A stretch of 64,000 bases of DNA from the IMG/VR virus record IMGVR_UViG_3300030085_002431, positions 1-64,000 of that record. One strand, 5' to 3'. Below, piece after piece: positions 1 to 64,000 of this stretch (within the stretch, counting starts at the first letter, position 1; every line of letters starts with the position of its first letter). Made by a program: the position numbers and the translations under genes. The notes under the pieces were generated by a model that did no database searches, was not told the DNA's origin, and saw only the letters and a list, made by a program, of their open reading frames with translations.

Positions 1-1
1 G

Positions 2-169
2 AACCTAATTGAGGCACATATGCGTCCAAATCCTGATTTTAGGCATGGAAATGTCGTTGCAATCCCAAATTGGGGTGATATTAGTCAGTATAGAGAGTGT
101 GAACTCAAGAAAGGGTACAATTATGTCGATGATCCTGACTATAAACGGAAGGGATTCTGGATAGATTAA
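2..169 (+). CDS. 3' end of a hypothetical phage protein (truncated by window edge)
   Basis: Frame 2 is open from position 2 (NLIEAHMRPNPDFRHGNVVAIPNW...GFWID) to TAA at 167-169; not in the ORF track. Confidence 0.6.
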   Translation, partial: NLIEAHMRPNPDFRHGNVVAIPNWGDISQYRECELKKGYNYVDDPDYKRKGFWID

Positions 170-172
170 ATA
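165..172 (+). promoter_or_regulatory. possible T4-type late promoter variant (ATTAAATA)
   Basis: Resembles the TATAAATA late box, overlaps the upstream stop codon and lies 4 nt before the structured leader at 177. Confidence 0.45.
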
Positions 173-176
173 ATAC

Positions 177-224
177 GGAGATAGAACCTCCCAAAAAGTT
201 CTGTTTAACCGATTGGAGAAACAG
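177..224 (+). promoter_or_regulatory. candidate structured 5' leader: H-type pseudoknot plus RBS-sequestering hairpin
   Basis: GGAG 177-180 pairs with CTCC 188-191; AGAAC 183-187 pairs with GTTCT 198-202; CTGTTT 201-206 pairs with AAACAG 219-224, enclosing GGAG 215-218. Confidence 0.5.
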
Positions 225-392
225 ATGGCTAAGTATCACGTAGACAGAGACCCTGAATACATGTATAAAATGTGGGGAACAACCTCTTTGATTACTGATT
301 ACTGGTGCAAACCTCACCCCACAACTGATAATGCAGAGGAATTTTCCGAAGCAGAAATTGATGCAATGGGGGATGAAAAAGAAAAGGGTTAA
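225..392 (+). CDS. small hypothetical protein (55 aa, MAKYHVDRDPEYMYKMWGTT...)
   Basis: ATG 225 with GGAG 7 nt upstream, stop TAA 390-392; fills the gap before gp25; below the ORF-track cutoff. Confidence 0.7.
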   Translation: MAKYHVDRDPEYMYKMWGTTSLITDYWCKPHPTTDNAEEFSEAEIDAMGDEKEKG

Positions 393-432
393 AAAACTAT
401 TATAGATAGTATATAATACTCTTGTTTTATAA

Positions 433-834
433 ATGGCAACACGGGTCTCTAGGGAATTTAGGGATATTAGTTTATCTTTTACTAAACACCCAGTAACAAA
501 TGATATTGTGGCACTTAAAAACGAAGATGCCATTAAGAGATCCGTTGTTAACTTAATACGGACACAACTTGGTGAAAGATTTTTTGAACCTATAATTGGA
601 ACTTCCTTAGAAGGTTCATTATTTGAACTATCTCATCCTGAAATTCGTATTTCATTAGAAGGTGAGATAAAAGTTTTACTTGAGAACTATGAACCACGTA
701 TTTCTACAAATAGTGTTCGAGTAGATCCATCACCAGATGACTATGAATTGAATGTAACTTTAACTTATGACATTGTTGGTCTGGCAATACCTAGACAAAA
801 CATCGAGTTTATTTTACAACCAGCTAGGATATAA
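433..834 (+). CDS. gp25: baseplate wedge protein, T4 gp25-like
   Basis: Motifs DISLSF..HPVTND, AIKRSVVNLIRT.LGERFF.P, LLENYEPRI; located directly before gp6. Confidence 0.93.
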   Translation: MATRVSREFRDISLSFTKHPVTNDIVALKNEDAIKRSVVNLIRTQLGERFFEPIIGTSLEGSLFELSHPEIRISLEGEIKVLLENYEPRISTNSVRVDPSPDDYELNVTLTYDIVGLAIPRQNIEFILQPARI

Positions 835-2723
835 TGTCGTTCAATCAATTCACAAACTTAGACTTTGACGATCTAAAGTCGCAAATTAAAGACTACCTTA
901 GGACAAACAGTAATTTTACTGATTTTGACTTTGAGGGGTCTAATTTTTCAGTATTGATTGATATTTTAGCATATAACTCTTATATTACTGCCTTCAACAC
1001 GAACATGGCAGTAAATGAGTCCTTTTTGGACAGTGCTACATTAAGAGAGAATGTGGTATCACTTGCTAGAAATATTGGATATGTTCCACGTTCAAAGAGA
1101 GCATCAAAGGCAAGAGTTAGTTTTACCGTTGACACTGCTGGATTCTTAGATGTTAGGTCAGTAACTCTAAAAGCAGGTGTAGTTGCACTTGGTGCAATGG
1201 TTTCTGGCAGTTATGTATTTTCAATTCCAGAAGATATCACGGTCCCTGTTGATGCTAATGGAATTGGAACGTTTGAAAATATTGATATTCTTGAGGGAAC
1301 ATACCTCACTAAAAACTTCACCATGGATGACTCTCAACCAACTCAGAGATTTATCATTCCAAACGATAATGTAGATTCCACAACAATTCGTACATTTGTT
1401 AGTGACTTGAGAAACGAAGAGTATACATTATACTCAAATATTTTAAACCTAGACGAAACATCAAAAATTTTCCTCATCCAAGAGGTTGAAGATGAGCAAT
1501 ATGAACTTGTTTTTGGTGATAATGTCTTTGGTAAAAAACCAACTACAGGAAGTTCTATATTTGTAAGTTATATTATAACTAATGGTAAAGATGGCAATGG
1601 TGTTGCCAACTTTACTTTCTCTGGAATCATAGAAGATAATAATCAGAATAGAATTACTACTGGTATTTCTAGAGTTTCAACAATTCAGTCATCTGAAAAT
1701 GGTGATGATATTGAAAAAATTGATAGTATTAAGTACCTTGCACCTAGGGTTTATTCCTCCCAGTACAGGGCAGTAACAGCAAATGACTATAAGGGTCTAA
1801 TACCCACGATTTTCCCCAATGTAGAGGCAGTGAGTGCCTATGGAGGAGATGAATTAGACCCACCAGAATATGGAAAAGTATTCATTTCAATCAAACCTAG
1901 ACAAGGTAAGTTCTTATCTAGAGTTACAAAAGAACAAATCAAAAAAGACTTGAAACAATATACAATCGCAGGAATTAAACCAGAGATTGTTGACTTGAAA
2001 TACTTGTTTGTTGAACTTAATACTAGTGTTTATTACAACAGAAGTTCTATAGCAGATGTTACTGCACTTAGGAATCAAGTAATTTCTACTTTAGATTCTT
2101 ATGGAAAGTCATTTGACCTTAATAACTTTGGTGGAAGATTTAAGTATAGTAAAGTAGTTGCATTGATTGATGATATTAATCCAGCAATTACATCAAACAT
2201 CACCACATTAAAAATTAGACGTGATTTAGCACCAGCTTTTAATTCTGCTGCTACTTATGAAATTTGTTTTGGTAATGCATTCCATGTTAAGAAGAAAAAT
2301 GATGCAGATAACCGTGGATATAACATAAAATCGACTGGATTTAGAATTAATGGAGTCGATGGAATAGTTTACATGAGTGATGTTCCAATCGATTCGGAAA
2401 AAGGTTCTATTTTCTTCTTTACTCTAGTCGATAATGTTCCATTTATTATTAAAAACAATGCAGGTGTTGTATATTACAGAAAAGGTGAAATCTTATTAGA
2501 TACCGTTACTATCATATCTACACAAAGTCCTAATGGAATTGAAATTGAGGCAATACCTGACTCAAATGATGTCATTGCGTTGAAAGATATATACTTAGAC
2601 CTAAGTATGGAGAAACTAGTCGTCAACATGGTTGAGGATAAGATTTCTTCTGGAGAAAATACTTCCGCAACAGAGTACATTGTAACTTCAAGCTACGCAA
2701 ACGGAACAGTATATACAAGATAA
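834..2723 (+). CDS. gp6: baseplate wedge subunit, T4 gp6-like
   Basis: N-terminal LDFDDLKSQIKDYLR..NFTDFDFEGSNFSVLIDILAYN, ESFLDSATLRENVVSLARNIGYVPRS, QYRAVTANDY. Confidence 0.95.
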   Translation: MSFNQFTNLDFDDLKSQIKDYLRTNSNFTDFDFEGSNFSVLIDILAYNSYITAFNTNMAVNESFLDSATLRENVVSLARNIGYVPRSKRASKARVSFTVDTAGFLDVRSVTLKAGVVALGAMVSGSYVFSIPEDITVPVDANGIGTFENIDILEGTYLTKNFTMDDSQPTQRFIIPNDNVDSTTIRTFVSDLRNEEYTLYSNILNLDETSKIFLIQEVEDEQYELVFGDNVFGKKPTTGSSIFVSYIITNGKDGNGVANFTFSGIIEDNNQNRITTGISRVSTIQSSENGDDIEKIDSIKYLAPRVYSSQYRAVTANDYKGLIPTIFPNVEAVSAYGGDELDPPEYGKVFISIKPRQGKFLSRVTKEQIKKDLKQYTIAGIKPEIVDLKYLFVELNTSVYYNRSSIADVTALRNQVISTLDSYGKSFDLNNFGGRFKYSKVVALIDDINPAITSNITTLKIRRDLAPAFNSAATYEICFGNAFHVKKKNDADNRGYNIKSTGFRINGVDGIVYMSDVPIDSEKGSIFFFTLVDNVPFIIKNNAGVVYYRKGEILLDTVTIISTQSPNGIEIEAIPDSNDVIALKDIYLDLSMEKLVVNMVEDKISSGENTSATEYIVTSSYANGTVYTR

Positions 2724-2724
2724 A

Positions 2725-5700
2725 ATGTCAGATACTAGAGTAACGATTCAAAATATTATTCAGACTCAAATTCCTGAGTTTCTGAATGAAGAATCCCCAC
2801 TGTTTAAAGAGTTCTTAGATGCATACTATGTATCTCAAGAACATAAAACTGGTACAGTAGAACTTGCTAGTGATTTAAGTTCTTTAAAGGACCTTAAAAA
2901 ATACAATAATGAGTTATTTGCATCAGCTTTTGTACCAACACTTCTTGTAGCAGATGTAACTGCGTTTGACACTGATATAGCAGTTAGTCATACTATTGGT
3001 TTTCCTGATAGGGATGGTCTCATCAAAATTGATAATGAAATCATCTATTATAAGAATAAATCATCGCAAGGATTTAGTGGTTGCTCTAGAGCATTTAGTG
3101 CTATCACCTCAATTTTAGAAAATACTACTTCAAATTATACCGAGACTGAGATTGCTCCACACTCTGCAGGAGCTCGAGTTGCTAATCTTTCTTTAGTTTT
3201 TTACGGTGAGTTATTTAAAAAATTCAAATCACAATTTTTACCTGGATTTGAAGAAAGACAATTTATCCCACAGGTTGAAATAACAAATGTTCTGTCTAGA
3301 GCAGTTGATTTCTATACTTCAAAAGGAACAGATACATCTTTTAAACTTTTATTCAGAGCATTATATGGTGAACCAGTAGAAGTTATTAAACCTCAAGAAT
3401 ATCTTTTAAGACCATCAGACGATAGTTTCTTTGTAACAAAAAATATTCTTGTAGAAAAAATTTCTGGTTCAGATCCATTAAAGTTGAATGGGGAAACTGT
3501 CTTTCAAGAAACGGGTAATGTTGAGGAATCATCTGCAGCAATTTATCTTGTAGAGTATAGACCTGTTGATGGAAAAGACTTATATGAGATTTCTTTTGAT
3601 AGTTCTTCTTTCCTGTATAGTTTCAATACTACGAAGAAATCAAATGTTTCTAAGAAAGTAATATCTGGGTCTACAACAATTAATGTTGATTCTACAGTTG
3701 GATTTGCAAATAGTGGAACTTTAAAAGTTTCTAATGGTTCCGTATTATATGATGTAACTTATACTGAAAGAACAAATACACAATTTTTAGGTTGTTCTGG
3801 GATTGTAACTGATATTGAATTTGGAAGTGAGGTATTAGAATCAAATTTTGCTTATGCATATGATAAGGATGGGGAAAAAGTAGAGTTTCGTATAATTAAT
3901 GTTATTGGAAATATTGATTTTTCTAATACATCTAATTTATTGGAAGAGGATAAAATTACACTATCTTCTTTTGGTGCAGAATTATCTGAAAAATCTGAGT
4001 TTAATAGTTGGATTTACAATAATGTAACCAATCACCAAATCAAATCCATAGTCCTTGGAAATGACCCAAATGGTACTAGATATAGAATTGAATTTTTTGA
4101 TAATATTAATTTCTTTCTTGACCAGGAAGTCACCCTTAAGAATTTAAAAATAGCTTCAGATAGTGGATTATCTGCCACGGTAGAAAACTTGATTTCTGAT
4201 ACTATTATTGAAGTTCAATGCAATCAAAATTGTCTTGATAAAGATACTCTAACCACAGATTTGATGACTGGTAAGAGTGATCAAAATAAAACACCATCTG
4301 TTTCTGACATTCCAATTTCTATTCAGAATACCTATATTGATGATAAGTATGAAAACTTCTATGTCGCAGCATCTGGCCTTCCAAACTATCCCCTGTATGC
4401 AAAAGAACAAATCATCAATACTTCTACTCAAGTTAGTGTGGGTAATACTAATACCCTAGATACTGATGTTGTTCATAAGTTTTTCACAGGTGAGAAGATA
4501 TACTACAGCCCATCTACAAATTCTGGCATCGGCACTGGAATTTACTATGTCACTACAGTTGGTGATATCAAAGATAGTAAGAAAATAAAGTTATCTTTAA
4601 GTAAGAGTGATTTATTCTCAAAAAAATACATAACTTTTAAGAATATTTCTGGTGATTCTTTTGTAAAATTAGATTATGAGAATAAAGTAGTTGAGAATCA
4701 AAAACTCTTTAAGAAATTTAATTATATCAAAGGTGATTCTTCACTGAGGGAAGTTGCAGATAGAACAACTAACAATAGACAAATTGGATTACTTGCAAAT
4801 GGTATAGAACTTTATTCACCATCTCTTTTTGATGAAAATATTTACTATGGAAAGTTACAGTCAATTCTAGTAACTAATCCTGGAAAAAATTATGATGTAA
4901 TCAATCCACCAGAACTTGAAATTAAAGATGTCTCTGGTAGTGGTGCATCTGGTTATTTGAATATTAGTGGTGGACTAAGACAAGTTAAAATTATTACTCC
5001 AGGAATTGGATACCAAACAAAACCAAAAATTACTCTTATTGGTGGTAATGGTCGTGGTGCTGTTGTTGAACCAAACTTAGTTAAATCTCAAATTACTTCT
5101 GGTTTCCAGGGTGATGGAAATGGAGTTAATCCAACCACCGATATAATTACATTCATCAATAAGCATAACTTTGATAATGGTGAGCAAGTTTCATATATCA
5201 CTAATGGTAATTCAGAATTAAAACCATTTAAAGAAGATTCTGTATATTTTGTTGGAGTTGAAGATTCAAAATCAATTAAGTTGTATGATAAAGAGTCTGA
5301 TGCTCTTCAAAAAGTCAACCCAGTAAATATTGTTGGCATTAGTTCTGGATTCCATTCATTTAAAACTTTGGAATCCAAGAATACAATTACAAGACTGTAT
5401 GTAAATAGCACTGGTTCTGGATATTCAAATAAACTTATTAAGATTCCATCTCTGATTGCATATGATGGAACTAATAATGGTGTTAATACTTGGGATTACT
5501 ATATCTATGCAGCAGACCACCAATTTAATAATAGGGATATTGTAAGGTATCGTACTACTGGTTCGGAAATTGCTGGATTATCTACAACAAAAGAATATGT
5601 TGTAACTGTTCTTGATAACAATAAATTTAAATTATCCGATATAGGTGGTGAGGATGAAACATTCGATAAAAACTATCGACTAAAAAAATATATTGATTTA

Positions 5701-8700
5701 TCTAGTGTTGGAGTTGGAACGCATACATTTGCATATCCACCAATTAGATTGAAAGTAGAAACATTATCTGGTATTGGTGCTACAACTGTTATTGAACCAG
5801 AATTTGAACCAATTGTTCTTGGTTCTATTGATAGTGTGTTTGTTGAATCTCCTGGAGTTGGATATGGAGTTTCTGATGTTATTAACTTCCACAGAAGACC
5901 TGATATTCAAATTAAAGATATAAAATCGGAGGCACTATTAAGACCAATTGTAGTAAATGGTGCTATTGTTGATGTACAGTTTTTAACATTTGGTTCTGGA
6001 TACGAAAAAGGTATTGATTTAATAGTAACTGGAGAAGGAACCTTTGCTGACCTAAGACCTACTGTAGACGATAATGGAAGAATAGTTGCTGTAAACATAG
6101 CAAATGGTGGTATTGGATATAAACCAGAATCTACTGAAATTACCGTATCTAGAAGAGGAGTAGATGCAAAATTCTTAGGTGATGTATATGAATGGAAAAT
6201 TAATCAGGCAGAAAAGCATAAGGAACTTTTATCTGACAATAGGGATGAGGCAATTATTGTTCCAAGTAAAGTAAAGGAATTTGGTTTACATCCAGTAAAT
6301 TTCTATACTCCAAAACTTCTTAGAAGAACATTAAAAGACCATATTGATGATGCGAATAGAGAAGTAGCAGATAATAGTCACTCACCAATCGTTGGATGGG
6401 CATATGATGGAAATCCAATTTATGGTCCTTATGGTTTAGTTGGATCATCAATTCAGAAAATTAGGTCTAGTTATGGAAAACAAGCAGAACCAAATTCTGC
6501 ATTAAGACCATCTACATTCCCAGAAGGATTTTTCCTAAATGATTTTTACTTTGACCGAGCAATCGGTGATTTGGATGAATTTAATGGAAGATTCTGCGTA
6601 ACTCCAGAATATCCTGATGGCATTTATGCTTACTTTACAACAATTGATAATAGTGCAATTTCTAAACCAGAGTATCCATATGTTGTTGGTCAATTTTTCA
6701 GAGATTTTGTAATTCCTAGAAACTATGAACCTAATTTTAATCAAACTATTGACATTAGTAGATTAAATTTAATTAGAAATACTTCACCATATTACTTAAA
6801 TTCAAATACATCAACATATGATTTGATATTAAAGTCTGATGAAAAATATAAGCAAGAGTTCACTGTATCTAAAACTTTAAAGTCAGGAATTGACAATATT
6901 GGAGTATATGCTTCTGGAGAAGGTTATAAAGTTGGTGATAATGTTGTATTTAATAATGTAGGAACTGATGGTACAGGTGTTTCTGCAGCCGTTTCTAGAA
7001 TCAAAGGCAAGAGTATTAATACAATTAAAGTTGGTGTAACTACTCAAACTGATGTTCAACTGTTTTCTAAGGGAAATAATATAATTGGTATTACAAGAGA
7101 ACCTCATGGATATGTTACAGGTGAAGTTATTAATGTAAGTTCGATTTCAGATGCAAAATACTCCGAGTTAGAGGGTTCTAGAGAAATATTTGTACAACAA
7201 AAAACTTCTAATCTCATTGAAGACATTGATGTTGTATCTGCAACAGGTTTAACAACAGCAATCACAGTTGGGGATACATTTGGATTTAAAGTAAGTGATT
7301 ATATTCAAATTGGAGACACAGAGAGGGCACAAATTGTAAGGATTGATGAAACAAATTCTCAGTTTATTGTAAATAGACTCACAAATACTGGTATCCATAC
7401 TGTGGGTATATCCAGCATTAAGCTCTTGCCTACAGAGTTTAGATATGGAGTTGACAAAATATCATCTCAGATAACAGTCAATGAGCAGTATTATTTTGAT
7501 TCAAAGACACTTATTGGATTTGGAACAAATATTAATAATTACACCCTTTCAGATAATAGTAATTTATCTGTTCCTGCTGGTGGTATTTACATTCCAAATC
7601 ATAATATAAGGACAGGTCAAAAATTGAAGTACCACACTGGTTTTGGTGGAACTTCAATTTATGTTGGTCAAACTGTAAGTTCTACTTTGCCTTTAGCAGA
7701 TGGATCGGATGTTTATGCAGTAAATCTTGGTGTTAATTTTATTGGTCTATCTACTTCACCATCAGTAGTAACTCCTCTAGTTATTGTAGACCAAGCAACA
7801 GTAACTGGGTCTGCACATTCATTGTCAGTCAATTTTTCTGATGTTACTGCAGTAGTAGAGCAGTTTGGTCTTGATGTTGTTACAAATAAACCACATAATT
7901 TAAAAAATACAGAGAAAGTTAAATTCAACTTATTACCAAGATTGACAGATAACTTTGTGATTAGATATGACACAAAACTTAGAAAATTAACTTCTGAAAA
8001 AATTAGTTTTGATGCATCTCAAGTAGGTGTAAATGTTTCAACAAATGAAATTCACTTACCAGATAATACTTTAAACACTGGTGATAAAGTTGTTTATTAT
8101 GTTGGTTCTGGTACTACTATTGGTGGTTTAATTGATAATGAAACATATTTTGTAATCAAAGAAAAACCTGATTTTATTAGACTTTCCGAATTCTTAGTAA
8201 ATGCAAATGAAGGTGTTGGAATTGCCATAACTTCACAAGGAAGTGGAACTCAACATATTGCAAGAATCAATCCACCATTAACAGGAACACAGCAAAATAT
8301 TGTTAAGTTTGACTTATCTGATCCTAGTCTGACTGGAATGGATATGAGAGTATTTAAGGACAGCAGTCTTTCAATTGAGCTTGAATCTTACAGATATAGA
8401 AGAAATTCTATTGAAGCAGGTCTTCCTGATGCAGAACTACAGATAGATACTTCCGAAGAATTTATTGGAAATACACTATTCTATAACATTATACCACTCG
8501 CACCAAATGTTGTTGAGAAAAAACAATCATCAGTTGACACTGAAGTTGTTGGTAATAATAAGATAATCCTTAAACCAAGTATTTTTAATCAACAGTATTC
8601 TATTGTTTCTATTGGAACGACAACATTTAAGTTTAATTTAAAGTCCAAACCAGAATACTTTGACTACAGTGTTAATAGTGGAGTTAGTACAATTTTCTAT

Positions 8701-10509
8701 GATACTGACTCTACCACTACAGATGGTCCAATCTCCGAAGTTAAGATTAACTTTGATGGAAGAGGATATAGCAAACTTCCAAAAATTGAACGAATTGATA
8801 GTGAATATGGTACAGATGCTGTTCTTAAAGCATCATCAGAAACAATCGGTAAAATTGATTCTATTGATAGAGTTAAGGATGGTTTTGACTATCCAACTGA
8901 TCCAACTTTAAGACCTGTTCTTAGTGTTCCTTCAGTATGCCAGATAAAAGACATAGCAAGAGTTGATAGTATTGGCATTACTACTGGAGGTAAAGGATAC
9001 CATGTTGCACCAACACTAAAAGTCATTGGAAATGATGATATTGAACTTCTAGCTTTTATTCAAGGTGGTTCTGTTGTAGATGTTTCTGTAGTTGAAAATA
9101 CTCAAAATCTCAATGGACCTTTAAAGATAGTTGCTACAAGAAACTCTAATGGATATGATATTGATGACATCGTATATAATTCTGGCACAAATGAAGTTAC
9201 CTTAGAACTTGTAAATGCAGATAGTCAAATATATCCATTAAGTGGAGAGTTTCCATTCAAGGTTGGTGATAGTATTTTTGTTGAGAATACAAGAATTTCT
9301 GATGCTGATACAAAGAATGGTTACAATTCTGAGGATTATAACTATAGATTCTTTACTGTAACTGGAATTAATGAAACTAATTTTACAGTTACATACAGCA
9401 TGGATGGATTTGGAACAAATCTTGGCGAGTATAATACTGATATCAACTATGGTTACGTAATCAACAAAAATGATATTGCAACATTCAAAATGAATATTGC
9501 AGATGACCTTGGTTATTTTTCTAATGAGAACGTTATTGGATATAACTCACTTAACCAGCAAGTGTTTAGTGCTAAGGTTATGGAGAGTGGTTGGAATAAT
9601 GATGTAAACCAATTAAGACTTATTGATAGTGAAGGTGAATTGAGTGTTGGTGATAAGTTACTTGGAACAAGGTCAAGACTTTTTGGTACTATCGAAAATG
9701 TATCTCAATTTAATCTAATTTCATCTCTCCACACTACAAGAGAGAAAATTAATTACCTTAATGACAATGCAGGTTATCTAAATGACTATCAGCAAAGAAT
9801 TGCCGATAATAATTATTATCAAAAATTCTCGTACTCTCTAAAATCAAAACTTTCATATGATAATTGGAAAGAATCTGTAAGGTCTCTTGTTCATCCAGCA
9901 GGATTTAAGGAGTTCTCGGATTTAGATATCATTTCTAATACAGTATCCACCAATCAAAATATGAAGGTTGGTGTTGGTGATTCCTCTTTAAATATTTTAA
10001 TTAATGTAGATAATGTCAGTTCAATGTATGGAAGATTCAACTTCTCTATGGTAACTGAAGATGAACTTCTTCCAAATGGTACTATTGAAAGAATCTTCTT
10101 CCCAGATGGTGTTAATTTAAGACCATATATTCTTAATAAAACTAATAAAGTTCTTAAGATTGACGATATTAGTAGTAATTTCACAGGATTTACTACAACC
10201 ACAGGAGGACAAATTGTTGGTCTAACTACATTCTCTCTTAAAAACAAGGGATTCCCACTATTCTATAGAGAGTTTGACAGTACAGTAGAGAAAAATTTTA
10301 CATTATCTGATGATAGGTTTACTTTTGAGAACCATAACTTCCAGTCTGGACAGCAACTTGAATACAAGATTAGGGAATCTATTAAACCAGCATCTGGAGC
10401 AGCAACCACAGTAGTTGAAAATAATTTTTCATATCCTACAGTTTCTACTACACTTGATAGTCCAATTGATGGTTTTGATTCTATTGCTAGAACCTTCGAT
10501 GCAAATTAA
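2725..10509 (+). CDS. gp7: large baseplate wedge initiator, gp7-like, with YHYH-like domain and repeated HxFxxGxxVxY beta-modules
   Basis: Follows gp6. N-terminal QTQIPEFLNEESPLFKEFLDAYY, FYTSKGTDTSFKLLFRALYG; internal HSPIVGWAYDGNPIYGPYG...DLDEFNGRFCVTPEYPDG; C-terminal YYQKFSYSLKS...VHPAGFKEF. Confidence 0.85.
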   Translation: MSDTRVTIQNIIQTQIPEFLNEESPLFKEFLDAYYVSQEHKTGTVELASDLSSLKDLKKYNNELFASAFVPTLLVADVTAFDTDIAVSHTIGFPDRDGLIKIDNEIIYYKNKSSQGFSGCSRAFSAITSILENTTSNYTETEIAPHSAGARVANLSLVFYGELFKKFKSQFLPGFEERQFIPQVEITNVLSRAVDFYTSKGTDTSFKLLFRALYGEPVEVIKPQEYLLRPSDDSFFVTKNILVEKISGSDPLKLNGETVFQETGNVEESSAAIYLVEYRPVDGKDLYEISFDSSSFLYSFNTTKKSNVSKKVISGSTTINVDSTVGFANSGTLKVSNGSVLYDVTYTERTNTQFLGCSGIVTDIEFGSEVLESNFAYAYDKDGEKVEFRIINVIGNIDFSNTSNLLEEDKITLSSFGAELSEKSEFNSWIYNNVTNHQIKSIVLGNDPNGTRYRIEFFDNINFFLDQEVTLKNLKIASDSGLSATVENLISDTIIEVQCNQNCLDKDTLTTDLMTGKSDQNKTPSVSDIPISIQNTYIDDKYENFYVAASGLPNYPLYAKEQIINTSTQVSVGNTNTLDTDVVHKFFTGEKIYYSPSTNSGIGTGIYYVTTVGDIKDSKKIKLSLSKSDLFSKKYITFKNISGDSFVKLDYENKVVENQKLFKKFNYIKGDSSLREVADRTTNNRQIGLLANGIELYSPSLFDENIYYGKLQSILVTNPGKNYDVINPPELEIKDVSGSGASGYLNISGGLRQVKIITPGIGYQTKPKITLIGGNGRGAVVEPNLVKSQITSGFQGDGNGVNPTTDIITFINKHNFDNGEQVSYITNGNSELKPFKEDSVYFVGVEDSKSIKLYDKESDALQKVNPVNIVGISSGFHSFKTLESKNTITRLYVNSTGSGYSNKLIKIPSLIAYDGTNNGVNTWDYYIYAADHQFNNRDIVRYRTTGSEIAGLSTTKEYVVTVLDNNKFKLSDIGGEDETFDKNYRLKKYIDLSSVGVGTHTFAYPPIRLKVETLSGIGATTVIEPEFEPIVLGSIDSVFVESPGVGYGVSDVINFHRRPDIQIKDIKSEALLRPIVVNGAIVDVQFLTFGSGYEKGIDLIVTGEGTFADLRPTVDDNGRIVAVNIANGGIGYKPESTEITVSRRGVDAKFLGDVYEWKINQAEKHKELLSDNRDEAIIVPSKVKEFGLHPVNFYTPKLLRRTLKDHIDDANREVADNSHSPIVGWAYDGNPIYGPYGLVGSSIQKIRSSYGKQAEPNSALRPSTFPEGFFLNDFYFDRAIGDLDEFNGRFCVTPEYPDGIYAYFTTIDNSAISKPEYPYVVGQFFRDFVIPRNYEPNFNQTIDISRLNLIRNTSPYYLNSNTSTYDLILKSDEKYKQEFTVSKTLKSGIDNIGVYASGEGYKVGDNVVFNNVGTDGTGVSAAVSRIKGKSINTIKVGVTTQTDVQLFSKGNNIIGITREPHGYVTGEVINVSSISDAKYSELEGSREIFVQQKTSNLIEDIDVVSATGLTTAITVGDTFGFKVSDYIQIGDTERAQIVRIDETNSQFIVNRLTNTGIHTVGISSIKLLPTEFRYGVDKISSQITVNEQYYFDSKTLIGFGTNINNYTLSDNSNLSVPAGGIYIPNHNIRTGQKLKYHTGFGGTSIYVGQTVSSTLPLADGSDVYAVNLGVNFIGLSTSPSVVTPLVIVDQATVTGSAHSLSVNFSDVTAVVEQFGLDVVTNKPHNLKNTEKVKFNLLPRLTDNFVIRYDTKLRKLTSEKISFDASQVGVNVSTNEIHLPDNTLNTGDKVVYYVGSGTTIGGLIDNETYFVIKEKPDFIRLSEFLVNANEGVGIAITSQGSGTQHIARINPPLTGTQQNIVKFDLSDPSLTGMDMRVFKDSSLSIELESYRYRRNSIEAGLPDAELQIDTSEEFIGNTLFYNIIPLAPNVVEKKQSSVDTEVVGNNKIILKPSIFNQQYSIVSIGTTTFKFNLKSKPEYFDYSVNSGVSTIFYDTDSTTTDGPISEVKINFDGRGYSKLPKIERIDSEYGTDAVLKASSETIGKIDSIDRVKDGFDYPTDPTLRPVLSVPSVCQIKDIARVDSIGITTGGKGYHVAPTLKVIGNDDIELLAFIQGGSVVDVSVVENTQNLNGPLKIVATRNSNGYDIDDIVYNSGTNEVTLELVNADSQIYPLSGEFPFKVGDSIFVENTRISDADTKNGYNSEDYNYRFFTVTGINETNFTVTYSMDGFGTNLGEYNTDINYGYVINKNDIATFKMNIADDLGYFSNENVIGYNSLNQQVFSAKVMESGWNNDVNQLRLIDSEGELSVGDKLLGTRSRLFGTIENVSQFNLISSLHTTREKINYLNDNAGYLNDYQQRIADNNYYQKFSYSLKSKLSYDNWKESVRSLVHPAGFKEFSDLDIISNTVSTNQNMKVGVGDSSLNILINVDNVSSMYGRFNFSMVTEDELLPNGTIERIFFPDGVNLRPYILNKTNKVLKIDDISSNFTGFTTTTGGQIVGLTTFSLKNKGFPLFYREFDSTVEKNFTLSDDRFTFENHNFQSGQQLEYKIRESIKPASGAATTVVENNFSYPTVSTTLDSPIDGFDSIARTFDAN

Positions 10510-10511
10510 CA

Positions 10512-10519
10512 GATAAATA
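10512..10519 (+). promoter_or_regulatory. T4-type late promoter (GATAAATA)
   Basis: Intergenic, 21 nt upstream of ATG 10541. Confidence 0.75.
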
Positions 10520-10540
10520 AAAGAAAAAGTATCTTGTGCA

Positions 10541-13465
10541 ATGGCAAAGTTAGGGATAAATACTGGTTCCACTCCAAATGATGGTACTGGTGACTCATTA
10601 TTAAGTGGTGCTATTAAAGTTAATTCCAATTTTGATGAAATTTACTCCGCATTAGGAGATGGTTCTACCATAACCAACTCTATTGACTTTGCGGTTATTG
10701 CTGGTTATTCTACAGCATCTGGTATTGCTACCTACGCATCAAATGCTGGTATTGCAACTCTTGCTAATTATGCTACAAGTGCTGGTATTGCTACCAATGC
10801 TTCTACTGCAACTTATGCAGTAAATGCTGGGTTTTCGACTGGAGCAGCAACTGCTGATGGATTAGCAGGTACACCAAACATTACAGTTGGTTTTGTAACT
10901 GCGTCGTACCTTTCTGGAGATGGTGGGAATATAACTGGTATCGTAACTAATCTTACTGCTGGGAATGGTATCTCACTATCAAACAATGGTGGTACAGTTA
11001 ATGTAACTAATAATAAATCGGATGATTATCCATCAAAATGGGTTCAGACTGGCTCTGGAATCCATACAATGGCTAATGTTGGAATTGGAACCACAACTCC
11101 ACTAGCAGATCTACATATTAACAGTTCTCAAGTAAAACTAACTGATAGTAGTTCTATAAATTTAGATGATAATAATGCAATTCATTTTGGTTCAAGTGGT
11201 TCTGGTGACTCTTCACTGTTCTGGGATGGTACAGATTTAATACTAGAGGCATCAACAGGCAAATTTACTGTTAAAGACTCGACTAATAAGATATTTGAAG
11301 CAGTTGGTGGAGAAGGACCAATATTATATTATGACGGAGTTGAAAAACTTCAAGTACAATCAAATACTGTTTCATTTACTTCTGATGTTAATGTTACTGG
11401 TGACATCTATACATCTGGTGTTTGTACTGCAGTTTCTTTTTCTGGACATGGTTCTAATTTAACTGGTATTGTTACATCAATTGTTGCTGGAACAAATGTA
11501 ACTGTAACAAACAATTTTGGAACTTATACCATCAATTCTAGTGGTGGTGCTGTTAGTACTCTTACTGGTCTTACTGATGTAACTCTTACATCTCCTTCTA
11601 ATGGTGATGTTCTAAAATATGATGGTAATGGTTGGATTAACGATACTACTGCTGGTACTTATGGTGATTCTAATGTAGATACACATCTGAATGTTAGTGG
11701 CGCACTTACGGGGCAAATATTAAGTTGGAACGGTTCTGATTATGCCTGGGTAACAGACCAGACTGGTGGAGGTAGTTCATATGCAAACTCTGATGTTGAC
11801 ACACATCTAAATGTTAGTGGTGCTACTTCAGGTCAAATTTTAAGTTGGAATGGTTCGGATTATGCTTGGGTAGCAGACCAGACTGGTGGGGGAGGTTCTT
11901 CAACTCCAGAAATTACATGGACTTTGACAGCAAATGGTTCATCACATTATCAATTTGCTGGTGATGGATTTCCAACTGCTCAAAATGACCCTACATTATA
12001 TCTTGTAAGAGGACAAACTTATAAGTTTGTTAATAATACTGGTGCTCATCCATTTAGAATCCAATCTACTACTGCGGCAACAGGTGGTGGTACACAATAT
12101 AACAGTGGTGTAACAAATCAAGATGCGGGTAATGGGGTTACCTTAACATTTGTCGTGCCAATGGATGCACCTGATACATTGTATTATCAGTGTACATCAC
12201 ACACGTCGATGTTTGGAACAATTAATATTCTGTCAACTAGTAGTGGTGGTGGTTCATATGCAAACTCTGATGTTGACACACATCTGAATGTCAGTGGTGC
12301 ATCCACTGGTGAAATCCTTAGTTGGAATGGTTCTGATTATGCCTGGGTAGCAGACCAGACTGGTGCTTCCTATGCTAATTCGGATGTAGACACGCATTTG
12401 AATGTCAGTGGTGCTACATCAGGTCAAATCCTCATCTGGAATGGTTCTGATTATGATTGGGTATCAGAGGCTGGTATTACGACTTCAAGGATAAATGCTA
12501 ATACTCTGAATGTTACTGGTGTTGTTACTGCCACATCTTTCAATGGTAATCTAGATGCTTCCGATCTTGCTTCTGGAACTATACCTGATGCTAGATTCCC
12601 AGCAACACTTCCAACAGCATCTGGTGCTAATTTAACCAATCTCCCTTCATCACAATTAACAGGTGCCCTTCCTGCTATTGATGGTTCAGCACTTACTAAT
12701 TTACCATCATCTGGAACTCCATCTTACACTGATGTTCAGGTTGTATATGAGTTAACCAGTAATTCTAGTAGTTCAAATGGGTGGAGGATTAATGGAAACG
12801 CATTTACTAATACTACTGATAATCCAGACATATACTTAGTAAGAGGACAAAAATATCGATTCATCAATAATTCGGGTGGTTCGCATCCATTCCGTATACA
12901 AGACTCTGCGACATCAGCATACAACGCAGGTGTAACGAACAATGGAGCAACATCAGGTAACATTGATTTTATCCCCCAAAATGGTGCTCCAACACTATTA
13001 TACTATAATTGCACCAATCATAGTGGTATGCTTGGTAAAATTTATATTATTGGAGAACCAGGAAGAACAGTAAAAAATGCAGAAACTGCATCCATTGCAC
13101 AGGGAGCTTATGATGATATAACAATCCCAACAACAGGTAAAACATTTGCTTTACTTAAGATTCTGATCGGTGACCCTGCATGGGTAATATTGTATACAGA
13201 TGCGGCAAGTAGAACAGCTGATGCTGCAGGGACTGTAAATGGTAGAGCAGAGGGAACAGATCCAGCACCTGGTTCAGGTGTATTGGCAGAAGTGAGTAGC
13301 ACATCTTCGGGTTCGACTACATTTAAAATGACACCAGGATTGATTGGTTGGAATGATGACAGCACACCTGCTGCACAGGTTTATGCAAGAGTTTACAATA
13401 AGAGAGCAACAGCAGGTTCTAACACGGTTCTTGTAGCACTTACAACTGTTAATATAGAGGCATAA
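10541..13465 (+). CDS. mosaic tail-fibre/baseplate-attached fibre protein with two cupredoxin-like domains
   Basis: N-terminal GINTGSTPNDGTGDSLLSGAIKVNSNFDEIY anchor motif; GDGxxLTGIV fibre repeats; four 36-aa repeats; two HPF...CxxHxxM domains. Confidence 0.8.
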   Translation: MAKLGINTGSTPNDGTGDSLLSGAIKVNSNFDEIYSALGDGSTITNSIDFAVIAGYSTASGIATYASNAGIATLANYATSAGIATNASTATYAVNAGFSTGAATADGLAGTPNITVGFVTASYLSGDGGNITGIVTNLTAGNGISLSNNGGTVNVTNNKSDDYPSKWVQTGSGIHTMANVGIGTTTPLADLHINSSQVKLTDSSSINLDDNNAIHFGSSGSGDSSLFWDGTDLILEASTGKFTVKDSTNKIFEAVGGEGPILYYDGVEKLQVQSNTVSFTSDVNVTGDIYTSGVCTAVSFSGHGSNLTGIVTSIVAGTNVTVTNNFGTYTINSSGGAVSTLTGLTDVTLTSPSNGDVLKYDGNGWINDTTAGTYGDSNVDTHLNVSGALTGQILSWNGSDYAWVTDQTGGGSSYANSDVDTHLNVSGATSGQILSWNGSDYAWVADQTGGGGSSTPEITWTLTANGSSHYQFAGDGFPTAQNDPTLYLVRGQTYKFVNNTGAHPFRIQSTTAATGGGTQYNSGVTNQDAGNGVTLTFVVPMDAPDTLYYQCTSHTSMFGTINILSTSSGGGSYANSDVDTHLNVSGASTGEILSWNGSDYAWVADQTGASYANSDVDTHLNVSGATSGQILIWNGSDYDWVSEAGITTSRINANTLNVTGVVTATSFNGNLDASDLASGTIPDARFPATLPTASGANLTNLPSSQLTGALPAIDGSALTNLPSSGTPSYTDVQVVYELTSNSSSSNGWRINGNAFTNTTDNPDIYLVRGQKYRFINNSGGSHPFRIQDSATSAYNAGVTNNGATSGNIDFIPQNGAPTLLYYNCTNHSGMLGKIYIIGEPGRTVKNAETASIAQGAYDDITIPTTGKTFALLKILIGDPAWVILYTDAASRTADAAGTVNGRAEGTDPAPGSGVLAEVSSTSSGSTTFKMTPGLIGWNDDSTPAAQVYARVYNKRATAGSNTVLVALTTVNIEA
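11660..12475 (+). repeat. four coding repeats of about 108 nt (YxxSxVDTHLNVSGAxxGxILxWNGSDYxWV)
   Basis: Copies at 11660-11767, 11780-11887, 12257-12364 and 12371-12475. Confidence 0.92.
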
Positions 13466-16257
13466 TGGCAATTTTATTAGTTAACGTAAAACTAAGAGAC
13501 GGAGTTGACCAAAACTCATTTGTCAGTGAATTTGACTCCGTGTCAGAAGTAACTGTAAAAAATTTATTACCAAATATTCCAAATCTTGTTGTTTTTAATG
13601 TTGAGGAATCATATTTAAGTACACTTAAATCACACCCTTCTGTTGATTTCGCAGAAGAAGAAGAAACGTCATTTCCTGCCGTCACGTATCCATCTCTACC
13701 ATCTGTATATACAATATCTAATAAAACAGTATCTAGTAATAGTTTTATTGGAATAAATGGTAGTAAAGATGGAACAGATTATATTTCGTATCAACACTAT
13801 CTTGATACCGATATAATGCAGGAATTGGGCAACCTTAAAGTAGGTAATGCAGATTCTTCAATATATACAAAAATTGGTCTCAAGAGTTGGACTCATACAC
13901 ATAATGCACCAATACTGTTTACCCAAGCATTAGATGATTCCACAGGTAATTATAATCAACCACAGTGGTTACAAGATTACTATGATGATATTGTAGCAAT
14001 TCCATCTAATGCTACAGCAACTCTCACAACAGTTGCTACTGGTGGACACAATGCATTTGTAAATTCAAATGCAGATGGTGCTACCCTTCAGGCAGCAATT
14101 AGAAATTTTGTAGGTTCAACTAATCCATCTGGAACTATTACAAACAGTCAGATTGGTATTGCTCCTTCAGCAGGTCAAACTTATACTGTAGATGGTACAT
14201 CATATCCAGTTATGGGTAAATTATATGTGCCTACTGGTCTAGCATCCAGTCAAATTGATGTTGTAGTTGTATTTCATGGAACTCAATCTGATGGTGCATC
14301 TGGGGACACCATTGCAACTGCAGCATTTAATATGCTTGACAGATTTGTAGATAATACTGTCACAGACCTCAATATAAGAGATAAGATTGTTTTTTCTGTT
14401 GCATATCCTCAGGATAATATCTCTAACGCAAGAAATTTAAGTGTATCTGGTACTGGTACAGAGACATCAACATTCTTAATGGGAGATAACCTTCCGTATG
14501 CTAGAGCAGCAGTTGGTTGGGTCAAAAACTCTTTGAATAGTTTTATGTCGTCAAACAGCATTAGTAAAACTATTGGAGATGTTTATCTATTTGGTCACTC
14601 TCAAGGTGGTAAACTTGTCAGTAAAATTAACACCTTAGATACTGGCATTGCTGGTGTAATTGCAAATGCACCTGGTCCTATTGAGTTTGAACTAACTTGC
14701 TCAGTAGCAGGAGGATACAGCTGCAATAAAATTGCTGCAATTCATGGCACTGCTACCGCTATTGGTAGGTCTACTTATGATGAAATCACTTCATACCCAA
14801 GTCAAACTTATTCCAGTAGATATACGGGCAAATACGTAGACATTGTTACATTAGAGGGTGGAGGTGGTTTCACTGGAACTACATATCAAGGATATCAAGA
14901 TACTCACCCTGATTTTGATGACCCAGATAATACAGGAACTACAAGATGTGTTCCAATGGATTGGAATGGTTGCTCAGAGACATACAACACTCAAGTGACT
15001 CCCAATAACATGTTTGCTGCTCATGCTATAGGAACTTTGAGTACTGCTGGTGGATTGAATTCTGGATTTGCTAAAAAAGCAAAGCTTTATGCAGCGTATA
15101 CACAAGAAGGTTTAGCAACGGCATGTAATGCTATTATTCATTTTCACAATAATAAGAGTGTAAATTCAACAACAGGACTTAAAGACCCTACAATTGTAAT
15201 CGGTGAGTTTCAATATTTGCGAGATACATTTCAGGGTATAAAAGTTGATGAAATTGCCTCTATTACAGATCCTACTGGAGGGACAACAAATAGACCAGTT
15301 AGTGGATGGGGTTCTGATTTTACTCCATTTACAAGCAGAAATATTTTTCCATATCAAGTACAAGACCCCGATGATAGTTCATGGCACTGGATGGTTACCT
15401 TCCCTGACCAATCTCAATCTAGTGTCGTAAAAACTGCAATCGATTCTCTTTATGATAATGGAATTATTTTCATAACTGCTGCAGGTAACAATGGAGGAAC
15501 ATACGTTAAAGAGAGTGATTCTAGATGGAGTGGAACATATTGTACGACAGACTCAACTTACAAAAGCTATGGTATAACTTATAATAATGGTGTAGCATCT
15601 CCTACTAATGTTTCTGGTGCTAGTAATTGGTTTCCATTTAGAGCTTATGGTCCTCATGGTTTAGATAAGGGAATAGATGTTGCTGCAGGGCAAAATAGTG
15701 AAACTCTTGGTATGATTGAAGGATATAGTAATAGAGGACCAGGTATTGATATTGTTGGAAGAGGAGCAAATACATTTTCTGCCAAGCCAACCAACACCGA
15801 TACTAATGGAAAACAATGGGGAGACTTTTCTGGAACAAGTTGTGCTGCACCAACAGTTGCTGGTAAAGCAGCATGTATGATGGAGGAGTATTATACTCTT
15901 CATGGTGCTTGGCCTAACTTTGCACAAGTTAAAAACATGTTGCAAACTGAGGCAAGAAATGGAAATAATCGTATTATTGATCCAGAATCTACAACTTGGT
16001 CAAATGTTCCAGCAGCATCAAGTAGTAGTATTGAAATCAAGAGTCAATCGGAATATCCGAATGCTGATGCACTTCTTCGTATTCAATCATCAGGAACTAG
16101 TGGAAATGGTGGTTTCCAATTCGCAGAACTTGCGGGTACTCCCAAGTTTTTTGCTTTCTTGGATACAAGAGGGTATTCGAGAGAACAAACCAATGGTAGG
16201 AGACCTACATCAGGTGTGATGTATCCCAGACCAAGGAACGTTAGTGATGTGGAATAA
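13465..16257 (+). CDS. subtilisin-family (S8) protease with N-terminal prodomain and inserted alpha/beta-hydrolase
   Basis: Prodomain ending LKSHPSVDFAEEE; TGKYVDIVTLE; HAIGTLSTAGG (H520); AAGNNG; FSGTSCAAPTVAG (S792). The insert carries VVFHG and FGHSQGG. Confidence 0.85.
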   Translation: MAILLVNVKLRDGVDQNSFVSEFDSVSEVTVKNLLPNIPNLVVFNVEESYLSTLKSHPSVDFAEEEETSFPAVTYPSLPSVYTISNKTVSSNSFIGINGSKDGTDYISYQHYLDTDIMQELGNLKVGNADSSIYTKIGLKSWTHTHNAPILFTQALDDSTGNYNQPQWLQDYYDDIVAIPSNATATLTTVATGGHNAFVNSNADGATLQAAIRNFVGSTNPSGTITNSQIGIAPSAGQTYTVDGTSYPVMGKLYVPTGLASSQIDVVVVFHGTQSDGASGDTIATAAFNMLDRFVDNTVTDLNIRDKIVFSVAYPQDNISNARNLSVSGTGTETSTFLMGDNLPYARAAVGWVKNSLNSFMSSNSISKTIGDVYLFGHSQGGKLVSKINTLDTGIAGVIANAPGPIEFELTCSVAGGYSCNKIAAIHGTATAIGRSTYDEITSYPSQTYSSRYTGKYVDIVTLEGGGGFTGTTYQGYQDTHPDFDDPDNTGTTRCVPMDWNGCSETYNTQVTPNNMFAAHAIGTLSTAGGLNSGFAKKAKLYAAYTQEGLATACNAIIHFHNNKSVNSTTGLKDPTIVIGEFQYLRDTFQGIKVDEIASITDPTGGTTNRPVSGWGSDFTPFTSRNIFPYQVQDPDDSSWHWMVTFPDQSQSSVVKTAIDSLYDNGIIFITAAGNNGGTYVKESDSRWSGTYCTTDSTYKSYGITYNNGVASPTNVSGASNWFPFRAYGPHGLDKGIDVAAGQNSETLGMIEGYSNRGPGIDIVGRGANTFSAKPTNTDTNGKQWGDFSGTSCAAPTVAGKAACMMEEYYTLHGAWPNFAQVKNMLQTEARNGNNRIIDPESTTWSNVPAASSSSIEIKSQSEYPNADALLRIQSSGTSGNGGFQFAELAGTPKFFAFLDTRGYSREQTNGRRPTSGVMYPRPRNVSDVE

Positions 16258-16260
16258 ATA
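16253..16260 (+). promoter_or_regulatory. T4-type late promoter (AATAAATA)
   Basis: Overlaps the stop codon of the preceding gene, 38 nt before ATG 16299. Confidence 0.55.
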
Positions 16261-16298
16261 TTCCTTATGAGAGTACTAGTCAATAAAGAGCAAAATAA

Positions 16299-19200
16299 AT
16301 GAGAACAGTACCAGGTTCAGGAGCACAATTCACTCCAATCTTCAACTCTGACTATGGTGTAGAGTCCTTTACCATAGGGGCTGGTGGAACTGGTTATGAT
16401 TCAAATGACCCACCAAAAATAGAAGTTCAAGATACAAATCCACCTGTAACAGAAGGCGTCTTTTTCCCAATCATTAGAAGTGGAGAAATTGTAAGGATTG
16501 CTGTACTTGAAAGTGGATTTGGATATTCTCCATTGACAGTTAATGAAGGTACAAAGGTTGGTATTGCAACTACTTCTTTTGTAGAAAGTTCTTTACTAGT
16601 AAGAACTGGTGTTGGTTCAGAAGTTTCTGTTTCTGTAGCAGGTACAGAATCCCATATTATTATGGATGTCCAGGGAAGTGATGGCACTTCTATTTTAGAA
16701 AACGGTTATAATAAGACAATCACTCAAACTGGTTATGCTGGAACATCGGCTCCTGTTGTTCCAGATGGTAGTGGTAATCAGAATGCTTTCTATGGTTTTA
16801 CTCATCCATTTGAGGCATATAAGACTAGTGGTATAGGAACTGGGGCAAAATTCAACGTATTCATTGTGTATGCATCTCTAGGAGATGGTAGTGCTATTTC
16901 AACATCCATTGTCCTTCGTGAAGGTGGTAGAAACTATGCTGTGGGAGATACAGTTTCTATCGCTGGTACTTATATGGGAGGACAAACCCCATTAAATGAC
17001 CTTTCATTTACCGTAAATACTGTTGCAAATACAAGAATCCCAGCAGAAGCAAATGCAGTATATTCCAACTTAGAAGCAACAACAGAAGTTGGTTCTGGTA
17101 CTAGTGCAAGATTTGAAGTTGCAAGAGATGGTCTTGGTGATATTTCACGAATTGATGTTGAATATGGTGGTGTTGGGTATGCGTTAACCAGTTTACTTAA
17201 AATAGAAGGGACGCAAGTTGGTGGTTTATCTCCTGCAGATGATATATTTTTATCACCAAGAGAACTTGGTGCGGACACACTTCCATCTAAAGTCTATGTT
17301 CAGAAGTTAGATGATAACAATTTTACTGTTTCTGGATTATCCACATCAGCAAGATTAGATATCACTTCTGTTGGAACTGGAGTTCATTCATTTGAATATC
17401 CAGATTCTGATGAGAGCACTATAATTTCTATTGATAATATAGTTCAAAATTCTCTTTACAGAAGAGATTTAAATGTCGGTCTTGCACAAACAGTTGGATT
17501 TACCGACGATAAGATATATTTGACAGGTGTCTCATCTATTACAGTTGCTGATACTATTCAAATAGGAACAGAATACTTTAAAATCAATACCATGGGTATT
17601 GGTGCTACAAACGAGATTGGTGTTACTAGGGGATATCTGGGTACTAAAACGAATTACCACCCTGTTGGAACTGCTATAACTATCCATAGAGGGGATTATA
17701 ATGTCGTTAAAGACCAAATTCATTTCACAACTGCACCATATGGTCCGACTGGACCAGAAGGATTGAAAATTAATTCATCCTTTAGTGGTAGAGCATTTAG
17801 TAGAAGGTTTGATCCAGGAACACCTAATGATAAAAATGTTATATTCGATGATTTATCAACACAATTTGTTGGTTCTTCTTCTACGGAGTTTTTCTTAAGA
17901 TCCAATGAACAACCTGTGGTTGGAGTTTATACGAATACTAATACTGTTTTAGCAAGTGGTGTTGATGTAAATAACCATCCTTTAATTTTTATCAATAATA
18001 TCCCCCAAATTTCAGGAACAGACTTTACTGTTGATAGTGCTTCTGGGGAGAATAGACTTAGATTTTTAACGGGTTCACCTTCTGCTGGTAAGATAGTAAG
18101 AACTGGTATTACTAGTGGTATTGGATATGCTCCATTAATTGGTGCTGGTGCAACCGTATCTATTGCTGGTGGACAAGTTACAGGCATCACTCTTAGGGGT
18201 TTTGGTAGTGGATACAGACAACCACCATTAATTACATTAGATTCTTCTACAGGCACAGGTGCAGCATTTACATGTACTGTTGGTGCTGGTGGAACATTAA
18301 CTGGAATTAGTGTTTTATCTCCTGGCAGTGGATATCCTGAAAATCGTTATGCTAATATCTCAACATCAACTTACACTCCATCTACAGGTCTATTATCAAT
18401 TACCTCTCCAAATCATGGTGTAGAAACTGGAGATTCTGTAAAAATTGCAGACAACAGTATTATATTTACTTGCACCTCTGATGGAAATTCTTCACAAGTA
18501 ACATATCCACGTTCAACAGACCCTGCTTCTAATAAGTGGTTACCTGCAACTAAAGTTGATGATGATACGATTGAAGTTAATGTGGGTTCATCGAATTTTG
18601 TATACTTCACTCCTACTGGTGCAAATTACGATCCTGCAACAGGAGTGATGGAGTTGACTATTGGTAGTCATAGTTTAGCTGCTAATACAAAAATTAAACT
18701 AGCAAATAACTCACTCACATTTACATGTGATAAGGATGGTAATACAACTCAACATCAATATCCACGTTCAACTGACCCATATTATGATACTTCAATTGTT
18801 ATTGATTCAGTTACTGCAACCACAATTACGATTAACGTAGGTGCAGCAGCACCTTCAGATCAGTATGCTCATACGTTCGTATCTGCTCTTCCTTTTTCAG
18901 TTATATCTGGTGGCAATTATCCACATACATTTGTAAATGCATTACCAAATGCATTGGTTATAGAAGTTGAGACCGTAGATGTTAATATTGGAATCCCATC
19001 AAACTATTTCAAAGTCCCACTTGTTTATTCTGATGGTTCTACTGGAAACGGAGAGGGTGCAAGTGCAGATATAGTTGTTGGAAATAGTGGTGATATAATT
19101 TCATTCCAGATGTATGATCCTGGTGAATTTTATGCAGTTGGAGATATCCTAACCCCAGATACATCATCTAATGGTTTAGTTACTTCAACATCTGGGACAT

Positions 19201-21776
19201 TCACAGAGTTTTTAGTTGAAGTTGAAGAAATTTTGACTGACAAGTTTAGTGGTTTTTATCCAGGACAATTTATTCAATTTGATGATATTAGTAGATTCTT
19301 CAATGGTTCTAAGAGGAAGTTTACTTTAACTGTTACTCAAGCAGGAGAAACTGAGATTTTGAGTCTTAAAATAGACCCAACTAGTGATTTGGACCTTGCA
19401 CAGAACATGTTTGTTTATATTAATGATATTCTGCAAGCACCAAATGATGCATATGATTTTGATGGTTCAAGGATTGTATTTACTGAAGCACCTGTACCTA
19501 ATTCTAAATGTACAATATTGTACTATAGAGGTTCAGATTTAGATGTTGAGCAAGTAGACCCACCAAGAACCATTAAAGAAGGTGATTCAGTGCAAATTGC
19601 TGACAATGCTTTTGATGTTAAAGATAGACCACAATTCCCCCGTGTGGTGAAAAGAATTGTATCAGCAAATTCACTTGATACATTTACATATGATAGTATC
19701 GGAATTAACACGGACCCTGATGCAGAACGTCCTGTAAACTGGTATAAGCAGACTGAAGATAAGATTATAAATGGAGTTCTTTATTCCAAAGCTAGACCTG
19801 ATTTAAAATCTCGTGTAGAACCAACAGCAAAGTTAATTAAACCATTAACTGCTGGAGCACAAGAAATATACGTTGATAATGCATATCCATTATTTGTTGA
19901 TGTTGATCAGTTATCAGAAGATATCAATAATGTAAAGGTGGTTGATACTGGTGATGTTAGACCTGCAATTAGTTCTGCAACTGTTTCTGCAGCATCGACA
20001 GTATCTGGAATTTCTATTATTGATGGTGGACAGGGATTCTACAGAACTGCAAATCCAGTTGTTGCAATTTCATCAGCAATTATAAGTAAAAAAGACCCAA
20101 TTTATGGTTGGGTTGGAATTTCAACTAACTCTGGCATATCAACAACTAATACATTTAATGATATTGTTATTGGAGAACCAATAGTTGCAGTTGGTTCTAG
20201 TGGTGTTCTTGGAATTTCTACTAATGGATTTGAATGGGCAGAAGAATATATTGGATATGGAAATACAATCAATTTTAATTCCGTTGCAGTTGCAGCAACA
20301 TCAACATTCTTTGTTGCAGGTAATAATAAGAAACTAGTTGTAAATACTGGTATTAATACTGGATTTACTAGTGCTTGGACAGAACTTAGATTACTTAAGG
20401 AAACTCCTGTCATTGGTTTACCAGACCCTGTTATTTCATTCAGCACATATAATGGAAACTTCTTTAGTGTTGTTCACTCAGAATTCCACAATTCCACAGT
20501 TGTAGTTGGAGATTCTAATGGAATCTTTAGTGGTGTAGGTATTGGTACTACTTCATTCTTTGAAAGAACACCCCCAACTTTTGCCAATTACAGTGCTGTT
20601 GCAACAAATGGTCAAACATTTGTTGGGGTTGGTGACAATGCTACCATCATATACTCTACTGATGGTGGATTTATCTGGGCAGTCATCCCACCAATACCAT
20701 CAACAAGAGATTTTAACGATGTAATTTGGGCAGAAGATAAGTTCATTGCTGTAGGTGATAATGGAACTATTTTTACATCAACTTCTGGGTTCACAAATTG
20801 GAATAGAGTTATTCCAAATATAACTGACCACCTTATTAAAATTAAGTATGAATATGGTGTTTATGTTGCAATTAATCAGAGTGGTGAAATTTTATTCTCA
20901 CTAGACCTTGAATATTGGACTATTAGAGAAACAAATCAAACCGAAACAGTAAGTGATGTTGCATTTATTCCTGTTCCCGAACCTGCATACTCTAGACCCG
21001 CATCAGTGCAGGTTGTAAATGAAGACGGTAGATTTATTCTTGTTGGTGCTGCAGGGACAATTATGTATGCTGATCCTGTATACAACAGAGCAACAGCAGT
21101 TGCAACATTGACTAATGATGCTATTACAAGTGTAGATATTGTCAATCCAGGATTTGGATATTTAACACCACCACCTGTAATGATTGAGTCTGGATCACCT
21201 CTACAAGAAGAGATATTCTCAATCAAGGCAGAAGGTGATTTTGGTGAGATTGTTCATGTTGGAATAGGAAATACATTCATTGACTTCAAACTTAAGTCCG
21301 AAGAATATGATAATGCTACCTTGGGTATTGGATATTCATCATTAAACACTTTTGGAATTACAAATTCTCAAATTTCAGAAGGTGATTACTTTATAATTAC
21401 CAATAGTAATAGCACTATTGGTTCTGCATTGACAGGAATAACAACTAGTTCTGGTGGTTTAAATAACTATGCAGAATCTGTTGTTGGAACTGCATACACA
21501 ACATTGGATGGTGTGTATAGAGCAGAAAGAGTCAGTGCTCCTCATGCAGGAATTGTAACTGTAAGGTGTATGTTTGCTCTACAGAATGGTGGTGCAATTC
21601 AAGTTAACACAAGTAACAATACCGATGGAATACATGGAAAATATTCATGGGGTAAGATTTTTGGTTATCAAAACCGAGCAATATTCTCACCAAAACATTT
21701 CAATGTCAACACTATGAATGGTCTTACTGGTATTTCTACATCATCTGATGTATTCAGAACCAGAGGTCTAAAGTAA
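16299..21776 (+). CDS. large virion structural protein (baseplate-associated) with a BNR/Ycf48-like propeller region
   Basis: Lies between the gp7 block and gp8. GxGY beta-repeats as in gp7; repeated VAVGxxGxI and STDGGFIW units at about 20100-21100. Confidence 0.75.
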   Translation: MRTVPGSGAQFTPIFNSDYGVESFTIGAGGTGYDSNDPPKIEVQDTNPPVTEGVFFPIIRSGEIVRIAVLESGFGYSPLTVNEGTKVGIATTSFVESSLLVRTGVGSEVSVSVAGTESHIIMDVQGSDGTSILENGYNKTITQTGYAGTSAPVVPDGSGNQNAFYGFTHPFEAYKTSGIGTGAKFNVFIVYASLGDGSAISTSIVLREGGRNYAVGDTVSIAGTYMGGQTPLNDLSFTVNTVANTRIPAEANAVYSNLEATTEVGSGTSARFEVARDGLGDISRIDVEYGGVGYALTSLLKIEGTQVGGLSPADDIFLSPRELGADTLPSKVYVQKLDDNNFTVSGLSTSARLDITSVGTGVHSFEYPDSDESTIISIDNIVQNSLYRRDLNVGLAQTVGFTDDKIYLTGVSSITVADTIQIGTEYFKINTMGIGATNEIGVTRGYLGTKTNYHPVGTAITIHRGDYNVVKDQIHFTTAPYGPTGPEGLKINSSFSGRAFSRRFDPGTPNDKNVIFDDLSTQFVGSSSTEFFLRSNEQPVVGVYTNTNTVLASGVDVNNHPLIFINNIPQISGTDFTVDSASGENRLRFLTGSPSAGKIVRTGITSGIGYAPLIGAGATVSIAGGQVTGITLRGFGSGYRQPPLITLDSSTGTGAAFTCTVGAGGTLTGISVLSPGSGYPENRYANISTSTYTPSTGLLSITSPNHGVETGDSVKIADNSIIFTCTSDGNSSQVTYPRSTDPASNKWLPATKVDDDTIEVNVGSSNFVYFTPTGANYDPATGVMELTIGSHSLAANTKIKLANNSLTFTCDKDGNTTQHQYPRSTDPYYDTSIVIDSVTATTITINVGAAAPSDQYAHTFVSALPFSVISGGNYPHTFVNALPNALVIEVETVDVNIGIPSNYFKVPLVYSDGSTGNGEGASADIVVGNSGDIISFQMYDPGEFYAVGDILTPDTSSNGLVTSTSGTFTEFLVEVEEILTDKFSGFYPGQFIQFDDISRFFNGSKRKFTLTVTQAGETEILSLKIDPTSDLDLAQNMFVYINDILQAPNDAYDFDGSRIVFTEAPVPNSKCTILYYRGSDLDVEQVDPPRTIKEGDSVQIADNAFDVKDRPQFPRVVKRIVSANSLDTFTYDSIGINTDPDAERPVNWYKQTEDKIINGVLYSKARPDLKSRVEPTAKLIKPLTAGAQEIYVDNAYPLFVDVDQLSEDINNVKVVDTGDVRPAISSATVSAASTVSGISIIDGGQGFYRTANPVVAISSAIISKKDPIYGWVGISTNSGISTTNTFNDIVIGEPIVAVGSSGVLGISTNGFEWAEEYIGYGNTINFNSVAVAATSTFFVAGNNKKLVVNTGINTGFTSAWTELRLLKETPVIGLPDPVISFSTYNGNFFSVVHSEFHNSTVVVGDSNGIFSGVGIGTTSFFERTPPTFANYSAVATNGQTFVGVGDNATIIYSTDGGFIWAVIPPIPSTRDFNDVIWAEDKFIAVGDNGTIFTSTSGFTNWNRVIPNITDHLIKIKYEYGVYVAINQSGEILFSLDLEYWTIRETNQTETVSDVAFIPVPEPAYSRPASVQVVNEDGRFILVGAAGTIMYADPVYNRATAVATLTNDAITSVDIVNPGFGYLTPPPVMIESGSPLQEEIFSIKAEGDFGEIVHVGIGNTFIDFKLKSEEYDNATLGIGYSSLNTFGITNSQISEGDYFIITNSNSTIGSALTGITTSSGGLNNYAESVVGTAYTTLDGVYRAERVSAPHAGIVTVRCMFALQNGGAIQVNTSNNTDGIHGKYSWGKIFGYQNRAIFSPKHFNVNTMNGLTGISTSSDVFRTRGLK

Positions 21777-21791
21777 CTATAACATTTATCC

Positions 21792-21799
21792 ACTAAATA
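21792..21799 (+). promoter_or_regulatory. T4-type late promoter (ACTAAATA)
   Basis: Intergenic, 21 nt upstream of gp8 ATG 21821. Confidence 0.75.
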
Positions 21800-21820
21800 A
21801 AAGAAAAGTATCCAAGTAAA

Positions 21821-23386
21821 ATGCCTGCTATAATTACTGAGCAATTCAGAGTGATGAATGCCGAAACTTTTGTAAACAGTTTAGTTTCGGTGGGTAACAC
21901 TGCTAACATTTATTATACTTTTATTGGTCAACCAAATAGCTTGGATTCTCAAGCTGGTGGTTCTCCCAATTGGGGAACAGGACCTTCACCGTTAGACGGA
22001 TTTGAAGAGGAAAATGCTATAAAAGAAACTATTCTTGCAATGAAGAAGGTGACAAAGCAAGATGTTAGAAGAATGGTTCGTAAGGTAAGCTGGGTTTCTG
22101 GTTCTACCTATGAAATGTATCGTCATGACTACAACATCTATAGTCAGACTCCAGTAACAAATCAACCAAATCTTTATTCCTCAAATTTTTATGTCATTAA
22201 TGAGGATTTCCGAGTTTATGCTTGTTTGCAAAATGGTACTGACCCAGAGAATCCTAAGGGTAGACCATCTTTTGATCAACCAAGTTTTGTAGACTTAGAA
22301 CCAAGACCAGCAGGAACGAGTGGTGATGGTTATATTTGGAAGTACTTATTTACAGTAAAACCATCAGAGATTGTAAAATTTGACTCTATTGAATTTATTC
22401 CTGTTCCTGAAGATTGGGGAACGACAGGAGAATCCATCTCTACAAAAAATAATGCTGTAGATGGTAAGGTAGAAATTATTACTATTACCAGTAGAGGTAT
22501 TGGATATCAACCAATTTCAAAATCATTCACCAATATTCCTATTTTAGGTGATGGTGAGGGAGGAAAAGCAACCATTACTGTTGATTCTTTTGGTAAAGTT
22601 TCTGAAGTATTTGTTACTGATGGTGGTAAAGGATATACCAAAGGAATTATTGAATTCCAACCAGGTGCTCCTGGAATTCCATCTGAGCTATCAAACTCTG
22701 GTTCACTAGCAACGTTTGATGTAATTATTCCACCAAAAGGTGGTCATGGATATGATATTTACAGAGAACTTGGTGCATATAGGGTTCTAGTTTATTCTCG
22801 TTATCAAACAGATGAGTCAAATCCAGATATTATCTTAGGTAATGATTTTGCTAGAGTTGGAATTATAAAGAATCCAATGATTCTTGGTAGTGATACAGAG
22901 AAACTCACCACTGGTGAAGTAAGTGCTCTAAATTCTTTAAGATTGACAGGAGTTACCACACAAACAACTTACCCAGTAGATTCTATTATTACTCAAACTA
23001 CTGGTTTGGGTGTAACTGCTATTGGTTATGTTGCTTCTTGGGATGATGTTACTGGTGTATTGAAGTATTATCAACCAGTAGGATTAGCAACAGCTGGTGT
23101 AAATTATAAAATCAATAAGTTTACATCCACACCCTCTGGTGGTGGTTCTTTCAGTATAAATTGCCCTAAGATTGTAGGTCCAGCACTCAGCATAGATACT
23201 GACTTTACGGGTATTAGCACTGTAATAAATAATAGGACATATCAGTTGGGCAGCAACTTTGTGGCTGGAATTTCGTCAGCAGAGTATAACAAAAAATCTG
23301 GTGAAATAATCTATATCGATAATAGAAAAGCAATTCCAAGGTCCACAAGCCAAAAAGAAGATATTAAAATCGTACTGGAGTTCTAA
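21821..23386 (+). CDS. gp8: baseplate wedge subunit, T4 gp8-like
   Basis: MPAIITEQFRVMNAETFV, VRKVSWVSGSTYEMYRHDY, GDGYIWKYLFTVKP, SGEIIYIDNRKAIPRSTSQKEDIKIVLEF. Confidence 0.93.
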   Translation: MPAIITEQFRVMNAETFVNSLVSVGNTANIYYTFIGQPNSLDSQAGGSPNWGTGPSPLDGFEEENAIKETILAMKKVTKQDVRRMVRKVSWVSGSTYEMYRHDYNIYSQTPVTNQPNLYSSNFYVINEDFRVYACLQNGTDPENPKGRPSFDQPSFVDLEPRPAGTSGDGYIWKYLFTVKPSEIVKFDSIEFIPVPEDWGTTGESISTKNNAVDGKVEIITITSRGIGYQPISKSFTNIPILGDGEGGKATITVDSFGKVSEVFVTDGGKGYTKGIIEFQPGAPGIPSELSNSGSLATFDVIIPPKGGHGYDIYRELGAYRVLVYSRYQTDESNPDIILGNDFARVGIIKNPMILGSDTEKLTTGEVSALNSLRLTGVTTQTTYPVDSIITQTTGLGVTAIGYVASWDDVTGVLKYYQPVGLATAGVNYKINKFTSTPSGGGSFSINCPKIVGPALSIDTDFTGISTVINNRTYQLGSNFVAGISSAEYNKKSGEIIYIDNRKAIPRSTSQKEDIKIVLEF

Positions 23387-23392
23387 AGTCAA

Positions 23393-26300
23393 ATGCCACA
23401 AAATACTAATTTAAATGTATCTCCATACTTTGATGATTTTGATGCAGACAAAAATTATCAAAGGGTATTATTCAAACCAGCAACTCCTTTACAGGCAAGA
23501 GAATTAACGACTTTACAGTCTATTCTACAAAATCAAATTGAGAAATTTGGACAGCACTTTTTCAAAGAGGGTTCTGTTGTAATACCTGGACAGGTTTCTT
23601 ATGACTCACAATATACTTCTGTTCAAATTGATGAGTCTCACTTAGGTGTTCCAATATCACTTTATATTGAAAACTTAGTTGGAAAAACGATTAGAGGAGA
23701 AAATAGTGGTGTTACTGCAAAAGTAGAAAATTTTATCACTAAAACACAATCAGATAGAGACAATTTTACATTATATCTCAAATATCAGAGTTCAAGTGAA
23801 AATGACTTCTCTACAAATACATTTGTAGATGGTGAAAATCTGGTAGCAGAAGAGGATATTTTTTATGGGATATCCGCAATTAGAGAAGGTTCCACTTTTG
23901 CTACTACAATTATCCAAAATTCTACTTCAGTAGGATCTGCTGCAAAAATTGCTGCTGGAGTATATTTTATTAGGGGATTTTTTGTAGAGGTAACTCCACA
24001 AACTGTAATTTTAGACCAATACGATAACACACCATCTTATAGAGTTGGATTGCTAATCAATGAAGAGTTAGCAGTTGCATCTAACTCTTATAATGATTTA
24101 TTTGATAATGCACAGGGTTTTTCTAACTTTTCAGCACCTGGTGCAGATAGACTAAAATTTGGCCTTACTCTAATCAAAAAAGAGATAGACGATTTTAATG
24201 ACGAAAACTTTGTTGAACTCATAAGAATTGAAGAAGGAGTTTTACAAGAGTTTGTAAAAGATAGTTTCTATAACTTAATCAGAGATGAATTAGCAAGAAG
24301 AACTTATGATGAATCTGGTGATTATTATGTAAGACCATTCTCTCTTACTGTAAAAAACTCATTAAATGATAGAATTGGAAATGATGGTGTTTTCAATGAA
24401 ACTCAATCTACGAAATCTGGAAATACTCCAAGTGATGATTTAGGTTCATTATTAGTTTCTCCTGGTAAAGCAGTTGTTCGTGGTTATTCACTTGAAACTA
24501 TTGATACCACTATTGTTGATTTTGACAAGCCAAGAACCACAGCAAAAGCAGAAAATCAGGCAATTCCATTTAGTGTAGGAAGACAAATCTTTGTCAACAA
24601 TGTTAACGGTTCTGCACCAGTTGGATTTGGAACTACTTCACAAGTAAGTCTTTTTGATACTAGAACTGATTCAGCAGGAACATCCTCTGGTCAAAAAATT
24701 GGTGTTGCAAGATTATATGATCTAAAACTTAGAAATGCAGAGTATCAAGATGCATCAACTCAATTTGAAGCATCTTTGTATGATGTTCAAACATACACAG
24801 TCTTATTGCTGAATACATCCACTAATTTGGACAAATCAACTTATGTTGAAGGAAAATCTAGTGGTGCTAGTGGGTTTGTTGTTGAAGATGTAGTTGCTTC
24901 TAATCAAGTAAAACTTTATCAAGTATCAGGTACATTTAAAAAAGAGGAATCATTATCGTTTAATGGAATTGCTGATGGTAGAATAATTACAAATATTCGT
25001 GATTATTCATTATCAGATGTTCATCAAATTGTTGGTGACAACTACACTGCTGGTCTTGGAACATTTACTGCAGACCCAGTTTTATCACAATCGACTACTC
25101 TTACAGAACCTGGTGCTCAATTCACCATTAGTGCAGATACTTTAGGTGTCAGTACAGTAACAAGTTCAAGTCCAAATCCATTTGTTGGAATCAAGACTGG
25201 TGATATTGTTTCATATACAAAGCAGGGATTTACCATTCCTACTTTCAATAAAGTTACACAAGTAACAGCAAGTGCATTGCGAATTGGAGCAGTTAGTGAT
25301 TTATCCAATATTAATGATGGTGCTCTTCCCTCAGCTGCGATAACTTCTAGTGATTTTAAAAAGGTTTCTCTTGAAGTTTTGAATACTTCAAATGCCTTCT
25401 TATATGCTAAGTTAAACAATAAAAATGTTGAGAGTTTAGATTTAAGCACTTCTTCTATAATTGTTAGAAAATCATATAAGATTACAGTATCAGCAAATGC
25501 ATATTCTGCTACTTTAGAATCTGATATTGATTTAACATTAGAACCATTTGATGAAGAAGATTACACCCTTGCATTTACTGGTGGAACTGTAGAGTCATTA
25601 AACAACCAAAAAGTTGCAGTTTCTGGAAGAACAATTTCTCTTGCTGGTTTAAGTGGCAATGGTGATGCTATTTTAACAGTAACATATAAGAAGGTAAACA
25701 CTACAGAAAAAGCAAAAATTTATAACAGATGTGAAAGTTTGGTTATTGCTGGTTCAAACCAAACTTCATCTGGTATTGGAAGAACTACACTAAATGATGG
25801 TCTTCAAATCAACAATTACTATGGTTTGAGAGTACAGGATAAAATTATCTCACTGAATATTCCAGATGTAGTTGATGTTCTTGGAATTTATGAATCGGGA
25901 ACTACAAGTGATCCAGTTCTCCCAAGAATTCACTTTAGTGCATTAAATTCAAGCATTGGAAATCTAATTAAAGGTGAGAAAATAATTGGTTCTAATACTG
26001 GAGCAGTTGCAGCATTTGTGTCTTCTGATGGTATAAACAGTGTTGAAATTGTTTATCTGAACGAGAATAGATTTGCACTAAATGAAGAAGTAACTTTCCA
26101 GGAAACTAATATTGTCGGAACAATTAATGCCGTTGATGTTGGTGATAAAAATATCAAAGATAACTTTATTTTAGATAATGGGCAAAGACCAGAAATTTAC
26201 GATTATTCTAGATTAATTAGAAAATCTCAAGTATCTTCACCAACTAAGAAGATTAGAGTAATTTATAACTGCTATAGTATTTCTTCTTCATCTGAAGGTG

Positions 26301-29300
26301 ATTTTGTATCTGTAGATTCTTATGGAAGAGACAGATACGGAAATGACATCTCAACAATCAATGGTGTTAGAAACTCCGACATGATTGATTTGAGACCAAG
26401 AGTAACGTCTTTTAATCCAGACGCAGCAGATAAATCCCCATTTGAATTTAATGCAAGATTGTTTGCATTAAATGCCAACTCTTCAAATTCTATCGTAGCA
26501 AAAGATAGAACAATTAATTTATCATATAACTACTATCTACCTAGAATTGATAAATTATTCCTCACTAAAGAGGGAACATTTAGTCTCAATTCAGGTATAC
26601 CATCACTATCACCAAAAGCACCTAACAAGTTAGATTCTGCTCTTGAAGTTGCAACGATATATTATCCAGCATATCTTTACAATGTTAAAGATGTAAGAGT
26701 ATCACTATCTACACATAAGAGATATACCATGAAGGATATCTCTAGAATTGAAGATAGATTATCTAATGTTGAATTCTACAGTTCTCTATCATTGTTAGAG
26801 ACAGATACGAAAAATCTTACTATTAGAGACCCTAAAACTGGCCTTGATAAATTTAAGTCAGGTTTCTTTGTTGATAACTTTAAGTCATATGATGGTGGTG
26901 ATTTGTCAAACCCAGTCTACAGGGCATCTGTAGATACTGCTTATGGTTATCTGAGACCACAACACTATACAACTGCTGTTGACTTGGTTGTTGGTTCTGA
27001 GGCAATTATTGGTATTGGCACTACGTCAAATCCAGATGTTGATTTGCGATTTGCAACAGACTTAGGAAATAGCAACGTCAAGAGAATTAATGATGTTGTT
27101 ATGCTTGACTATACCGATAAGGTGTTTATTGAAAATAAGTTTGCAACTAGAGTAGAAAATGTCAACCCATTCAACACACCAAGTTGGATTGGTAGTATTG
27201 AACTCAATCCATCTACAGATACTTGGGTAGAAACAAGAAGAACTCAAAGAACTGATGATGTTGAAGGTAATTTTGAAGCAACAATGACTCAATTGGGTGT
27301 TGATTCTAATACTGGACTATCACCAGTTAATTGGAATGCATGGGAAACAAATTGGGTCGGTGTTAGTAATGTTGAGGGTCCAGTTCTCACCCAAATTCAA
27401 AATGGTTCTAGAATTGTTGATACTAGCACTACTACTGACTGGTGGAGTAGAACAACAACTACTACCTGGGAAGATTCATTTACTCAATTTAGAAACGATA
27501 CTTTTACAACTACAACTGAACAATCCAGACAAGGAATTCAATTTGGTGTAAGTGAAAGATTTGATACTGTAAACCTTGGTGACAGACTAGTTTCTAGAGT
27601 ACTCATTACTTTGATGAGATCCAGAAATGTTGAAGCAGTTGCAAGAAGACTGAAACCAGTTACAAGATTCTTTGGATTCTTTGATAATACGGATGTAACT
27701 TCACTCATGGTTCCTAAACTTCTAGAAGTTAGGATGACCAGTGGCACATTTGAAGAAGGAGAGACTGTAACTGGTATTATTCCAGCATCAGGTGCAAATA
27801 GATCAATTACTTTCCGTCTTGCCCAACAAAATCATAAGTATGGTCCATATAATAATCCTACTGAAACATATAAAGAAAATCCATACAATACAAACAGCAC
27901 ATTATCAAATTCATACTCATCGACCTCTTCTGTCTTAAACGTTGACACTGCAAGTTTAGAAAACCAAGCAGACTCTAGATTCTTTGGTTCAGTTGCAAAG
28001 GGTATGCAACTTGTTGGTGCAAATAGTAATGCTGTTGCAGTAGTTTCTGACCTTAGACTTATTTCAGATTCTGCAGGAACTCTTATTTCTTCACTATTCA
28101 TTCCAGACCCAACTGTTCCATCAAATCCAACATTTGAGACTGGAACAAAGACTCTTGTTCTCACAACTAGTAGCACAAATAGTCAGATTGCTGGAATTTC
28201 TGACAGTATGGCAGAGGCAAACTTCACTTCGAGTGGAAATATTGATAATATTGAAAATACTACTCTTAGAATTAGAAATGCCGAAGTTGAGAGAAATATC
28301 AGAAATGATAATAGAACTCTAACAGAAACAGAGGATAGATTAGTTGCCAATACGATAACAACTAATAGATTAGAAACATCCAGAGTAAGAATTAGATGGT
28401 CCGATCCTCTTGCACAGACTTTCCAAGTTCTTGATAATAATGGAATATTCGTTACCAAGTGTGATGTTTACTTCCAATCCAAAGACCCTGGAAATGTTCC
28501 AGTTACATTGGAAATAAGAACATCAAAACTGGGACAACCTACACAAGAAATTCTACCATTTGCTGAAGTTAGCTTAGAATCATCTGAGGTTTCAATTTCT
28601 GATGATGCTTCCGTAGCAACAACATTTACTTTCCCCGCACCAGTATTCTTAGAAGGTGGTAATGATTATGCTATAGTCTTGCTTACAAACTCAAATGAAT
28701 ATAATGTCTGGATTTCCAGAATGACTGAGGTTGATATCTCGACAAGTAATAAACCAGAAGCAGAAAAAATTATTGTTTCCCAGCAACCATCTCTTGGTTC
28801 ACTATTTAAATCCCAAAATGGTGCTATATGGGAACCATCTCAACTTGAAGACCTTAAGTTTAATCTGTATAGAGCAGAATTTACTTCACAAACTGGAAGT
28901 TTCCGTTTCTATAATCCAAATCTGGGTGTTGGAAACAGACAAATTGCTTCATTAAGGGCAAATCCAATTGTTTCTTATGCAAAGGAAGTCTTAGTTGGCA
29001 TGTCTGGAACACTAACATCGACAGATGTTACTAATCTCATTCCAGGCACTTCAGTTTTCCAACAAAATTATCCAAACTTCTCAGGAAAACTTAAGAGTAT
29101 TGTTGGTACAGTTGGTATTGGTAGTGAACTATCAATTACCAATGCTGGAGTAGGATATACAGGAGATGCAACTTACACTAATGCACCATTGAAGACTATC
29201 AATGGTAATGGATTTGGTGGTAAAGTTAACCTTACTATTCAGGGTGGTGTTGCAGTAGCAGCAACAGTATCTATTGGTGGTACTGGTTATGCTATGGGAG

Positions 29301-30928
29301 ATACATTAACAGTCGAACCACAATTTACTGGAGATTTTGGTAAGAATCTTATCATTTCTATACCAAATGAAGTTGGTGTTATCACCGCATTCAATTCTCT
29401 AATTGTAACTCAGGTTCAAGATGAATTGAATACATCTGGAGTTAGCAATGAGATTGCGTATGTGAATCCATCTAATGGAATATCAACTATTAGTAATGGA
29501 TATGTAACTTATACTGATGTTCTTTCTGATGGTTTACACTTCAAGGTTAATCATAGTAACCATGGAATGTACAAAGATAACAATAAAGTTACTCTATATG
29601 GTATTGAATCGGATGTATCACCAGTAAAACTAACTGCTGATTATAATCAATCTTCCACTGCAAATATTCAAGTTTCAAATGTTGGTATTTTCACCTCATT
29701 TGAAAATCTCCCAGTAAGTACCGACAATCCAGGTTTTATTAAAGTTAATCAGGAAATTATCAAGTATACATCTACCGATACTAACCAAAATGAATTGGGT
29801 GGAATTACAAGAGGTGTTGATAGTAATGTTCGTGATGTATACCCTTCTAATCTGGTTGGTTTGCATCCAACTGGTACACCTGTTTACAAATATGAATTCA
29901 ATGGTGTTTCTTTGAGAAGAATCAATAGAACACATTCATTCTCGCAAGTTGACCTCACTAAATATCCAATTGAAATGGATAGTTATCACCTCAAACTTGT
30001 TACTAATGAAAATGGTAAGGACAGACTGTTTGGACCACCAAAATTACATTTCTTTGAAAACAAAACAGGTGGTACTTACGATGGAAACATTACAGCAACT
30101 GCAGCAAACACTTTAGGTGGTCCAAAGGCAACACAAAATGTTCAATTCAATAGTCTCAGACCAAATCTCCAAACCCTTCTTCCAGAATCTACTCAGGTTG
30201 ATGCAAAAGTTAGAACAACAAGTGGAACTAGTGTAGATGGTCAGGAAATTTCATTCCGTAGTAGTGGATTTGAACCAATTTCACTCAATTCAAATAATCT
30301 ATTCAAGTCACCAAGAATTATTGCTTCTAGAGTAAATGAAATTACTCATCTGCAACAGTCAAATGGTTACAAGTCATTTGAAATGGAAATGAATCTTTCC
30401 ACGACTGATACTAAGGTATCTCCAGTTATTGACCTTGATAGAGTCAATATTATGACAACTATGAATAGAATTGATAAACCAATTGATAATATGTTGATTG
30501 ACAACAGAGTCAATAGTTTGTTTGACGATCCACACTCTGCTGTTTATGTTTCTAGAATAATTAGACTGGATAGGGGTTCCACTGGTCTTAAGGTTTATTT
30601 CGATGCATATAGAGATGCAACTAATGACATTAGAGTCATGTATAGATTGCTAAGGTCTGATACTCCAGATAATCAGGAATTATATGAATTTATGCCTGGT
30701 TATAATAATATTGACAGCAATGGAAACATTATTGATCCTAAAGATAACACTGGTTTACCAGATAGGAAAGTTAATCCATCATCTTCAGAATCAGATTTAA
30801 GTTCTTATGAATTTACATCAAAAGAGGTTCCACTATTTGATGGATTCCAAATCAAAATTATTATGACTGGAACAAATCAAGCATATGTTCCAAGAATCAA
30901 GGACTTGAGAGTAATTGCAACTATCTAA
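23393..30928 (+). CDS. vrlC: VrlC-like (DUF4815) large structural protein
   Basis: MPQNTNLNVSPYFDDFDADKNYQRVLFKP..PLQARELTTLQSILQNQIEKFG, FSAPGADRLK, KSGFFVDNF, WSDPLAQTF, SPVIDLDR. Confidence 0.88.
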   Translation: MPQNTNLNVSPYFDDFDADKNYQRVLFKPATPLQARELTTLQSILQNQIEKFGQHFFKEGSVVIPGQVSYDSQYTSVQIDESHLGVPISLYIENLVGKTIRGENSGVTAKVENFITKTQSDRDNFTLYLKYQSSSENDFSTNTFVDGENLVAEEDIFYGISAIREGSTFATTIIQNSTSVGSAAKIAAGVYFIRGFFVEVTPQTVILDQYDNTPSYRVGLLINEELAVASNSYNDLFDNAQGFSNFSAPGADRLKFGLTLIKKEIDDFNDENFVELIRIEEGVLQEFVKDSFYNLIRDELARRTYDESGDYYVRPFSLTVKNSLNDRIGNDGVFNETQSTKSGNTPSDDLGSLLVSPGKAVVRGYSLETIDTTIVDFDKPRTTAKAENQAIPFSVGRQIFVNNVNGSAPVGFGTTSQVSLFDTRTDSAGTSSGQKIGVARLYDLKLRNAEYQDASTQFEASLYDVQTYTVLLLNTSTNLDKSTYVEGKSSGASGFVVEDVVASNQVKLYQVSGTFKKEESLSFNGIADGRIITNIRDYSLSDVHQIVGDNYTAGLGTFTADPVLSQSTTLTEPGAQFTISADTLGVSTVTSSSPNPFVGIKTGDIVSYTKQGFTIPTFNKVTQVTASALRIGAVSDLSNINDGALPSAAITSSDFKKVSLEVLNTSNAFLYAKLNNKNVESLDLSTSSIIVRKSYKITVSANAYSATLESDIDLTLEPFDEEDYTLAFTGGTVESLNNQKVAVSGRTISLAGLSGNGDAILTVTYKKVNTTEKAKIYNRCESLVIAGSNQTSSGIGRTTLNDGLQINNYYGLRVQDKIISLNIPDVVDVLGIYESGTTSDPVLPRIHFSALNSSIGNLIKGEKIIGSNTGAVAAFVSSDGINSVEIVYLNENRFALNEEVTFQETNIVGTINAVDVGDKNIKDNFILDNGQRPEIYDYSRLIRKSQVSSPTKKIRVIYNCYSISSSSEGDFVSVDSYGRDRYGNDISTINGVRNSDMIDLRPRVTSFNPDAADKSPFEFNARLFALNANSSNSIVAKDRTINLSYNYYLPRIDKLFLTKEGTFSLNSGIPSLSPKAPNKLDSALEVATIYYPAYLYNVKDVRVSLSTHKRYTMKDISRIEDRLSNVEFYSSLSLLETDTKNLTIRDPKTGLDKFKSGFFVDNFKSYDGGDLSNPVYRASVDTAYGYLRPQHYTTAVDLVVGSEAIIGIGTTSNPDVDLRFATDLGNSNVKRINDVVMLDYTDKVFIENKFATRVENVNPFNTPSWIGSIELNPSTDTWVETRRTQRTDDVEGNFEATMTQLGVDSNTGLSPVNWNAWETNWVGVSNVEGPVLTQIQNGSRIVDTSTTTDWWSRTTTTTWEDSFTQFRNDTFTTTTEQSRQGIQFGVSERFDTVNLGDRLVSRVLITLMRSRNVEAVARRLKPVTRFFGFFDNTDVTSLMVPKLLEVRMTSGTFEEGETVTGIIPASGANRSITFRLAQQNHKYGPYNNPTETYKENPYNTNSTLSNSYSSTSSVLNVDTASLENQADSRFFGSVAKGMQLVGANSNAVAVVSDLRLISDSAGTLISSLFIPDPTVPSNPTFETGTKTLVLTTSSTNSQIAGISDSMAEANFTSSGNIDNIENTTLRIRNAEVERNIRNDNRTLTETEDRLVANTITTNRLETSRVRIRWSDPLAQTFQVLDNNGIFVTKCDVYFQSKDPGNVPVTLEIRTSKLGQPTQEILPFAEVSLESSEVSISDDASVATTFTFPAPVFLEGGNDYAIVLLTNSNEYNVWISRMTEVDISTSNKPEAEKIIVSQQPSLGSLFKSQNGAIWEPSQLEDLKFNLYRAEFTSQTGSFRFYNPNLGVGNRQIASLRANPIVSYAKEVLVGMSGTLTSTDVTNLIPGTSVFQQNYPNFSGKLKSIVGTVGIGSELSITNAGVGYTGDATYTNAPLKTINGNGFGGKVNLTIQGGVAVAATVSIGGTGYAMGDTLTVEPQFTGDFGKNLIISIPNEVGVITAFNSLIVTQVQDELNTSGVSNEIAYVNPSNGISTISNGYVTYTDVLSDGLHFKVNHSNHGMYKDNNKVTLYGIESDVSPVKLTADYNQSSTANIQVSNVGIFTSFENLPVSTDNPGFIKVNQEIIKYTSTDTNQNELGGITRGVDSNVRDVYPSNLVGLHPTGTPVYKYEFNGVSLRRINRTHSFSQVDLTKYPIEMDSYHLKLVTNENGKDRLFGPPKLHFFENKTGGTYDGNITATAANTLGGPKATQNVQFNSLRPNLQTLLPESTQVDAKVRTTSGTSVDGQEISFRSSGFEPISLNSNNLFKSPRIIASRVNEITHLQQSNGYKSFEMEMNLSTTDTKVSPVIDLDRVNIMTTMNRIDKPIDNMLIDNRVNSLFDDPHSAVYVSRIIRLDRGSTGLKVYFDAYRDATNDIRVMYRLLRSDTPDNQELYEFMPGYNNIDSNGNIIDPKDNTGLPDRKVNPSSSESDLSSYEFTSKEVPLFDGFQIKIIMTGTNQAYVPRIKDLRVIATI

Positions 30929-31131
30929 TGAAACCAATTAAAGATAATCATGGTCTTTTCCGAGATGAAAAGACCAATGCTGTCATCAATAGCAATTCTA
31001 CAGAATATGATGCATACATTGCAGAAAAAAATAGAATACTCTCTGAAAAAAGAGACATTGACAATATGAAGAAGGACATCGATGAGATTAAAGATGCTCT
31101 TCACATCATCCTTAACAAGCTAAATACATAA
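30928..31131 (+). CDS. small hypothetical protein with C-terminal coiled coil
   Basis: Start overlaps the vrlC stop; 67 aa; helical heptad tail (IDNMKKDIDEIKDALHIIL). Confidence 0.8.
   Translation: MKPIKDNHGLFRDEKTNAVINSNSTEYDAYIAEKNRILSEKRDIDNMKKDIDEIKDALHIILNKLNT
31119..31126 (+). promoter_or_regulatory. T4-type late promoter (GCTAAATA)
   Basis: 20 nt upstream of ATG 31147. Confidence 0.65.
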
Positions 31132-31146
31132 AAAGTACTTTTTGCT

Positions 31147-31482
31147 ATGGCAGCAAAGATAATTAACCTAGTTGTAGAGCAAAATGCTGATTTTCAGGCA
31201 ACTGTTACCATTTCAAATGATAATGGTACTAAATTGAACCTGACTAACTACACTGCGGCATGTTCGATTAAGAAAAGTCCATTATCCAGTGCTCCTACTG
31301 GAGCCATGACTGTATCATTTGTCGATAGAGTCAATGGAAAAATTATGCTGTCCATGGACTCCCTTACAACCGCAGCACTTCCTGGAGGTAGGCATGTTTA
31401 TGATGTAATCATCACATCTCCAACTAATTTTGTCACAAGAGTTATTCAAGGAAGTCTTCTTGTTAGCCCAGGAGTTACCTGA
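31147..31482 (+). CDS. small virion structural protein (Ig-like beta-sandwich)
   Basis: NLVVEQNADF...LNLTNYTAACSIKKS...GRHVYDVIITSP...RVIQGSLLVSPGVT; beta-rich; in the late operon. Confidence 0.8.
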   Translation: MAAKIINLVVEQNADFQATVTISNDNGTKLNLTNYTAACSIKKSPLSSAPTGAMTVSFVDRVNGKIMLSMDSLTTAALPGGRHVYDVIITSPTNFVTRVIQGSLLVSPGVT

Positions 31483-32192
31483 TGACTAATAACTATGAAG
31501 TTACAGTAACATCACCAGACTTAACAGTAAACGTTGATGATAGTGGTGCATTTAGTGCATCTATTAATTATGAAGCACCAACAAAAAGTATTCAGCATAC
31601 CAATTTAATCCTTGATAATTTTTCTGCTGGATTTGATGGTACTACAACAATATTTCCCCTGACTGTCAATGGTGTTCCTTATTCACCATCTAATGAACAA
31701 CAATTGATAATTCAGATTAATGGTGTTGTTCAAAGACCAACTATTGACTATACAATTTCTGGTTCAACCATAACATTTGTTGTTCCTCCAAGTGGTGGAC
31801 AAACATTTTCTGGTATTGCACTTCAAACAATTGCAGATTTAACCAGAACAGTTGTTTTCCATATTGATAATGGTTCACAGGACATTACAACTGGAAATAA
31901 GGGTGTTCTAACACTCGATGTTGCAGGAACAATTGAAGAGTGGAGAGTATTATCTGACCAAACAGGTGTTATTGCAGTTGATATTGAAAAATCAACCTTT
32001 GATAATTACCCAAATAACTTTTCATCTATTGTAGGTAGTGAATATCCTGTTCTTATAAATGAAAATAAACGCAAAGATGAAGAGTTAACAACTTGGACAA
32101 AAAACCTTGCATTAGGTGATGTTCTCAAATTTGTAGTTCTATCATGCACTGGGATACAAAAGTGTTCCGTGTTTTTGAAGTTGAGACTATAG
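31482..32192 (+). CDS. virion structural protein
   Basis: FDGTTTIFPLTVNG...QLIIQINGVVQRP..DYTISGSTITF module, also seen in the 1825-aa protein; start overlaps the previous stop. Confidence 0.8.
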   Translation: MTNNYEVTVTSPDLTVNVDDSGAFSASINYEAPTKSIQHTNLILDNFSAGFDGTTTIFPLTVNGVPYSPSNEQQLIIQINGVVQRPTIDYTISGSTITFVVPPSGGQTFSGIALQTIADLTRTVVFHIDNGSQDITTGNKGVLTLDVAGTIEEWRVLSDQTGVIAVDIEKSTFDNYPNNFSSIVGSEYPVLINENKRKDEELTTWTKNLALGDVLKFVVLSCTGIQKCSVFLKLRL

Positions 32193-32209
32193 CACCACTT
32201 ATTAAACAT

Positions 32210-32217
32210 TATAAATA
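32210..32217 (+). promoter_or_regulatory. T4 late promoter, perfect consensus TATAAATA
   Basis: Intergenic, upstream of GGAG RBS and ATG 32263. Confidence 0.85.
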
Positions 32218-32262
32218 AATCTAGAAAGCATTCCAATAAACGTAAGATAGGAGACTTTATCA

Positions 32263-33645
32263 ATGGCACTTTTAGTACCAGATTGTGGCGAACTTCAATC
32301 CCTAAGGTATCTCGTTAACAGTGATCACAGAATCCCTAGGAATCTGATTCTAAAACTATATTCTAGTTCAACGACACCTGCGGAAGGTGATGTTCCTTCA
32401 CAGACAACTTATTATGAACCATACGATGCATCGGGTTCACTTGGATATGGTGTTTCACCATCCAATGGATATCCTGGTGTAATTAACAACAGATGGGACC
32501 AGGATTATTCCAGACAGTTCGGTATTCTCCTCAATGGTAATCTTTGGAATGTAAGAACGATTACTACTGCAATCGCAACTCCTACTGGTTCTGGTACAGT
32601 TAACGAGTATACAATCACTGTTGATAGCACAACCAACATTGCTGTTGGTCACTATGTAAGTGGTGGTGGTGTTGGTTCCAACGCAACCGTTGCTGCAATC
32701 GATGGTAACACAATCGTCCTAACTGTTCCTAATACATCTACGTTTACCAACCAAGCACTAGAGTTCGGTGTTGGTACAACCACTGCATCCTATCCTGAGC
32801 AAACTTTCACCTTCTCCTCTGCTGCTAATAACCAGTTCGGTTACTACCTAGTAAGAGCAAACAACCTTCCTAAGGAAATCCACGGTGTTGAGAATGCTAC
32901 TTCCATTGCTGAAGCAGTTGCTATCGGTAAGACTCTGACCACTGGTACTATTGGTCAGTCATATGTAACTCTCTTCGATAAGAAGTACGAGCCAACCATT
33001 ACTGGTACAGCAGGAAACTACGAACTGGCAGTTAACGTCAATACTGGCATCACAACTAACCAGAGAGTTGTTGGAACAGGTATTCCAGCAGGAACCAGAG
33101 TTACAGGTGTAACTGGAACTACTATCTACCTAAACAAGGCACTATCAGGTGCTGCTTCTGGTGTCGGTACATTCTACGAAAACGTCGGTGAAGACATCTG
33201 CGTAGGTATGGCAGTTACCCACAGCAATGTACAGGGTGAAGTTAATGCGATTCCTGCAGGAACTAAAGTTACTGGTTTCGATGAAATTGAGAGAATTGTA
33301 TATCTCAACAAAGAACTAGTCAACAACGTACAGACTGCTACGGGTGACCAAGTAAACTTCGGATTCTCCCAAGTTACTGCTACTTCTCACGGTCTTGCTG
33401 AAGGTGATGTAATTTACATCGCATCTGGTGCAGGTAACACCACAACAGAATCTTCAACATACACTGTATTCAAGTCACTAGACGCAAATACGTTCTCAAC
33501 TGTTCCAGCATTGGCAGTTGGTGCAGGTGGAAGTTCTACACTCTACAGCAGCATCATGTTTGCTGAAAGATTTACAAACGGTCCATACAATATCCAAAAC
33601 AACGGTGACCAAATTAAGGTTACCCTGAACATCAGCCTCGACTGA
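32263..33645 (+). CDS. virion structural protein, probably abundant
   Basis: Own late promoter, RBS and terminator; Thr/Gly/Val-rich; C-ending codons (AAC, ATC, TTC, TAC) are visibly enriched. Confidence 0.8.
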   Translation: MALLVPDCGELQSLRYLVNSDHRIPRNLILKLYSSSTTPAEGDVPSQTTYYEPYDASGSLGYGVSPSNGYPGVINNRWDQDYSRQFGILLNGNLWNVRTITTAIATPTGSGTVNEYTITVDSTTNIAVGHYVSGGGVGSNATVAAIDGNTIVLTVPNTSTFTNQALEFGVGTTTASYPEQTFTFSSAANNQFGYYLVRANNLPKEIHGVENATSIAEAVAIGKTLTTGTIGQSYVTLFDKKYEPTITGTAGNYELAVNVNTGITTNQRVVGTGIPAGTRVTGVTGTTIYLNKALSGAASGVGTFYENVGEDICVGMAVTHSNVQGEVNAIPAGTKVTGFDEIERIVYLNKELVNNVQTATGDQVNFGFSQVTATSHGLAEGDVIYIASGAGNTTTESSTYTVFKSLDANTFSTVPALAVGAGGSSTLYSSIMFAERFTNGPYNIQNNGDQIKVTLNISLD

Positions 33646-33675
33646 TACATTTTACTTGATTTCATACTATATCAT

Positions 33676-33707
33676 GGAGGGGTTGCGGAATCGTGGCCCC
33701 TCCTTTT
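33676..33707 (+). terminator. Rho-independent terminator
   Basis: GGAGGGG 33676-33682 pairs with CCCCTCC 33697-33703, followed by TTTT, 30 nt after the stop codon. Confidence 0.85.
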
Positions 33708-33734
33708 CCTTGTTTTCAATAAAGAGAATGCGAG

Positions 33735-36011
33735 ATGCCAGCACTTAATGTAGGAATAAATTCAACATTTGAGCAGCAGAGAGTTGTCATTAATACTCTT
33801 GCTGTTGATGTAAACTCAATTTTAACTGGTAATGCAGGTTTATCAACCTACGCACCAGTTTCTGGAGTTTCTAGTGATACGGTACGCTTTAATGGGCAAT
33901 TACCTAGTTATTATTTAAATTATGCAAATTTAGGTAATAAACCAACAAGTTTATCCCAGTTTACCAATGATATAGGTTTTGTTACTAGTGGATATTTTGC
34001 CAGTTTAAGTGTTTTATCAATTGGCGGTACAATTACAGCACAGAATGTTGTTAGTTCATTAACTGGAACTGCATCTACTGCACTAAAAATTCCTATTGCA
34101 GAGTCTGGGGATAATGACGCAAACTATGATATTCCATTTATAAATGGTACGTATACATCAAATGGTGACCACGATTTACAGGTAGATAGTGGAGCCCTAA
34201 GATTTAATCCTGGAACAAATACATTATCAGCAAACGCAATCGTAGCAAATGTAATTTCTGGGCAACTAACAGGAAATGCGACGGGACTTAGTGGAAACCC
34301 ATCAATAACTGTTCAGAACGTAACTGCAGCTGGAAATGTTAATGGTACATTTATTGGAGATTTAACAGGTAATGTTACTGGCAACCTAACAGGTAATGTT
34401 ACTGGAAGTCTTACAGGCACTGCTTCTAGTGCAACAATAGCTCAATCAATTTATGAGCATTCTGATGTTATCACTAGTGGTATTGTTAGTGCAACATCAT
34501 ATTTTGGAGATGGTTCCAACTTAACTGGTATTGTTGCTTCTGGTACTGGACTAAGAGTTGAAGAAGAGGGTGCATATGTTGGTGCTGCAACCACTGTAAA
34601 TTTTGTTGGTTCTGCGGTAACAGCATCTCTTGTTGGGTCAATAATTGAAGTTGCAATTACCGATACCGACACTGTTCATTGGACAGAATCTACTAACAAT
34701 CAGTTATATCGTCTAAGTGAAGTTGCTATCGGAACTACACAAACCTTAAATGGTAGTCAAGCAACTATTGGTAATGTAGGAGCATCTGGAACAACACTAT
34801 TTGTACAAGGAAATACACAAACAACTGAGACATTTATTGGAAGAGATATAGAACTTGGTCCATATGGTGTTTCTCCAAATATATCTCTCGGTGGTAATGC
34901 AGGAAACGCATCATTTAGTGGTGATGTTTCAGGAAGAGATTTTACTGCATCTAGAAATTTAGTATCCACCTCAGGTCTACGTGTAGGAGTATCTGGTACA
35001 TCCATATATTCTATTGGTGGACAGACTGGATTCAATCTAATTTCACCATCGTATTTGGTTGATATCAATGGTGACCTTGGTGTTAGAGGTCCATCTTATT
35101 TTACAGACCACATACATCTTTCTGATAATAACCAAATCAGAATTGGTGATAATACCGATTTGAGGATTTATCATGATACCACCAATACGCACATTGCTGA
35201 ACAAGGCCAGGGAAGTCTGATTGTCCGTGGTTCAACTGTCGATATTAAAAACGACGCAGATACACAAAATATTGCTAAGTTTAGTAGTGGTGCTGGAGTT
35301 AAATTATATTATTCAAATTCAGAGAAATTTGAAACTCTTGGTACTGGTTCAACCACATATGGTGAACACTTTGCAACAAAGTTTATTGGAGACGGTTCTG
35401 GATTAACCAACATTACAGCATCTGCTACAGGTGGTGTAACCATCCAAAATAGTGGTTCTAATGTTGGAACTGCGGTAACACTTAACTTTACTGGAAGTAG
35501 TGTTAGTTCTTCTGTATCCAATGGAATTGCAAATATTACCGTATCTGGAGGTGGGGGAAGTGGAGTTGGGTACTTTGATAACAATCAAACACTCCCAGGT
35601 ATTCATACAACTGCAGCAAACGTAGGACTAGGAACAACAAATCCAAGAACTCCTTTACAGGTTGGAAAATCCTATGGTGTATGGAGTGAGTGTGGTTCAT
35701 TTGCTTCTAGTGCAGGAGTTGCTAAAACAACCATTGGTGGTTGGTCACTTTCTGATACAGACTTTAAAACTGCAGAATTTACCCTATACTTCAATTTTGA
35801 AGATGGTAGAATCCAAAGTCAAAAAGCATTAGCAATGAATGATGGTGTAAATGCGTACATCTCCCAATATGCAATTATGAATACTGGTTCAAACTTAATG
35901 ATTATTGATGCATCTATATCAAATAATGAATTCATACTTTCATTAACACCAGAAGCTGGAGTTACTGGTCTTATGACATACATAGTTACTAGGGAGACTA
36001 CGAAGTTATGA
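33735..36011 (+). CDS. tail-fibre-like protein
   Basis: MPALNVGINSTFEQQRVVINTLAVDV start; GNLTGNVTG repeats; GDGSxLTGI; NVGLGTTNPRTPLQV. Confidence 0.8.
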   Translation: MPALNVGINSTFEQQRVVINTLAVDVNSILTGNAGLSTYAPVSGVSSDTVRFNGQLPSYYLNYANLGNKPTSLSQFTNDIGFVTSGYFASLSVLSIGGTITAQNVVSSLTGTASTALKIPIAESGDNDANYDIPFINGTYTSNGDHDLQVDSGALRFNPGTNTLSANAIVANVISGQLTGNATGLSGNPSITVQNVTAAGNVNGTFIGDLTGNVTGNLTGNVTGSLTGTASSATIAQSIYEHSDVITSGIVSATSYFGDGSNLTGIVASGTGLRVEEEGAYVGAATTVNFVGSAVTASLVGSIIEVAITDTDTVHWTESTNNQLYRLSEVAIGTTQTLNGSQATIGNVGASGTTLFVQGNTQTTETFIGRDIELGPYGVSPNISLGGNAGNASFSGDVSGRDFTASRNLVSTSGLRVGVSGTSIYSIGGQTGFNLISPSYLVDINGDLGVRGPSYFTDHIHLSDNNQIRIGDNTDLRIYHDTTNTHIAEQGQGSLIVRGSTVDIKNDADTQNIAKFSSGAGVKLYYSNSEKFETLGTGSTTYGEHFATKFIGDGSGLTNITASATGGVTIQNSGSNVGTAVTLNFTGSSVSSSVSNGIANITVSGGGGSGVGYFDNNQTLPGIHTTAANVGLGTTNPRTPLQVGKSYGVWSECGSFASSAGVAKTTIGGWSLSDTDFKTAEFTLYFNFEDGRIQSQKALAMNDGVNAYISQYAIMNTGSNLMIIDASISNNEFILSLTPEAGVTGLMTYIVTRETTKL

Positions 36012-38539
36012 ATAACGAGGAGTTAACACACGAGCAGAAGAAGCAGAAAATTATTGATGCTTATGAAGCAGCTAGGGCAAATGGTGAGCAGGAACCAGAT
36101 GCAAGTCCTACTACTAAAAAGGAATTTATTGTTGGTTGCTATACCGCAGAGGATTGGGTAGAAATTCATGCTCTTTTGACCTCAGAGGATACATCCGAAG
36201 ACAATGTTCCTTCAGAGAGTATTCCATGCTGCAATGAGATATTGCATAGCCCTAAAAGAGGAATATATTCATTAACAGACCCAGAAGCAGAGGCATTGAG
36301 GGATCATCCAAAAGTAGAGTATGTAAATGTTAACGCAGCAAAATATCCTGGAACATTCGCAGTCAATCCACTTGAAGTTACTGAATTAAATCTTACAGAT
36401 GGAAGATTTTATCGTTATGACAATACCGTAAAGCACCAGAAAGCAATTTCTACTAGTGGCATCAGACCAACTAACCCTGGTGTAGACCTTTTAAATAGAG
36501 GAAGTTGGCAGTTACACAGACATACACAGGCTGTAGACCCATGGTTGAGTGCTTCAAGTACAAGTTCAATTATTGAAACTAGGCATCAACAACTTGGTGA
36601 CGGTAGTGATGTTGATATTATTGTGTGTGACCAAGATATGTGGTTTGGTCATATTGAATTTCAAAATAATTTAGAAACAGGTCCAACAAGATATAGAGGA
36701 GGAAATGTACTTCCAGGAAATGGAACGTGTGATATTCTCGATTTAATCCTTGATGCTCCGTATTACCTAGACCCTGATTTTTTTGATGCAGATCCAGCAC
36801 AGAGATTGATGACTCGTTGGGATGGGACAATAGTTCCAACAGAGACAGCAGCACATAATTGGTGGGAAAATAATAGTACTACATATCGTTCTTCAAAGTT
36901 TGTAAGTCAAAGCCAGGGTGGAAGTGCTAGTGGAGTTTTTGACTTTGGTCAAATAATGATTGAATCTGGTTACACCAGAGCAAATAGTAATGGTAGTAAT
37001 ACTTCATATCATACTGGATCTGGATACCATGGTACTCCATGTGCTTCTCAGTCATATGGTAGGCAATATGGATGGGCATTTAATGCTAATAAGTGGTTTT
37101 TGAATCTTTATGGTTCAAATTCCCATAGTTTTGAGGTTGGTTTCGATTTACAGAAAGTTTTCCATAATTGCAAACCAATTAATCCTACGTATGGAACAAA
37201 AGATCCAACAATTTCTAGTAATAGTTGGAGTAATAGATTCACACCAGCATCTAGTGGATATTATTGGCATAGACCTGCAACAATTGATGGTACTACTAAT
37301 GGAGTTTCATATTCCAGTAAACCAGCATTTATGAATAATTATAATTCTAATACTAGAGCAGCACCTTATGCTCCAAACTCCGTTCTTACTGCTGGAGAAG
37401 AGATGATTGATGCTGGAGTAATTTTTGTATGTGCTGCAGGTAACAGACATCAATTGAATGTTCCTAGTGACGATGTAGATTTCAACAACTATGATGGATC
37501 ATCATCCAATGTTTCATTAGAAAATTCCAAATCAACTTCTTATTATGGTAATGGAATGTATGGGTTAGAGTATTATAGAACTCATAATAGAATTGGATTC
37601 CCAGGACAAATTGGAGTTCAAACTTCCACAACACCATGGACTTACAGAACAATTAATGTTGGTGCTCTAGATGATTTACATAGTAATAACAAAGAAAGAT
37701 TAGTATATTATACCAATCGAGGTCCAGGAGTAGATGTATATGCTACGTCTGACTATTCTCTTGCTGCTAGTGATGACAATTATCCAGGAACAATAACAAA
37801 TCGTTATGATAAGTATTACACCATCGATGGCACTCAATCTGTAGAATCTAGAGATTGTTTGTTTAATGGTACAAGTTCTGCATGTCCAATCTTTGTTGGT
37901 CTTTTAGCAACTAAAGTTCAGTATAATAGAAGTTGGACTTATGCTGATTGTAAAACTTGGATTAATTCAATTACTCCACAGTCAACCAGTGATTTTAATT
38001 ACATAGCACGTCCAGACACACCAACTCATTCCAACTGGTCAGTACAGAATTCTGCTTGGGAACCTTCCAATACACTAATTGTGGCATGGGATAAACCAAC
38101 AGGAAACGAACCTGGGGTTACTTTTGAGCAAGACTTCCTGAATACACCAACACCAAATCTCCCCTCAGTTATTGAAGGAACTACCCTTAGTGTCAGTATT
38201 ACCACTGATGCTTCAGATGGAACTTATTATTACTCATGTGAAAAGGATGATTTTGGGTCAAATATTGAAGGAAATGATTTCCAAAGTCTATCATTGACTG
38301 GAAGTTTCACCATTTCATCTGGAACTGGAACAGTAAATATTCCCATCAAATCTGGAATTCTTAGCAATAACCAAACAGAATCTTTTAGATTCCGAATTCG
38401 CACAGGTTCTACTACTGGACCAGTTGTTGCGACATCTCAAGATTTCCAAATTACAGATGCACCAGAACCAAATCCATTTGTATTTGCAACAGGTGAAGGT
38501 TTGAGTTTCAGCGGAAGCATCAGTATTCGTTTTGAGTAA
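36008..38539 (+). CDS. subtilisin-family (S8) protease with prodomain and C-terminal beta-sandwich
   Basis: Complete triad: VDIIVCDQD (D at 36629), YHGTPCAS (H at 37028), AAGN, FNGTSSACP (S at 37874); prodomain ending LRDHPKVEYV. Confidence 0.88.
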   Translation: MNNEELTHEQKKQKIIDAYEAARANGEQEPDASPTTKKEFIVGCYTAEDWVEIHALLTSEDTSEDNVPSESIPCCNEILHSPKRGIYSLTDPEAEALRDHPKVEYVNVNAAKYPGTFAVNPLEVTELNLTDGRFYRYDNTVKHQKAISTSGIRPTNPGVDLLNRGSWQLHRHTQAVDPWLSASSTSSIIETRHQQLGDGSDVDIIVCDQDMWFGHIEFQNNLETGPTRYRGGNVLPGNGTCDILDLILDAPYYLDPDFFDADPAQRLMTRWDGTIVPTETAAHNWWENNSTTYRSSKFVSQSQGGSASGVFDFGQIMIESGYTRANSNGSNTSYHTGSGYHGTPCASQSYGRQYGWAFNANKWFLNLYGSNSHSFEVGFDLQKVFHNCKPINPTYGTKDPTISSNSWSNRFTPASSGYYWHRPATIDGTTNGVSYSSKPAFMNNYNSNTRAAPYAPNSVLTAGEEMIDAGVIFVCAAGNRHQLNVPSDDVDFNNYDGSSSNVSLENSKSTSYYGNGMYGLEYYRTHNRIGFPGQIGVQTSTTPWTYRTINVGALDDLHSNNKERLVYYTNRGPGVDVYATSDYSLAASDDNYPGTITNRYDKYYTIDGTQSVESRDCLFNGTSSACPIFVGLLATKVQYNRSWTYADCKTWINSITPQSTSDFNYIARPDTPTHSNWSVQNSAWEPSNTLIVAWDKPTGNEPGVTFEQDFLNTPTPNLPSVIEGTTLSVSITTDASDGTYYYSCEKDDFGSNIEGNDFQSLSLTGSFTISSGTGTVNIPIKSGILSNNQTESFRFRIRTGSTTGPVVATSQDFQITDAPEPNPFVFATGEGLSFSGSISIRFE

Positions 38540-38546
38540 ATAAATA
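38539..38546 (+). promoter_or_regulatory. T4-type late promoter (AATAAATA)
   Basis: 17 nt upstream of ATG 38564. Confidence 0.7.
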
Positions 38547-38563
38547 GTTAAAAAGTATCTCTG

Positions 38564-39913
38564 ATGGCTAATAAAGGATTCGGTATAAGAGAACTAACAC
38601 TTATTGAAGGTGCTGGAACTCCGAAATTATCAGTACCTCAAAATTTAGATATTGATGCAGTAGTTGTAGGTATCAGCACTGGACTGGTTGTTGGTGGTGC
38701 TGTGACTATTGCTGGACCTCTTGGAGTAGCAACTATAACATCAACGGGTCGAATCACTGCAACAGAAATTAATGCAGAGTATTATTTTACCGAGTCTGCT
38801 GATAATAATTCCGATTATAATATCCCATTCATGGGAGATGCTACTGGTGGTAATAGTTATTCAGCTCTTCAGGTTGACAATAGTGTATTACAATTCAATC
38901 CTGGCACTAATATACTTAAAACCAATAACCTAGAGGCTTTTGGGTATATTGATGCTGGTAATGGATACATAGGTGATGGTTCACAATTAACAGGAATTGT
39001 TACTTCTGTTGTTGCTGGTAGTGACGTTACAGTTTCACAAACAGGTGGAACAGTAACTATTAATTCAACATCTGGTGTTGGATCGGATGCAAGTGTTAAT
39101 ACAACAGGAATTATTACTGCAGCATCTTTTGATTCAACTGGATTTGGTGCTGCAACGATTCGTGTAGCAGTTGGAAATACACTAAACATTGAAGCTCCAA
39201 TTGTTGCTGTTTCTACTGATATGACAGTAGGTGGTTTAGCAACTATACCTAATTTAAGTGTACCAACACTTGCTGATTTGCCAGTAATTGGACCTGGATT
39301 AGGACAAACAACAAGACTTAATGCAAATCAGGTAGCAATTTCAACTAACTGTAGTATTGGTAATGACCTTACCATTGGAGGAAATATAGGTCTAACTGGA
39401 AATATCAATTCAAATGGTGGAACACTGAATATAAATGCCAATGATTTCCGTGTATTTAATAGTGCAGGAACTGTCAAGAAATTTGATGTCACTAATAGTA
39501 GTGGAATTGTTGCAGACGCAGATTTTGATATCAATGGTCAACTAACAGCCAATTCATATAGAACAGCAACTACGGTAGGTGATGGTCAAGATTTGAGTTA
39601 TGGAATAGTTTATAGCATTGCTGCAAATTCTGGTCAATATCGTATATCTGGTCCAGGTGTTGTAAATACTGTTGATGACCCAACATTATACTTACATAGA
39701 GGATTTACATATGTCTTCGTAAACACAGCTGGTGGTAGTCACCCATTCCGCATCCAGTATACAGGAACAAGCACTGGATATGGCAGTACCTATCTAAGTG
39801 GCAACCAAAGTGGCACACAGGTCTTTACAGTGCCCTTTGATGCTCCATCTACTCTTGAATATGAATGTGTATACCATAGCACCATGAAGGGTAGTCTAAT
39901 TATTCCTACTTGA
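38564..39913 (+). CDS. fibre-like protein with C-terminal cupredoxin-like domain
   Basis: GDGSQLTGIVTS and VNTTGIITA fibre motifs; C-terminal DPTLYLHRGFTYVF...SHPFRIQ...LEYECVYHSTMKG. Confidence 0.8.
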   Translation: MANKGFGIRELTLIEGAGTPKLSVPQNLDIDAVVVGISTGLVVGGAVTIAGPLGVATITSTGRITATEINAEYYFTESADNNSDYNIPFMGDATGGNSYSALQVDNSVLQFNPGTNILKTNNLEAFGYIDAGNGYIGDGSQLTGIVTSVVAGSDVTVSQTGGTVTINSTSGVGSDASVNTTGIITAASFDSTGFGAATIRVAVGNTLNIEAPIVAVSTDMTVGGLATIPNLSVPTLADLPVIGPGLGQTTRLNANQVAISTNCSIGNDLTIGGNIGLTGNINSNGGTLNINANDFRVFNSAGTVKKFDVTNSSGIVADADFDINGQLTANSYRTATTVGDGQDLSYGIVYSIAANSGQYRISGPGVVNTVDDPTLYLHRGFTYVFVNTAGGSHPFRIQYTGTSTGYGSTYLSGNQSGTQVFTVPFDAPSTLEYECVYHSTMKGSLIIPT

Positions 39914-39939
39914 CAAGACTATTTGAATACGTTTATAAT
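39910..39939 (+). promoter_or_regulatory. consensus sigma70-type promoter TTGACA-N18-TATAAT
   Basis: TTGACA 39910-39915 and TATAAT 39934-39939, at the start of a 211-nt intergenic region. Confidence 0.65.
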
Positions 39940-39994
39940 GAGTCTGTGGACGGTCAAAGGTGACTTATATCCTTAAAGACCAGATTCTAACTAA

Positions 39995-40002
39995 CCTAAA
40001 TA
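39995..40002 (+). promoter_or_regulatory. T4-type late promoter (CCTAAATA)
   Basis: Just upstream of the structured leader, 122 nt before ATG 40125. Confidence 0.65.
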
Positions 40003-40011
40003 GTCAAATAT

Positions 40012-40124
40012 GGAAGGTTTCTAGTGACTTATAAGGAAATAAAAGTTGCTGAGATTGGACAGAGTGTTGCGAGTATGCTCTGTTTAGAAACCTTTGTACG
40101 CATTAGAGAGAGGATGCGTTAAGT
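40012..40124 (+). promoter_or_regulatory. candidate structured cis-regulatory 5' leader (three-way junction plus RBS hairpin)
   Basis: AAGGTTTCTA 40014-40023 pairs with TAGAAACCTT 40085-40094; ACAGAG 40059-40064 pairs with CTCTGT 40078-40083; ACGCAT 40098-40103 pairs with ATGCGT 40114-40119 around the purine-rich RBS. Confidence 0.6.
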
Positions 40125-43100
40125 ATGGCTCTCTTTCAATACAACCAAAACAGCATAGTTCCGTTTAGTAGTATTGATTATGGATTTATTAGTGAAACAC
40201 ATACAACATCGGAAGACGAAGGAGATTTAGCAGTAGTTGCTCAGACTACTATTGCTCCAGATGATATTGTCTCCACATATAGTGGTAGTCTTAACATCGT
40301 AACTATTGCCAATACTGGCACTGGTGTTGGAGAGTATGGTGGATTTAATGTAGGAAGACATATTAAATTTACTGGAACAGGTACAAGGTCATTTAGTTTT
40401 GCATTTGATACGAGTAATCGTGAAGAGATAACATTCTCAGTTATTCGTGGTAATGATTCAAATGGTGGTGAACTTACTGATAGTGGTGAAGACCTTTTAT
40501 TTGAATATTCAACTAATGGTGGAAGCACTTGGACTGGAACTCAGACTTTAGTTGCATATAATGATACTACATTTGATACTTTAAATGATGTTACTGTAAC
40601 ACTACCTACAGCAGCAAGAGTATCTAATGCACAGTTTAGAATTAGACAAGCAAGTAATAGTGGTTCTAATTATGACCAATGGGGTGTAACTGCGGTTACT
40701 ATTGGTGGTGAGATACTTACTACTGAAGATTATGGATTCTTAACACCTAATAGTGGTCCTGCGAATCCATACGGTAGACTTAAGATTGTTACAGAGTTTG
40801 CAAACGAAAGACTTGCAAGAACAAGTGTCGGTGGATTTGGATTCCTCCTTCATGGAGATACAAGAATTTTCGTCTTGCCGATTCACGTCGGTTCTGGTTA
40901 TCTCCGACCTGTTGGTCGTGTTGTGGACAGAAGGACAGCCAGACAACTTGGATCTGGCTCCTTCTCAGCCTTCATTGGTTCTGCAGAGGTAAGAAGCAAT
41001 GCAGAGGAAAGTAGAGGTCTATTCAGAATTAGTGGCTCTGCCACAGATAAGCATTTAGAAAATTACGTTGGTGTTGGTAAGCTCAAATTCGCACCAACTA
41101 ATCGTCAACAACCAGGATTCCCAGATTCTTCTGCTGAAGTTAAATTCTCACCAGCAACGAGACCTGCACAGGGACTATTCCCAATCAGGGGTGAGGCTAA
41201 TGTTAATGTTCAGTATCATCAGACGGTTGAAGGTATATTACCTATCGTCAGTGGATCTGCACAAGCAGATAGAGTTGCATATGATTATAACGAATCTTCT
41301 GTAGTCAATGTAGAGACCATTGATTATGGTTTAGTTACTGATGTAACTGCTGACCAGAAGATTAGTGATTATGCTAACGTACAAATTAGTACATTAGCAA
41401 ATGAAGTAGTTGCCAACTTTGGTGAGCATCCAAATTCAGAGAATTACGGCAGTATTTCTCTTGATCCAGAGCAGTCTATTAACACTGTTGGATATAATCA
41501 TATTGATTATGGTTCTATTGCCGATGATGAAAATAGATTCCCATTCGGTAAGTTCCAGTTTGAAGATGAGGGTGACCCAAGATTTGAGTCTGCCAGAATT
41601 GGTATTAGAGTTAGACCTGTTACACCTGGTCCAACATTTAGACTTGCTGGTGAAGCAGGTGTCTTTACTCTACCAATTCACTTTGGTGAAGGATTTACCA
41701 GACTTGGTGGTACTGCAACCACAAGAATTAGAGCAGTCTACTATGGTTCTGGTACATTCTCCAAGTTTGGTGGATCTGCAGAATCTACAGGTGTTGCAGA
41801 AAGAAGAACTGTTCTCTTCAATGTTAAGGGTGATGCACACGCAGTTGTTCGTTTCGTATATATTGGTTCTGGTACACTATTCTCAATTGTCAGCAAGTCT
41901 GAGTCTACAGCAATTGTAGAAAAATCTTCTGCACTATTCAAGTTTACTGGTGCTGGTGTCGAGAAGAATACCGAAGCATATTCAGGAAAAGGTTCTCTCT
42001 TTGGATTTGTATCCAGTTCCGAATCGAAAGTTGTTCAGAGCACTTCCTCTGGACTGTTCAAGTTTACTGGTTCTGGTGTCGAGAAGAATACAGAGAACTA
42101 CGTTGGTCAAGGTTCACTATTCGCAGTTGTCAGCAAAACAGAATCCACAGTTGTTCAGAGCACTGCACAGGCACTGTTCAGATTTACTGGTGCAATTACA
42201 AACGAGCATGTCAGATACCATCAGTTTGGTACTGGTTCACTCTTTGGTCTTTCAAGTACTTCTTATGCAGAGAAGGTTGCATACGATTACAACGAAGATT
42301 CGATTGTCAATGTAGAGCATGAAAATTATGGATTTATTACTGATGCGACTGCTGACCAGAAGATTAGTGATTATGCTAATGAGCAGATTAGCACCTATGC
42401 AAATGAGGTAGTCTTTAACTTTGGTCAGCATCCAAATTCTGAAGACTTTGGTCACATCTCTATTGACCCAGAGCAATCTATTCATACTCATGGTTATAAC
42501 CATGTTGATTATGGATTCATTAATACCACTAATAGATTCCCATTTGGTGGATTTACCTTCGACGATGGCAGTGTTACCTCTGCAACTTCCAAGTTCCAGG
42601 TCAGACTACCTGTTCAAGGTCCTGTATTCCAGGTTAAAGGTGCTGCTGATGTTTATGTACTTCCAGTACATATTGGTGGTGGAGTTACCAGACTTGGTGG
42701 AAATGCCAGAATCAGAATCAGAGCAGTCTACTATGGATCTGGTACTGCATTCTCCTTCGTCAGTGGTGCGGAAGTTACTTGTTCTGTTCCACCAACAGAG
42801 GCACCACTTCTCGACTTCAATGGTACTGCAAGAGAGAGATTTGGAAAGGGCAATTACGATGGCACTGGCACATTCTCTGCATTTACTGGTGCTGCAGAAT
42901 CTACTGTTATCAACAGTGCAGCATCGGGTCTCTTCAAGTTTGTCGGTACTGCTACAGAGAAGAATACCGAAAATTATGTTGGAAATGGTTCTCTCTTTGG
43001 ATTTGTTACAAAGACAGAATCTACTGTTATCAACAGTGCAGCATCTGGACTCTTCAAATTCCTTGGTGGAGCAGTCGAGAAGAACACCGAAAATTATGTT

Positions 43101-46022
43101 GGTTCTGGTACTCTATTTGGATTCGACAGTTCTACAGAAGCAACAGAAGTCACCAGCAAAGCAGACGGTCTCTTCAAGATTTCTGGAGCAGCAACAGACA
43201 TACAAGTTGTATTCAGTCATCGTGGTTCTGGTTCACTCTTCGGAATTGTTGGTCATGCCGAGGCAGTCACATTTGATTATAACTGTCATTCCTCAATTGT
43301 TAATATTGGGGCAGATAATTATGGATTCATCACTGAATCTATATCTGACCAGACAATTTCCGATTATGCTAATGAGCAGATTAGCACCTATGCAAATGAG
43401 GTAGTTTCTGACTTTGGTATTGATCAAAGAACTGAGTCCTTTGGTCATATCTCTATTGACCCTGAACAGTCTATCAATACTCATGGTTATAACCATGAAA
43501 ATTATGGACTTATTACTGAACCAGAAGGTGGTAATAAGTTCCCATGTGTCCACATCCATATTGGTGGAGAAAGACTTACAGAATCCAGAGCACGAGGTTA
43601 TGCTGGTTCTGGTACATTCTCTGCATTCATTGGTGCTGCAGAAGTTGTTGCTCAAACCGACGATACCTTTGGACTATTCAAAGTTCATGGTTCTGCTGGT
43701 GTTGTTGCTTCCCTATCCCATGTTGGTTCTGGTGAAATCAATATTGGTGACTCTGGAATTGATAAGTTTGTTAAGGTCCAGTTCTCCCCACCAACCACTG
43801 GTGTTCTATTCAAGTTCTCTGGTGGACTGGATGTCAGTGGTGTCAAGGAGAGACCATCCGACCTCAAGGCAACATTTGTGGAAGTTGGACATGCAAAACT
43901 CCGCATTGCTGGAGATGCATTTACTACCTTCCATCTTGGACATATTGGAAGTGGTCAATTCGATATCAATGGCAATGCTATCGAGAAGCATACCGAAGCA
44001 TACCTTGGTTCTGGTTCTCTCTTCGCATTCACTGGTGGAGCAGAAAGTCTCACTGTCGATCTTCCAGAATTTGCAACTCTATTCAGATTTGCAGGCAACG
44101 GTATCGAGAAGAATACCGAAAATTATGTTGGTCGTGGTGCTCTGTTTGGATTCGTTTCCAAGACAGAATCTACAACTTCTGCGGAACAACCAAAAGTACT
44201 CTTCAATATCGAAGGTGCTTCTGTCAACAAAATCCTATTCCACTATCCTGGTTCTGGTACATTCTCCAAGTTTGGTGGTGCGGCAGAAGCAAGAGCAGTT
44301 GTCAAGAAAGCAGGTGGTCTGTTCACATTCAGTGGCAACGCACCAGAATCTATCACTCCTGCACCAGAAATTGGTTCTGGTTCTCTATTCACATTTGTTG
44401 GAAAGACAGAAGCATTTGCTGCAAGCGACGACTTTGCACCACCACTATTCAAGATTGGTGGAGATGCAATCATTGGATTCTCTCTTGGTATTATTGGTCG
44501 TGGTGGACTCGATGTTCTTCAGAAAGTCACCAAACTCGACGTTGAAGGCAAAAACAGATTTGTCGGTGCTCAAGAAAGAAGAGCAGTCAACAATCCTGCT
44601 TCTGTACTATTCAGCATCGACGGAAACGTCAAAATCTTCTTTGTCTTCCAAGAAGTTGGTGGTGGATTCACCAGAATTGGTGGAGAAGCATTCACCGAAG
44701 TTACACCTAGACATACTGGTCGTGGTAAGACTTCTCTACATGGTGATGTCACCATGTCTGCTTCCCTATCTCATATTGGATCGGGAACAATCTTCGGATT
44801 TATTGGTGGAGCAGAATCTCGTGCAATAGACCTACCACCACAAAAGGGACTACTCAGATTTGCTGGTACTTCATCAGAAGCATTCCAACGTGGACCAGAA
44901 ATTGGTACTGCTTCTCTACAAATCAAGTCTTCCGACGTATTTGTCAGATTCAAACTCAGTCATATTTCAGATGGTTCCAGAATCCATGTCGATGGAGATG
45001 GAGCAGAAGCAAGAGTCAGACTCTACGAAGGTTCTGGTACACTCTTCGGATTCAGTGGTGCAACAGAATCTCGCACAATCGATCTTCCTCCACAGATTCC
45101 AACACTCTTCGAGTTCAGTGGAAACTCTGGAGAAAGAGAAACCAATGCACATCAAGGTACTGGTTCACTCTTCGGATTCGATTCTGCGACAGAAGTCAGA
45201 ACTGTTTCACCAGAACTTTCTGGTCTCTTCAAGGTTCAGGGTACTGGTGCGGAAGCAAAAACCAAGGTATTTACTGGTTCTGGTACATTCGACCTCAACA
45301 CCAAGACCGATGGTCTCGATGTTTCTGGCAAGCAAGTTTATATCAGTGCTCCAGAAAGAACAACTGTCAATCCACCAGAAGAGACTCAAGTATTCTCCTT
45401 CAATGGTGCCGCAGTTGCAAAAGAACTCAGGTCTCACGCAGGAAAGGGTTCACTCTTCGGATTTACAGGAGCAGCAGAATCCAGAGCAGTTGCACCAGAT
45501 TCTACGGGACTCTTCAAAGTTCAGGGTTCTGGAGAAGAATCCAGAAGTAGAATTTACTCTGGAACAGGAAGAGTATTTGGATTTACTGGTGGAGCAGAAG
45601 CAACTGCTGTTACAGAAAACGTACCAGGTTCTCTCTTCAAATTTACTGGTACTGTTACTGTTATATTTGAAAGAGCACCATTTATTGGTTCTGGTACACT
45701 CTTTGGATTCAGTGGGGCAACAGAAACTACAGCAGTTGCACCACCAGTTGCAACACTCTTCGAGTTCAATGGAAGTGGTGCGGAATCCAGAACAAGAACA
45801 TACCAAGGTTCTGGTACACTTGTCGCATTCAAGTCCGCAACTATTTCCAGACGTGTACCATACAATGCTACACAAGGACTTTTCAAACTTGCTGGAGCAC
45901 TCAAAGAATCTTTTGTTCCTTCTGGATACGTTGGTACGACTGGGGTTCAGTTCATCGGAGCATCTGCAGATAGACGAATTGAATTTGAATCACCGAAACC
46001 AACTCAGATATACATCGTTTAA
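40125..46022 (+). CDS. 1965-aa repetitive virion structural protein with an N-terminal reelin-like beta-sandwich
   Basis: Dozens of roughly 40-aa GSGxLFxFxGxxE repeats; three long (Y/F)DYNxxSIVN modules; LFEYSTNGGSTW...QFRIRQ...DQWGV domain. Confidence 0.8.
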   Translation: MALFQYNQNSIVPFSSIDYGFISETHTTSEDEGDLAVVAQTTIAPDDIVSTYSGSLNIVTIANTGTGVGEYGGFNVGRHIKFTGTGTRSFSFAFDTSNREEITFSVIRGNDSNGGELTDSGEDLLFEYSTNGGSTWTGTQTLVAYNDTTFDTLNDVTVTLPTAARVSNAQFRIRQASNSGSNYDQWGVTAVTIGGEILTTEDYGFLTPNSGPANPYGRLKIVTEFANERLARTSVGGFGFLLHGDTRIFVLPIHVGSGYLRPVGRVVDRRTARQLGSGSFSAFIGSAEVRSNAEESRGLFRISGSATDKHLENYVGVGKLKFAPTNRQQPGFPDSSAEVKFSPATRPAQGLFPIRGEANVNVQYHQTVEGILPIVSGSAQADRVAYDYNESSVVNVETIDYGLVTDVTADQKISDYANVQISTLANEVVANFGEHPNSENYGSISLDPEQSINTVGYNHIDYGSIADDENRFPFGKFQFEDEGDPRFESARIGIRVRPVTPGPTFRLAGEAGVFTLPIHFGEGFTRLGGTATTRIRAVYYGSGTFSKFGGSAESTGVAERRTVLFNVKGDAHAVVRFVYIGSGTLFSIVSKSESTAIVEKSSALFKFTGAGVEKNTEAYSGKGSLFGFVSSSESKVVQSTSSGLFKFTGSGVEKNTENYVGQGSLFAVVSKTESTVVQSTAQALFRFTGAITNEHVRYHQFGTGSLFGLSSTSYAEKVAYDYNEDSIVNVEHENYGFITDATADQKISDYANEQISTYANEVVFNFGQHPNSEDFGHISIDPEQSIHTHGYNHVDYGFINTTNRFPFGGFTFDDGSVTSATSKFQVRLPVQGPVFQVKGAADVYVLPVHIGGGVTRLGGNARIRIRAVYYGSGTAFSFVSGAEVTCSVPPTEAPLLDFNGTARERFGKGNYDGTGTFSAFTGAAESTVINSAASGLFKFVGTATEKNTENYVGNGSLFGFVTKTESTVINSAASGLFKFLGGAVEKNTENYVGSGTLFGFDSSTEATEVTSKADGLFKISGAATDIQVVFSHRGSGSLFGIVGHAEAVTFDYNCHSSIVNIGADNYGFITESISDQTISDYANEQISTYANEVVSDFGIDQRTESFGHISIDPEQSINTHGYNHENYGLITEPEGGNKFPCVHIHIGGERLTESRARGYAGSGTFSAFIGAAEVVAQTDDTFGLFKVHGSAGVVASLSHVGSGEINIGDSGIDKFVKVQFSPPTTGVLFKFSGGLDVSGVKERPSDLKATFVEVGHAKLRIAGDAFTTFHLGHIGSGQFDINGNAIEKHTEAYLGSGSLFAFTGGAESLTVDLPEFATLFRFAGNGIEKNTENYVGRGALFGFVSKTESTTSAEQPKVLFNIEGASVNKILFHYPGSGTFSKFGGAAEARAVVKKAGGLFTFSGNAPESITPAPEIGSGSLFTFVGKTEAFAASDDFAPPLFKIGGDAIIGFSLGIIGRGGLDVLQKVTKLDVEGKNRFVGAQERRAVNNPASVLFSIDGNVKIFFVFQEVGGGFTRIGGEAFTEVTPRHTGRGKTSLHGDVTMSASLSHIGSGTIFGFIGGAESRAIDLPPQKGLLRFAGTSSEAFQRGPEIGTASLQIKSSDVFVRFKLSHISDGSRIHVDGDGAEARVRLYEGSGTLFGFSGATESRTIDLPPQIPTLFEFSGNSGERETNAHQGTGSLFGFDSATEVRTVSPELSGLFKVQGTGAEAKTKVFTGSGTFDLNTKTDGLDVSGKQVYISAPERTTVNPPEETQVFSFNGAAVAKELRSHAGKGSLFGFTGAAESRAVAPDSTGLFKVQGSGEESRSRIYSGTGRVFGFTGGAEATAVTENVPGSLFKFTGTVTVIFERAPFIGSGTLFGFSGATETTAVAPPVATLFEFNGSGAESRTRTYQGSGTLVAFKSATISRRVPYNATQGLFKLAGALKESFVPSGYVGTTGVQFIGASADRRIEFESPKPTQIYIV
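41280..46022 (+). repeat. hierarchical coding repeats: ~1-kb modules starting 41280, 42282, 43272 plus ~120-nt units
   Basis: 44 nt identical at 42369-42412 and 43362-43405; 31 nt identical at 42895-42925 and 43015-43045. Confidence 0.85.
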
Positions 46023-46026
46023 GGCT

Positions 46027-46034
46027 GCTAAATA
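46027..46034 (+). promoter_or_regulatory. T4-type late promoter (GCTAAATA)
   Basis: Intergenic, 22 nt upstream of ATG 46057. Confidence 0.7.
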
Positions 46035-46056
46035 GTTTTATAGAATTCCCATATTA

Positions 46057-46506
46057 ATGGCAAATACTAAACGTGTTCAGATCCGTAAGGGTTCTGAGCC
46101 CGAACATCAGGCTTTTACTGGTGCTCTGGCAGAAATCACTTACGATACTACTAAAAAGTCCATCAGAATGCATGATGGAACAACTTTGGGTGGTTTTGAC
46201 GTACAAAAATCTAGGTACGATTTTTTAAATGGAGCAACCACTCTCGTCACCAATGTTAAGTACTTTGCCGACACCGTAAACGGAGCATACTCCGTTACCT
46301 TGCCTACCTTTAAGGCAATTGGTGACACTATTATTATAGTTGATGCCGAGGCATATTGGGATATAAATAATCTCACGGTGCTAACTCAAAATAATGAAAC
46401 ATTTAAGGATTATACAGGACTAATTGAATCCCCTTTGGTGTGTGACGTTGCTGGTGCGGCAATAGAACTTATTTGGGAAGGCAGTTACTGGAGATTAATC
46501 GCATGA
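46057..46506 (+). CDS. fibre-associated protein with Mtd_N/hyaluronidase-like N-terminal motif
   Basis: KRVQIRKGSEPEHQAFTGALAEITYDTTKKSIRMHDGTTLGG; C-terminal AYSVTLP...IIIVDAEAYW..NNLTV. Confidence 0.75.
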   Translation: MANTKRVQIRKGSEPEHQAFTGALAEITYDTTKKSIRMHDGTTLGGFDVQKSRYDFLNGATTLVTNVKYFADTVNGAYSVTLPTFKAIGDTIIIVDAEAYWDINNLTVLTQNNETFKDYTGLIESPLVCDVAGAAIELIWEGSYWRLIA

Positions 46507-46886
46507 CAATGTTTCTAAGCGGGAGTATGCTCTCTGGATCTGGTGGTGGAGGCGGTGGAGGAAAATTATTTTCACAGCAAAATGATTTTTACATCCATGC
46601 TCTACGCAGAGACTCAGATGGAATGCTTCGTTACACAAAAATAAAAACCACCGATTCAGAAGTTGGTGATTTCCATAGATTAGATGGAACCCCTTATCCT
46701 GACTTCCTTGACGGAGCAGATTACGTAGAAGAGACGACTGAAGAGAAAACGTATACAAATCACCCACAGGATAAATACCAACAGTATAGGTTTGACTTTA
46801 GACGCATCACTTATTTTATTGATGACGATGGATATCTTGTTGCAAGATTTGGAAGTTATGATTACAACACCGAAGGACCTAAGTAA
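46503..46886 (+). CDS. hypothetical protein (probable start 46503 rather than 46473)
   Basis: ATG 46503 forms an ATGA overlap with the previous stop; Gly-run N-terminus; acidic/aromatic core. Confidence 0.7.
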   Translation: MTMFLSGSMLSGSGGGGGGGKLFSQQNDFYIHALRRDSDGMLRYTKIKTTDSEVGDFHRLDGTPYPDFLDGADYVEETTEEKTYTNHPQDKYQQYRFDFRRITYFIDDDGYLVARFGSYDYNTEGPK

Positions 46887-46901
46887 GGAATTTAGCAAAA
46901 A

Positions 46902-49900
46902 ATGGCAGACTTTAGACTTGGAAGACTAAAATTCAACTGGAGAGGTGACTGGGTAGCAGGAACCGCTTACGTCATCGATGACATCGTAAAGTTTGGTGCA
47001 AATACTTACGTCTGTACCACCAATCATACTTCCGTCACTGATGAAACTACCTGGTATACCACTGACCTAACAAAGTGGTCACTCCACACTGAAGGTATAA
47101 GAGATCGTGGCACTTGGTCAAGTGGTGTTTTTTACAAAATCAATGACCTTGTTACCTATGGAAATACTTCCTATCGTGTAACAACCGCATTTACCTCAAC
47201 AGCACCATTCTCAACAACTTATCTTGTTGAGTATCTCAGAGGATTTGAGTATGAAGATTCTTGGAATAGTTCAACTGAGTATCAGCAAGGTGATGTTGTA
47301 AACTATGGTGGTTATTCATACATTGCTACCAGCATTAATACAAATAAACCACCATCAGATTATCTCTCAGCAGATTGGGATGTAATTACAACAGGTTTTG
47401 ACGTAGTTGGTGCTTATAGTACTACTACAAACTACAAACCAGGTGATGTTGTTCAACGTGGTGGTTATGCTTACGTTGCAATCACAACTTCAATAAATGT
47501 AGAACCAACTCAAACTGGAAGTTGGGACCTTATTGTTAAGGGTATTGATTGGAAAGGTGCTTTCAGCACATCTACCACTTATCAATTGGGTGACGCAGTA
47601 AGTAGAAATAGTAATTCTTATATTAGTGTTGCATCAACTAACACTGGTAATGACCCAGCAACTGATGCTACTGGTGAATACTGGAATCCTCTAACTCAGG
47701 GTTCTGAAACCAATGTCATGACCACTGGTGGTGACATCATTTATCAGTCTGGTGCTGGTCCTACAAGATTACCAGTTGGTGCTGGTGGTTCAGTTCTTAC
47801 TGTTTCTAGTGCTGGATATCCACAATGGGAATCAAATAATGTAACTGATCCTGTTTATTATGTTGCAGAAGAGGGTAGTGATACCAATACTGGTGAAAAT
47901 ATTTCAAATGCATTTGCATCACTAGGTAAAGCACTATCGGTTGCAACTGGAAATGCAACAATTTATGTAAAAGCAGGTGATTACAACGAGACACTACCAC
48001 TAGTAGTGCCTTCTTCTGTAACTGTTGTTGGTGATAACATCAGAACAACAAAAATTAAAGCAGCTAGTGGAAGTGGAAACCACTGGGATATTGGATTAAA
48101 TATCGCAATTACTGATATTACTTTTGGTTCAGTTATTACCTTCTCAAATGGTGCTAGAGGAACATATATTGATTCCGATGCCCATGATAAAAATATTGAG
48201 ATTATCCGTAATATCAATTATCCAGCACCTTCACCATCAACAACAATAACCCACGTTGATAACGTACCATATAATACTAACGTTGTTACTGTAACAACAG
48301 CAGCAAATAGAACAAATGCACAATCCAAGATGTTCTTGGTTAGTGATAAGACAATGCTTAAAGACCTCCAGATGGAAGGTCTAACTGGATATCAAGTAGC
48401 AGGTACTGCATATTCGGCATCTGGTTCTATTAGTGGAACTACTCTAACTTCATCAAATCTAATTTCGGATTTGATTGGAACAACAGTTACTGGTTCTGGT
48501 GTTTCTGCAGCAACTAAAATTGTTAATGTTCTCAATTCAACCACTGCAGAAGTAAGTGTTTCCCAGACCGTTGGTTCTACTACACTTACATTTACTGCAC
48601 CTCCTCAGGACATTAATAATGCAACAGTTAGGGGTATCTTTGTTTCATTGAACCCTTCTACACCAATCACTAAGTCTCCTTACATCTCACAGTGTTCGGC
48701 ATTCTCAACTGCTGGCATGGGTGCGAAAGTTGATGGAAGAGTCCATAGAGCATTCCCACCAGGTAGTTCAACTCCTTCTAATAAGTCAATTGTTTTTGAC
48801 TCATTCACCAACATTCACGATGAGGGTGTTTCTTTCTGGGTTACTAACAATGGTGCTGCAGAATTCGTTTCTTGCTTCAGTTACTATGCTCATATTTCTT
48901 ATGCAGCAACTCGTGGTGGAAGAATCCGTTCACTCGCAGGTAACTCTTCTTGGGGAACTTATGGACTTGTAAGTTCTGGTTACAACGCAGATGAAGCTCC
49001 AGTAAATGGAGTTGTTGAAGGTCTTCAACTTAAGTTTGCTGCTTCTACAGTTACTGGTACAGGATTTGTTGAAGGTGGTAGAATTATTGGTAGTACTTCA
49101 GGTGCTCAAGGACATATTAATTCCTCACAATCTGAAAAACTAATCTATTCATTGATTTCTGCTGGACCTCTTGGTGTTGGTACTGGATTTGCAATGGGTG
49201 AAACCATTACTGCATCTAACGGAACAACAGCAACACTTCTTTCTAATACTGATGCTAACACTGGTATTAATGGATTTACATTCCCAATGTCTGGATTGCC
49301 ATCTACTTTAGAAGAAGGTGGTAGTGTTGAATTCATTACTGGTTCTGGTAATGGTGGTATTAATAATCAAACAGTTACTGGTGCTGACCAATTCACTTAT
49401 GTTGTTTCAAATGTAAGTTACAACGCACCAGATGGTAGAGGGGATTTAGCAGTTACTAGAGGAGCATTGGGTTCTGTTGCTGCTGGTCACACTGGTGGTA
49501 CAACATTCATCACTTCATATCCAGAAACTGGTACTACAGAAACACTATTGACTGCTGCTGCACCAAGTGATACAACAATTTTCGTTTCTAGTTCTTCTGG
49601 ATTCGTACAAAATGGATTTGCAAAAGTTGGTGATGAACTAATGCAAGTCACTAATATTCTTTCTAGTACTTCACTTGAAGTTACTAGAGCTGCACAAGGT
49701 TCTGGTTCTGCTGGTTCTTATAATTCAGGTGCTCCTGTTGTTTCTATTGGTCAATCTGTAGCAGTTTCTTCTGAGTTGTTTAAGGATACTGTAAGTGGTG
49801 ATACAACTCTTCGTGTAAAACCAACTACTGGATTTACAACATCAATGTACATCAAGATTGATTCTGAGTTTATTGATGTTAACTCAGTAACTGCAGATAG

Positions 49901-50432
49901 TCTTGGTCAATCTATCGTTGTTCTTGCTGAAGAAAAAGCAGCAAAGGCATATGATGGACAAGCAGTTAAGATTAGATTCCTGTATTCACAGGGAAGATTC
50001 ACAGGTCACGACTTCTTACAAGTTGGTACTGGTGGAACTTCAACAACAAATTGGCCTGGTATTCCTACACAGGATCCAGTACAAACACAGGAAGTTGTTG
50101 AAGATTTCCCAGGTCGTGTTTTCTACGTATCTGCTGACTCTAACGGTAACTTCCGTGTTGGTAAGTACTTTAAGGTTAATCAGGCAACTGGTTCTGCAAC
50201 CTTGAATGCTTCCGCATTCGACCTATCTGGTCTGACCTCCTTGAGACTTGGTTCAATTGGTGCTCAGTTGGGTGCTCAAATTAATGAGTTCTCAACAGAT
50301 ACTACACTTTCTCAGAACAGTAATGAGAAGGTTCCTACTCAGGCAGCAGTTAAGGCATACATCGACAATGCTGACGCATCTACCAAGAAGACCGCACAGA
50401 GTGAGGGTTACTTCTTCGGTAATAGCCTCTGA
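46902..50432 (+). CDS. long tail-fibre/tailspike-like protein
   Basis: MADFRLGRLKFNWRGDW start; about five WxxxxxYxxxDxVxYxG modules; pectin-lyase-like start (GSDTNTGENISNAFASL...IYVKAGDYNE.LPLVVP); C-terminal INEFSTDTTLSQNSNEKVPTQAAVKAYID. Confidence 0.82.
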   Translation: MADFRLGRLKFNWRGDWVAGTAYVIDDIVKFGANTYVCTTNHTSVTDETTWYTTDLTKWSLHTEGIRDRGTWSSGVFYKINDLVTYGNTSYRVTTAFTSTAPFSTTYLVEYLRGFEYEDSWNSSTEYQQGDVVNYGGYSYIATSINTNKPPSDYLSADWDVITTGFDVVGAYSTTTNYKPGDVVQRGGYAYVAITTSINVEPTQTGSWDLIVKGIDWKGAFSTSTTYQLGDAVSRNSNSYISVASTNTGNDPATDATGEYWNPLTQGSETNVMTTGGDIIYQSGAGPTRLPVGAGGSVLTVSSAGYPQWESNNVTDPVYYVAEEGSDTNTGENISNAFASLGKALSVATGNATIYVKAGDYNETLPLVVPSSVTVVGDNIRTTKIKAASGSGNHWDIGLNIAITDITFGSVITFSNGARGTYIDSDAHDKNIEIIRNINYPAPSPSTTITHVDNVPYNTNVVTVTTAANRTNAQSKMFLVSDKTMLKDLQMEGLTGYQVAGTAYSASGSISGTTLTSSNLISDLIGTTVTGSGVSAATKIVNVLNSTTAEVSVSQTVGSTTLTFTAPPQDINNATVRGIFVSLNPSTPITKSPYISQCSAFSTAGMGAKVDGRVHRAFPPGSSTPSNKSIVFDSFTNIHDEGVSFWVTNNGAAEFVSCFSYYAHISYAATRGGRIRSLAGNSSWGTYGLVSSGYNADEAPVNGVVEGLQLKFAASTVTGTGFVEGGRIIGSTSGAQGHINSSQSEKLIYSLISAGPLGVGTGFAMGETITASNGTTATLLSNTDANTGINGFTFPMSGLPSTLEEGGSVEFITGSGNGGINNQTVTGADQFTYVVSNVSYNAPDGRGDLAVTRGALGSVAAGHTGGTTFITSYPETGTTETLLTAAAPSDTTIFVSSSSGFVQNGFAKVGDELMQVTNILSSTSLEVTRAAQGSGSAGSYNSGAPVVSIGQSVAVSSELFKDTVSGDTTLRVKPTTGFTTSMYIKIDSEFIDVNSVTADSLGQSIVVLAEEKAAKAYDGQAVKIRFLYSQGRFTGHDFLQVGTGGTSTTNWPGIPTQDPVQTQEVVEDFPGRVFYVSADSNGNFRVGKYFKVNQATGSATLNASAFDLSGLTSLRLGSIGAQLGAQINEFSTDTTLSQNSNEKVPTQAAVKAYIDNADASTKKTAQSEGYFFGNSL

Positions 50433-50457
50433 ACTAAATAATATTATCAAATAAATA
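50433..50457 (+). promoter_or_regulatory. tandem T4-type late promoters (ACTAAATA 50433-50440; AATAAATA 50450-50457)
   Basis: Intergenic, upstream of ATG 50483. Confidence 0.65.
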
Positions 50458-50482
50458 CTAGTATAGGAAAGAGTATTGTAAA

Positions 50483-50803
50483 ATGGCTTCTGGAATTTTA
50501 GGACAATCCGCCCCTTCGGCAACTACTTTGACAACTGTTTATACAGTACCAAGTAGCACTCATTCTGTTGCGAACATTAACGTTCTTAATCGTAGTGCAT
50601 CAGCACCTGTAGATGTGAGAATTGCTTTATCTGCAACTGGAACACCTACATCAGCAGAGTACATCGAATATGATGTTTCTATTCCTGCTAAGGGTGTTAT
50701 GGAAAGAACTGCAATTTCATTGCAAGCAGGAAAGAACATTGTCGTTTATTGCTCTACTGGAGACACTTCTATCAGTGTCTACGGATTAGAGCAATCTGCT
50801 TGA
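50483..50803 (+). CDS. small beta-rich virion/fibre-associated protein
   Basis: TTVYTVP...ANINVLNRS...VRIAL...EYIEYDVSIP; a similar domain occurs twice in the 62717 ORF. Confidence 0.78.
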   Translation: MASGILGQSAPSATTLTTVYTVPSSTHSVANINVLNRSASAPVDVRIALSATGTPTSAEYIEYDVSIPAKGVMERTAISLQAGKNIVVYCSTGDTSISVYGLEQSA

Positions 50804-50815
50804 TAGGAGGGACCA

Positions 50816-51085
50816 ATGGGAAGATTCGTAGGTTTATCCATCAATAAAGGTGGAGGCGGTGGTGGTAGGCCACTTAATGAGGAGTTTACAAGAGCAACGG
50901 GTATCACTACCGACTCTAGTAACAATGTTACAGCAGTTACATTAGGTGATGTTTCCTATACTAATGTTGGTTATAGCACTGTTGGACTAATCACAGGATT
51001 CACTGAAAATGTCGGTGGTGTCACTAAGGTTTATCAACTGACTTATAATAGTGATAACTATGTTACAAATATTACGGAGGTATAA
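50816..51085 (+). CDS. small hypothetical protein (89 aa)
   Basis: GGAGG RBS at 50806; Gly run then Thr/Val beta-strands. Confidence 0.72.
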   Translation: MGRFVGLSINKGGGGGGRPLNEEFTRATGITTDSSNNVTAVTLGDVSYTNVGYSTVGLITGFTENVGGVTKVYQLTYNSDNYVTNITEV

Positions 51086-51088
51086 TTC

Positions 51089-52147
51089 GTGGCAGACGTA
51101 TTACTCTATAACTCATTAAACGATTCAAATAATGAGTATGCTAAAAGGTTGGATGACATTGATACCAACATGGCAGCAGAACAAGCTCGTGTTACTGCGG
51201 CTCAAACAAAATTAGATGTTGCTAATGCACAACTTGCTTCTGGTGGTGTAACTGGTAACTTCAGTCTTTGGTGTCTAATTCCAGAAGAGCCAGCAGATGG
51301 TTCTACATGGACTAGTGGAACAAGTTGTGGTTCTCTTAAGGTTTGTGATCAAACTGGATACTACCGTTGTGGTGCATCCTGTTCCTGGACAGTTCCAGCT
51401 GGTGCATCTTGTGCCAGATTCCAACTTTGGGGTGCTGGTGCTCCATCAGGAAGTAGTTGCTGTTGCGGTTTCTCTCCAATTGGTGGCAATGGTGCATATG
51501 CTTCTGTCATTATGTCAGTTACACCTGGAGACACATACACTCTATGTGCTGGTTGTGCATATTGTTGCTATGCAACAAGAAGTACATCAAATCAGGATGG
51601 ATGTCCTTCATACGTTCAGGGAAATGGACTTACTAACTTCTGTGCAGAAGGTGGTGAAGGAAATATCCAATGTGAAATGAAGACAAGGATGCAGGAAGGT
51701 AACCTCAATTCAGATTACTGTATGTACTTAGGTGCATGTATCTGTAATGGTGGTTCCGATACTTGCTATACGGGTGGACATACTTGCCAGATTGGTTGTA
51801 ACGATAACCAATGGTCTAATAAGTATGGATTCTTCCGTTCATGCAAAACATATTATGGAACATCAACTAGTGGAACTGTTTTTGGTATTAATGGTATGTT
51901 TAGTGCTATTTCTGCTGGTCACCGTGCATGTGTATATTATTGGTCAGCACCAGTTTATGGTTACCCAACTAACTCATGCTGCACAGGAGTATGGACTAGT
52001 GGTTGTGGTGGATGCGAACGTTCCGCACAGAGAGGATATCGTCAGATTCCAGGAGCAGGTGGATGGGGTAGCATGACAGACGGTGGTTGTAATACCGTTT
52101 GTGGTGATGCTGGAAGAATGGGCATGGTCTGTGTCACTTGGAAGTGA
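51089..52147 (+). CDS. Cys-rich, Gly-rich adhesin-like protein A (GTG start)
   Basis: GGAGG 8 nt before GTG; N-terminal coiled coil; WTVPAGxxCARFQLWGAG; about 31 Cys by manual count. Confidence 0.8.
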   Translation: MADVLLYNSLNDSNNEYAKRLDDIDTNMAAEQARVTAAQTKLDVANAQLASGGVTGNFSLWCLIPEEPADGSTWTSGTSCGSLKVCDQTGYYRCGASCSWTVPAGASCARFQLWGAGAPSGSSCCCGFSPIGGNGAYASVIMSVTPGDTYTLCAGCAYCCYATRSTSNQDGCPSYVQGNGLTNFCAEGGEGNIQCEMKTRMQEGNLNSDYCMYLGACICNGGSDTCYTGGHTCQIGCNDNQWSNKYGFFRSCKTYYGTSTSGTVFGINGMFSAISAGHRACVYYWSAPVYGYPTNSCCTGVWTSGCGGCERSAQRGYRQIPGAGGWGSMTDGGCNTVCGDAGRMGMVCVTWK

Positions 52148-52163
52148 TTTAATAGATATAGTT

Positions 52164-52171
52164 TATAAATA
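52164..52171 (+). promoter_or_regulatory. T4 late promoter, perfect consensus TATAAATA
   Basis: Intergenic, upstream of GGGGA RBS and ATG 52215. Confidence 0.85.
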
Positions 52172-52214
52172 ATCATACACAGAAGAATTTAGTTCAACAC
52201 AGGGGAAACTAACA

Positions 52215-52898
52215 ATGATAACGGAAAGTTTAACATATGCTGTTCCAGATGTTGCTTTTGTAGCAGGCATTTCTGGCAGTGTTACTCAAGACTTCCCATA
52301 TAATGGCCCAGAAAGCTTTTATGTGGAAATTGATGATGAGGGAGAAATCGTAAATATCGATGTTCCCTCAACACATAAAAATGCAATAGAGGTTACCTGG
52401 GCAGATAACCCAGAAATCTGTGCATTAGTTGGTCATTATTTTGTTGAAGATTGGAATGTAACACCTACTTTCGTCTCTGCTGATCTTGATGATGGATTTA
52501 CTCTTCCATCTGGTACTCCAACTACTTATCAAAAGAGAACTAATTATGAACTTGGTGACCTCTTCGAGGCCAAATATGATAGAGCAGCAGGAACCTGGTC
52601 AATGGAACAGATTGTCAAGCTAAAGGGTAGTCCTCTAATTGAAGAAGCAAAGAGAAGAAAGAGATATGTCAAGCAATATACTGACATGTTTGACTTTGCT
52701 GGTGATACTGGAACAGCAATTACTGCATTCCAAACAGCAATAGATAACTATCTTGCTGCTGCAGTATCAGTCCCTGTGTGGAACTATCTTCCTGAGCATT
52801 TTGCTCCTTACTTTGCTGATATCCCTAAAGTTCCTGCTCTTGCAGCAGCAGCATTTAAAGAACTTCCTGCAGATGAATCATTGGAGGCACTTAGCTGA
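52215..52898 (+). CDS. hypothetical protein between the two Cys-rich paralogues
   Basis: 227 aa, acidic, one Cys; TGA overlaps the next ATG. Confidence 0.8.
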   Translation: MITESLTYAVPDVAFVAGISGSVTQDFPYNGPESFYVEIDDEGEIVNIDVPSTHKNAIEVTWADNPEICALVGHYFVEDWNVTPTFVSADLDDGFTLPSGTPTTYQKRTNYELGDLFEAKYDRAAGTWSMEQIVKLKGSPLIEEAKRRKRYVKQYTDMFDFAGDTGTAITAFQTAIDNYLAAAVSVPVWNYLPEHFAPYFADIPKVPALAAAAFKELPADESLEALS

Positions 52899-53941
52899 TG
52901 GACGTATTAGCATATAGCGCATTTAATAGAAGGGCAGAACTTGATGCCCAAGTAACAGCTAAAGAGGTTCAACTAGAAGCTCTTAGGCAGTGTGTCAGAG
53001 ACATTGATGCCCAAGTAACATCTAGAGAGGCAGCAGCAAGCTGGTTATCGAGTGGTGAGTATTCAATGCTCTGCTGTCCTCATAAATTTTCAGATTATGA
53101 AACTTTAATTGAAAATTACGAACTTTCTACTGAAAATAATGGATTTAAAGTTTGTAATACACAATCTCAATTTAACTGTGGTAATAGCTGTACTTGGACA
53201 GTTCCAGCTGGTGTAACTTGTGCCAGATTCCAACTTTGGGGTGCTGGTGGTGGTTCTGGATCTGGATGCTGCTGTGGTGGTTCACCATTTGGTTCATCTG
53301 CAGCATATGCAACAGTTTCTTTACCAGTCGTAGAAGGTTGTCAATATACAATTTGTTCTGGTTGTTCATATTGTTGCTTCCCCACTACTGGAACTTGTGG
53401 AAGACTTCCTGGTTGCCCATCCTACGTTCAGGGACACGGATTAACTAATTTCTGTGCAGATGGTGGTCAAGGAAGAATTGGAACCATGTTTGCAATGTAT
53501 GGTCACCGTTGCAGGTGCAGAATGCAGAACATTCAGTGTAATGATTCTGGTGGTTGTATCTGCAGTTTCGGTGCAGATTATTGCTTCGATAATTCCTGTG
53601 CATCTTGCGGTAAGATTGGATGCTTTATCCCTGGTGCTATGTACTTTGGTGCAGCACACTGTGGATCAGTTGTTAGGGGTGTCCGTGGCATGTGGCCTGA
53701 GATTTGCTACGATACAAACCACTACGGTTACGAAATGAGACCACCAATGTACGGTCTTCACTGCTGCCTCTGGTGTTTCCCTTATAGTAGTGGTTATTGC
53801 TGTGGTTGCGAGTGCTCAGCATCCCGTGGATGCCACCGATATCCAGGAATGGGTGGTTGGGCATCTCACACAATGAGTGGTGCTACTGGTATCTGTGGTG
53901 ATATGGGTAGAATGGGTATGGTTTGCATTACCTATTGCTGA
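52898..53941 (+). CDS. Cys-rich, Gly-rich adhesin-like protein B (paralogue of 51089-52147)
   Basis: Same WTVPAG..CARFQLWGAG, GCPSYVQG.GLTNFCA.GG and CGD.GRMGMVC blocks; about 40 Cys by manual count. Confidence 0.8.
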   Translation: MDVLAYSAFNRRAELDAQVTAKEVQLEALRQCVRDIDAQVTSREAAASWLSSGEYSMLCCPHKFSDYETLIENYELSTENNGFKVCNTQSQFNCGNSCTWTVPAGVTCARFQLWGAGGGSGSGCCCGGSPFGSSAAYATVSLPVVEGCQYTICSGCSYCCFPTTGTCGRLPGCPSYVQGHGLTNFCADGGQGRIGTMFAMYGHRCRCRMQNIQCNDSGGCICSFGADYCFDNSCASCGKIGCFIPGAMYFGAAHCGSVVRGVRGMWPEICYDTNHYGYEMRPPMYGLHCCLWCFPYSSGYCCGCECSASRGCHRYPGMGGWASHTMSGATGICGDMGRMGMVCITYC

Positions 53942-53962
53942 TAATCACCTTTGACTTTCTGG

Positions 53963-53970
53963 TATAAATA
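53963..53970 (+). promoter_or_regulatory. T4 late promoter, perfect consensus TATAAATA
   Basis: Heads the glycosyltransferase-carbamoyltransferase-heptose operon. Confidence 0.85.
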
Positions 53971-54012
53971 GGAGTATCAGAAATTTATATTACTTGATTG
54001 GAGTATTTGTTC

Positions 54013-55107
54013 ATGGAGAAAGCATTTTTCATCAATGGTGGAGCAGGGAGAGTTCTCTGCTCCATTCCTGCGCTTGAGCATTATGCGGAAACACATGATG
54101 ACTTTGTAATTGTTGCAGAGTCATGGGGAGAGTTTTATGCAATGAGTCCAAAGCTCAGAGAAAAAGCATTTCCAATTCATCATAAGGGACTATTTAAGGA
54201 CCACCTTAGGGATAAAGAAATCATATCACCAGAACCATATCGTTTGAATGCTTATTTCAATCAAAAAGCAAATTTGATTCAAGCATTTGATATTCTCATA
54301 AATGGTGAAACTGAAGTTCCACCTACAAAAAAATTATCATTAGATATTAATAAAAAAGACCAAATTGTTGGTCATAATATGATTCAGGAAGTCAAAGAGA
54401 CCTTAAAGAAAGATAAAGTAATTGTATTTCAACCTTTTGGAAGCACTGTAGAGGTGCAAGGTAATTTTATAATTGACAGTAGTGGAAGAAGTTTTGAACT
54501 TTCTAATGTAGTTGAAATAATTAAAGAACTACAAAAAGATTATGGTATAATTATTATGTCTCAAGTTCCTATTCCAGGATGGGAACAAATGGGAGTTGCA
54601 TACCCTAAAGATGTAAGTCTTCTTCAGTGGGCAGGAATTATTAATGCTGCTGATTATTTTCTTGGATGTGACAGTGTTGGTCAACACTTGGCACATGCTG
54701 TAGGGAAACCAGCAACAGTTGTTATTGGGTCAACATTTCCAGAAAACATAACATATCCTGATAATAAGGATTTCAATGTTATCGATTTGGGGTTAAACAA
54801 AAGGTTATATAGTCCAATTAGAATGGTCTTTGATGATACTTCAGACAGAGTAAATGAATCCCTAATGGTAATGAATGAATCTGTTCTTAAAAAAATTAAA
54901 AAAGCAATTAAGGATAAGATTGGAGTAAGTAAAAAAACGGTGATTCCGCAACTTTCTCCTAATACTGATAATACACCATTACCCGTCCTTCCTGGAAAAA
55001 AAGCATCAGTAAAATCATCAACGAACGGATTTTCCCTTCCAGGAAAGCAAATAAATAAAAAGAAACCAATTGATGAAATTCTGGAATTAAACGAAATTAA
55101 AAATTGA
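54013..55107 (+). CDS. GT9-like (ADP-heptose:heptosyltransferase-type) glycosyltransferase
   Basis: INAADYFLGCDSVGQHLAHAVGKPATVVIGST matches the GT9 signature; KVIVFQPFGS. ATG 54013 is preferred over TTG 53998 because GGAG lies at 54000-54003. Confidence 0.72.
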   Translation: MEKAFFINGGAGRVLCSIPALEHYAETHDDFVIVAESWGEFYAMSPKLREKAFPIHHKGLFKDHLRDKEIISPEPYRLNAYFNQKANLIQAFDILINGETEVPPTKKLSLDINKKDQIVGHNMIQEVKETLKKDKVIVFQPFGSTVEVQGNFIIDSSGRSFELSNVVEIIKELQKDYGIIIMSQVPIPGWEQMGVAYPKDVSLLQWAGIINAADYFLGCDSVGQHLAHAVGKPATVVIGSTFPENITYPDNKDFNVIDLGLNKRLYSPIRMVFDDTSDRVNESLMVMNESVLKKIKKAIKDKIGVSKKTVIPQLSPNTDNTPLPVLPGKKASVKSSTNGFSLPGKQINKKKPIDEILELNEIKN

Positions 55108-55118
55108 GGTGAATTTTA

Positions 55119-56822
55119 ATGAGTACTATTGTTGCGTGTAATCGTGGGCATAACTCCGCCACGACGTTAGTTATTGATGGGGAAGTAAAGTTTTATATCG
55201 AAGAAGAACGTCTAACCAGAAGGAAGTATGATGGTGCTCCTTTGGCAGGACTATTGAAGGTATTTGATTATGTTGATGAAGTAGACCATCTTATTGTTTG
55301 TCATACGCATAGAGACGGTCCAAAACTGGACTGGACTAGGGAAGATGTATATGTTGGATTCATCCGAAAGATGATGAAAAACAAACCTTTCCAAGTTCAT
55401 TATGTTGATGAAATTCACCATGAGTTACATGCTGCTTGTGCATTTATTAACTCTGGATTTGAAACTGCTGCATGTTTAAGTGTTGATGGTGCTGGTAGTT
55501 TCCTTAAGAGTGATGCTTTTTCAGAGACAGGATATGAATTTGAAACAATTTTCAGAGCATCATATCCATTACAATTTGAGCAAGTTTATCAACATATCGG
55601 AACTCACTCTCGTGTTGGAATGTTACGTTTGGAGGATACTGAAAATAATTCAACTACAGTAGTAACTGAATATCCAGGTATCACAAAAGCATACGAAGCA
55701 ATCACTGATTACTGCGGTTTTACTTCTATTGAAGCAGGTAAAACCATGGGTCTTTCCCCTTATGGAAGAGAGAATCCTGATATTCCACCTTTTATTACTC
55801 ATGATGGGTGGGTAGATAGGTCAGTATTTACACCAACTTTCCCTAATGGTTCAGTGGTCAATAAAGAAAGATTTGATGCTATTAGAGAGGATTCCAATAT
55901 TCATGAAAAGGGTTCATATACTCAGTTCCAAAAAGATATGGCATATAAAATTCAGAGAGAATCTGAAAAGTATATGTTTAATTTAATCAGAAAAGCACAT
56001 GAGTTGACTGGTGAAACAAACTTTTGTATTGCTGGTGGATTTGGTCTAAATTGTGTTGCAAACTATAAGTATTGGAAAGAATTTCCCGATTTTAACATTT
56101 ATTGTGAACCAATTTCTCATGATGGGGGAACTCCTCTTGGTGCAGCAAAAATGTTGCATCTTAGAGAGATTGATTCATATGAACCACCTGCACCTACTAC
56201 TTCTATATACTATGGTCCACAATACGATCCAGCAACTTATGAGAGTGATTTAGTTGGTCTTGATGTTAAAGATACTTCATATGATGATGTTGCAAAATTA
56301 ATTCGTGAAGGTAATATCGTAACCATTTTTCAAGGCAGGTCTGAGGGTGGTCCTAGAGCACTTGGGAATCGTTCTATCCTATTTGACCCAACTATTCCTG
56401 ATGGAAAAGACATTGTTAATCGTGTGAAAAGGAGAGAATTCTTTAGACCATTTGCTTGCTCTATTAAGAAAGAAGCAGCTTGTGATTGGTTTGACCTTGC
56501 TGGTCGTGAGGAAACACCACATATGATGTATGCTGTAGATGCCCTCCCTGGTGTTGCAGAGAAAGTTCCTTCCGTCATCCATGTGGATGGAACATGTAGA
56601 ATTCAAACTGTTACTCCAGAACAGAATGAGCACTACTATAATCTCATTGATGCTTTTGAAAAATTAAGTGAAGTTCCTATTCTCTTCAATACTTCTTTCA
56701 ATCTTGGTGGTGACCCTCTAGTAGAAACAATTGAAGATGCAGTAAACACATTAAACAAGAGTGATATTGAGTATCTTTATCTCCCAGAAATTCAAAAACT
56801 TGTATACATTCCCAACATTTGA
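55119..56822 (+). CDS. NodU/CmcH/TobZ-family carbamoyltransferase 1 (motifs intact)
   Basis: EEERLTR.K, HHELHA, VDGAG, GKTMGL, GGFGLNCVAN, DGG, QGRSEGGPRALGNRSIL, KRREFFRPFA, HVDGTCRIQTV, NTSFN. Confidence 0.92.
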   Translation: MSTIVACNRGHNSATTLVIDGEVKFYIEEERLTRRKYDGAPLAGLLKVFDYVDEVDHLIVCHTHRDGPKLDWTREDVYVGFIRKMMKNKPFQVHYVDEIHHELHAACAFINSGFETAACLSVDGAGSFLKSDAFSETGYEFETIFRASYPLQFEQVYQHIGTHSRVGMLRLEDTENNSTTVVTEYPGITKAYEAITDYCGFTSIEAGKTMGLSPYGRENPDIPPFITHDGWVDRSVFTPTFPNGSVVNKERFDAIREDSNIHEKGSYTQFQKDMAYKIQRESEKYMFNLIRKAHELTGETNFCIAGGFGLNCVANYKYWKEFPDFNIYCEPISHDGGTPLGAAKMLHLREIDSYEPPAPTTSIYYGPQYDPATYESDLVGLDVKDTSYDDVAKLIREGNIVTIFQGRSEGGPRALGNRSILFDPTIPDGKDIVNRVKRREFFRPFACSIKKEAACDWFDLAGREETPHMMYAVDALPGVAEKVPSVIHVDGTCRIQTVTPEQNEHYYNLIDAFEKLSEVPILFNTSFNLGGDPLVETIEDAVNTLNKSDIEYLYLPEIQKLVYIPNI

Positions 56823-56834
56823 TTTTAAAAAATT

Positions 56835-58499
56835 ATGGATAACGAAAAATTCTATCAATTGACATATAATACTAGTGGAACTGCTTCTGCAGTTTTAACT
56901 AAAAATGATACTGTAGACAAGGTTTATATTGAAGAGAGATTTACAAACATGAAGGATAATATTCCTTTAATTTGTCTCAAAGATATTGCTCATGGAAAAT
57001 GCATTTCTCATATGGGAATAACATCAAACGATGATTATTCTGGAAACGAGTGGGCAGTACTAACTAAATTCTTCTCAATTTATAGTGGAAGTACTAGTAA
57101 AGAAAACAGCCAAATTGTAACTCATCAGGAATCTCATTATCTACAATCTCTATCTGCATCACTAAATTCTGGTTTTACAGAACCCCATGTTTTTTGCTTT
57201 ACTAAACCAGGAGCACAGTCTGAGTATGGTAAACCCCATGAAAGTATCTTTTTGATGAATCCAAAAAGAGGAGTTTGTCAACTTGCATTTCGACAAGTTT
57301 TAGGTCCAAATGTTCGAGTTAAGAGAGAAGAAGGCGTTCCAGAAGCATATTACAACAGAAAAACATTTTCTATTTGCAATGCATTTGAATCTATTAAAGA
57401 ATTTACAAATTGTTCAACACTTAAGGAGATGTATGCTGTTGGGCAGTTAGGAACTGATGATAAGATGATTCCTAGCATTCTATCCAAGTGTGGTGCTCAG
57501 ACTTCTCAATTTAAATTAGATGGGAAAAAGCAAATATTCAATGAATATGAATATATTAAGGAAGTAAGTGATGGTAAAAAGAAAAGAGATATTTCTTTAA
57601 ATCTAGTATATCGAATTCAAAAGGATTATGAACGTTATTTGATTGATGCTGTTAATGAATATTTCAGCAGCCAGACTAGAGATGTAGCATCAACGTCAAG
57701 GGAATTAATCATTACTGGAACACTTAACGATAATGTAAGAGCAAATTACTTATTGCTAAAATCTTTAGATGATGATTTTACTCTATATGTTGATCCGATT
57801 TCTAATGAAGTTAGTAATAGTATGGGACTCGCATATGAACTTATAGGTTCTTGTGAGATGGCACCTAAAGGAGTTGATAATTTTTATCTTGGTAGAGAAC
57901 TAGATCCAACTGATTACAATCTACTTGAGCAAGAAGATGAAAAAACTGTAACACCAAAAGAAGTTGCTGAGTTAATTGCAGACGGAAATGTTGTTGCTAT
58001 TGCTCAGGGACGTTCTGAAATAACAGACCATGCTCTTGGAAATCGTTCTATTGTTGCAGACCCAAGAACTATTGAATCTAAACAAATCTTAAGTAGGTCT
58101 AAGTATCAACCAGATCATATTCCATGTATTACATCCGTCCTGGAAGAAAGTGCTAGTGATTGGTTTGACATGGATAAATTGAAGAGTAGTCCAGAAGCAA
58201 TGTATGCAGTTGATGCTCTGGATGTTACTAAAGAACAAGCACAGGGTGCAGTCTATACCGATGGATCAACTAGAGTACAAACTGTTAATGAAGGATATAA
58301 TCAGAATTACTACAATTTAATTAAAGAATTTGGTGATTTGACTGGTGTTCCAATGCTTCTTAATACGTCTCTTAATATGCATACATATCCAATGTGTGAT
58401 AATATGGAAAATATTATGTCATTTATGAGATGCTCTGGAGTAAACTATTTGTATCTTCCAGAAACTGGAAAACTATTGTTTGTGCCTACTGATTCTTAA
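56835..58499 (+). CDS. carbamoyltransferase paralogue 2, full length but with degenerate catalytic motifs
   Basis: Retains QGRSE...ALGNRSI, DGSTRVQTV and LNTSLN but has lost most signature residues (see findings). Confidence 0.82.
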   Translation: MDNEKFYQLTYNTSGTASAVLTKNDTVDKVYIEERFTNMKDNIPLICLKDIAHGKCISHMGITSNDDYSGNEWAVLTKFFSIYSGSTSKENSQIVTHQESHYLQSLSASLNSGFTEPHVFCFTKPGAQSEYGKPHESIFLMNPKRGVCQLAFRQVLGPNVRVKREEGVPEAYYNRKTFSICNAFESIKEFTNCSTLKEMYAVGQLGTDDKMIPSILSKCGAQTSQFKLDGKKQIFNEYEYIKEVSDGKKKRDISLNLVYRIQKDYERYLIDAVNEYFSSQTRDVASTSRELIITGTLNDNVRANYLLLKSLDDDFTLYVDPISNEVSNSMGLAYELIGSCEMAPKGVDNFYLGRELDPTDYNLLEQEDEKTVTPKEVAELIADGNVVAIAQGRSEITDHALGNRSIVADPRTIESKQILSRSKYQPDHIPCITSVLEESASDWFDMDKLKSSPEAMYAVDALDVTKEQAQGAVYTDGSTRVQTVNEGYNQNYYNLIKEFGDLTGVPMLLNTSLNMHTYPMCDNMENIMSFMRCSGVNYLYLPETGKLLFVPTDS

Positions 58500-58501
58500 T
58501 A

Positions 58502-60124
58502 ATGTATATCTTATCCATACATGAATCTCATGATGCAAGTATGGCTCTTATTAAAGATGGGGAGGTTTTAATTAACCTCTCCCATGAAAGATTAAGTCAT
58601 ATAAAGCATGATAGGAGAATTAATTTATTTGCTTCAAAAATAAAACAGTATACAAATTATGTTGATAAGGTTGTTGTAAGTTGTCTTCATAATTCTATAA
58701 AAGAAGTTGATTTTCCACTTTATGCAAACTATTGTGGAATTGATTTTGGTGAGATAGTTGACTATTCTCCGTTTCATCACATATCACATTCATATTTGGC
58801 ATTCAAACATTCAAATTTTGAGAATGCTATTAGTGTTGTTCTTGATGGTGCAGGTTCTGAAAAACCAGAAGTACAGTATCATGGTGTTGCACTCAAAGAA
58901 TGCGAGTCCGCCTATCAAATAAATCCACATATGACTGCTTGCATTTATAAATCATATGTTGGTCAAAGATCTGAAAATTTTGAATTTCCATATGAAGTTG
59001 GTGGAATTGACAGAAGAATTGGTATTGGAATGGCATATAGTGGAATCACAGAGGCTCTTGGATATGGAGAAAATGAAGATGGTAAGACTATGGGATTATC
59101 TGCATATGCATCAGAAGAGCAAATAAATTCTATTCCAAAATTGGTAGAGTTAAGTCATGGTGCTGATGGAAATAAATTTAAGTTATTTCGTGGTGGTGTT
59201 TTAGGATATTGTTCAGCACTTATTGATATACCAAAAGAATTACATGTTGAATATGCTGGAAGAATTCAAAGGGACTTTGAGGAGTATGTTATTCAGTTAG
59301 TTCATGGTATTGTTCAAAAAACAGGGTGTAGGAATATTGTTTTATCTGGTGGTTGTTTCCTTAATTGTGTAGCAAATTTTAAACTAAGAAAATCACTACC
59401 CCCCGAATTTAATATATTTGTCGAACCAATGTCTGGTGATGATGGTATTGCACTAGCTAATGCTTTCATGGTTGATGATATGATCAACCCAAAGAATAGA
59501 AAACTGAATACATTATATCTTGGTAGTCAGTTGGAATATGAGTATACTTTAAGTGATGGAGAGTCTGAAGTAGTAACTACACCAAAAGAAGTAGCACAAT
59601 TAATTTCTGAAGGAAATTGTATTGCTATTGCTCAGGGACGTTCTGAGAGTGGTCCTAGAGCATTGGGTAATCGATCTATATTGTTTGACCCAAGAGATAA
59701 AGATGGTAAGGATAAGGTAAATAAAATTAAAAAGAGAGAATACTTCAGACCCTTTGCTGCTACAGTTCTTCATGAGAATAGTCAACAGTGGTTTGACATG
59801 GATAGTCTTGATGAAAGTCCATACATGACTTATGCTGTAGATGTACTACCAGACAAATCTAAGACAATACCTGCTGTAACACATGTCAATAATACATGTA
59901 GAATACAAACTCTTAAACAGGAACAAAATAAAAACTATTACGAATTAATAAATGAGTTTTATAAGTTGACAGATGTTCCTATGGTATTAAACACTTCATT
60001 CAATCTTGCTGGTGATACTATGGTTGAAACAATAGAGGATGCTTTAAAAACACTAAGACTTAGTGAATTGGAGTATCTTTACTTACCAGAAACTAAAAAA
60101 CTTATTCATGTCCCCAACAAATGA
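58502..60124 (+). CDS. NodU/CmcH/TobZ-family carbamoyltransferase 3 (motifs intact)
   Basis: HESHDAS, HHISH, LDGAG, DGKTMGL, SGGCFLNCVAN, DDG, QGRSESGPRALGNRSIL, KKREYFRPFA, NTSFN. Confidence 0.92.
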   Translation: MYILSIHESHDASMALIKDGEVLINLSHERLSHIKHDRRINLFASKIKQYTNYVDKVVVSCLHNSIKEVDFPLYANYCGIDFGEIVDYSPFHHISHSYLAFKHSNFENAISVVLDGAGSEKPEVQYHGVALKECESAYQINPHMTACIYKSYVGQRSENFEFPYEVGGIDRRIGIGMAYSGITEALGYGENEDGKTMGLSAYASEEQINSIPKLVELSHGADGNKFKLFRGGVLGYCSALIDIPKELHVEYAGRIQRDFEEYVIQLVHGIVQKTGCRNIVLSGGCFLNCVANFKLRKSLPPEFNIFVEPMSGDDGIALANAFMVDDMINPKNRKLNTLYLGSQLEYEYTLSDGESEVVTTPKEVAQLISEGNCIAIAQGRSESGPRALGNRSILFDPRDKDGKDKVNKIKKREYFRPFAATVLHENSQQWFDMDSLDESPYMTYAVDVLPDKSKTIPAVTHVNNTCRIQTLKQEQNKNYYELINEFYKLTDVPMVLNTSFNLAGDTMVETIEDALKTLRLSELEYLYLPETKKLIHVPNK

Positions 60125-60519
60125 AAATATCTTTTGTCAATGGTTGTTTTGATGTATTACATCCAGGACACGTTGAACTTTTAAATTATGCTAGTTCTTT
60201 TGGTGATTACTTAATTGTTGCTATTGACTCAGATAGAAAAGTGGCAGAGATGAAAGGTCCAGACAGACCGATATTCTCTCAATCTGATAGGGCATATATG
60301 CTAAAAGAAATAAGATGTGTTGATGTAGTACATATTTTTGATACTAGACAAGAACTAGAGTCTTTGCTAGATTCATTGAGACCTGATACAATGGTCGTAG
60401 GTTCAGACTGGAAAGGAAAAGAAGTAGTAGGTTCACAGTATGCCAAATCAGTCAAATTCTTCGACAGAATCGGAGACTACTCAACAACAAAAACAATTCA
60501 AGGTTCTTCTTATCGGTGA
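60121..60519 (+). CDS. HldE/RfaE-type heptose-1-phosphate nucleotidyltransferase (stand-alone domain)
   Basis: NGCFDVLHPGH (HxGH), LIVAIDSD..V...KG..RP, VVGSDW, YSTT. Confidence 0.9.
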   Translation: MKISFVNGCFDVLHPGHVELLNYASSFGDYLIVAIDSDRKVAEMKGPDRPIFSQSDRAYMLKEIRCVDVVHIFDTRQELESLLDSLRPDTMVVGSDWKGKEVVGSQYAKSVKFFDRIGDYSTTKTIQGSSYR

Positions 60520-61237
60520 TAGTTGCGAAGACGAGTACATTTATGGTACTTGTAAACGTATAAGTCCAGAAGCACCAGTTCCTATTATGGACTATTCCAG
60601 ACTGGAAACAAAATCTGGAATGGCAGGTAACGTATGTTTGAACTTACAGTCATTTGAAATGGACATAACGTTCTTAACTAACTCTGAGAAATTGGTTAAG
60701 ACACGATTTATTGATGAAAAGTCAAATCAGCAAATTCTTAGAGTTGATAATGAAGAGACTGTAAAACCGTTATTACTTCCAATTAGCACCGAAGGTTTTG
60801 ATGCAGTTGTAATTTCAGATTATAACAAAGGATATCTAAGTTATTCTAAAATTGAAGAAATAGTTTCTGGTTCCACATGCCCAGTGTTTATTGACAGTAA
60901 AAAAAGATTTTTACCTAACAAAGAAAATTGTTTTGTAAAAATAAATGACTTAGAGTATAGTCAATTGGATGAAAAGTGTCATATTGATAACTTAATTGTC
61001 ACTAAGGGTGCTGAGGGATGTTATTATAGAAATACTTTGTATCCAGCACAGAAAGTAAATGTTTATGATGTTGTCGGTGCAGGAGATACCTTTTTGGCAG
61101 CACTAGTTTTTAGTTATCTTGCTAGAGGTGATATGAGTGAATCAATTCGTTTTGCAAATAAAGCAGCAGCAGTTGTTGTTGGTCAACCAGGTACATATGT
61201 TTTACAGGAGGAAGATATAAATGAGATATGTAGTTGA
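60440..61237 (+). CDS. HldE/RfaE-type PfkB sugar kinase (heptose-7-phosphate kinase-like, stand-alone)
   Basis: LIGDSCEDEYIYG...RISPEAPVP, GMAGNV, ISDYNKG, VYDVVGAGDTFLAAL. Start codon uncertain. Confidence 0.88.
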   Translation: MPNQSNSSTESETTQQQKQFKVLLIGDSCEDEYIYGTCKRISPEAPVPIMDYSRLETKSGMAGNVCLNLQSFEMDITFLTNSEKLVKTRFIDEKSNQQILRVDNEETVKPLLLPISTEGFDAVVISDYNKGYLSYSKIEEIVSGSTCPVFIDSKKRFLPNKENCFVKINDLEYSQLDEKCHIDNLIVTKGAEGCYYRNTLYPAQKVNVYDVVGAGDTFLAALVFSYLARGDMSESIRFANKAAAVVVGQPGTYVLQEEDINEICS

Positions 61238-61550
61238 TATTGATGCAACCATTTGTACCCCAGGTACATGTGAAGCATGTAGATATGAAGGTTCCACACC
61301 AATTCAAGATAGGATTGATAAAATAAATAAGTTGTATGATGATGGGCATATCATCAAATACTTTACTGCCCGAGGCATGGGAAGGTATAATGATGATGCG
61401 GAAAAGGCACGGGAAAAATTTTACGGACTAACCAAAATGCAATTAGATATTTGGGGATGTAAGTATCATGAACTTATTCTCGGAAAACCATCAGCAGACT
61501 ATTACATAGATGACAAAGCTGTAAATTCAGATGACTTCTTCAAGACCTAG
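61221..61550 (+). CDS. minimal capless HAD-superfamily phosphatase
   Basis: VDIDATIC (motif I DxDxT), FTARG (II), GKPSADYYIDDK (III/IV). Confidence 0.82.
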   Translation: MRYVVDIDATICTPGTCEACRYEGSTPIQDRIDKINKLYDDGHIIKYFTARGMGRYNDDAEKAREKFYGLTKMQLDIWGCKYHELILGKPSADYYIDDKAVNSDDFFKT

Positions 61551-61911
61551 AGCAGGACAGGACATCAAATTCGTACCTAAGGGGTGGGGATTTGAAAAAT
61601 GGATTGTAAACTGTGAGCAATACTGCGGAAAACTTTTGTATATTGCTAAGGGAAAAAAGTGTTCATGGCACTACCACAATAAAAAAGATGAAGTTTTTTA
61701 TGTTCAAAGTGGTAAGATTAAAATTAAGTATGGTTGGTCAGACAATCAAGAATTAGGTTCCATAGCAATTTTGGAACGTGGTGATAAGTTTCACGTTCCA
61801 ATTGGTATGAGACATCAGATGTATGGTATGGAAGACACCGAACTGTTTGAGTTCAGTACAGAGCACTTTGACTCTGATAGTATTCGTGTCATCCCAGGAG
61901 ATACTCTTTGA
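61531..61911 (+). CDS. cupin-fold protein, sugar-isomerase-like
   Basis: VPKGWGFEKWI, CSWHYHNKKDEVFYV, FHVPIGMRHQM, EFSTEHFDSDSIR. Confidence 0.82.
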   Translation: MTSSRPRAGQDIKFVPKGWGFEKWIVNCEQYCGKLLYIAKGKKCSWHYHNKKDEVFYVQSGKIKIKYGWSDNQELGSIAILERGDKFHVPIGMRHQMYGMEDTELFEFSTEHFDSDSIRVIPGDTL

Positions 61912-62680
61912 CAGTTTTAAACTTACGGTTGCCCCATTCTTTTTGGGCACAAGTATAAATTTGATATTTACCTTTTAAATGGTCGGGGAATGGAATGTAT
62001 TCTATATCTCCACCATATTTTTTTATGCAGCATTCCGCTACGTGCTGGAAACTTACTGGGGCACTAGTTCCAAGGTCATAGATTCCTGAACCTTTTTTAT
62101 TATCCAGGACAACTTTAACAATGTCATCAACACAAATAAAGTCCCTTAGGAAGTCTTGAGAACCTTCAAATAATTTTAGTTTTCCAGTCTCTTCTATTTC
62201 TTTAGCAAATTTACTTACTGGACTTGCTTGGTTTCCTTTATCATTCTCACCATCACCATAGACATTGAAGTAACGGAATCCTTGAATTAATGGAAATCTA
62301 TCCATATTATCTTGAACCCAATAATCTGTTGTTACTTTGGATAATGCGTAGTAATTGAGTGGGTTGATAATTCCTTGTTCATTACCATAAACAGAAGCAG
62401 ATGAAGCATACTTAACTGGAATTTCATGTTTTGCTGCTTGCTCAAACAACCACTCACTAAATTCAATATTGAATGTAAATATTTGCTTTAAGTTTGTATT
62501 TGTAGTAGAGGACATGGCACCTTGGTGGATAATGCATTCTACTTCTTTCCACCTATAGAAATTTTTTCTCCAATGCCAACTATTGTTCTTCTCTACTTCT
62601 ATTACTTCTTTACCTTTTTTCTTTAGGGCGGCAAGAAATTTCTTTCCAATGAATCCCTTAGAACCAGTTAATATAATCAT
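61889..62680 (-). CDS. hldD: ADP-L-glycero-D-manno-heptose 6-epimerase-like extended SDR
   Basis: MIILTGSKGFIG (GxxGxxG), IIHQGAMSSTT, YASSASVYG, YALSK (YxxxK), GFRYFNVYG, RDFICVDD, YQIYTCA. Confidence 0.85.
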   Translation of the reverse strand: MIILTGSKGFIGKKFLAALKKKGKEVIEVEKNNSWHWRKNFYRWKEVECIIHQGAMSSTTNTNLKQIFTFNIEFSEWLFEQAAKHEIPVKYASSASVYGNEQGIINPLNYYALSKVTTDYWVQDNMDRFPLIQGFRYFNVYGDGENDKGNQASPVSKFAKEIEETGKLKLFEGSQDFLRDFICVDDIVKVVLDNKKGSGIYDLGTSAPVSFQHVAECCIKKYGGDIEYIPFPDHLKGKYQIYTCAQKEWGNRKFKTVKEYLLG

Positions 62681-62687
62681 ATAAATA
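62680..62687 (+). promoter_or_regulatory. T4 late promoter, perfect consensus TATAAATA
   Basis: 29 nt upstream of ATG 62717; its first base overlaps the start codon of the minus-strand epimerase. Confidence 0.8.
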
Positions 62688-62716
62688 CTAAAAATAGCTG
62701 TATATTGGGGTATAAA

Positions 62717-64000
62717 ATGGCCTTTGGCTTACTACAATCAATTATACCAGAAGTTGATAAGAACACAACCTTATATGGTGCTCCAAGTCAGACATTGGCG
62801 CAAGGAAAGATTTCAATTTCTAGTAAAAATTATAATCCAGTACGAGTACGTGTTTGCTTATCAACCACATCTGCGTATGATGATGTTGAGTATTTAGAAT
62901 ATGATAGGTATATCAATTATGGTGAAACCTATGAGACTGGAATTATTAGTGTTGGAAACGGCCAACGAATTGTAGTACGAGCTGACCATACAAAAGTAAA
63001 TTTTGTATTTACTGGAGAAGAATTTAATGAAGGTTCTGGAATACTCAATGGAAATTATTCTGGATTATTGGGTAATGTAATATCTACTAATTCTGATGAT
63101 AAGTTACTATACTCTGTTCCTACTGGATTAAAGGCCAATACAGCAACATTAAACATCGTTAATTTAAAATCATTCCCAGCAAAAGCAAGGATTGGTTTAT
63201 TAAAATCCGTAGATGCAATTACAGATTTTAGTTCTGAGGATTATATTGAATATGATGTAGAAATTGGACCAAATGATACTTATGTAAGGTCTGACTTAAA
63301 ATTAGATGAATCACAAAAAATTGTTGTATCATCATCTAATGATTCTAGGCTACAGTTTTTAGTTCATGGAAGACTTAGATCTACTCTTTCAGGAGGACAA
63401 GATGACTTTGATGTAGATGGAAGATTATATGTTGCTGGTCCTGCAGGTATTGGAACTGTCCCAAGAGCAAAACTGGATGTAATTGGTGGTGCTCTTATTT
63501 CTGGTCAGGCAAAAGTTGGTCTAGGAATGACCATCGGTAATGAACTATTTGTTGGTCAAAACTTATCAGTTGGTGGGACAATTACTGGAACATTTGACCC
63601 AACAGATATAAGCAATGCAATTTTCACACAAGGTTCATTACCTGCTGTTGATGGTTCTGCACTGACTGGAGTTACCGCACAGGGTACTGGTGTTGTAATT
63701 CAAGATGACACAGTGCCTCAAGGTACTGCCACTACTTTAAACTTTAATGGTGGTATTGCAGCAGTAACTAATGGTAGTACTGCTACTGTTAGTTTGGCAA
63801 ATCAAGTTAATGTTCTTCAAACATTGACTGTTAATAGTAATAAATTTATTGTGGAAGGTGCAACTGGAAATACTACAGTTGCTGGAAATGTCAATGTTCA
63901 ATCAAATCTCACAGTTTCTGGTCATATTGATGTACTAAATAGTCATATCGTGAATGTTGGGTATCCAACATCAGATCATCATGCGGTGTCAAGGTCATAT
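62717..64000 (+). CDS. fibre-like virion protein, 5' part (runs off the window)
   Basis: Open from ATG 62717 to the window end (428 codons, MAFGLLQSIIPEVDKNTTLYGAP...); two EYIEYD-type domains, then GSLPAVDGSALTG and GVVIQDD..PQGTATTLNF fibre motifs. Absent from the ORF track because there is no stop. Confidence 0.82.
   Translation, partial: MAFGLLQSIIPEVDKNTTLYGAPSQTLAQGKISISSKNYNPVRVRVCLSTTSAYDDVEYLEYDRYINYGETYETGIISVGNGQRIVVRADHTKVNFVFTGEEFNEGSGILNGNYSGLLGNVISTNSDDKLLYSVPTGLKANTATLNIVNLKSFPAKARIGLLKSVDAITDFSSEDYIEYDVEIGPNDTYVRSDLKLDESQKIVVSSSNDSRLQFLVHGRLRSTLSGGQDDFDVDGRLYVAGPAGIGTVPRAKLDVIGGALISGQAKVGLGMTIGNELFVGQNLSVGGTITGTFDPTDISNAIFTQGSLPAVDGSALTGVTAQGTGVVIQDDTVPQGTATTLNFNGGIAAVTNGSTATVSLANQVNVLQTLTVNSNKFIVEGATGNTTVAGNVNVQSNLTVSGHIDVLNSHIVNVGYPTSDHHAVSRSY

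What the first reader, a model, noticed from the sequence alone, without database searches (positions are those of the whole stretch)
56835..58499. Middle carbamoyltransferase looks like a preserved pseudo-enzyme
Seen, comparing paralogue 2 with 1 and 3: N-terminal H(N/D) absent; HHxxH becomes HQESH; DGAG becomes TKPG; GKTMGL absent; GGxxLNCVAN becomes TGTLNDNVRAN; DxG becomes EVS; ExGPRALG becomes EITDHALG; KxRExFRPFA becomes KYQPDHIPCI. The frame is nonetheless intact and full length (554 aa). Established: in TobZ-type enzymes the His/His/Asp/Asp set binds the metal of the Kae1-like domain, and the YrdC-like domain forms carbamoyl-adenylate. Inference: both sites are lost, so the protein is kept as a scaffold, substrate-presenting or regulatory subunit of a heteromeric complex.
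Basis: partly seen in the sequence, partly recalled or inferred. Interest (0 to 1): 0.7.

Follow-up and report, generated by a model that had tools for sequence, protein, structure and literature searches.

The report
Conserved dead carbamoyltransferase paralogue in cyanophage
The middle of three tandem carbamoyltransferase genes in a large marine cyanophage keeps the full enzyme fold and is under purifying selection, but it has lost the residues that do the chemistry, so it is a preserved pseudo-enzyme whose job (probably helping its active neighbours) is still unproven.

Summary
The ORF at 56835-58499 (554 aa, "CT2") is a full-length TobZ/NodU-type carbamoyltransferase paralogue lying between two canonical copies (CT1, CT3) in a 250-kb T4-like cyanophage.

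- **Catalytic residues lost:** CT2 lacks the general-base His, all four Fe ligands and three invariant Arg of the adenylation domain.
- **Rarity:** at 14 key sites CT2 deviates at 9. Of 117 diverse family representatives, 113 deviate at one site or none.
- **Fold kept:** pLDDT 91; Z 36 to GdmN/TobZ over about 500 residues.
- **Conservation:** orthologues at 92, 65, 65 and 46% identity are all intact and always in the CT1-CT2-CT3 order. ML omega is 0.13, and neutrality is rejected (2dlnL = 599).
- **Relaxed constraint:** CT2 is less constrained than CT1 (0.04) and CT3 (0.11), most clearly in the YrdC-like domain (0.107 against 0.019 and 0.036).
- **Adenylation site only partly lost:** K423 and the SxN motif remain, and the most divergent orthologue keeps KxR.
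- **Heteromer idea untested:** the complex prediction gave no verdict. Relatives with a single CT1-type gene show that CT1 needs no CT2, so CT2 and CT3 appear to have come as a pair.
- **Possible re-tooling:** 45 clade-specific invariant residues, 40 of them in the N-domain, leave open that the protein was re-tooled rather than simply inactivated.

The parts
56835..58499 (+). CT2: degenerate TobZ/NodU-type carbamoyltransferase paralogue, 554 aa (P0002)
   Evidence: ORF and translation. PHROG 1601 match over residues 17-544. AF2 model pLDDT 91.4. VIA Z 36.5 to GdmN and 35.7 to TobZ over about 500 residues.
56835..57932 (+). CT2 Kae1-like (ASKHA) domain, residues 1-366; the transfer site is lost
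   Evidence: No Pfam Carbam_trans_N hit, but the fold aligns to Kae1/TsaD at Z about 20 and to the CTases. Atlas features match viral Carbam_trans_N clusters at 0.94. ML omega 0.138.
57933..58496 (+). CT2 YrdC-like domain, residues 367-554; partly degenerate
   Evidence: Pfam Carbam_trans_C 131 bits, against 193 and 203 in CT1 and CT3. ML omega 0.107, against 0.019 and 0.036.
56877..56879 (+). G15 in place of the general-base His (GdmN H27, TobZ H14)
   Evidence: Gly in all five orthologues; His in 106 of 117 diverse representatives. Role of the His: PMC9633730; the TobZ H14N variant traps the adenylate (PDB title).
57123..57146 (+). HQESHYLQ (97-104). The former HHxxH is S100-H101-Y-L-Q104; H97, E99 and H101 are invariant in the clade
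   Evidence: Alignments. Secondary-structure register, CT2 against CT3. Clade-specific invariants.
57201..57212 (+). TKPG in place of DGAG (third Fe ligand and oxyanion-hole loop)
   Evidence: Asp in 115 of 117 representatives; T/T/S/T/T in the clade, and the next three positions vary.
57423..57440 (+). KEMYAV in place of GKTMGL; the Lys becomes E198, invariant in the clade
57714..57746 (+). TGTLNDNVRAN in place of GGxxLNCVAN. N300 and N304 are kept; R302 is a clade-specific invariant
57807..57815 (+). EVS in place of DxG (fourth Fe ligand; E/E/D/E/N across the clade)
58017..58040 (+). EITDHALG in place of ExGPRALG (the Arg of GPR becomes His)
   Evidence: Arg in 114 of 117 representatives; H/H/H/H/I in the clade.
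58101..58130 (+). KYQPDHIPCI in place of KxRExFRPFA. K423 is kept; R425 becomes Q, E426 becomes P, R429 becomes I
   Evidence: P0008 keeps K-L-R. KxR...SxN is the catalytic signature of TsaC/YrdC domains (PMC9654439; PMC10321239).
58362..58376 (+). NTSLN: the retained T511-S512-x-N514 (SxN motif; TobZ T529/S530)
   Evidence: Invariant in the clade and in the family.
55119..56822 (+). CT1: canonical carbamoyltransferase, the ancestral copy of the module
   Evidence: All 14 key residues intact. 65% identical to the single CT of S-CAM1 and 64% to that of AG-345-P14. ML omega 0.041.
58502..60124 (+). CT3: canonical carbamoyltransferase, starting 2 nt after the CT2 stop
   Evidence: All 14 key residues intact. 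AF2 pLDDT 92.2. ML omega 0.107, with N-domain 0.123 and C-domain 0.036. Junction sequence.
53998..55107 (+). GT9-like (heptosyltransferase-like) protein; probable start is the ATG at 54013
   Evidence: Weak Pfam GT9 and NCBIfam heptosyltransferase III hits. phrog_8954. Start codon.
60121..62680 (.). ADP-heptose pathway genes: HldE-C adenylyltransferase (60121-60519), HldE-N kinase (60440-61237), 109-aa phosphatase-like protein (61221-61550), cupin (61531-61911), HldD epimerase (61889-62680, minus strand)
46902..50432 (+). Tail fibre protein with CBM_5_12 repeats, flanking the module upstream
62705..64000 (+). Tail-fibre-like protein flanking the module downstream (runs off the window)
   Evidence: phrog_11338, E 5e-40.

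Best explanation
CT2 is a catalytically inactive, full-length paralogue of TobZ/NodU-type O-carbamoyltransferases. It is specific to one lineage of large T4-like cyanophages.

Shown or strongly inferred from sequence:
- In the common ancestor of the clade it lost the carbamoyl-transfer site of the Kae1-like domain: the general-base His and the 2-His/2-Asp Fe site.
- It has since been losing adenylation residues of the YrdC-like domain step by step.
- The fold and about a third of all positions are held by purifying selection.

Inferred, not shown:
- It entered the phage's tail-fibre-flanked ADP-heptose/glycosyltransferase/carbamoyltransferase module together with the active CT3.
- It most likely acts as a non-catalytic partner of CT3 (possibly also CT1), binding or positioning the heptose-bearing acceptor or a nucleotide. 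The parallel is TsaB serving TsaD in the same Kae1 superfamily.
For: Loss of chemistry:
- G15, S100, Q104, T123 and E325 replace residues that are H/H/H/D/D in 106-115 of 117 diverse representatives. R399H, R425Q and R429I replace residues that are Arg in 113-114 of 117.
- Roles of these residues: GdmN H27, H133, H137, D156, D333 (PMC9633730); the KxR...SxN and HxxH...D motifs (PMC9654439); TobZ H14N, K443A and S530A variants.
- The former Fe-ligand positions vary among orthologues (S/S/T/V/N; Q/Q/T/N/R; E/E/D/E/N), as expected for an abandoned site.

Preservation:
- AF2 pLDDT 91.4, pTM 0.92; Z 36.5, rmsd 2.5-2.8 A over about 500 residues to GdmN/NovN/TobZ/VtdB.
- Orthologues at 92/65/65/46% identity, all intact and all in CT1-CT2-CT3 order.
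- The only indel seen in population contigs is an in-frame TTC.
- NG86 omega 0.29-0.40 with bootstrap intervals below 1. ML omega 0.134; the likelihood-ratio test against omega = 1 gives 2dlnL = 599.
- The sequence recurs near-identically in at least 20 marine metagenome runs from 2014 to 2025.

Relaxed constraint, consistent with lost catalysis: C-domain omega is 0.107, against 0.019 (CT1) and 0.036 (CT3). The clade has a long stem of 1.49 substitutions per site.

Pairing with CT3:
- S-CAM1, S-SSM7, Sf-FS3 and AG-345-P14 carry the same module with one full CT of CT1 type directly before hldE-C. CT1 therefore works without CT2, and CT2+CT3 form the lineage-specific insert.
- The CT2 stop and CT3 start are 0-8 nt apart in all lineages.

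Precedent for cooperation in trans: S-SSM7_123 and SfFS3_107 are Kae1-only copies with an intact transfer site and no YrdC domain.
Against: - No direct evidence of binding: the complex prediction gave no verdict.
- TobZ-type enzymes are not known to need a partner. The GdmN homodimer depends on a C-terminal domain that is absent here.
- CT1 and CT3 each have complete sites, so neither obviously needs help.
- K423, T511/S512/N514, R404 and R480 are retained, so some nucleotide chemistry cannot be excluded.
- The 45 clade-specific invariant residues include H97, E99, H118, H135, R153, R175, K176, E198 and R302. They suggest a new site rather than a passive scaffold.
- Only five lineages are available, and synonymous sites are near saturation for the deepest pairs (dS 1.2-1.4).
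- No transcript evidence was found.
- The AF2 alignment was dominated by canonical enzymes, so the model cannot show whether the pockets are still open.
Confidence: 0.5

Rival explanations
1. CT2 is a re-tooled protein, not a scaffold. The Kae1-like domain has acquired a new conserved polar site near the old metal centre (H97, E99, H101, H118, H135, R153, R175, K176, E198, R302). It acts alone as a new enzyme or as a specific binder of the heptose glycan, ADP-heptose or a nucleotide.
For: 45 positions are invariant in the five orthologues yet occur in under 10% of canonical enzymes, and 40 of them lie in the N-domain. The N-domain omega (0.138) is no higher than that of the active CT3 N-domain (0.123). 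The fold is fully retained.
Against: The positions that replaced the Fe ligands and the DGAG loop vary among orthologues. No known catalytic motif is recreated. Five sequences give limited power to call a position 'invariant'.
Confidence: 0.2
2. CT2 is half-alive. The YrdC-like domain still binds ATP and carbamoyl phosphate and makes or holds carbamoyl-AMP, which it hands to another protein's Kae1-like site.
For: K423, T511, S512, N514, R404, R480 and Q482 are retained in all orthologues, and P0008 keeps the whole KxR/SxN tetrad and H474. The C-domain is the better conserved half (44% invariant against 28%). Kae1-only transferases that would need such a donor exist in related phages.
Against: The Arg of GPR, the Arg of KxR, E426 and R429 are each at least 95% conserved across 117 diverse representatives, and all are replaced in four of five orthologues. 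C-domain omega is 3-6 times that of the active paralogues. CT1 and CT3 have their own intact YrdC-like domains, and the genome has no Kae1-only copy.
Confidence: 0.12
3. CT2 is still an ordinary O-carbamoyltransferase that uses unconventional residues.
For: Full-length fold and purifying selection.
Against: It lacks the general base, all four metal ligands and three invariant Arg at once. Among 117 diverse representatives, no sequence outside the degenerate ones departs at more than 2 of the 14 key sites.
Confidence: 0.04
4. CT2 is a decaying pseudogene, or filler DNA, whose frame is open by chance.
For: It has the highest omega of the three paralogues, and the abandoned catalytic positions drift.
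Against: Neutrality is rejected (2dlnL = 599). The 554-567-codon frames are intact in all lineages down to 46% identity, in AT-rich DNA. Only an in-frame indel was seen. The fold is predicted with high confidence.
Confidence: 0.03

Closest known systems
TobZ / NodU / CmcH-type (class III) O-carbamoyltransferases (TobZ, GdmN, NovN, VtdB; Pfam PF02543 + PF16861)
   Same: The same two-domain architecture and fold over the whole length (Z 35-36, rmsd 2.5-3.0 A). The C-terminal Pfam domain scores above cut-off. CT2 sits in tandem with two canonical members.
   Different: The general-base His, the 2-His/2-Asp Fe site and the GKTMGL Lys are lost, as are the Arg of GPR, the Arg of KxR, E426 and R429. 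The N-terminal Pfam model no longer detects it.
TsaB (YeaZ), the non-catalytic paralogue and obligate dimer partner of TsaD in t6A synthesis
   Same: Both belong to the Kae1/TsaD ASKHA superfamily. Both are paralogues that have lost metal and nucleotide binding and always occur together with the active enzyme (PMC9654439). The CT2 N-domain aligns to TsaD/Kae1 chains at Z about 20.
   Different: TsaB is a single truncated domain, is universal in bacteria, and its heterodimer is solved. CT2 keeps both domains at full length, is confined to one phage lineage, and no interaction has been shown (one search gave no verdict).
Kae1-only carbamoyltransferase copies of cyanophages (S-SSM7 SSSM7_123, Sf-FS3 SfFS3_107)
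   Same: They are second CT copies in the same tail-fibre-flanked heptose module of related phages, which implies a division of labour between CT paralogues.
   Different: They have an intact transfer site (H, H, H, D, D, K all present) but no YrdC-like domain. CT2 is the reverse: both domains are present, and the transfer site is dead.
Other degenerate family members found here (P0213/P0189 pair, P0184; marine metagenome contigs)
   Same: They show the same pattern: the general base, the Fe ligands, the GPR Arg, the KxR Arg and R429 are lost. P0213 and P0189 also keep the KxR Lys, the SxN motif, R404 and R480, as CT2 does; P0184 does not keep the SxN motif or R480. P0189 lies next to a Peptidase_S74 tail-fibre gene.
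   Different: At most 35% identical to CT2. The free tree places them apart from the CT2 clade, but an AU test cannot reject a single origin (p = 0.37). Their contigs are too short to show whether a canonical copy lies alongside.
Phage 5-hydroxymethylcytosine carbamoyltransferase (MetaGPA study, PMC8670742)
   Same: It is a phage-encoded member of the same family.
   Different: That enzyme is active and sits next to thymidylate-synthase-like and deaminase genes. Here the neighbours are ADP-heptose and glycosyltransferase genes, between tail fibre genes.

Membership tests
TobZ/NodU-type O-carbamoyltransferase (active enzyme) | Two-domain fold: N-terminal Kae1-like (ASKHA) domain plus C-terminal YrdC-like domain | tested here: met
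   AF2 pLDDT 91.4. Foldseek TM 0.72-0.78. VIA Z 34.6-36.5 over residues 6-554.
TobZ/NodU-type O-carbamoyltransferase (active enzyme) | Pfam Carbam_trans_C (PF16861) above gathering score | tested here: met
   131.3 bits against a cut-off of 27.
TobZ/NodU-type O-carbamoyltransferase (active enzyme) | Pfam Carbam_trans_N (PF02543) above gathering score | tested here: not met
   No hit at E <= 0.01 for the protein or in a six-frame search of the genome. CT1 and CT3 score 84 and 71 bits.
TobZ/NodU-type O-carbamoyltransferase (active enzyme) | 2-His/2-Asp metal site of the Kae1-like domain (GdmN H133, H137, D156, D333) | tested here: not met
   S100, Q104, T123 and E325. These positions vary among orthologues. 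The register was checked against the CT3 model.
TobZ/NodU-type O-carbamoyltransferase (active enzyme) | General-base His near the N-terminus (TobZ H14, GdmN H27) | tested here: not met
   G15 in all five orthologues.
TobZ/NodU-type O-carbamoyltransferase (active enzyme) | KxR...SxN tetrad of the YrdC/TsaC-like domain | tested here: not met
   K423-Y-Q425, so the Arg is lost; S512-L-N514 is kept. The tetrad is intact only in orthologue P0008.
TobZ/NodU-type O-carbamoyltransferase (active enzyme) | ATP- and carbamoyl-phosphate-dependent carbamoyl transfer | not testable with these tools
   Needs purified protein.
Pseudo-enzyme (inactive paralogue retained by selection) | Clear homology and shared fold with active enzymes | tested here: met
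Pseudo-enzyme (inactive paralogue retained by selection) | Loss of residues essential for catalysis | tested here: met
   9 of 14 key positions are changed, against 0-1 in 113 of 117 representatives.
Pseudo-enzyme (inactive paralogue retained by selection) | Purifying selection and intact orthologues | tested here: met
   ML omega 0.134; 2dlnL = 599 against neutrality. NG86 bootstrap intervals are below 1. The frames are intact in the five sequence types and in every assembly examined.
Pseudo-enzyme (inactive paralogue retained by selection) | Experimentally shown lack of the ancestral activity | not testable with these tools
   Biochemistry required.
TsaB-like non-catalytic partner of an active Kae1-family paralogue | Strict co-occurrence with the active paralogue | tested here: met
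   CT1-CT2-CT3 order on every contig long enough to show it. No CT2-type gene was found elsewhere among 1.84 billion representatives or in the metagenome scan.
TsaB-like non-catalytic partner of an active Kae1-family paralogue | Physical heteromer with the active paralogue | tested here: inconclusive
   Complex prediction of the CT2 and CT3 N-domains gave no verdict. This is evidence neither for nor against.

The most novel reading that the evidence does not exclude
CT2 is not a dead scaffold but a re-tooled Kae1-like protein. A clade-specific, invariant His/Glu/Arg set (H97, E99, H101, H118, H135, R153, R175, K176, E198, R302) would replace the 2-His/2-Asp Fe centre and form a new metal- or ligand-binding site, with a new activity or specific recognition of the phage's carbamoyl-heptose glycan. 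Similar degenerate copies elsewhere (P0213/P0189, P0184) would then mark a wider, unrecognised family of phage proteins derived from carbamoyltransferases.
Probability: 0.18. Interest if true: 0.75.

Novelty: new variant of a known kind. Interest (0 to 1): 0.5.

Why it matters
Pseudo-enzymes are well known, but I found no description of one in the NodU/CmcH/TobZ carbamoyltransferase family; a full-text search for 'carbamoyltransferase' with 'pseudoenzyme' returned nothing relevant.

Phage genomes are under tight size limits, so a 1.7-kb gene for an inactive enzyme that persists down to 46% identity must earn its place.

The gene lies in a conserved but uncharacterised cyanophage module (ADP-heptose synthesis, a GT9-like transferase and carbamoyltransferases) between tail fibre genes. 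The product and target of that module are unknown; candidates are a virion or tail-fibre glycan, or the host envelope.

The natural series of module variants offers a direct way to ask how these enzymes divide labour: a single CT, a CT plus a Kae1-only copy, and the CT1/dead-CT2/CT3 triad. It also lets one ask whether Kae1-like domains need a paralogous partner in general, as TsaD needs TsaB.

Tried and rejected
- **Complex prediction** of the CT2 (1-366) and CT3 (1-353) N-domains: no verdict (score 0.00, 0.43, 0.00). I do not use it either way. The full-length pair exceeds the size cap, and CT1 could not be tried because only one job was allowed.
- **Transcription:** no RNA run was listed as holding the stretch. 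Three same-sample metatranscriptomes laid nothing on it. This is not evidence of absence.
- **Viral-contig scans** with CT2, CT3, P0213 and P0189 found no CT2-type orthologue.
- **Promoter and terminator scan** of 50.4-63 kb: counts equal to shuffled sequence.
- **Independent origin** of the other degenerate copies: the free tree separates them from CT2, but the AU test (p = 0.37) cannot reject one clade, so I claim neither convergence nor common origin.
- **L026,** picked up as a relative of P0213, turned out to be a canonical CT split into N- and C-domain ORFs around a methyltransferase-like ORF. It is not a degenerate copy.
- **L044,** with a 48% best segment, is a canonical CT in two frames.
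- **Population variants** from the contigs of four runs were only partly listed (248 not shown). The 10 non-synonymous to 8 synonymous count for CT2 is therefore illustrative only.
- **Joints** reported at 85% likeness (for example 56611 to 58326) have short sides and probably come from other phages' CT genes. I disregarded them.
- **Model coordinates** are not exposed, so I could not test whether the signature residues cluster or whether the pockets are open.
Full report
**Setting.** The window is the first 64 kb of a 250,613-bp virus record. Its genes match T4-like cyanomyoviruses (Kyanoviridae): P-SSM2, P-SSM5, S-CAM1, S-SSM7. Three tandem, same-strand ORFs encode TobZ/NodU-type carbamoyltransferases:
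- CT1: 55119-56822, 567 aa.
- CT2: 56835-58499, 554 aa. This is the finding.
- CT3: 58502-60124, 540 aa.

These are the only three copies in the genome.

**Checking the observation.** Pfam sees only the C-terminal domain of CT2 (131 bits, against 193 and 203 in CT1 and CT3). It does not see the N-terminal domain, even in a six-frame genome search.

One item needs correction. HQESH (97-101) is not the homologue of HHxxH. Two independent large alignments put HHxxH on S100-H101-Y-L-Q104. The predicted strand-helix-strand elements agree with a constant offset of 8: in CT2 they are 93-97, 100-112 and 118-122; in CT3 they are 81-87, 89-104 and 109-114. So both ligand histidines are gone, and the retained H101 is the non-ligand second His.

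**What the lost residues do.**
- In GdmN the general base is H27 and the Fe ion is held by H133, H137, D156 and D333. These are conserved across class III carbamoyltransferases (PMC9633730).
- The YrdC-like domain makes carbamoyl-AMP, and the Kae1-like domain transfers the carbamoyl group (PMC6022934; PMC9654439).
- KxR...SxN is the catalytic signature of the YrdC/TsaC domain, and TobZ T529 contacts the phosphate of carbamoyl phosphate.
- The PDB holds TobZ H14N, K443A and S530A variants that trap intermediates or substrates.

**How unusual the pattern is.** I took 117 family representatives that share less than 50% identity with one another, from an exhaustive search of 1.84 billion proteins. 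Conservation at the key positions is as follows:
- the five Kae1-site residues are conserved in 106-115 of 117;
- the Arg of GPR in 114;
- the Arg of KxR in 114;
- E426 in 111;
- R429 in 113.

At 14 key positions, 113 representatives show 0-1 deviations, whereas CT2 shows 9. All CTs of cultured cyanophages that I checked are canonical at these positions.

**Fold.** The AF2 model of CT2 is confident (pLDDT 91.4, pTM 0.92). It superposes on GdmN, NovN, TobZ and VtdB over about 500 residues at rmsd 2.5-3.0 A, Z 34.6-36.5 (Foldseek TM 0.72-0.78). Caveat: the input alignment was mostly canonical enzymes, and coordinates are not exposed, so I could not inspect the pockets.

**Orthologues and synteny.**
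- A word-indexed search of 5.8 billion proteins gave four full-length CT2-type clusters at 92, 65, 65 and 46% identity, then a sharp drop to canonical enzymes at 36% or less.
- The exhaustive search added only fragments.
- The metagenome scan added only near-identical copies.
- Every contig long enough shows CT1-CT2-CT3 followed by hldE-C. CT2 is intact everywhere.
- The clade is monophyletic (support 100) on a long stem of 1.49 substitutions per site.
- The window's variant recurs in at least 20 marine metagenome runs from 2014 to 2025. The only indel seen in CT2 among population contigs is an in-frame TTC.

**Selection.** Pairwise NG86 omega:

| Gene | Omega | Source |
|---|---|---|
| CT1 | 0.07-0.11 | |
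| CT3 | 0.18-0.26 | |
| CT2 | 0.29-0.40, all bootstrap intervals below 1 | |

A codon-model ML fit (GY+F3x4, five lineages) gives:

| Gene | Whole gene | N-domain | C-domain |
|---|---|---|---|
| CT1 | 0.041 | 0.053 | 0.019 |
| CT2 | 0.134 | 0.138 | 0.107 |
| CT3 | 0.107 | 0.123 | 0.036 |

Fixing omega at 1 for CT2 costs 2dlnL = 599. CT2 is therefore clearly under purifying selection. The constraint is relaxed mainly in the adenylation domain. Its N-domain evolves no faster than that of the active CT3.

**Pattern of decay.**
- The Kae1-site losses are shared by all five orthologues, so they are ancestral to the clade. The replacing residues now drift (S/S/T/V/N; Q/Q/T/N/R; K/K/D/P/N; E/E/D/E/N), as expected for an abandoned site.
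- The YrdC-like domain decays stepwise. The most divergent orthologue, P0008, still has K-L-R, H474, C479, G397 and G517, while the other four have K-Y-Q, Y/F474, T479, T397 and T517.
- All five keep K423, T511-S512-x-N514, R404, R480 and Q482.
- Against pure decay, 45 positions are invariant in the clade yet rare (under 10%) in canonical enzymes. Forty of these lie in the N-domain, including H97, E99, Y102, H118, H135, R153, R175, K176, E198 and R302.

**Context.** The three CT genes sit in a module bounded by tail fibre genes (46902-50432 and 62705 onward). The module contains:
- a GT9-like protein;
- HldE-C adenylyltransferase;
- HldE-N kinase;
- a 109-aa phosphatase-like protein;
- a cupin;
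- HldD epimerase.

The same module, at the same place between tail fibre genes, occurs in S-CAM1, S-SSM7, Sf-FS3 and the single-cell virus AG-345-P14. There it carries one full CT directly before hldE-C. That CT is of CT1 type: 65, 47, 47 and 64% identity to CT1, against 36-37% to CT3. So CT1 is the ancestral enzyme and works without CT2, and CT2+CT3 are a lineage-specific insertion. The CT2 stop and the CT3 start are 0-8 nt apart in every lineage, whereas CT1 and CT2 are 10-21 nt apart. S-SSM7 and Sf-FS3 carry a second, Kae1-only copy with an intact transfer site and no YrdC domain. Such stand-alone N-domain proteins are common in viruses. Division of labour between CT paralogues is thus already a feature of these modules.

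**Mechanism.**
- Shown: the fold is retained, the catalytic residues are lost, the gene is under purifying selection, and it strictly co-occurs with CT1 and CT3.
- Inferred: CT2 cannot transfer a carbamoyl group and very probably cannot make carbamoyl-AMP.
- Most likely role, about 0.4 on its own: a non-catalytic partner of CT3 (perhaps also CT1) that binds or positions the heptose-bearing acceptor or a nucleotide. The parallel is TsaB and TsaD in the same superfamily, where a paralogue without metal and nucleotide binding is an obligate dimer partner.
- Binding itself is untested.

Rivals, with my estimates, are a re-tooled stand-alone binder or enzyme (0.2), a half-alive adenylation or nucleotide-holding protein (0.12), an unconventional active enzyme (0.04), and a decaying pseudogene (0.03).

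**Comparison and novelty.** CT2 shares fold and ancestry with TobZ-type enzymes but fails the defining catalytic features, so I do not file it as an active member. It fits the sequence-level definition of a pseudo-enzyme. I found no paper describing one in this family. Three other degenerate representatives with a similar loss pattern exist in marine contigs (P0213/P0189, P0184); P0213 and P0189 also retain the same residues as CT2, whereas P0184 has lost the SxN motif and R480 as well. Whether they share an origin with CT2 is unresolved. I rate the finding a new variant of a known kind, with moderate interest. From memory, not tested here: O-carbamoylated heptose is known in the Pseudomonas aeruginosa LPS core, which makes heptose a plausible acceptor.

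Noticed in passing
window 46902-64000; also L016 (S-SSM7), L017 (Sf-FS3), L018 (S-CAM1), L025 (AG-345-P14): A conserved module lies between tail fibre genes in several large cyanomyoviruses. It holds a GT9-like transferase, carbamoyltransferase(s) and a near-complete ADP-L-glycero-D-manno-heptose pathway. Its position suggests glycosylation of virion or tail-fibre proteins, or of the host envelope, but its product is unknown.
   Followed up: partly
window 61221-61550 and 61531-61911: The 109-aa ORF that phage records and PHROGs call 'phosphoheptose isomerase' also matches a capsule-biosynthesis phosphatase family (TIGR01689, E 4.7e-9, far below that family's cut-off). It may therefore be the missing GmhB-type phosphatase, with the adjacent cupin ('cysteine dioxygenase' in PHROGs) possibly acting as the isomerase.
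   Followed up: partly
L016 10403-11512 (SSSM7_123); L017 12326-13483 (SfFS3_107): These are Kae1-only carbamoyltransferase copies (369 and 385 aa) with all transfer-site residues intact but no YrdC-like domain. They would need carbamoyl-AMP from another protein.
   Followed up: partly
P0213 (L022), P0189 (L023), P0184 (L021): Three further full-length family members from marine metagenomes have lost the general base, the Fe ligands and the same Arg residues as CT2. P0213 and P0189 keep the KxR Lys and the SxN motif; P0184 keeps the Lys but not SxN. P0213 and P0189 are sisters at 45% identity, and P0189 lies near a Peptidase_S74 tail-fibre gene. Whether they share an origin with CT2 is unresolved (AU p = 0.37).
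   Followed up: partly
L026 2102-3982: A carbamoyltransferase is split into an N-domain ORF (292 aa) and a C-domain ORF (195 aa, 189 bits). A 163-aa methyltransferase-like ORF sits between them, amid four 2OG-Fe(II) oxygenase genes and a tryptophan halogenase.
   Followed up: no
window 51089-52147 and 52898-53941: Two paralogous genes of unknown function (both phrog_35878, about 350 aa) flank a 227-aa ORF just upstream of the GT9-like gene. The arrangement is conserved in L008, L012, L036 and L037.
   Followed up: no
window 59489-59499 (in CT3): One population contig (run X18) carries a +1 insertion after 59489 and a 1-nt deletion at 59499. This is a compensated frameshift spanning about three codons of CT3, or else an assembly artefact.
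   Followed up: no
window 2725-46022: There is a run of very large ORFs (2594, 974, 930, 1825, 2511 and 1965 aa) in the structural region. G+C rises to 0.40-0.445 around 40-46 kb, against 0.32-0.35 elsewhere; that stretch falls in the 1965-aa ORF (phrog_11522, nine matched stretches).
   Followed up: no
L015 4483-6174: In the most divergent lineage the CT3 copy is only 48% identical to the window's CT3, while CT1 is 81% identical. CT3, especially its N-domain, therefore evolves about as fast as the dead CT2. This may reflect changing acceptor specificity or co-evolution with CT2.
   Followed up: partly
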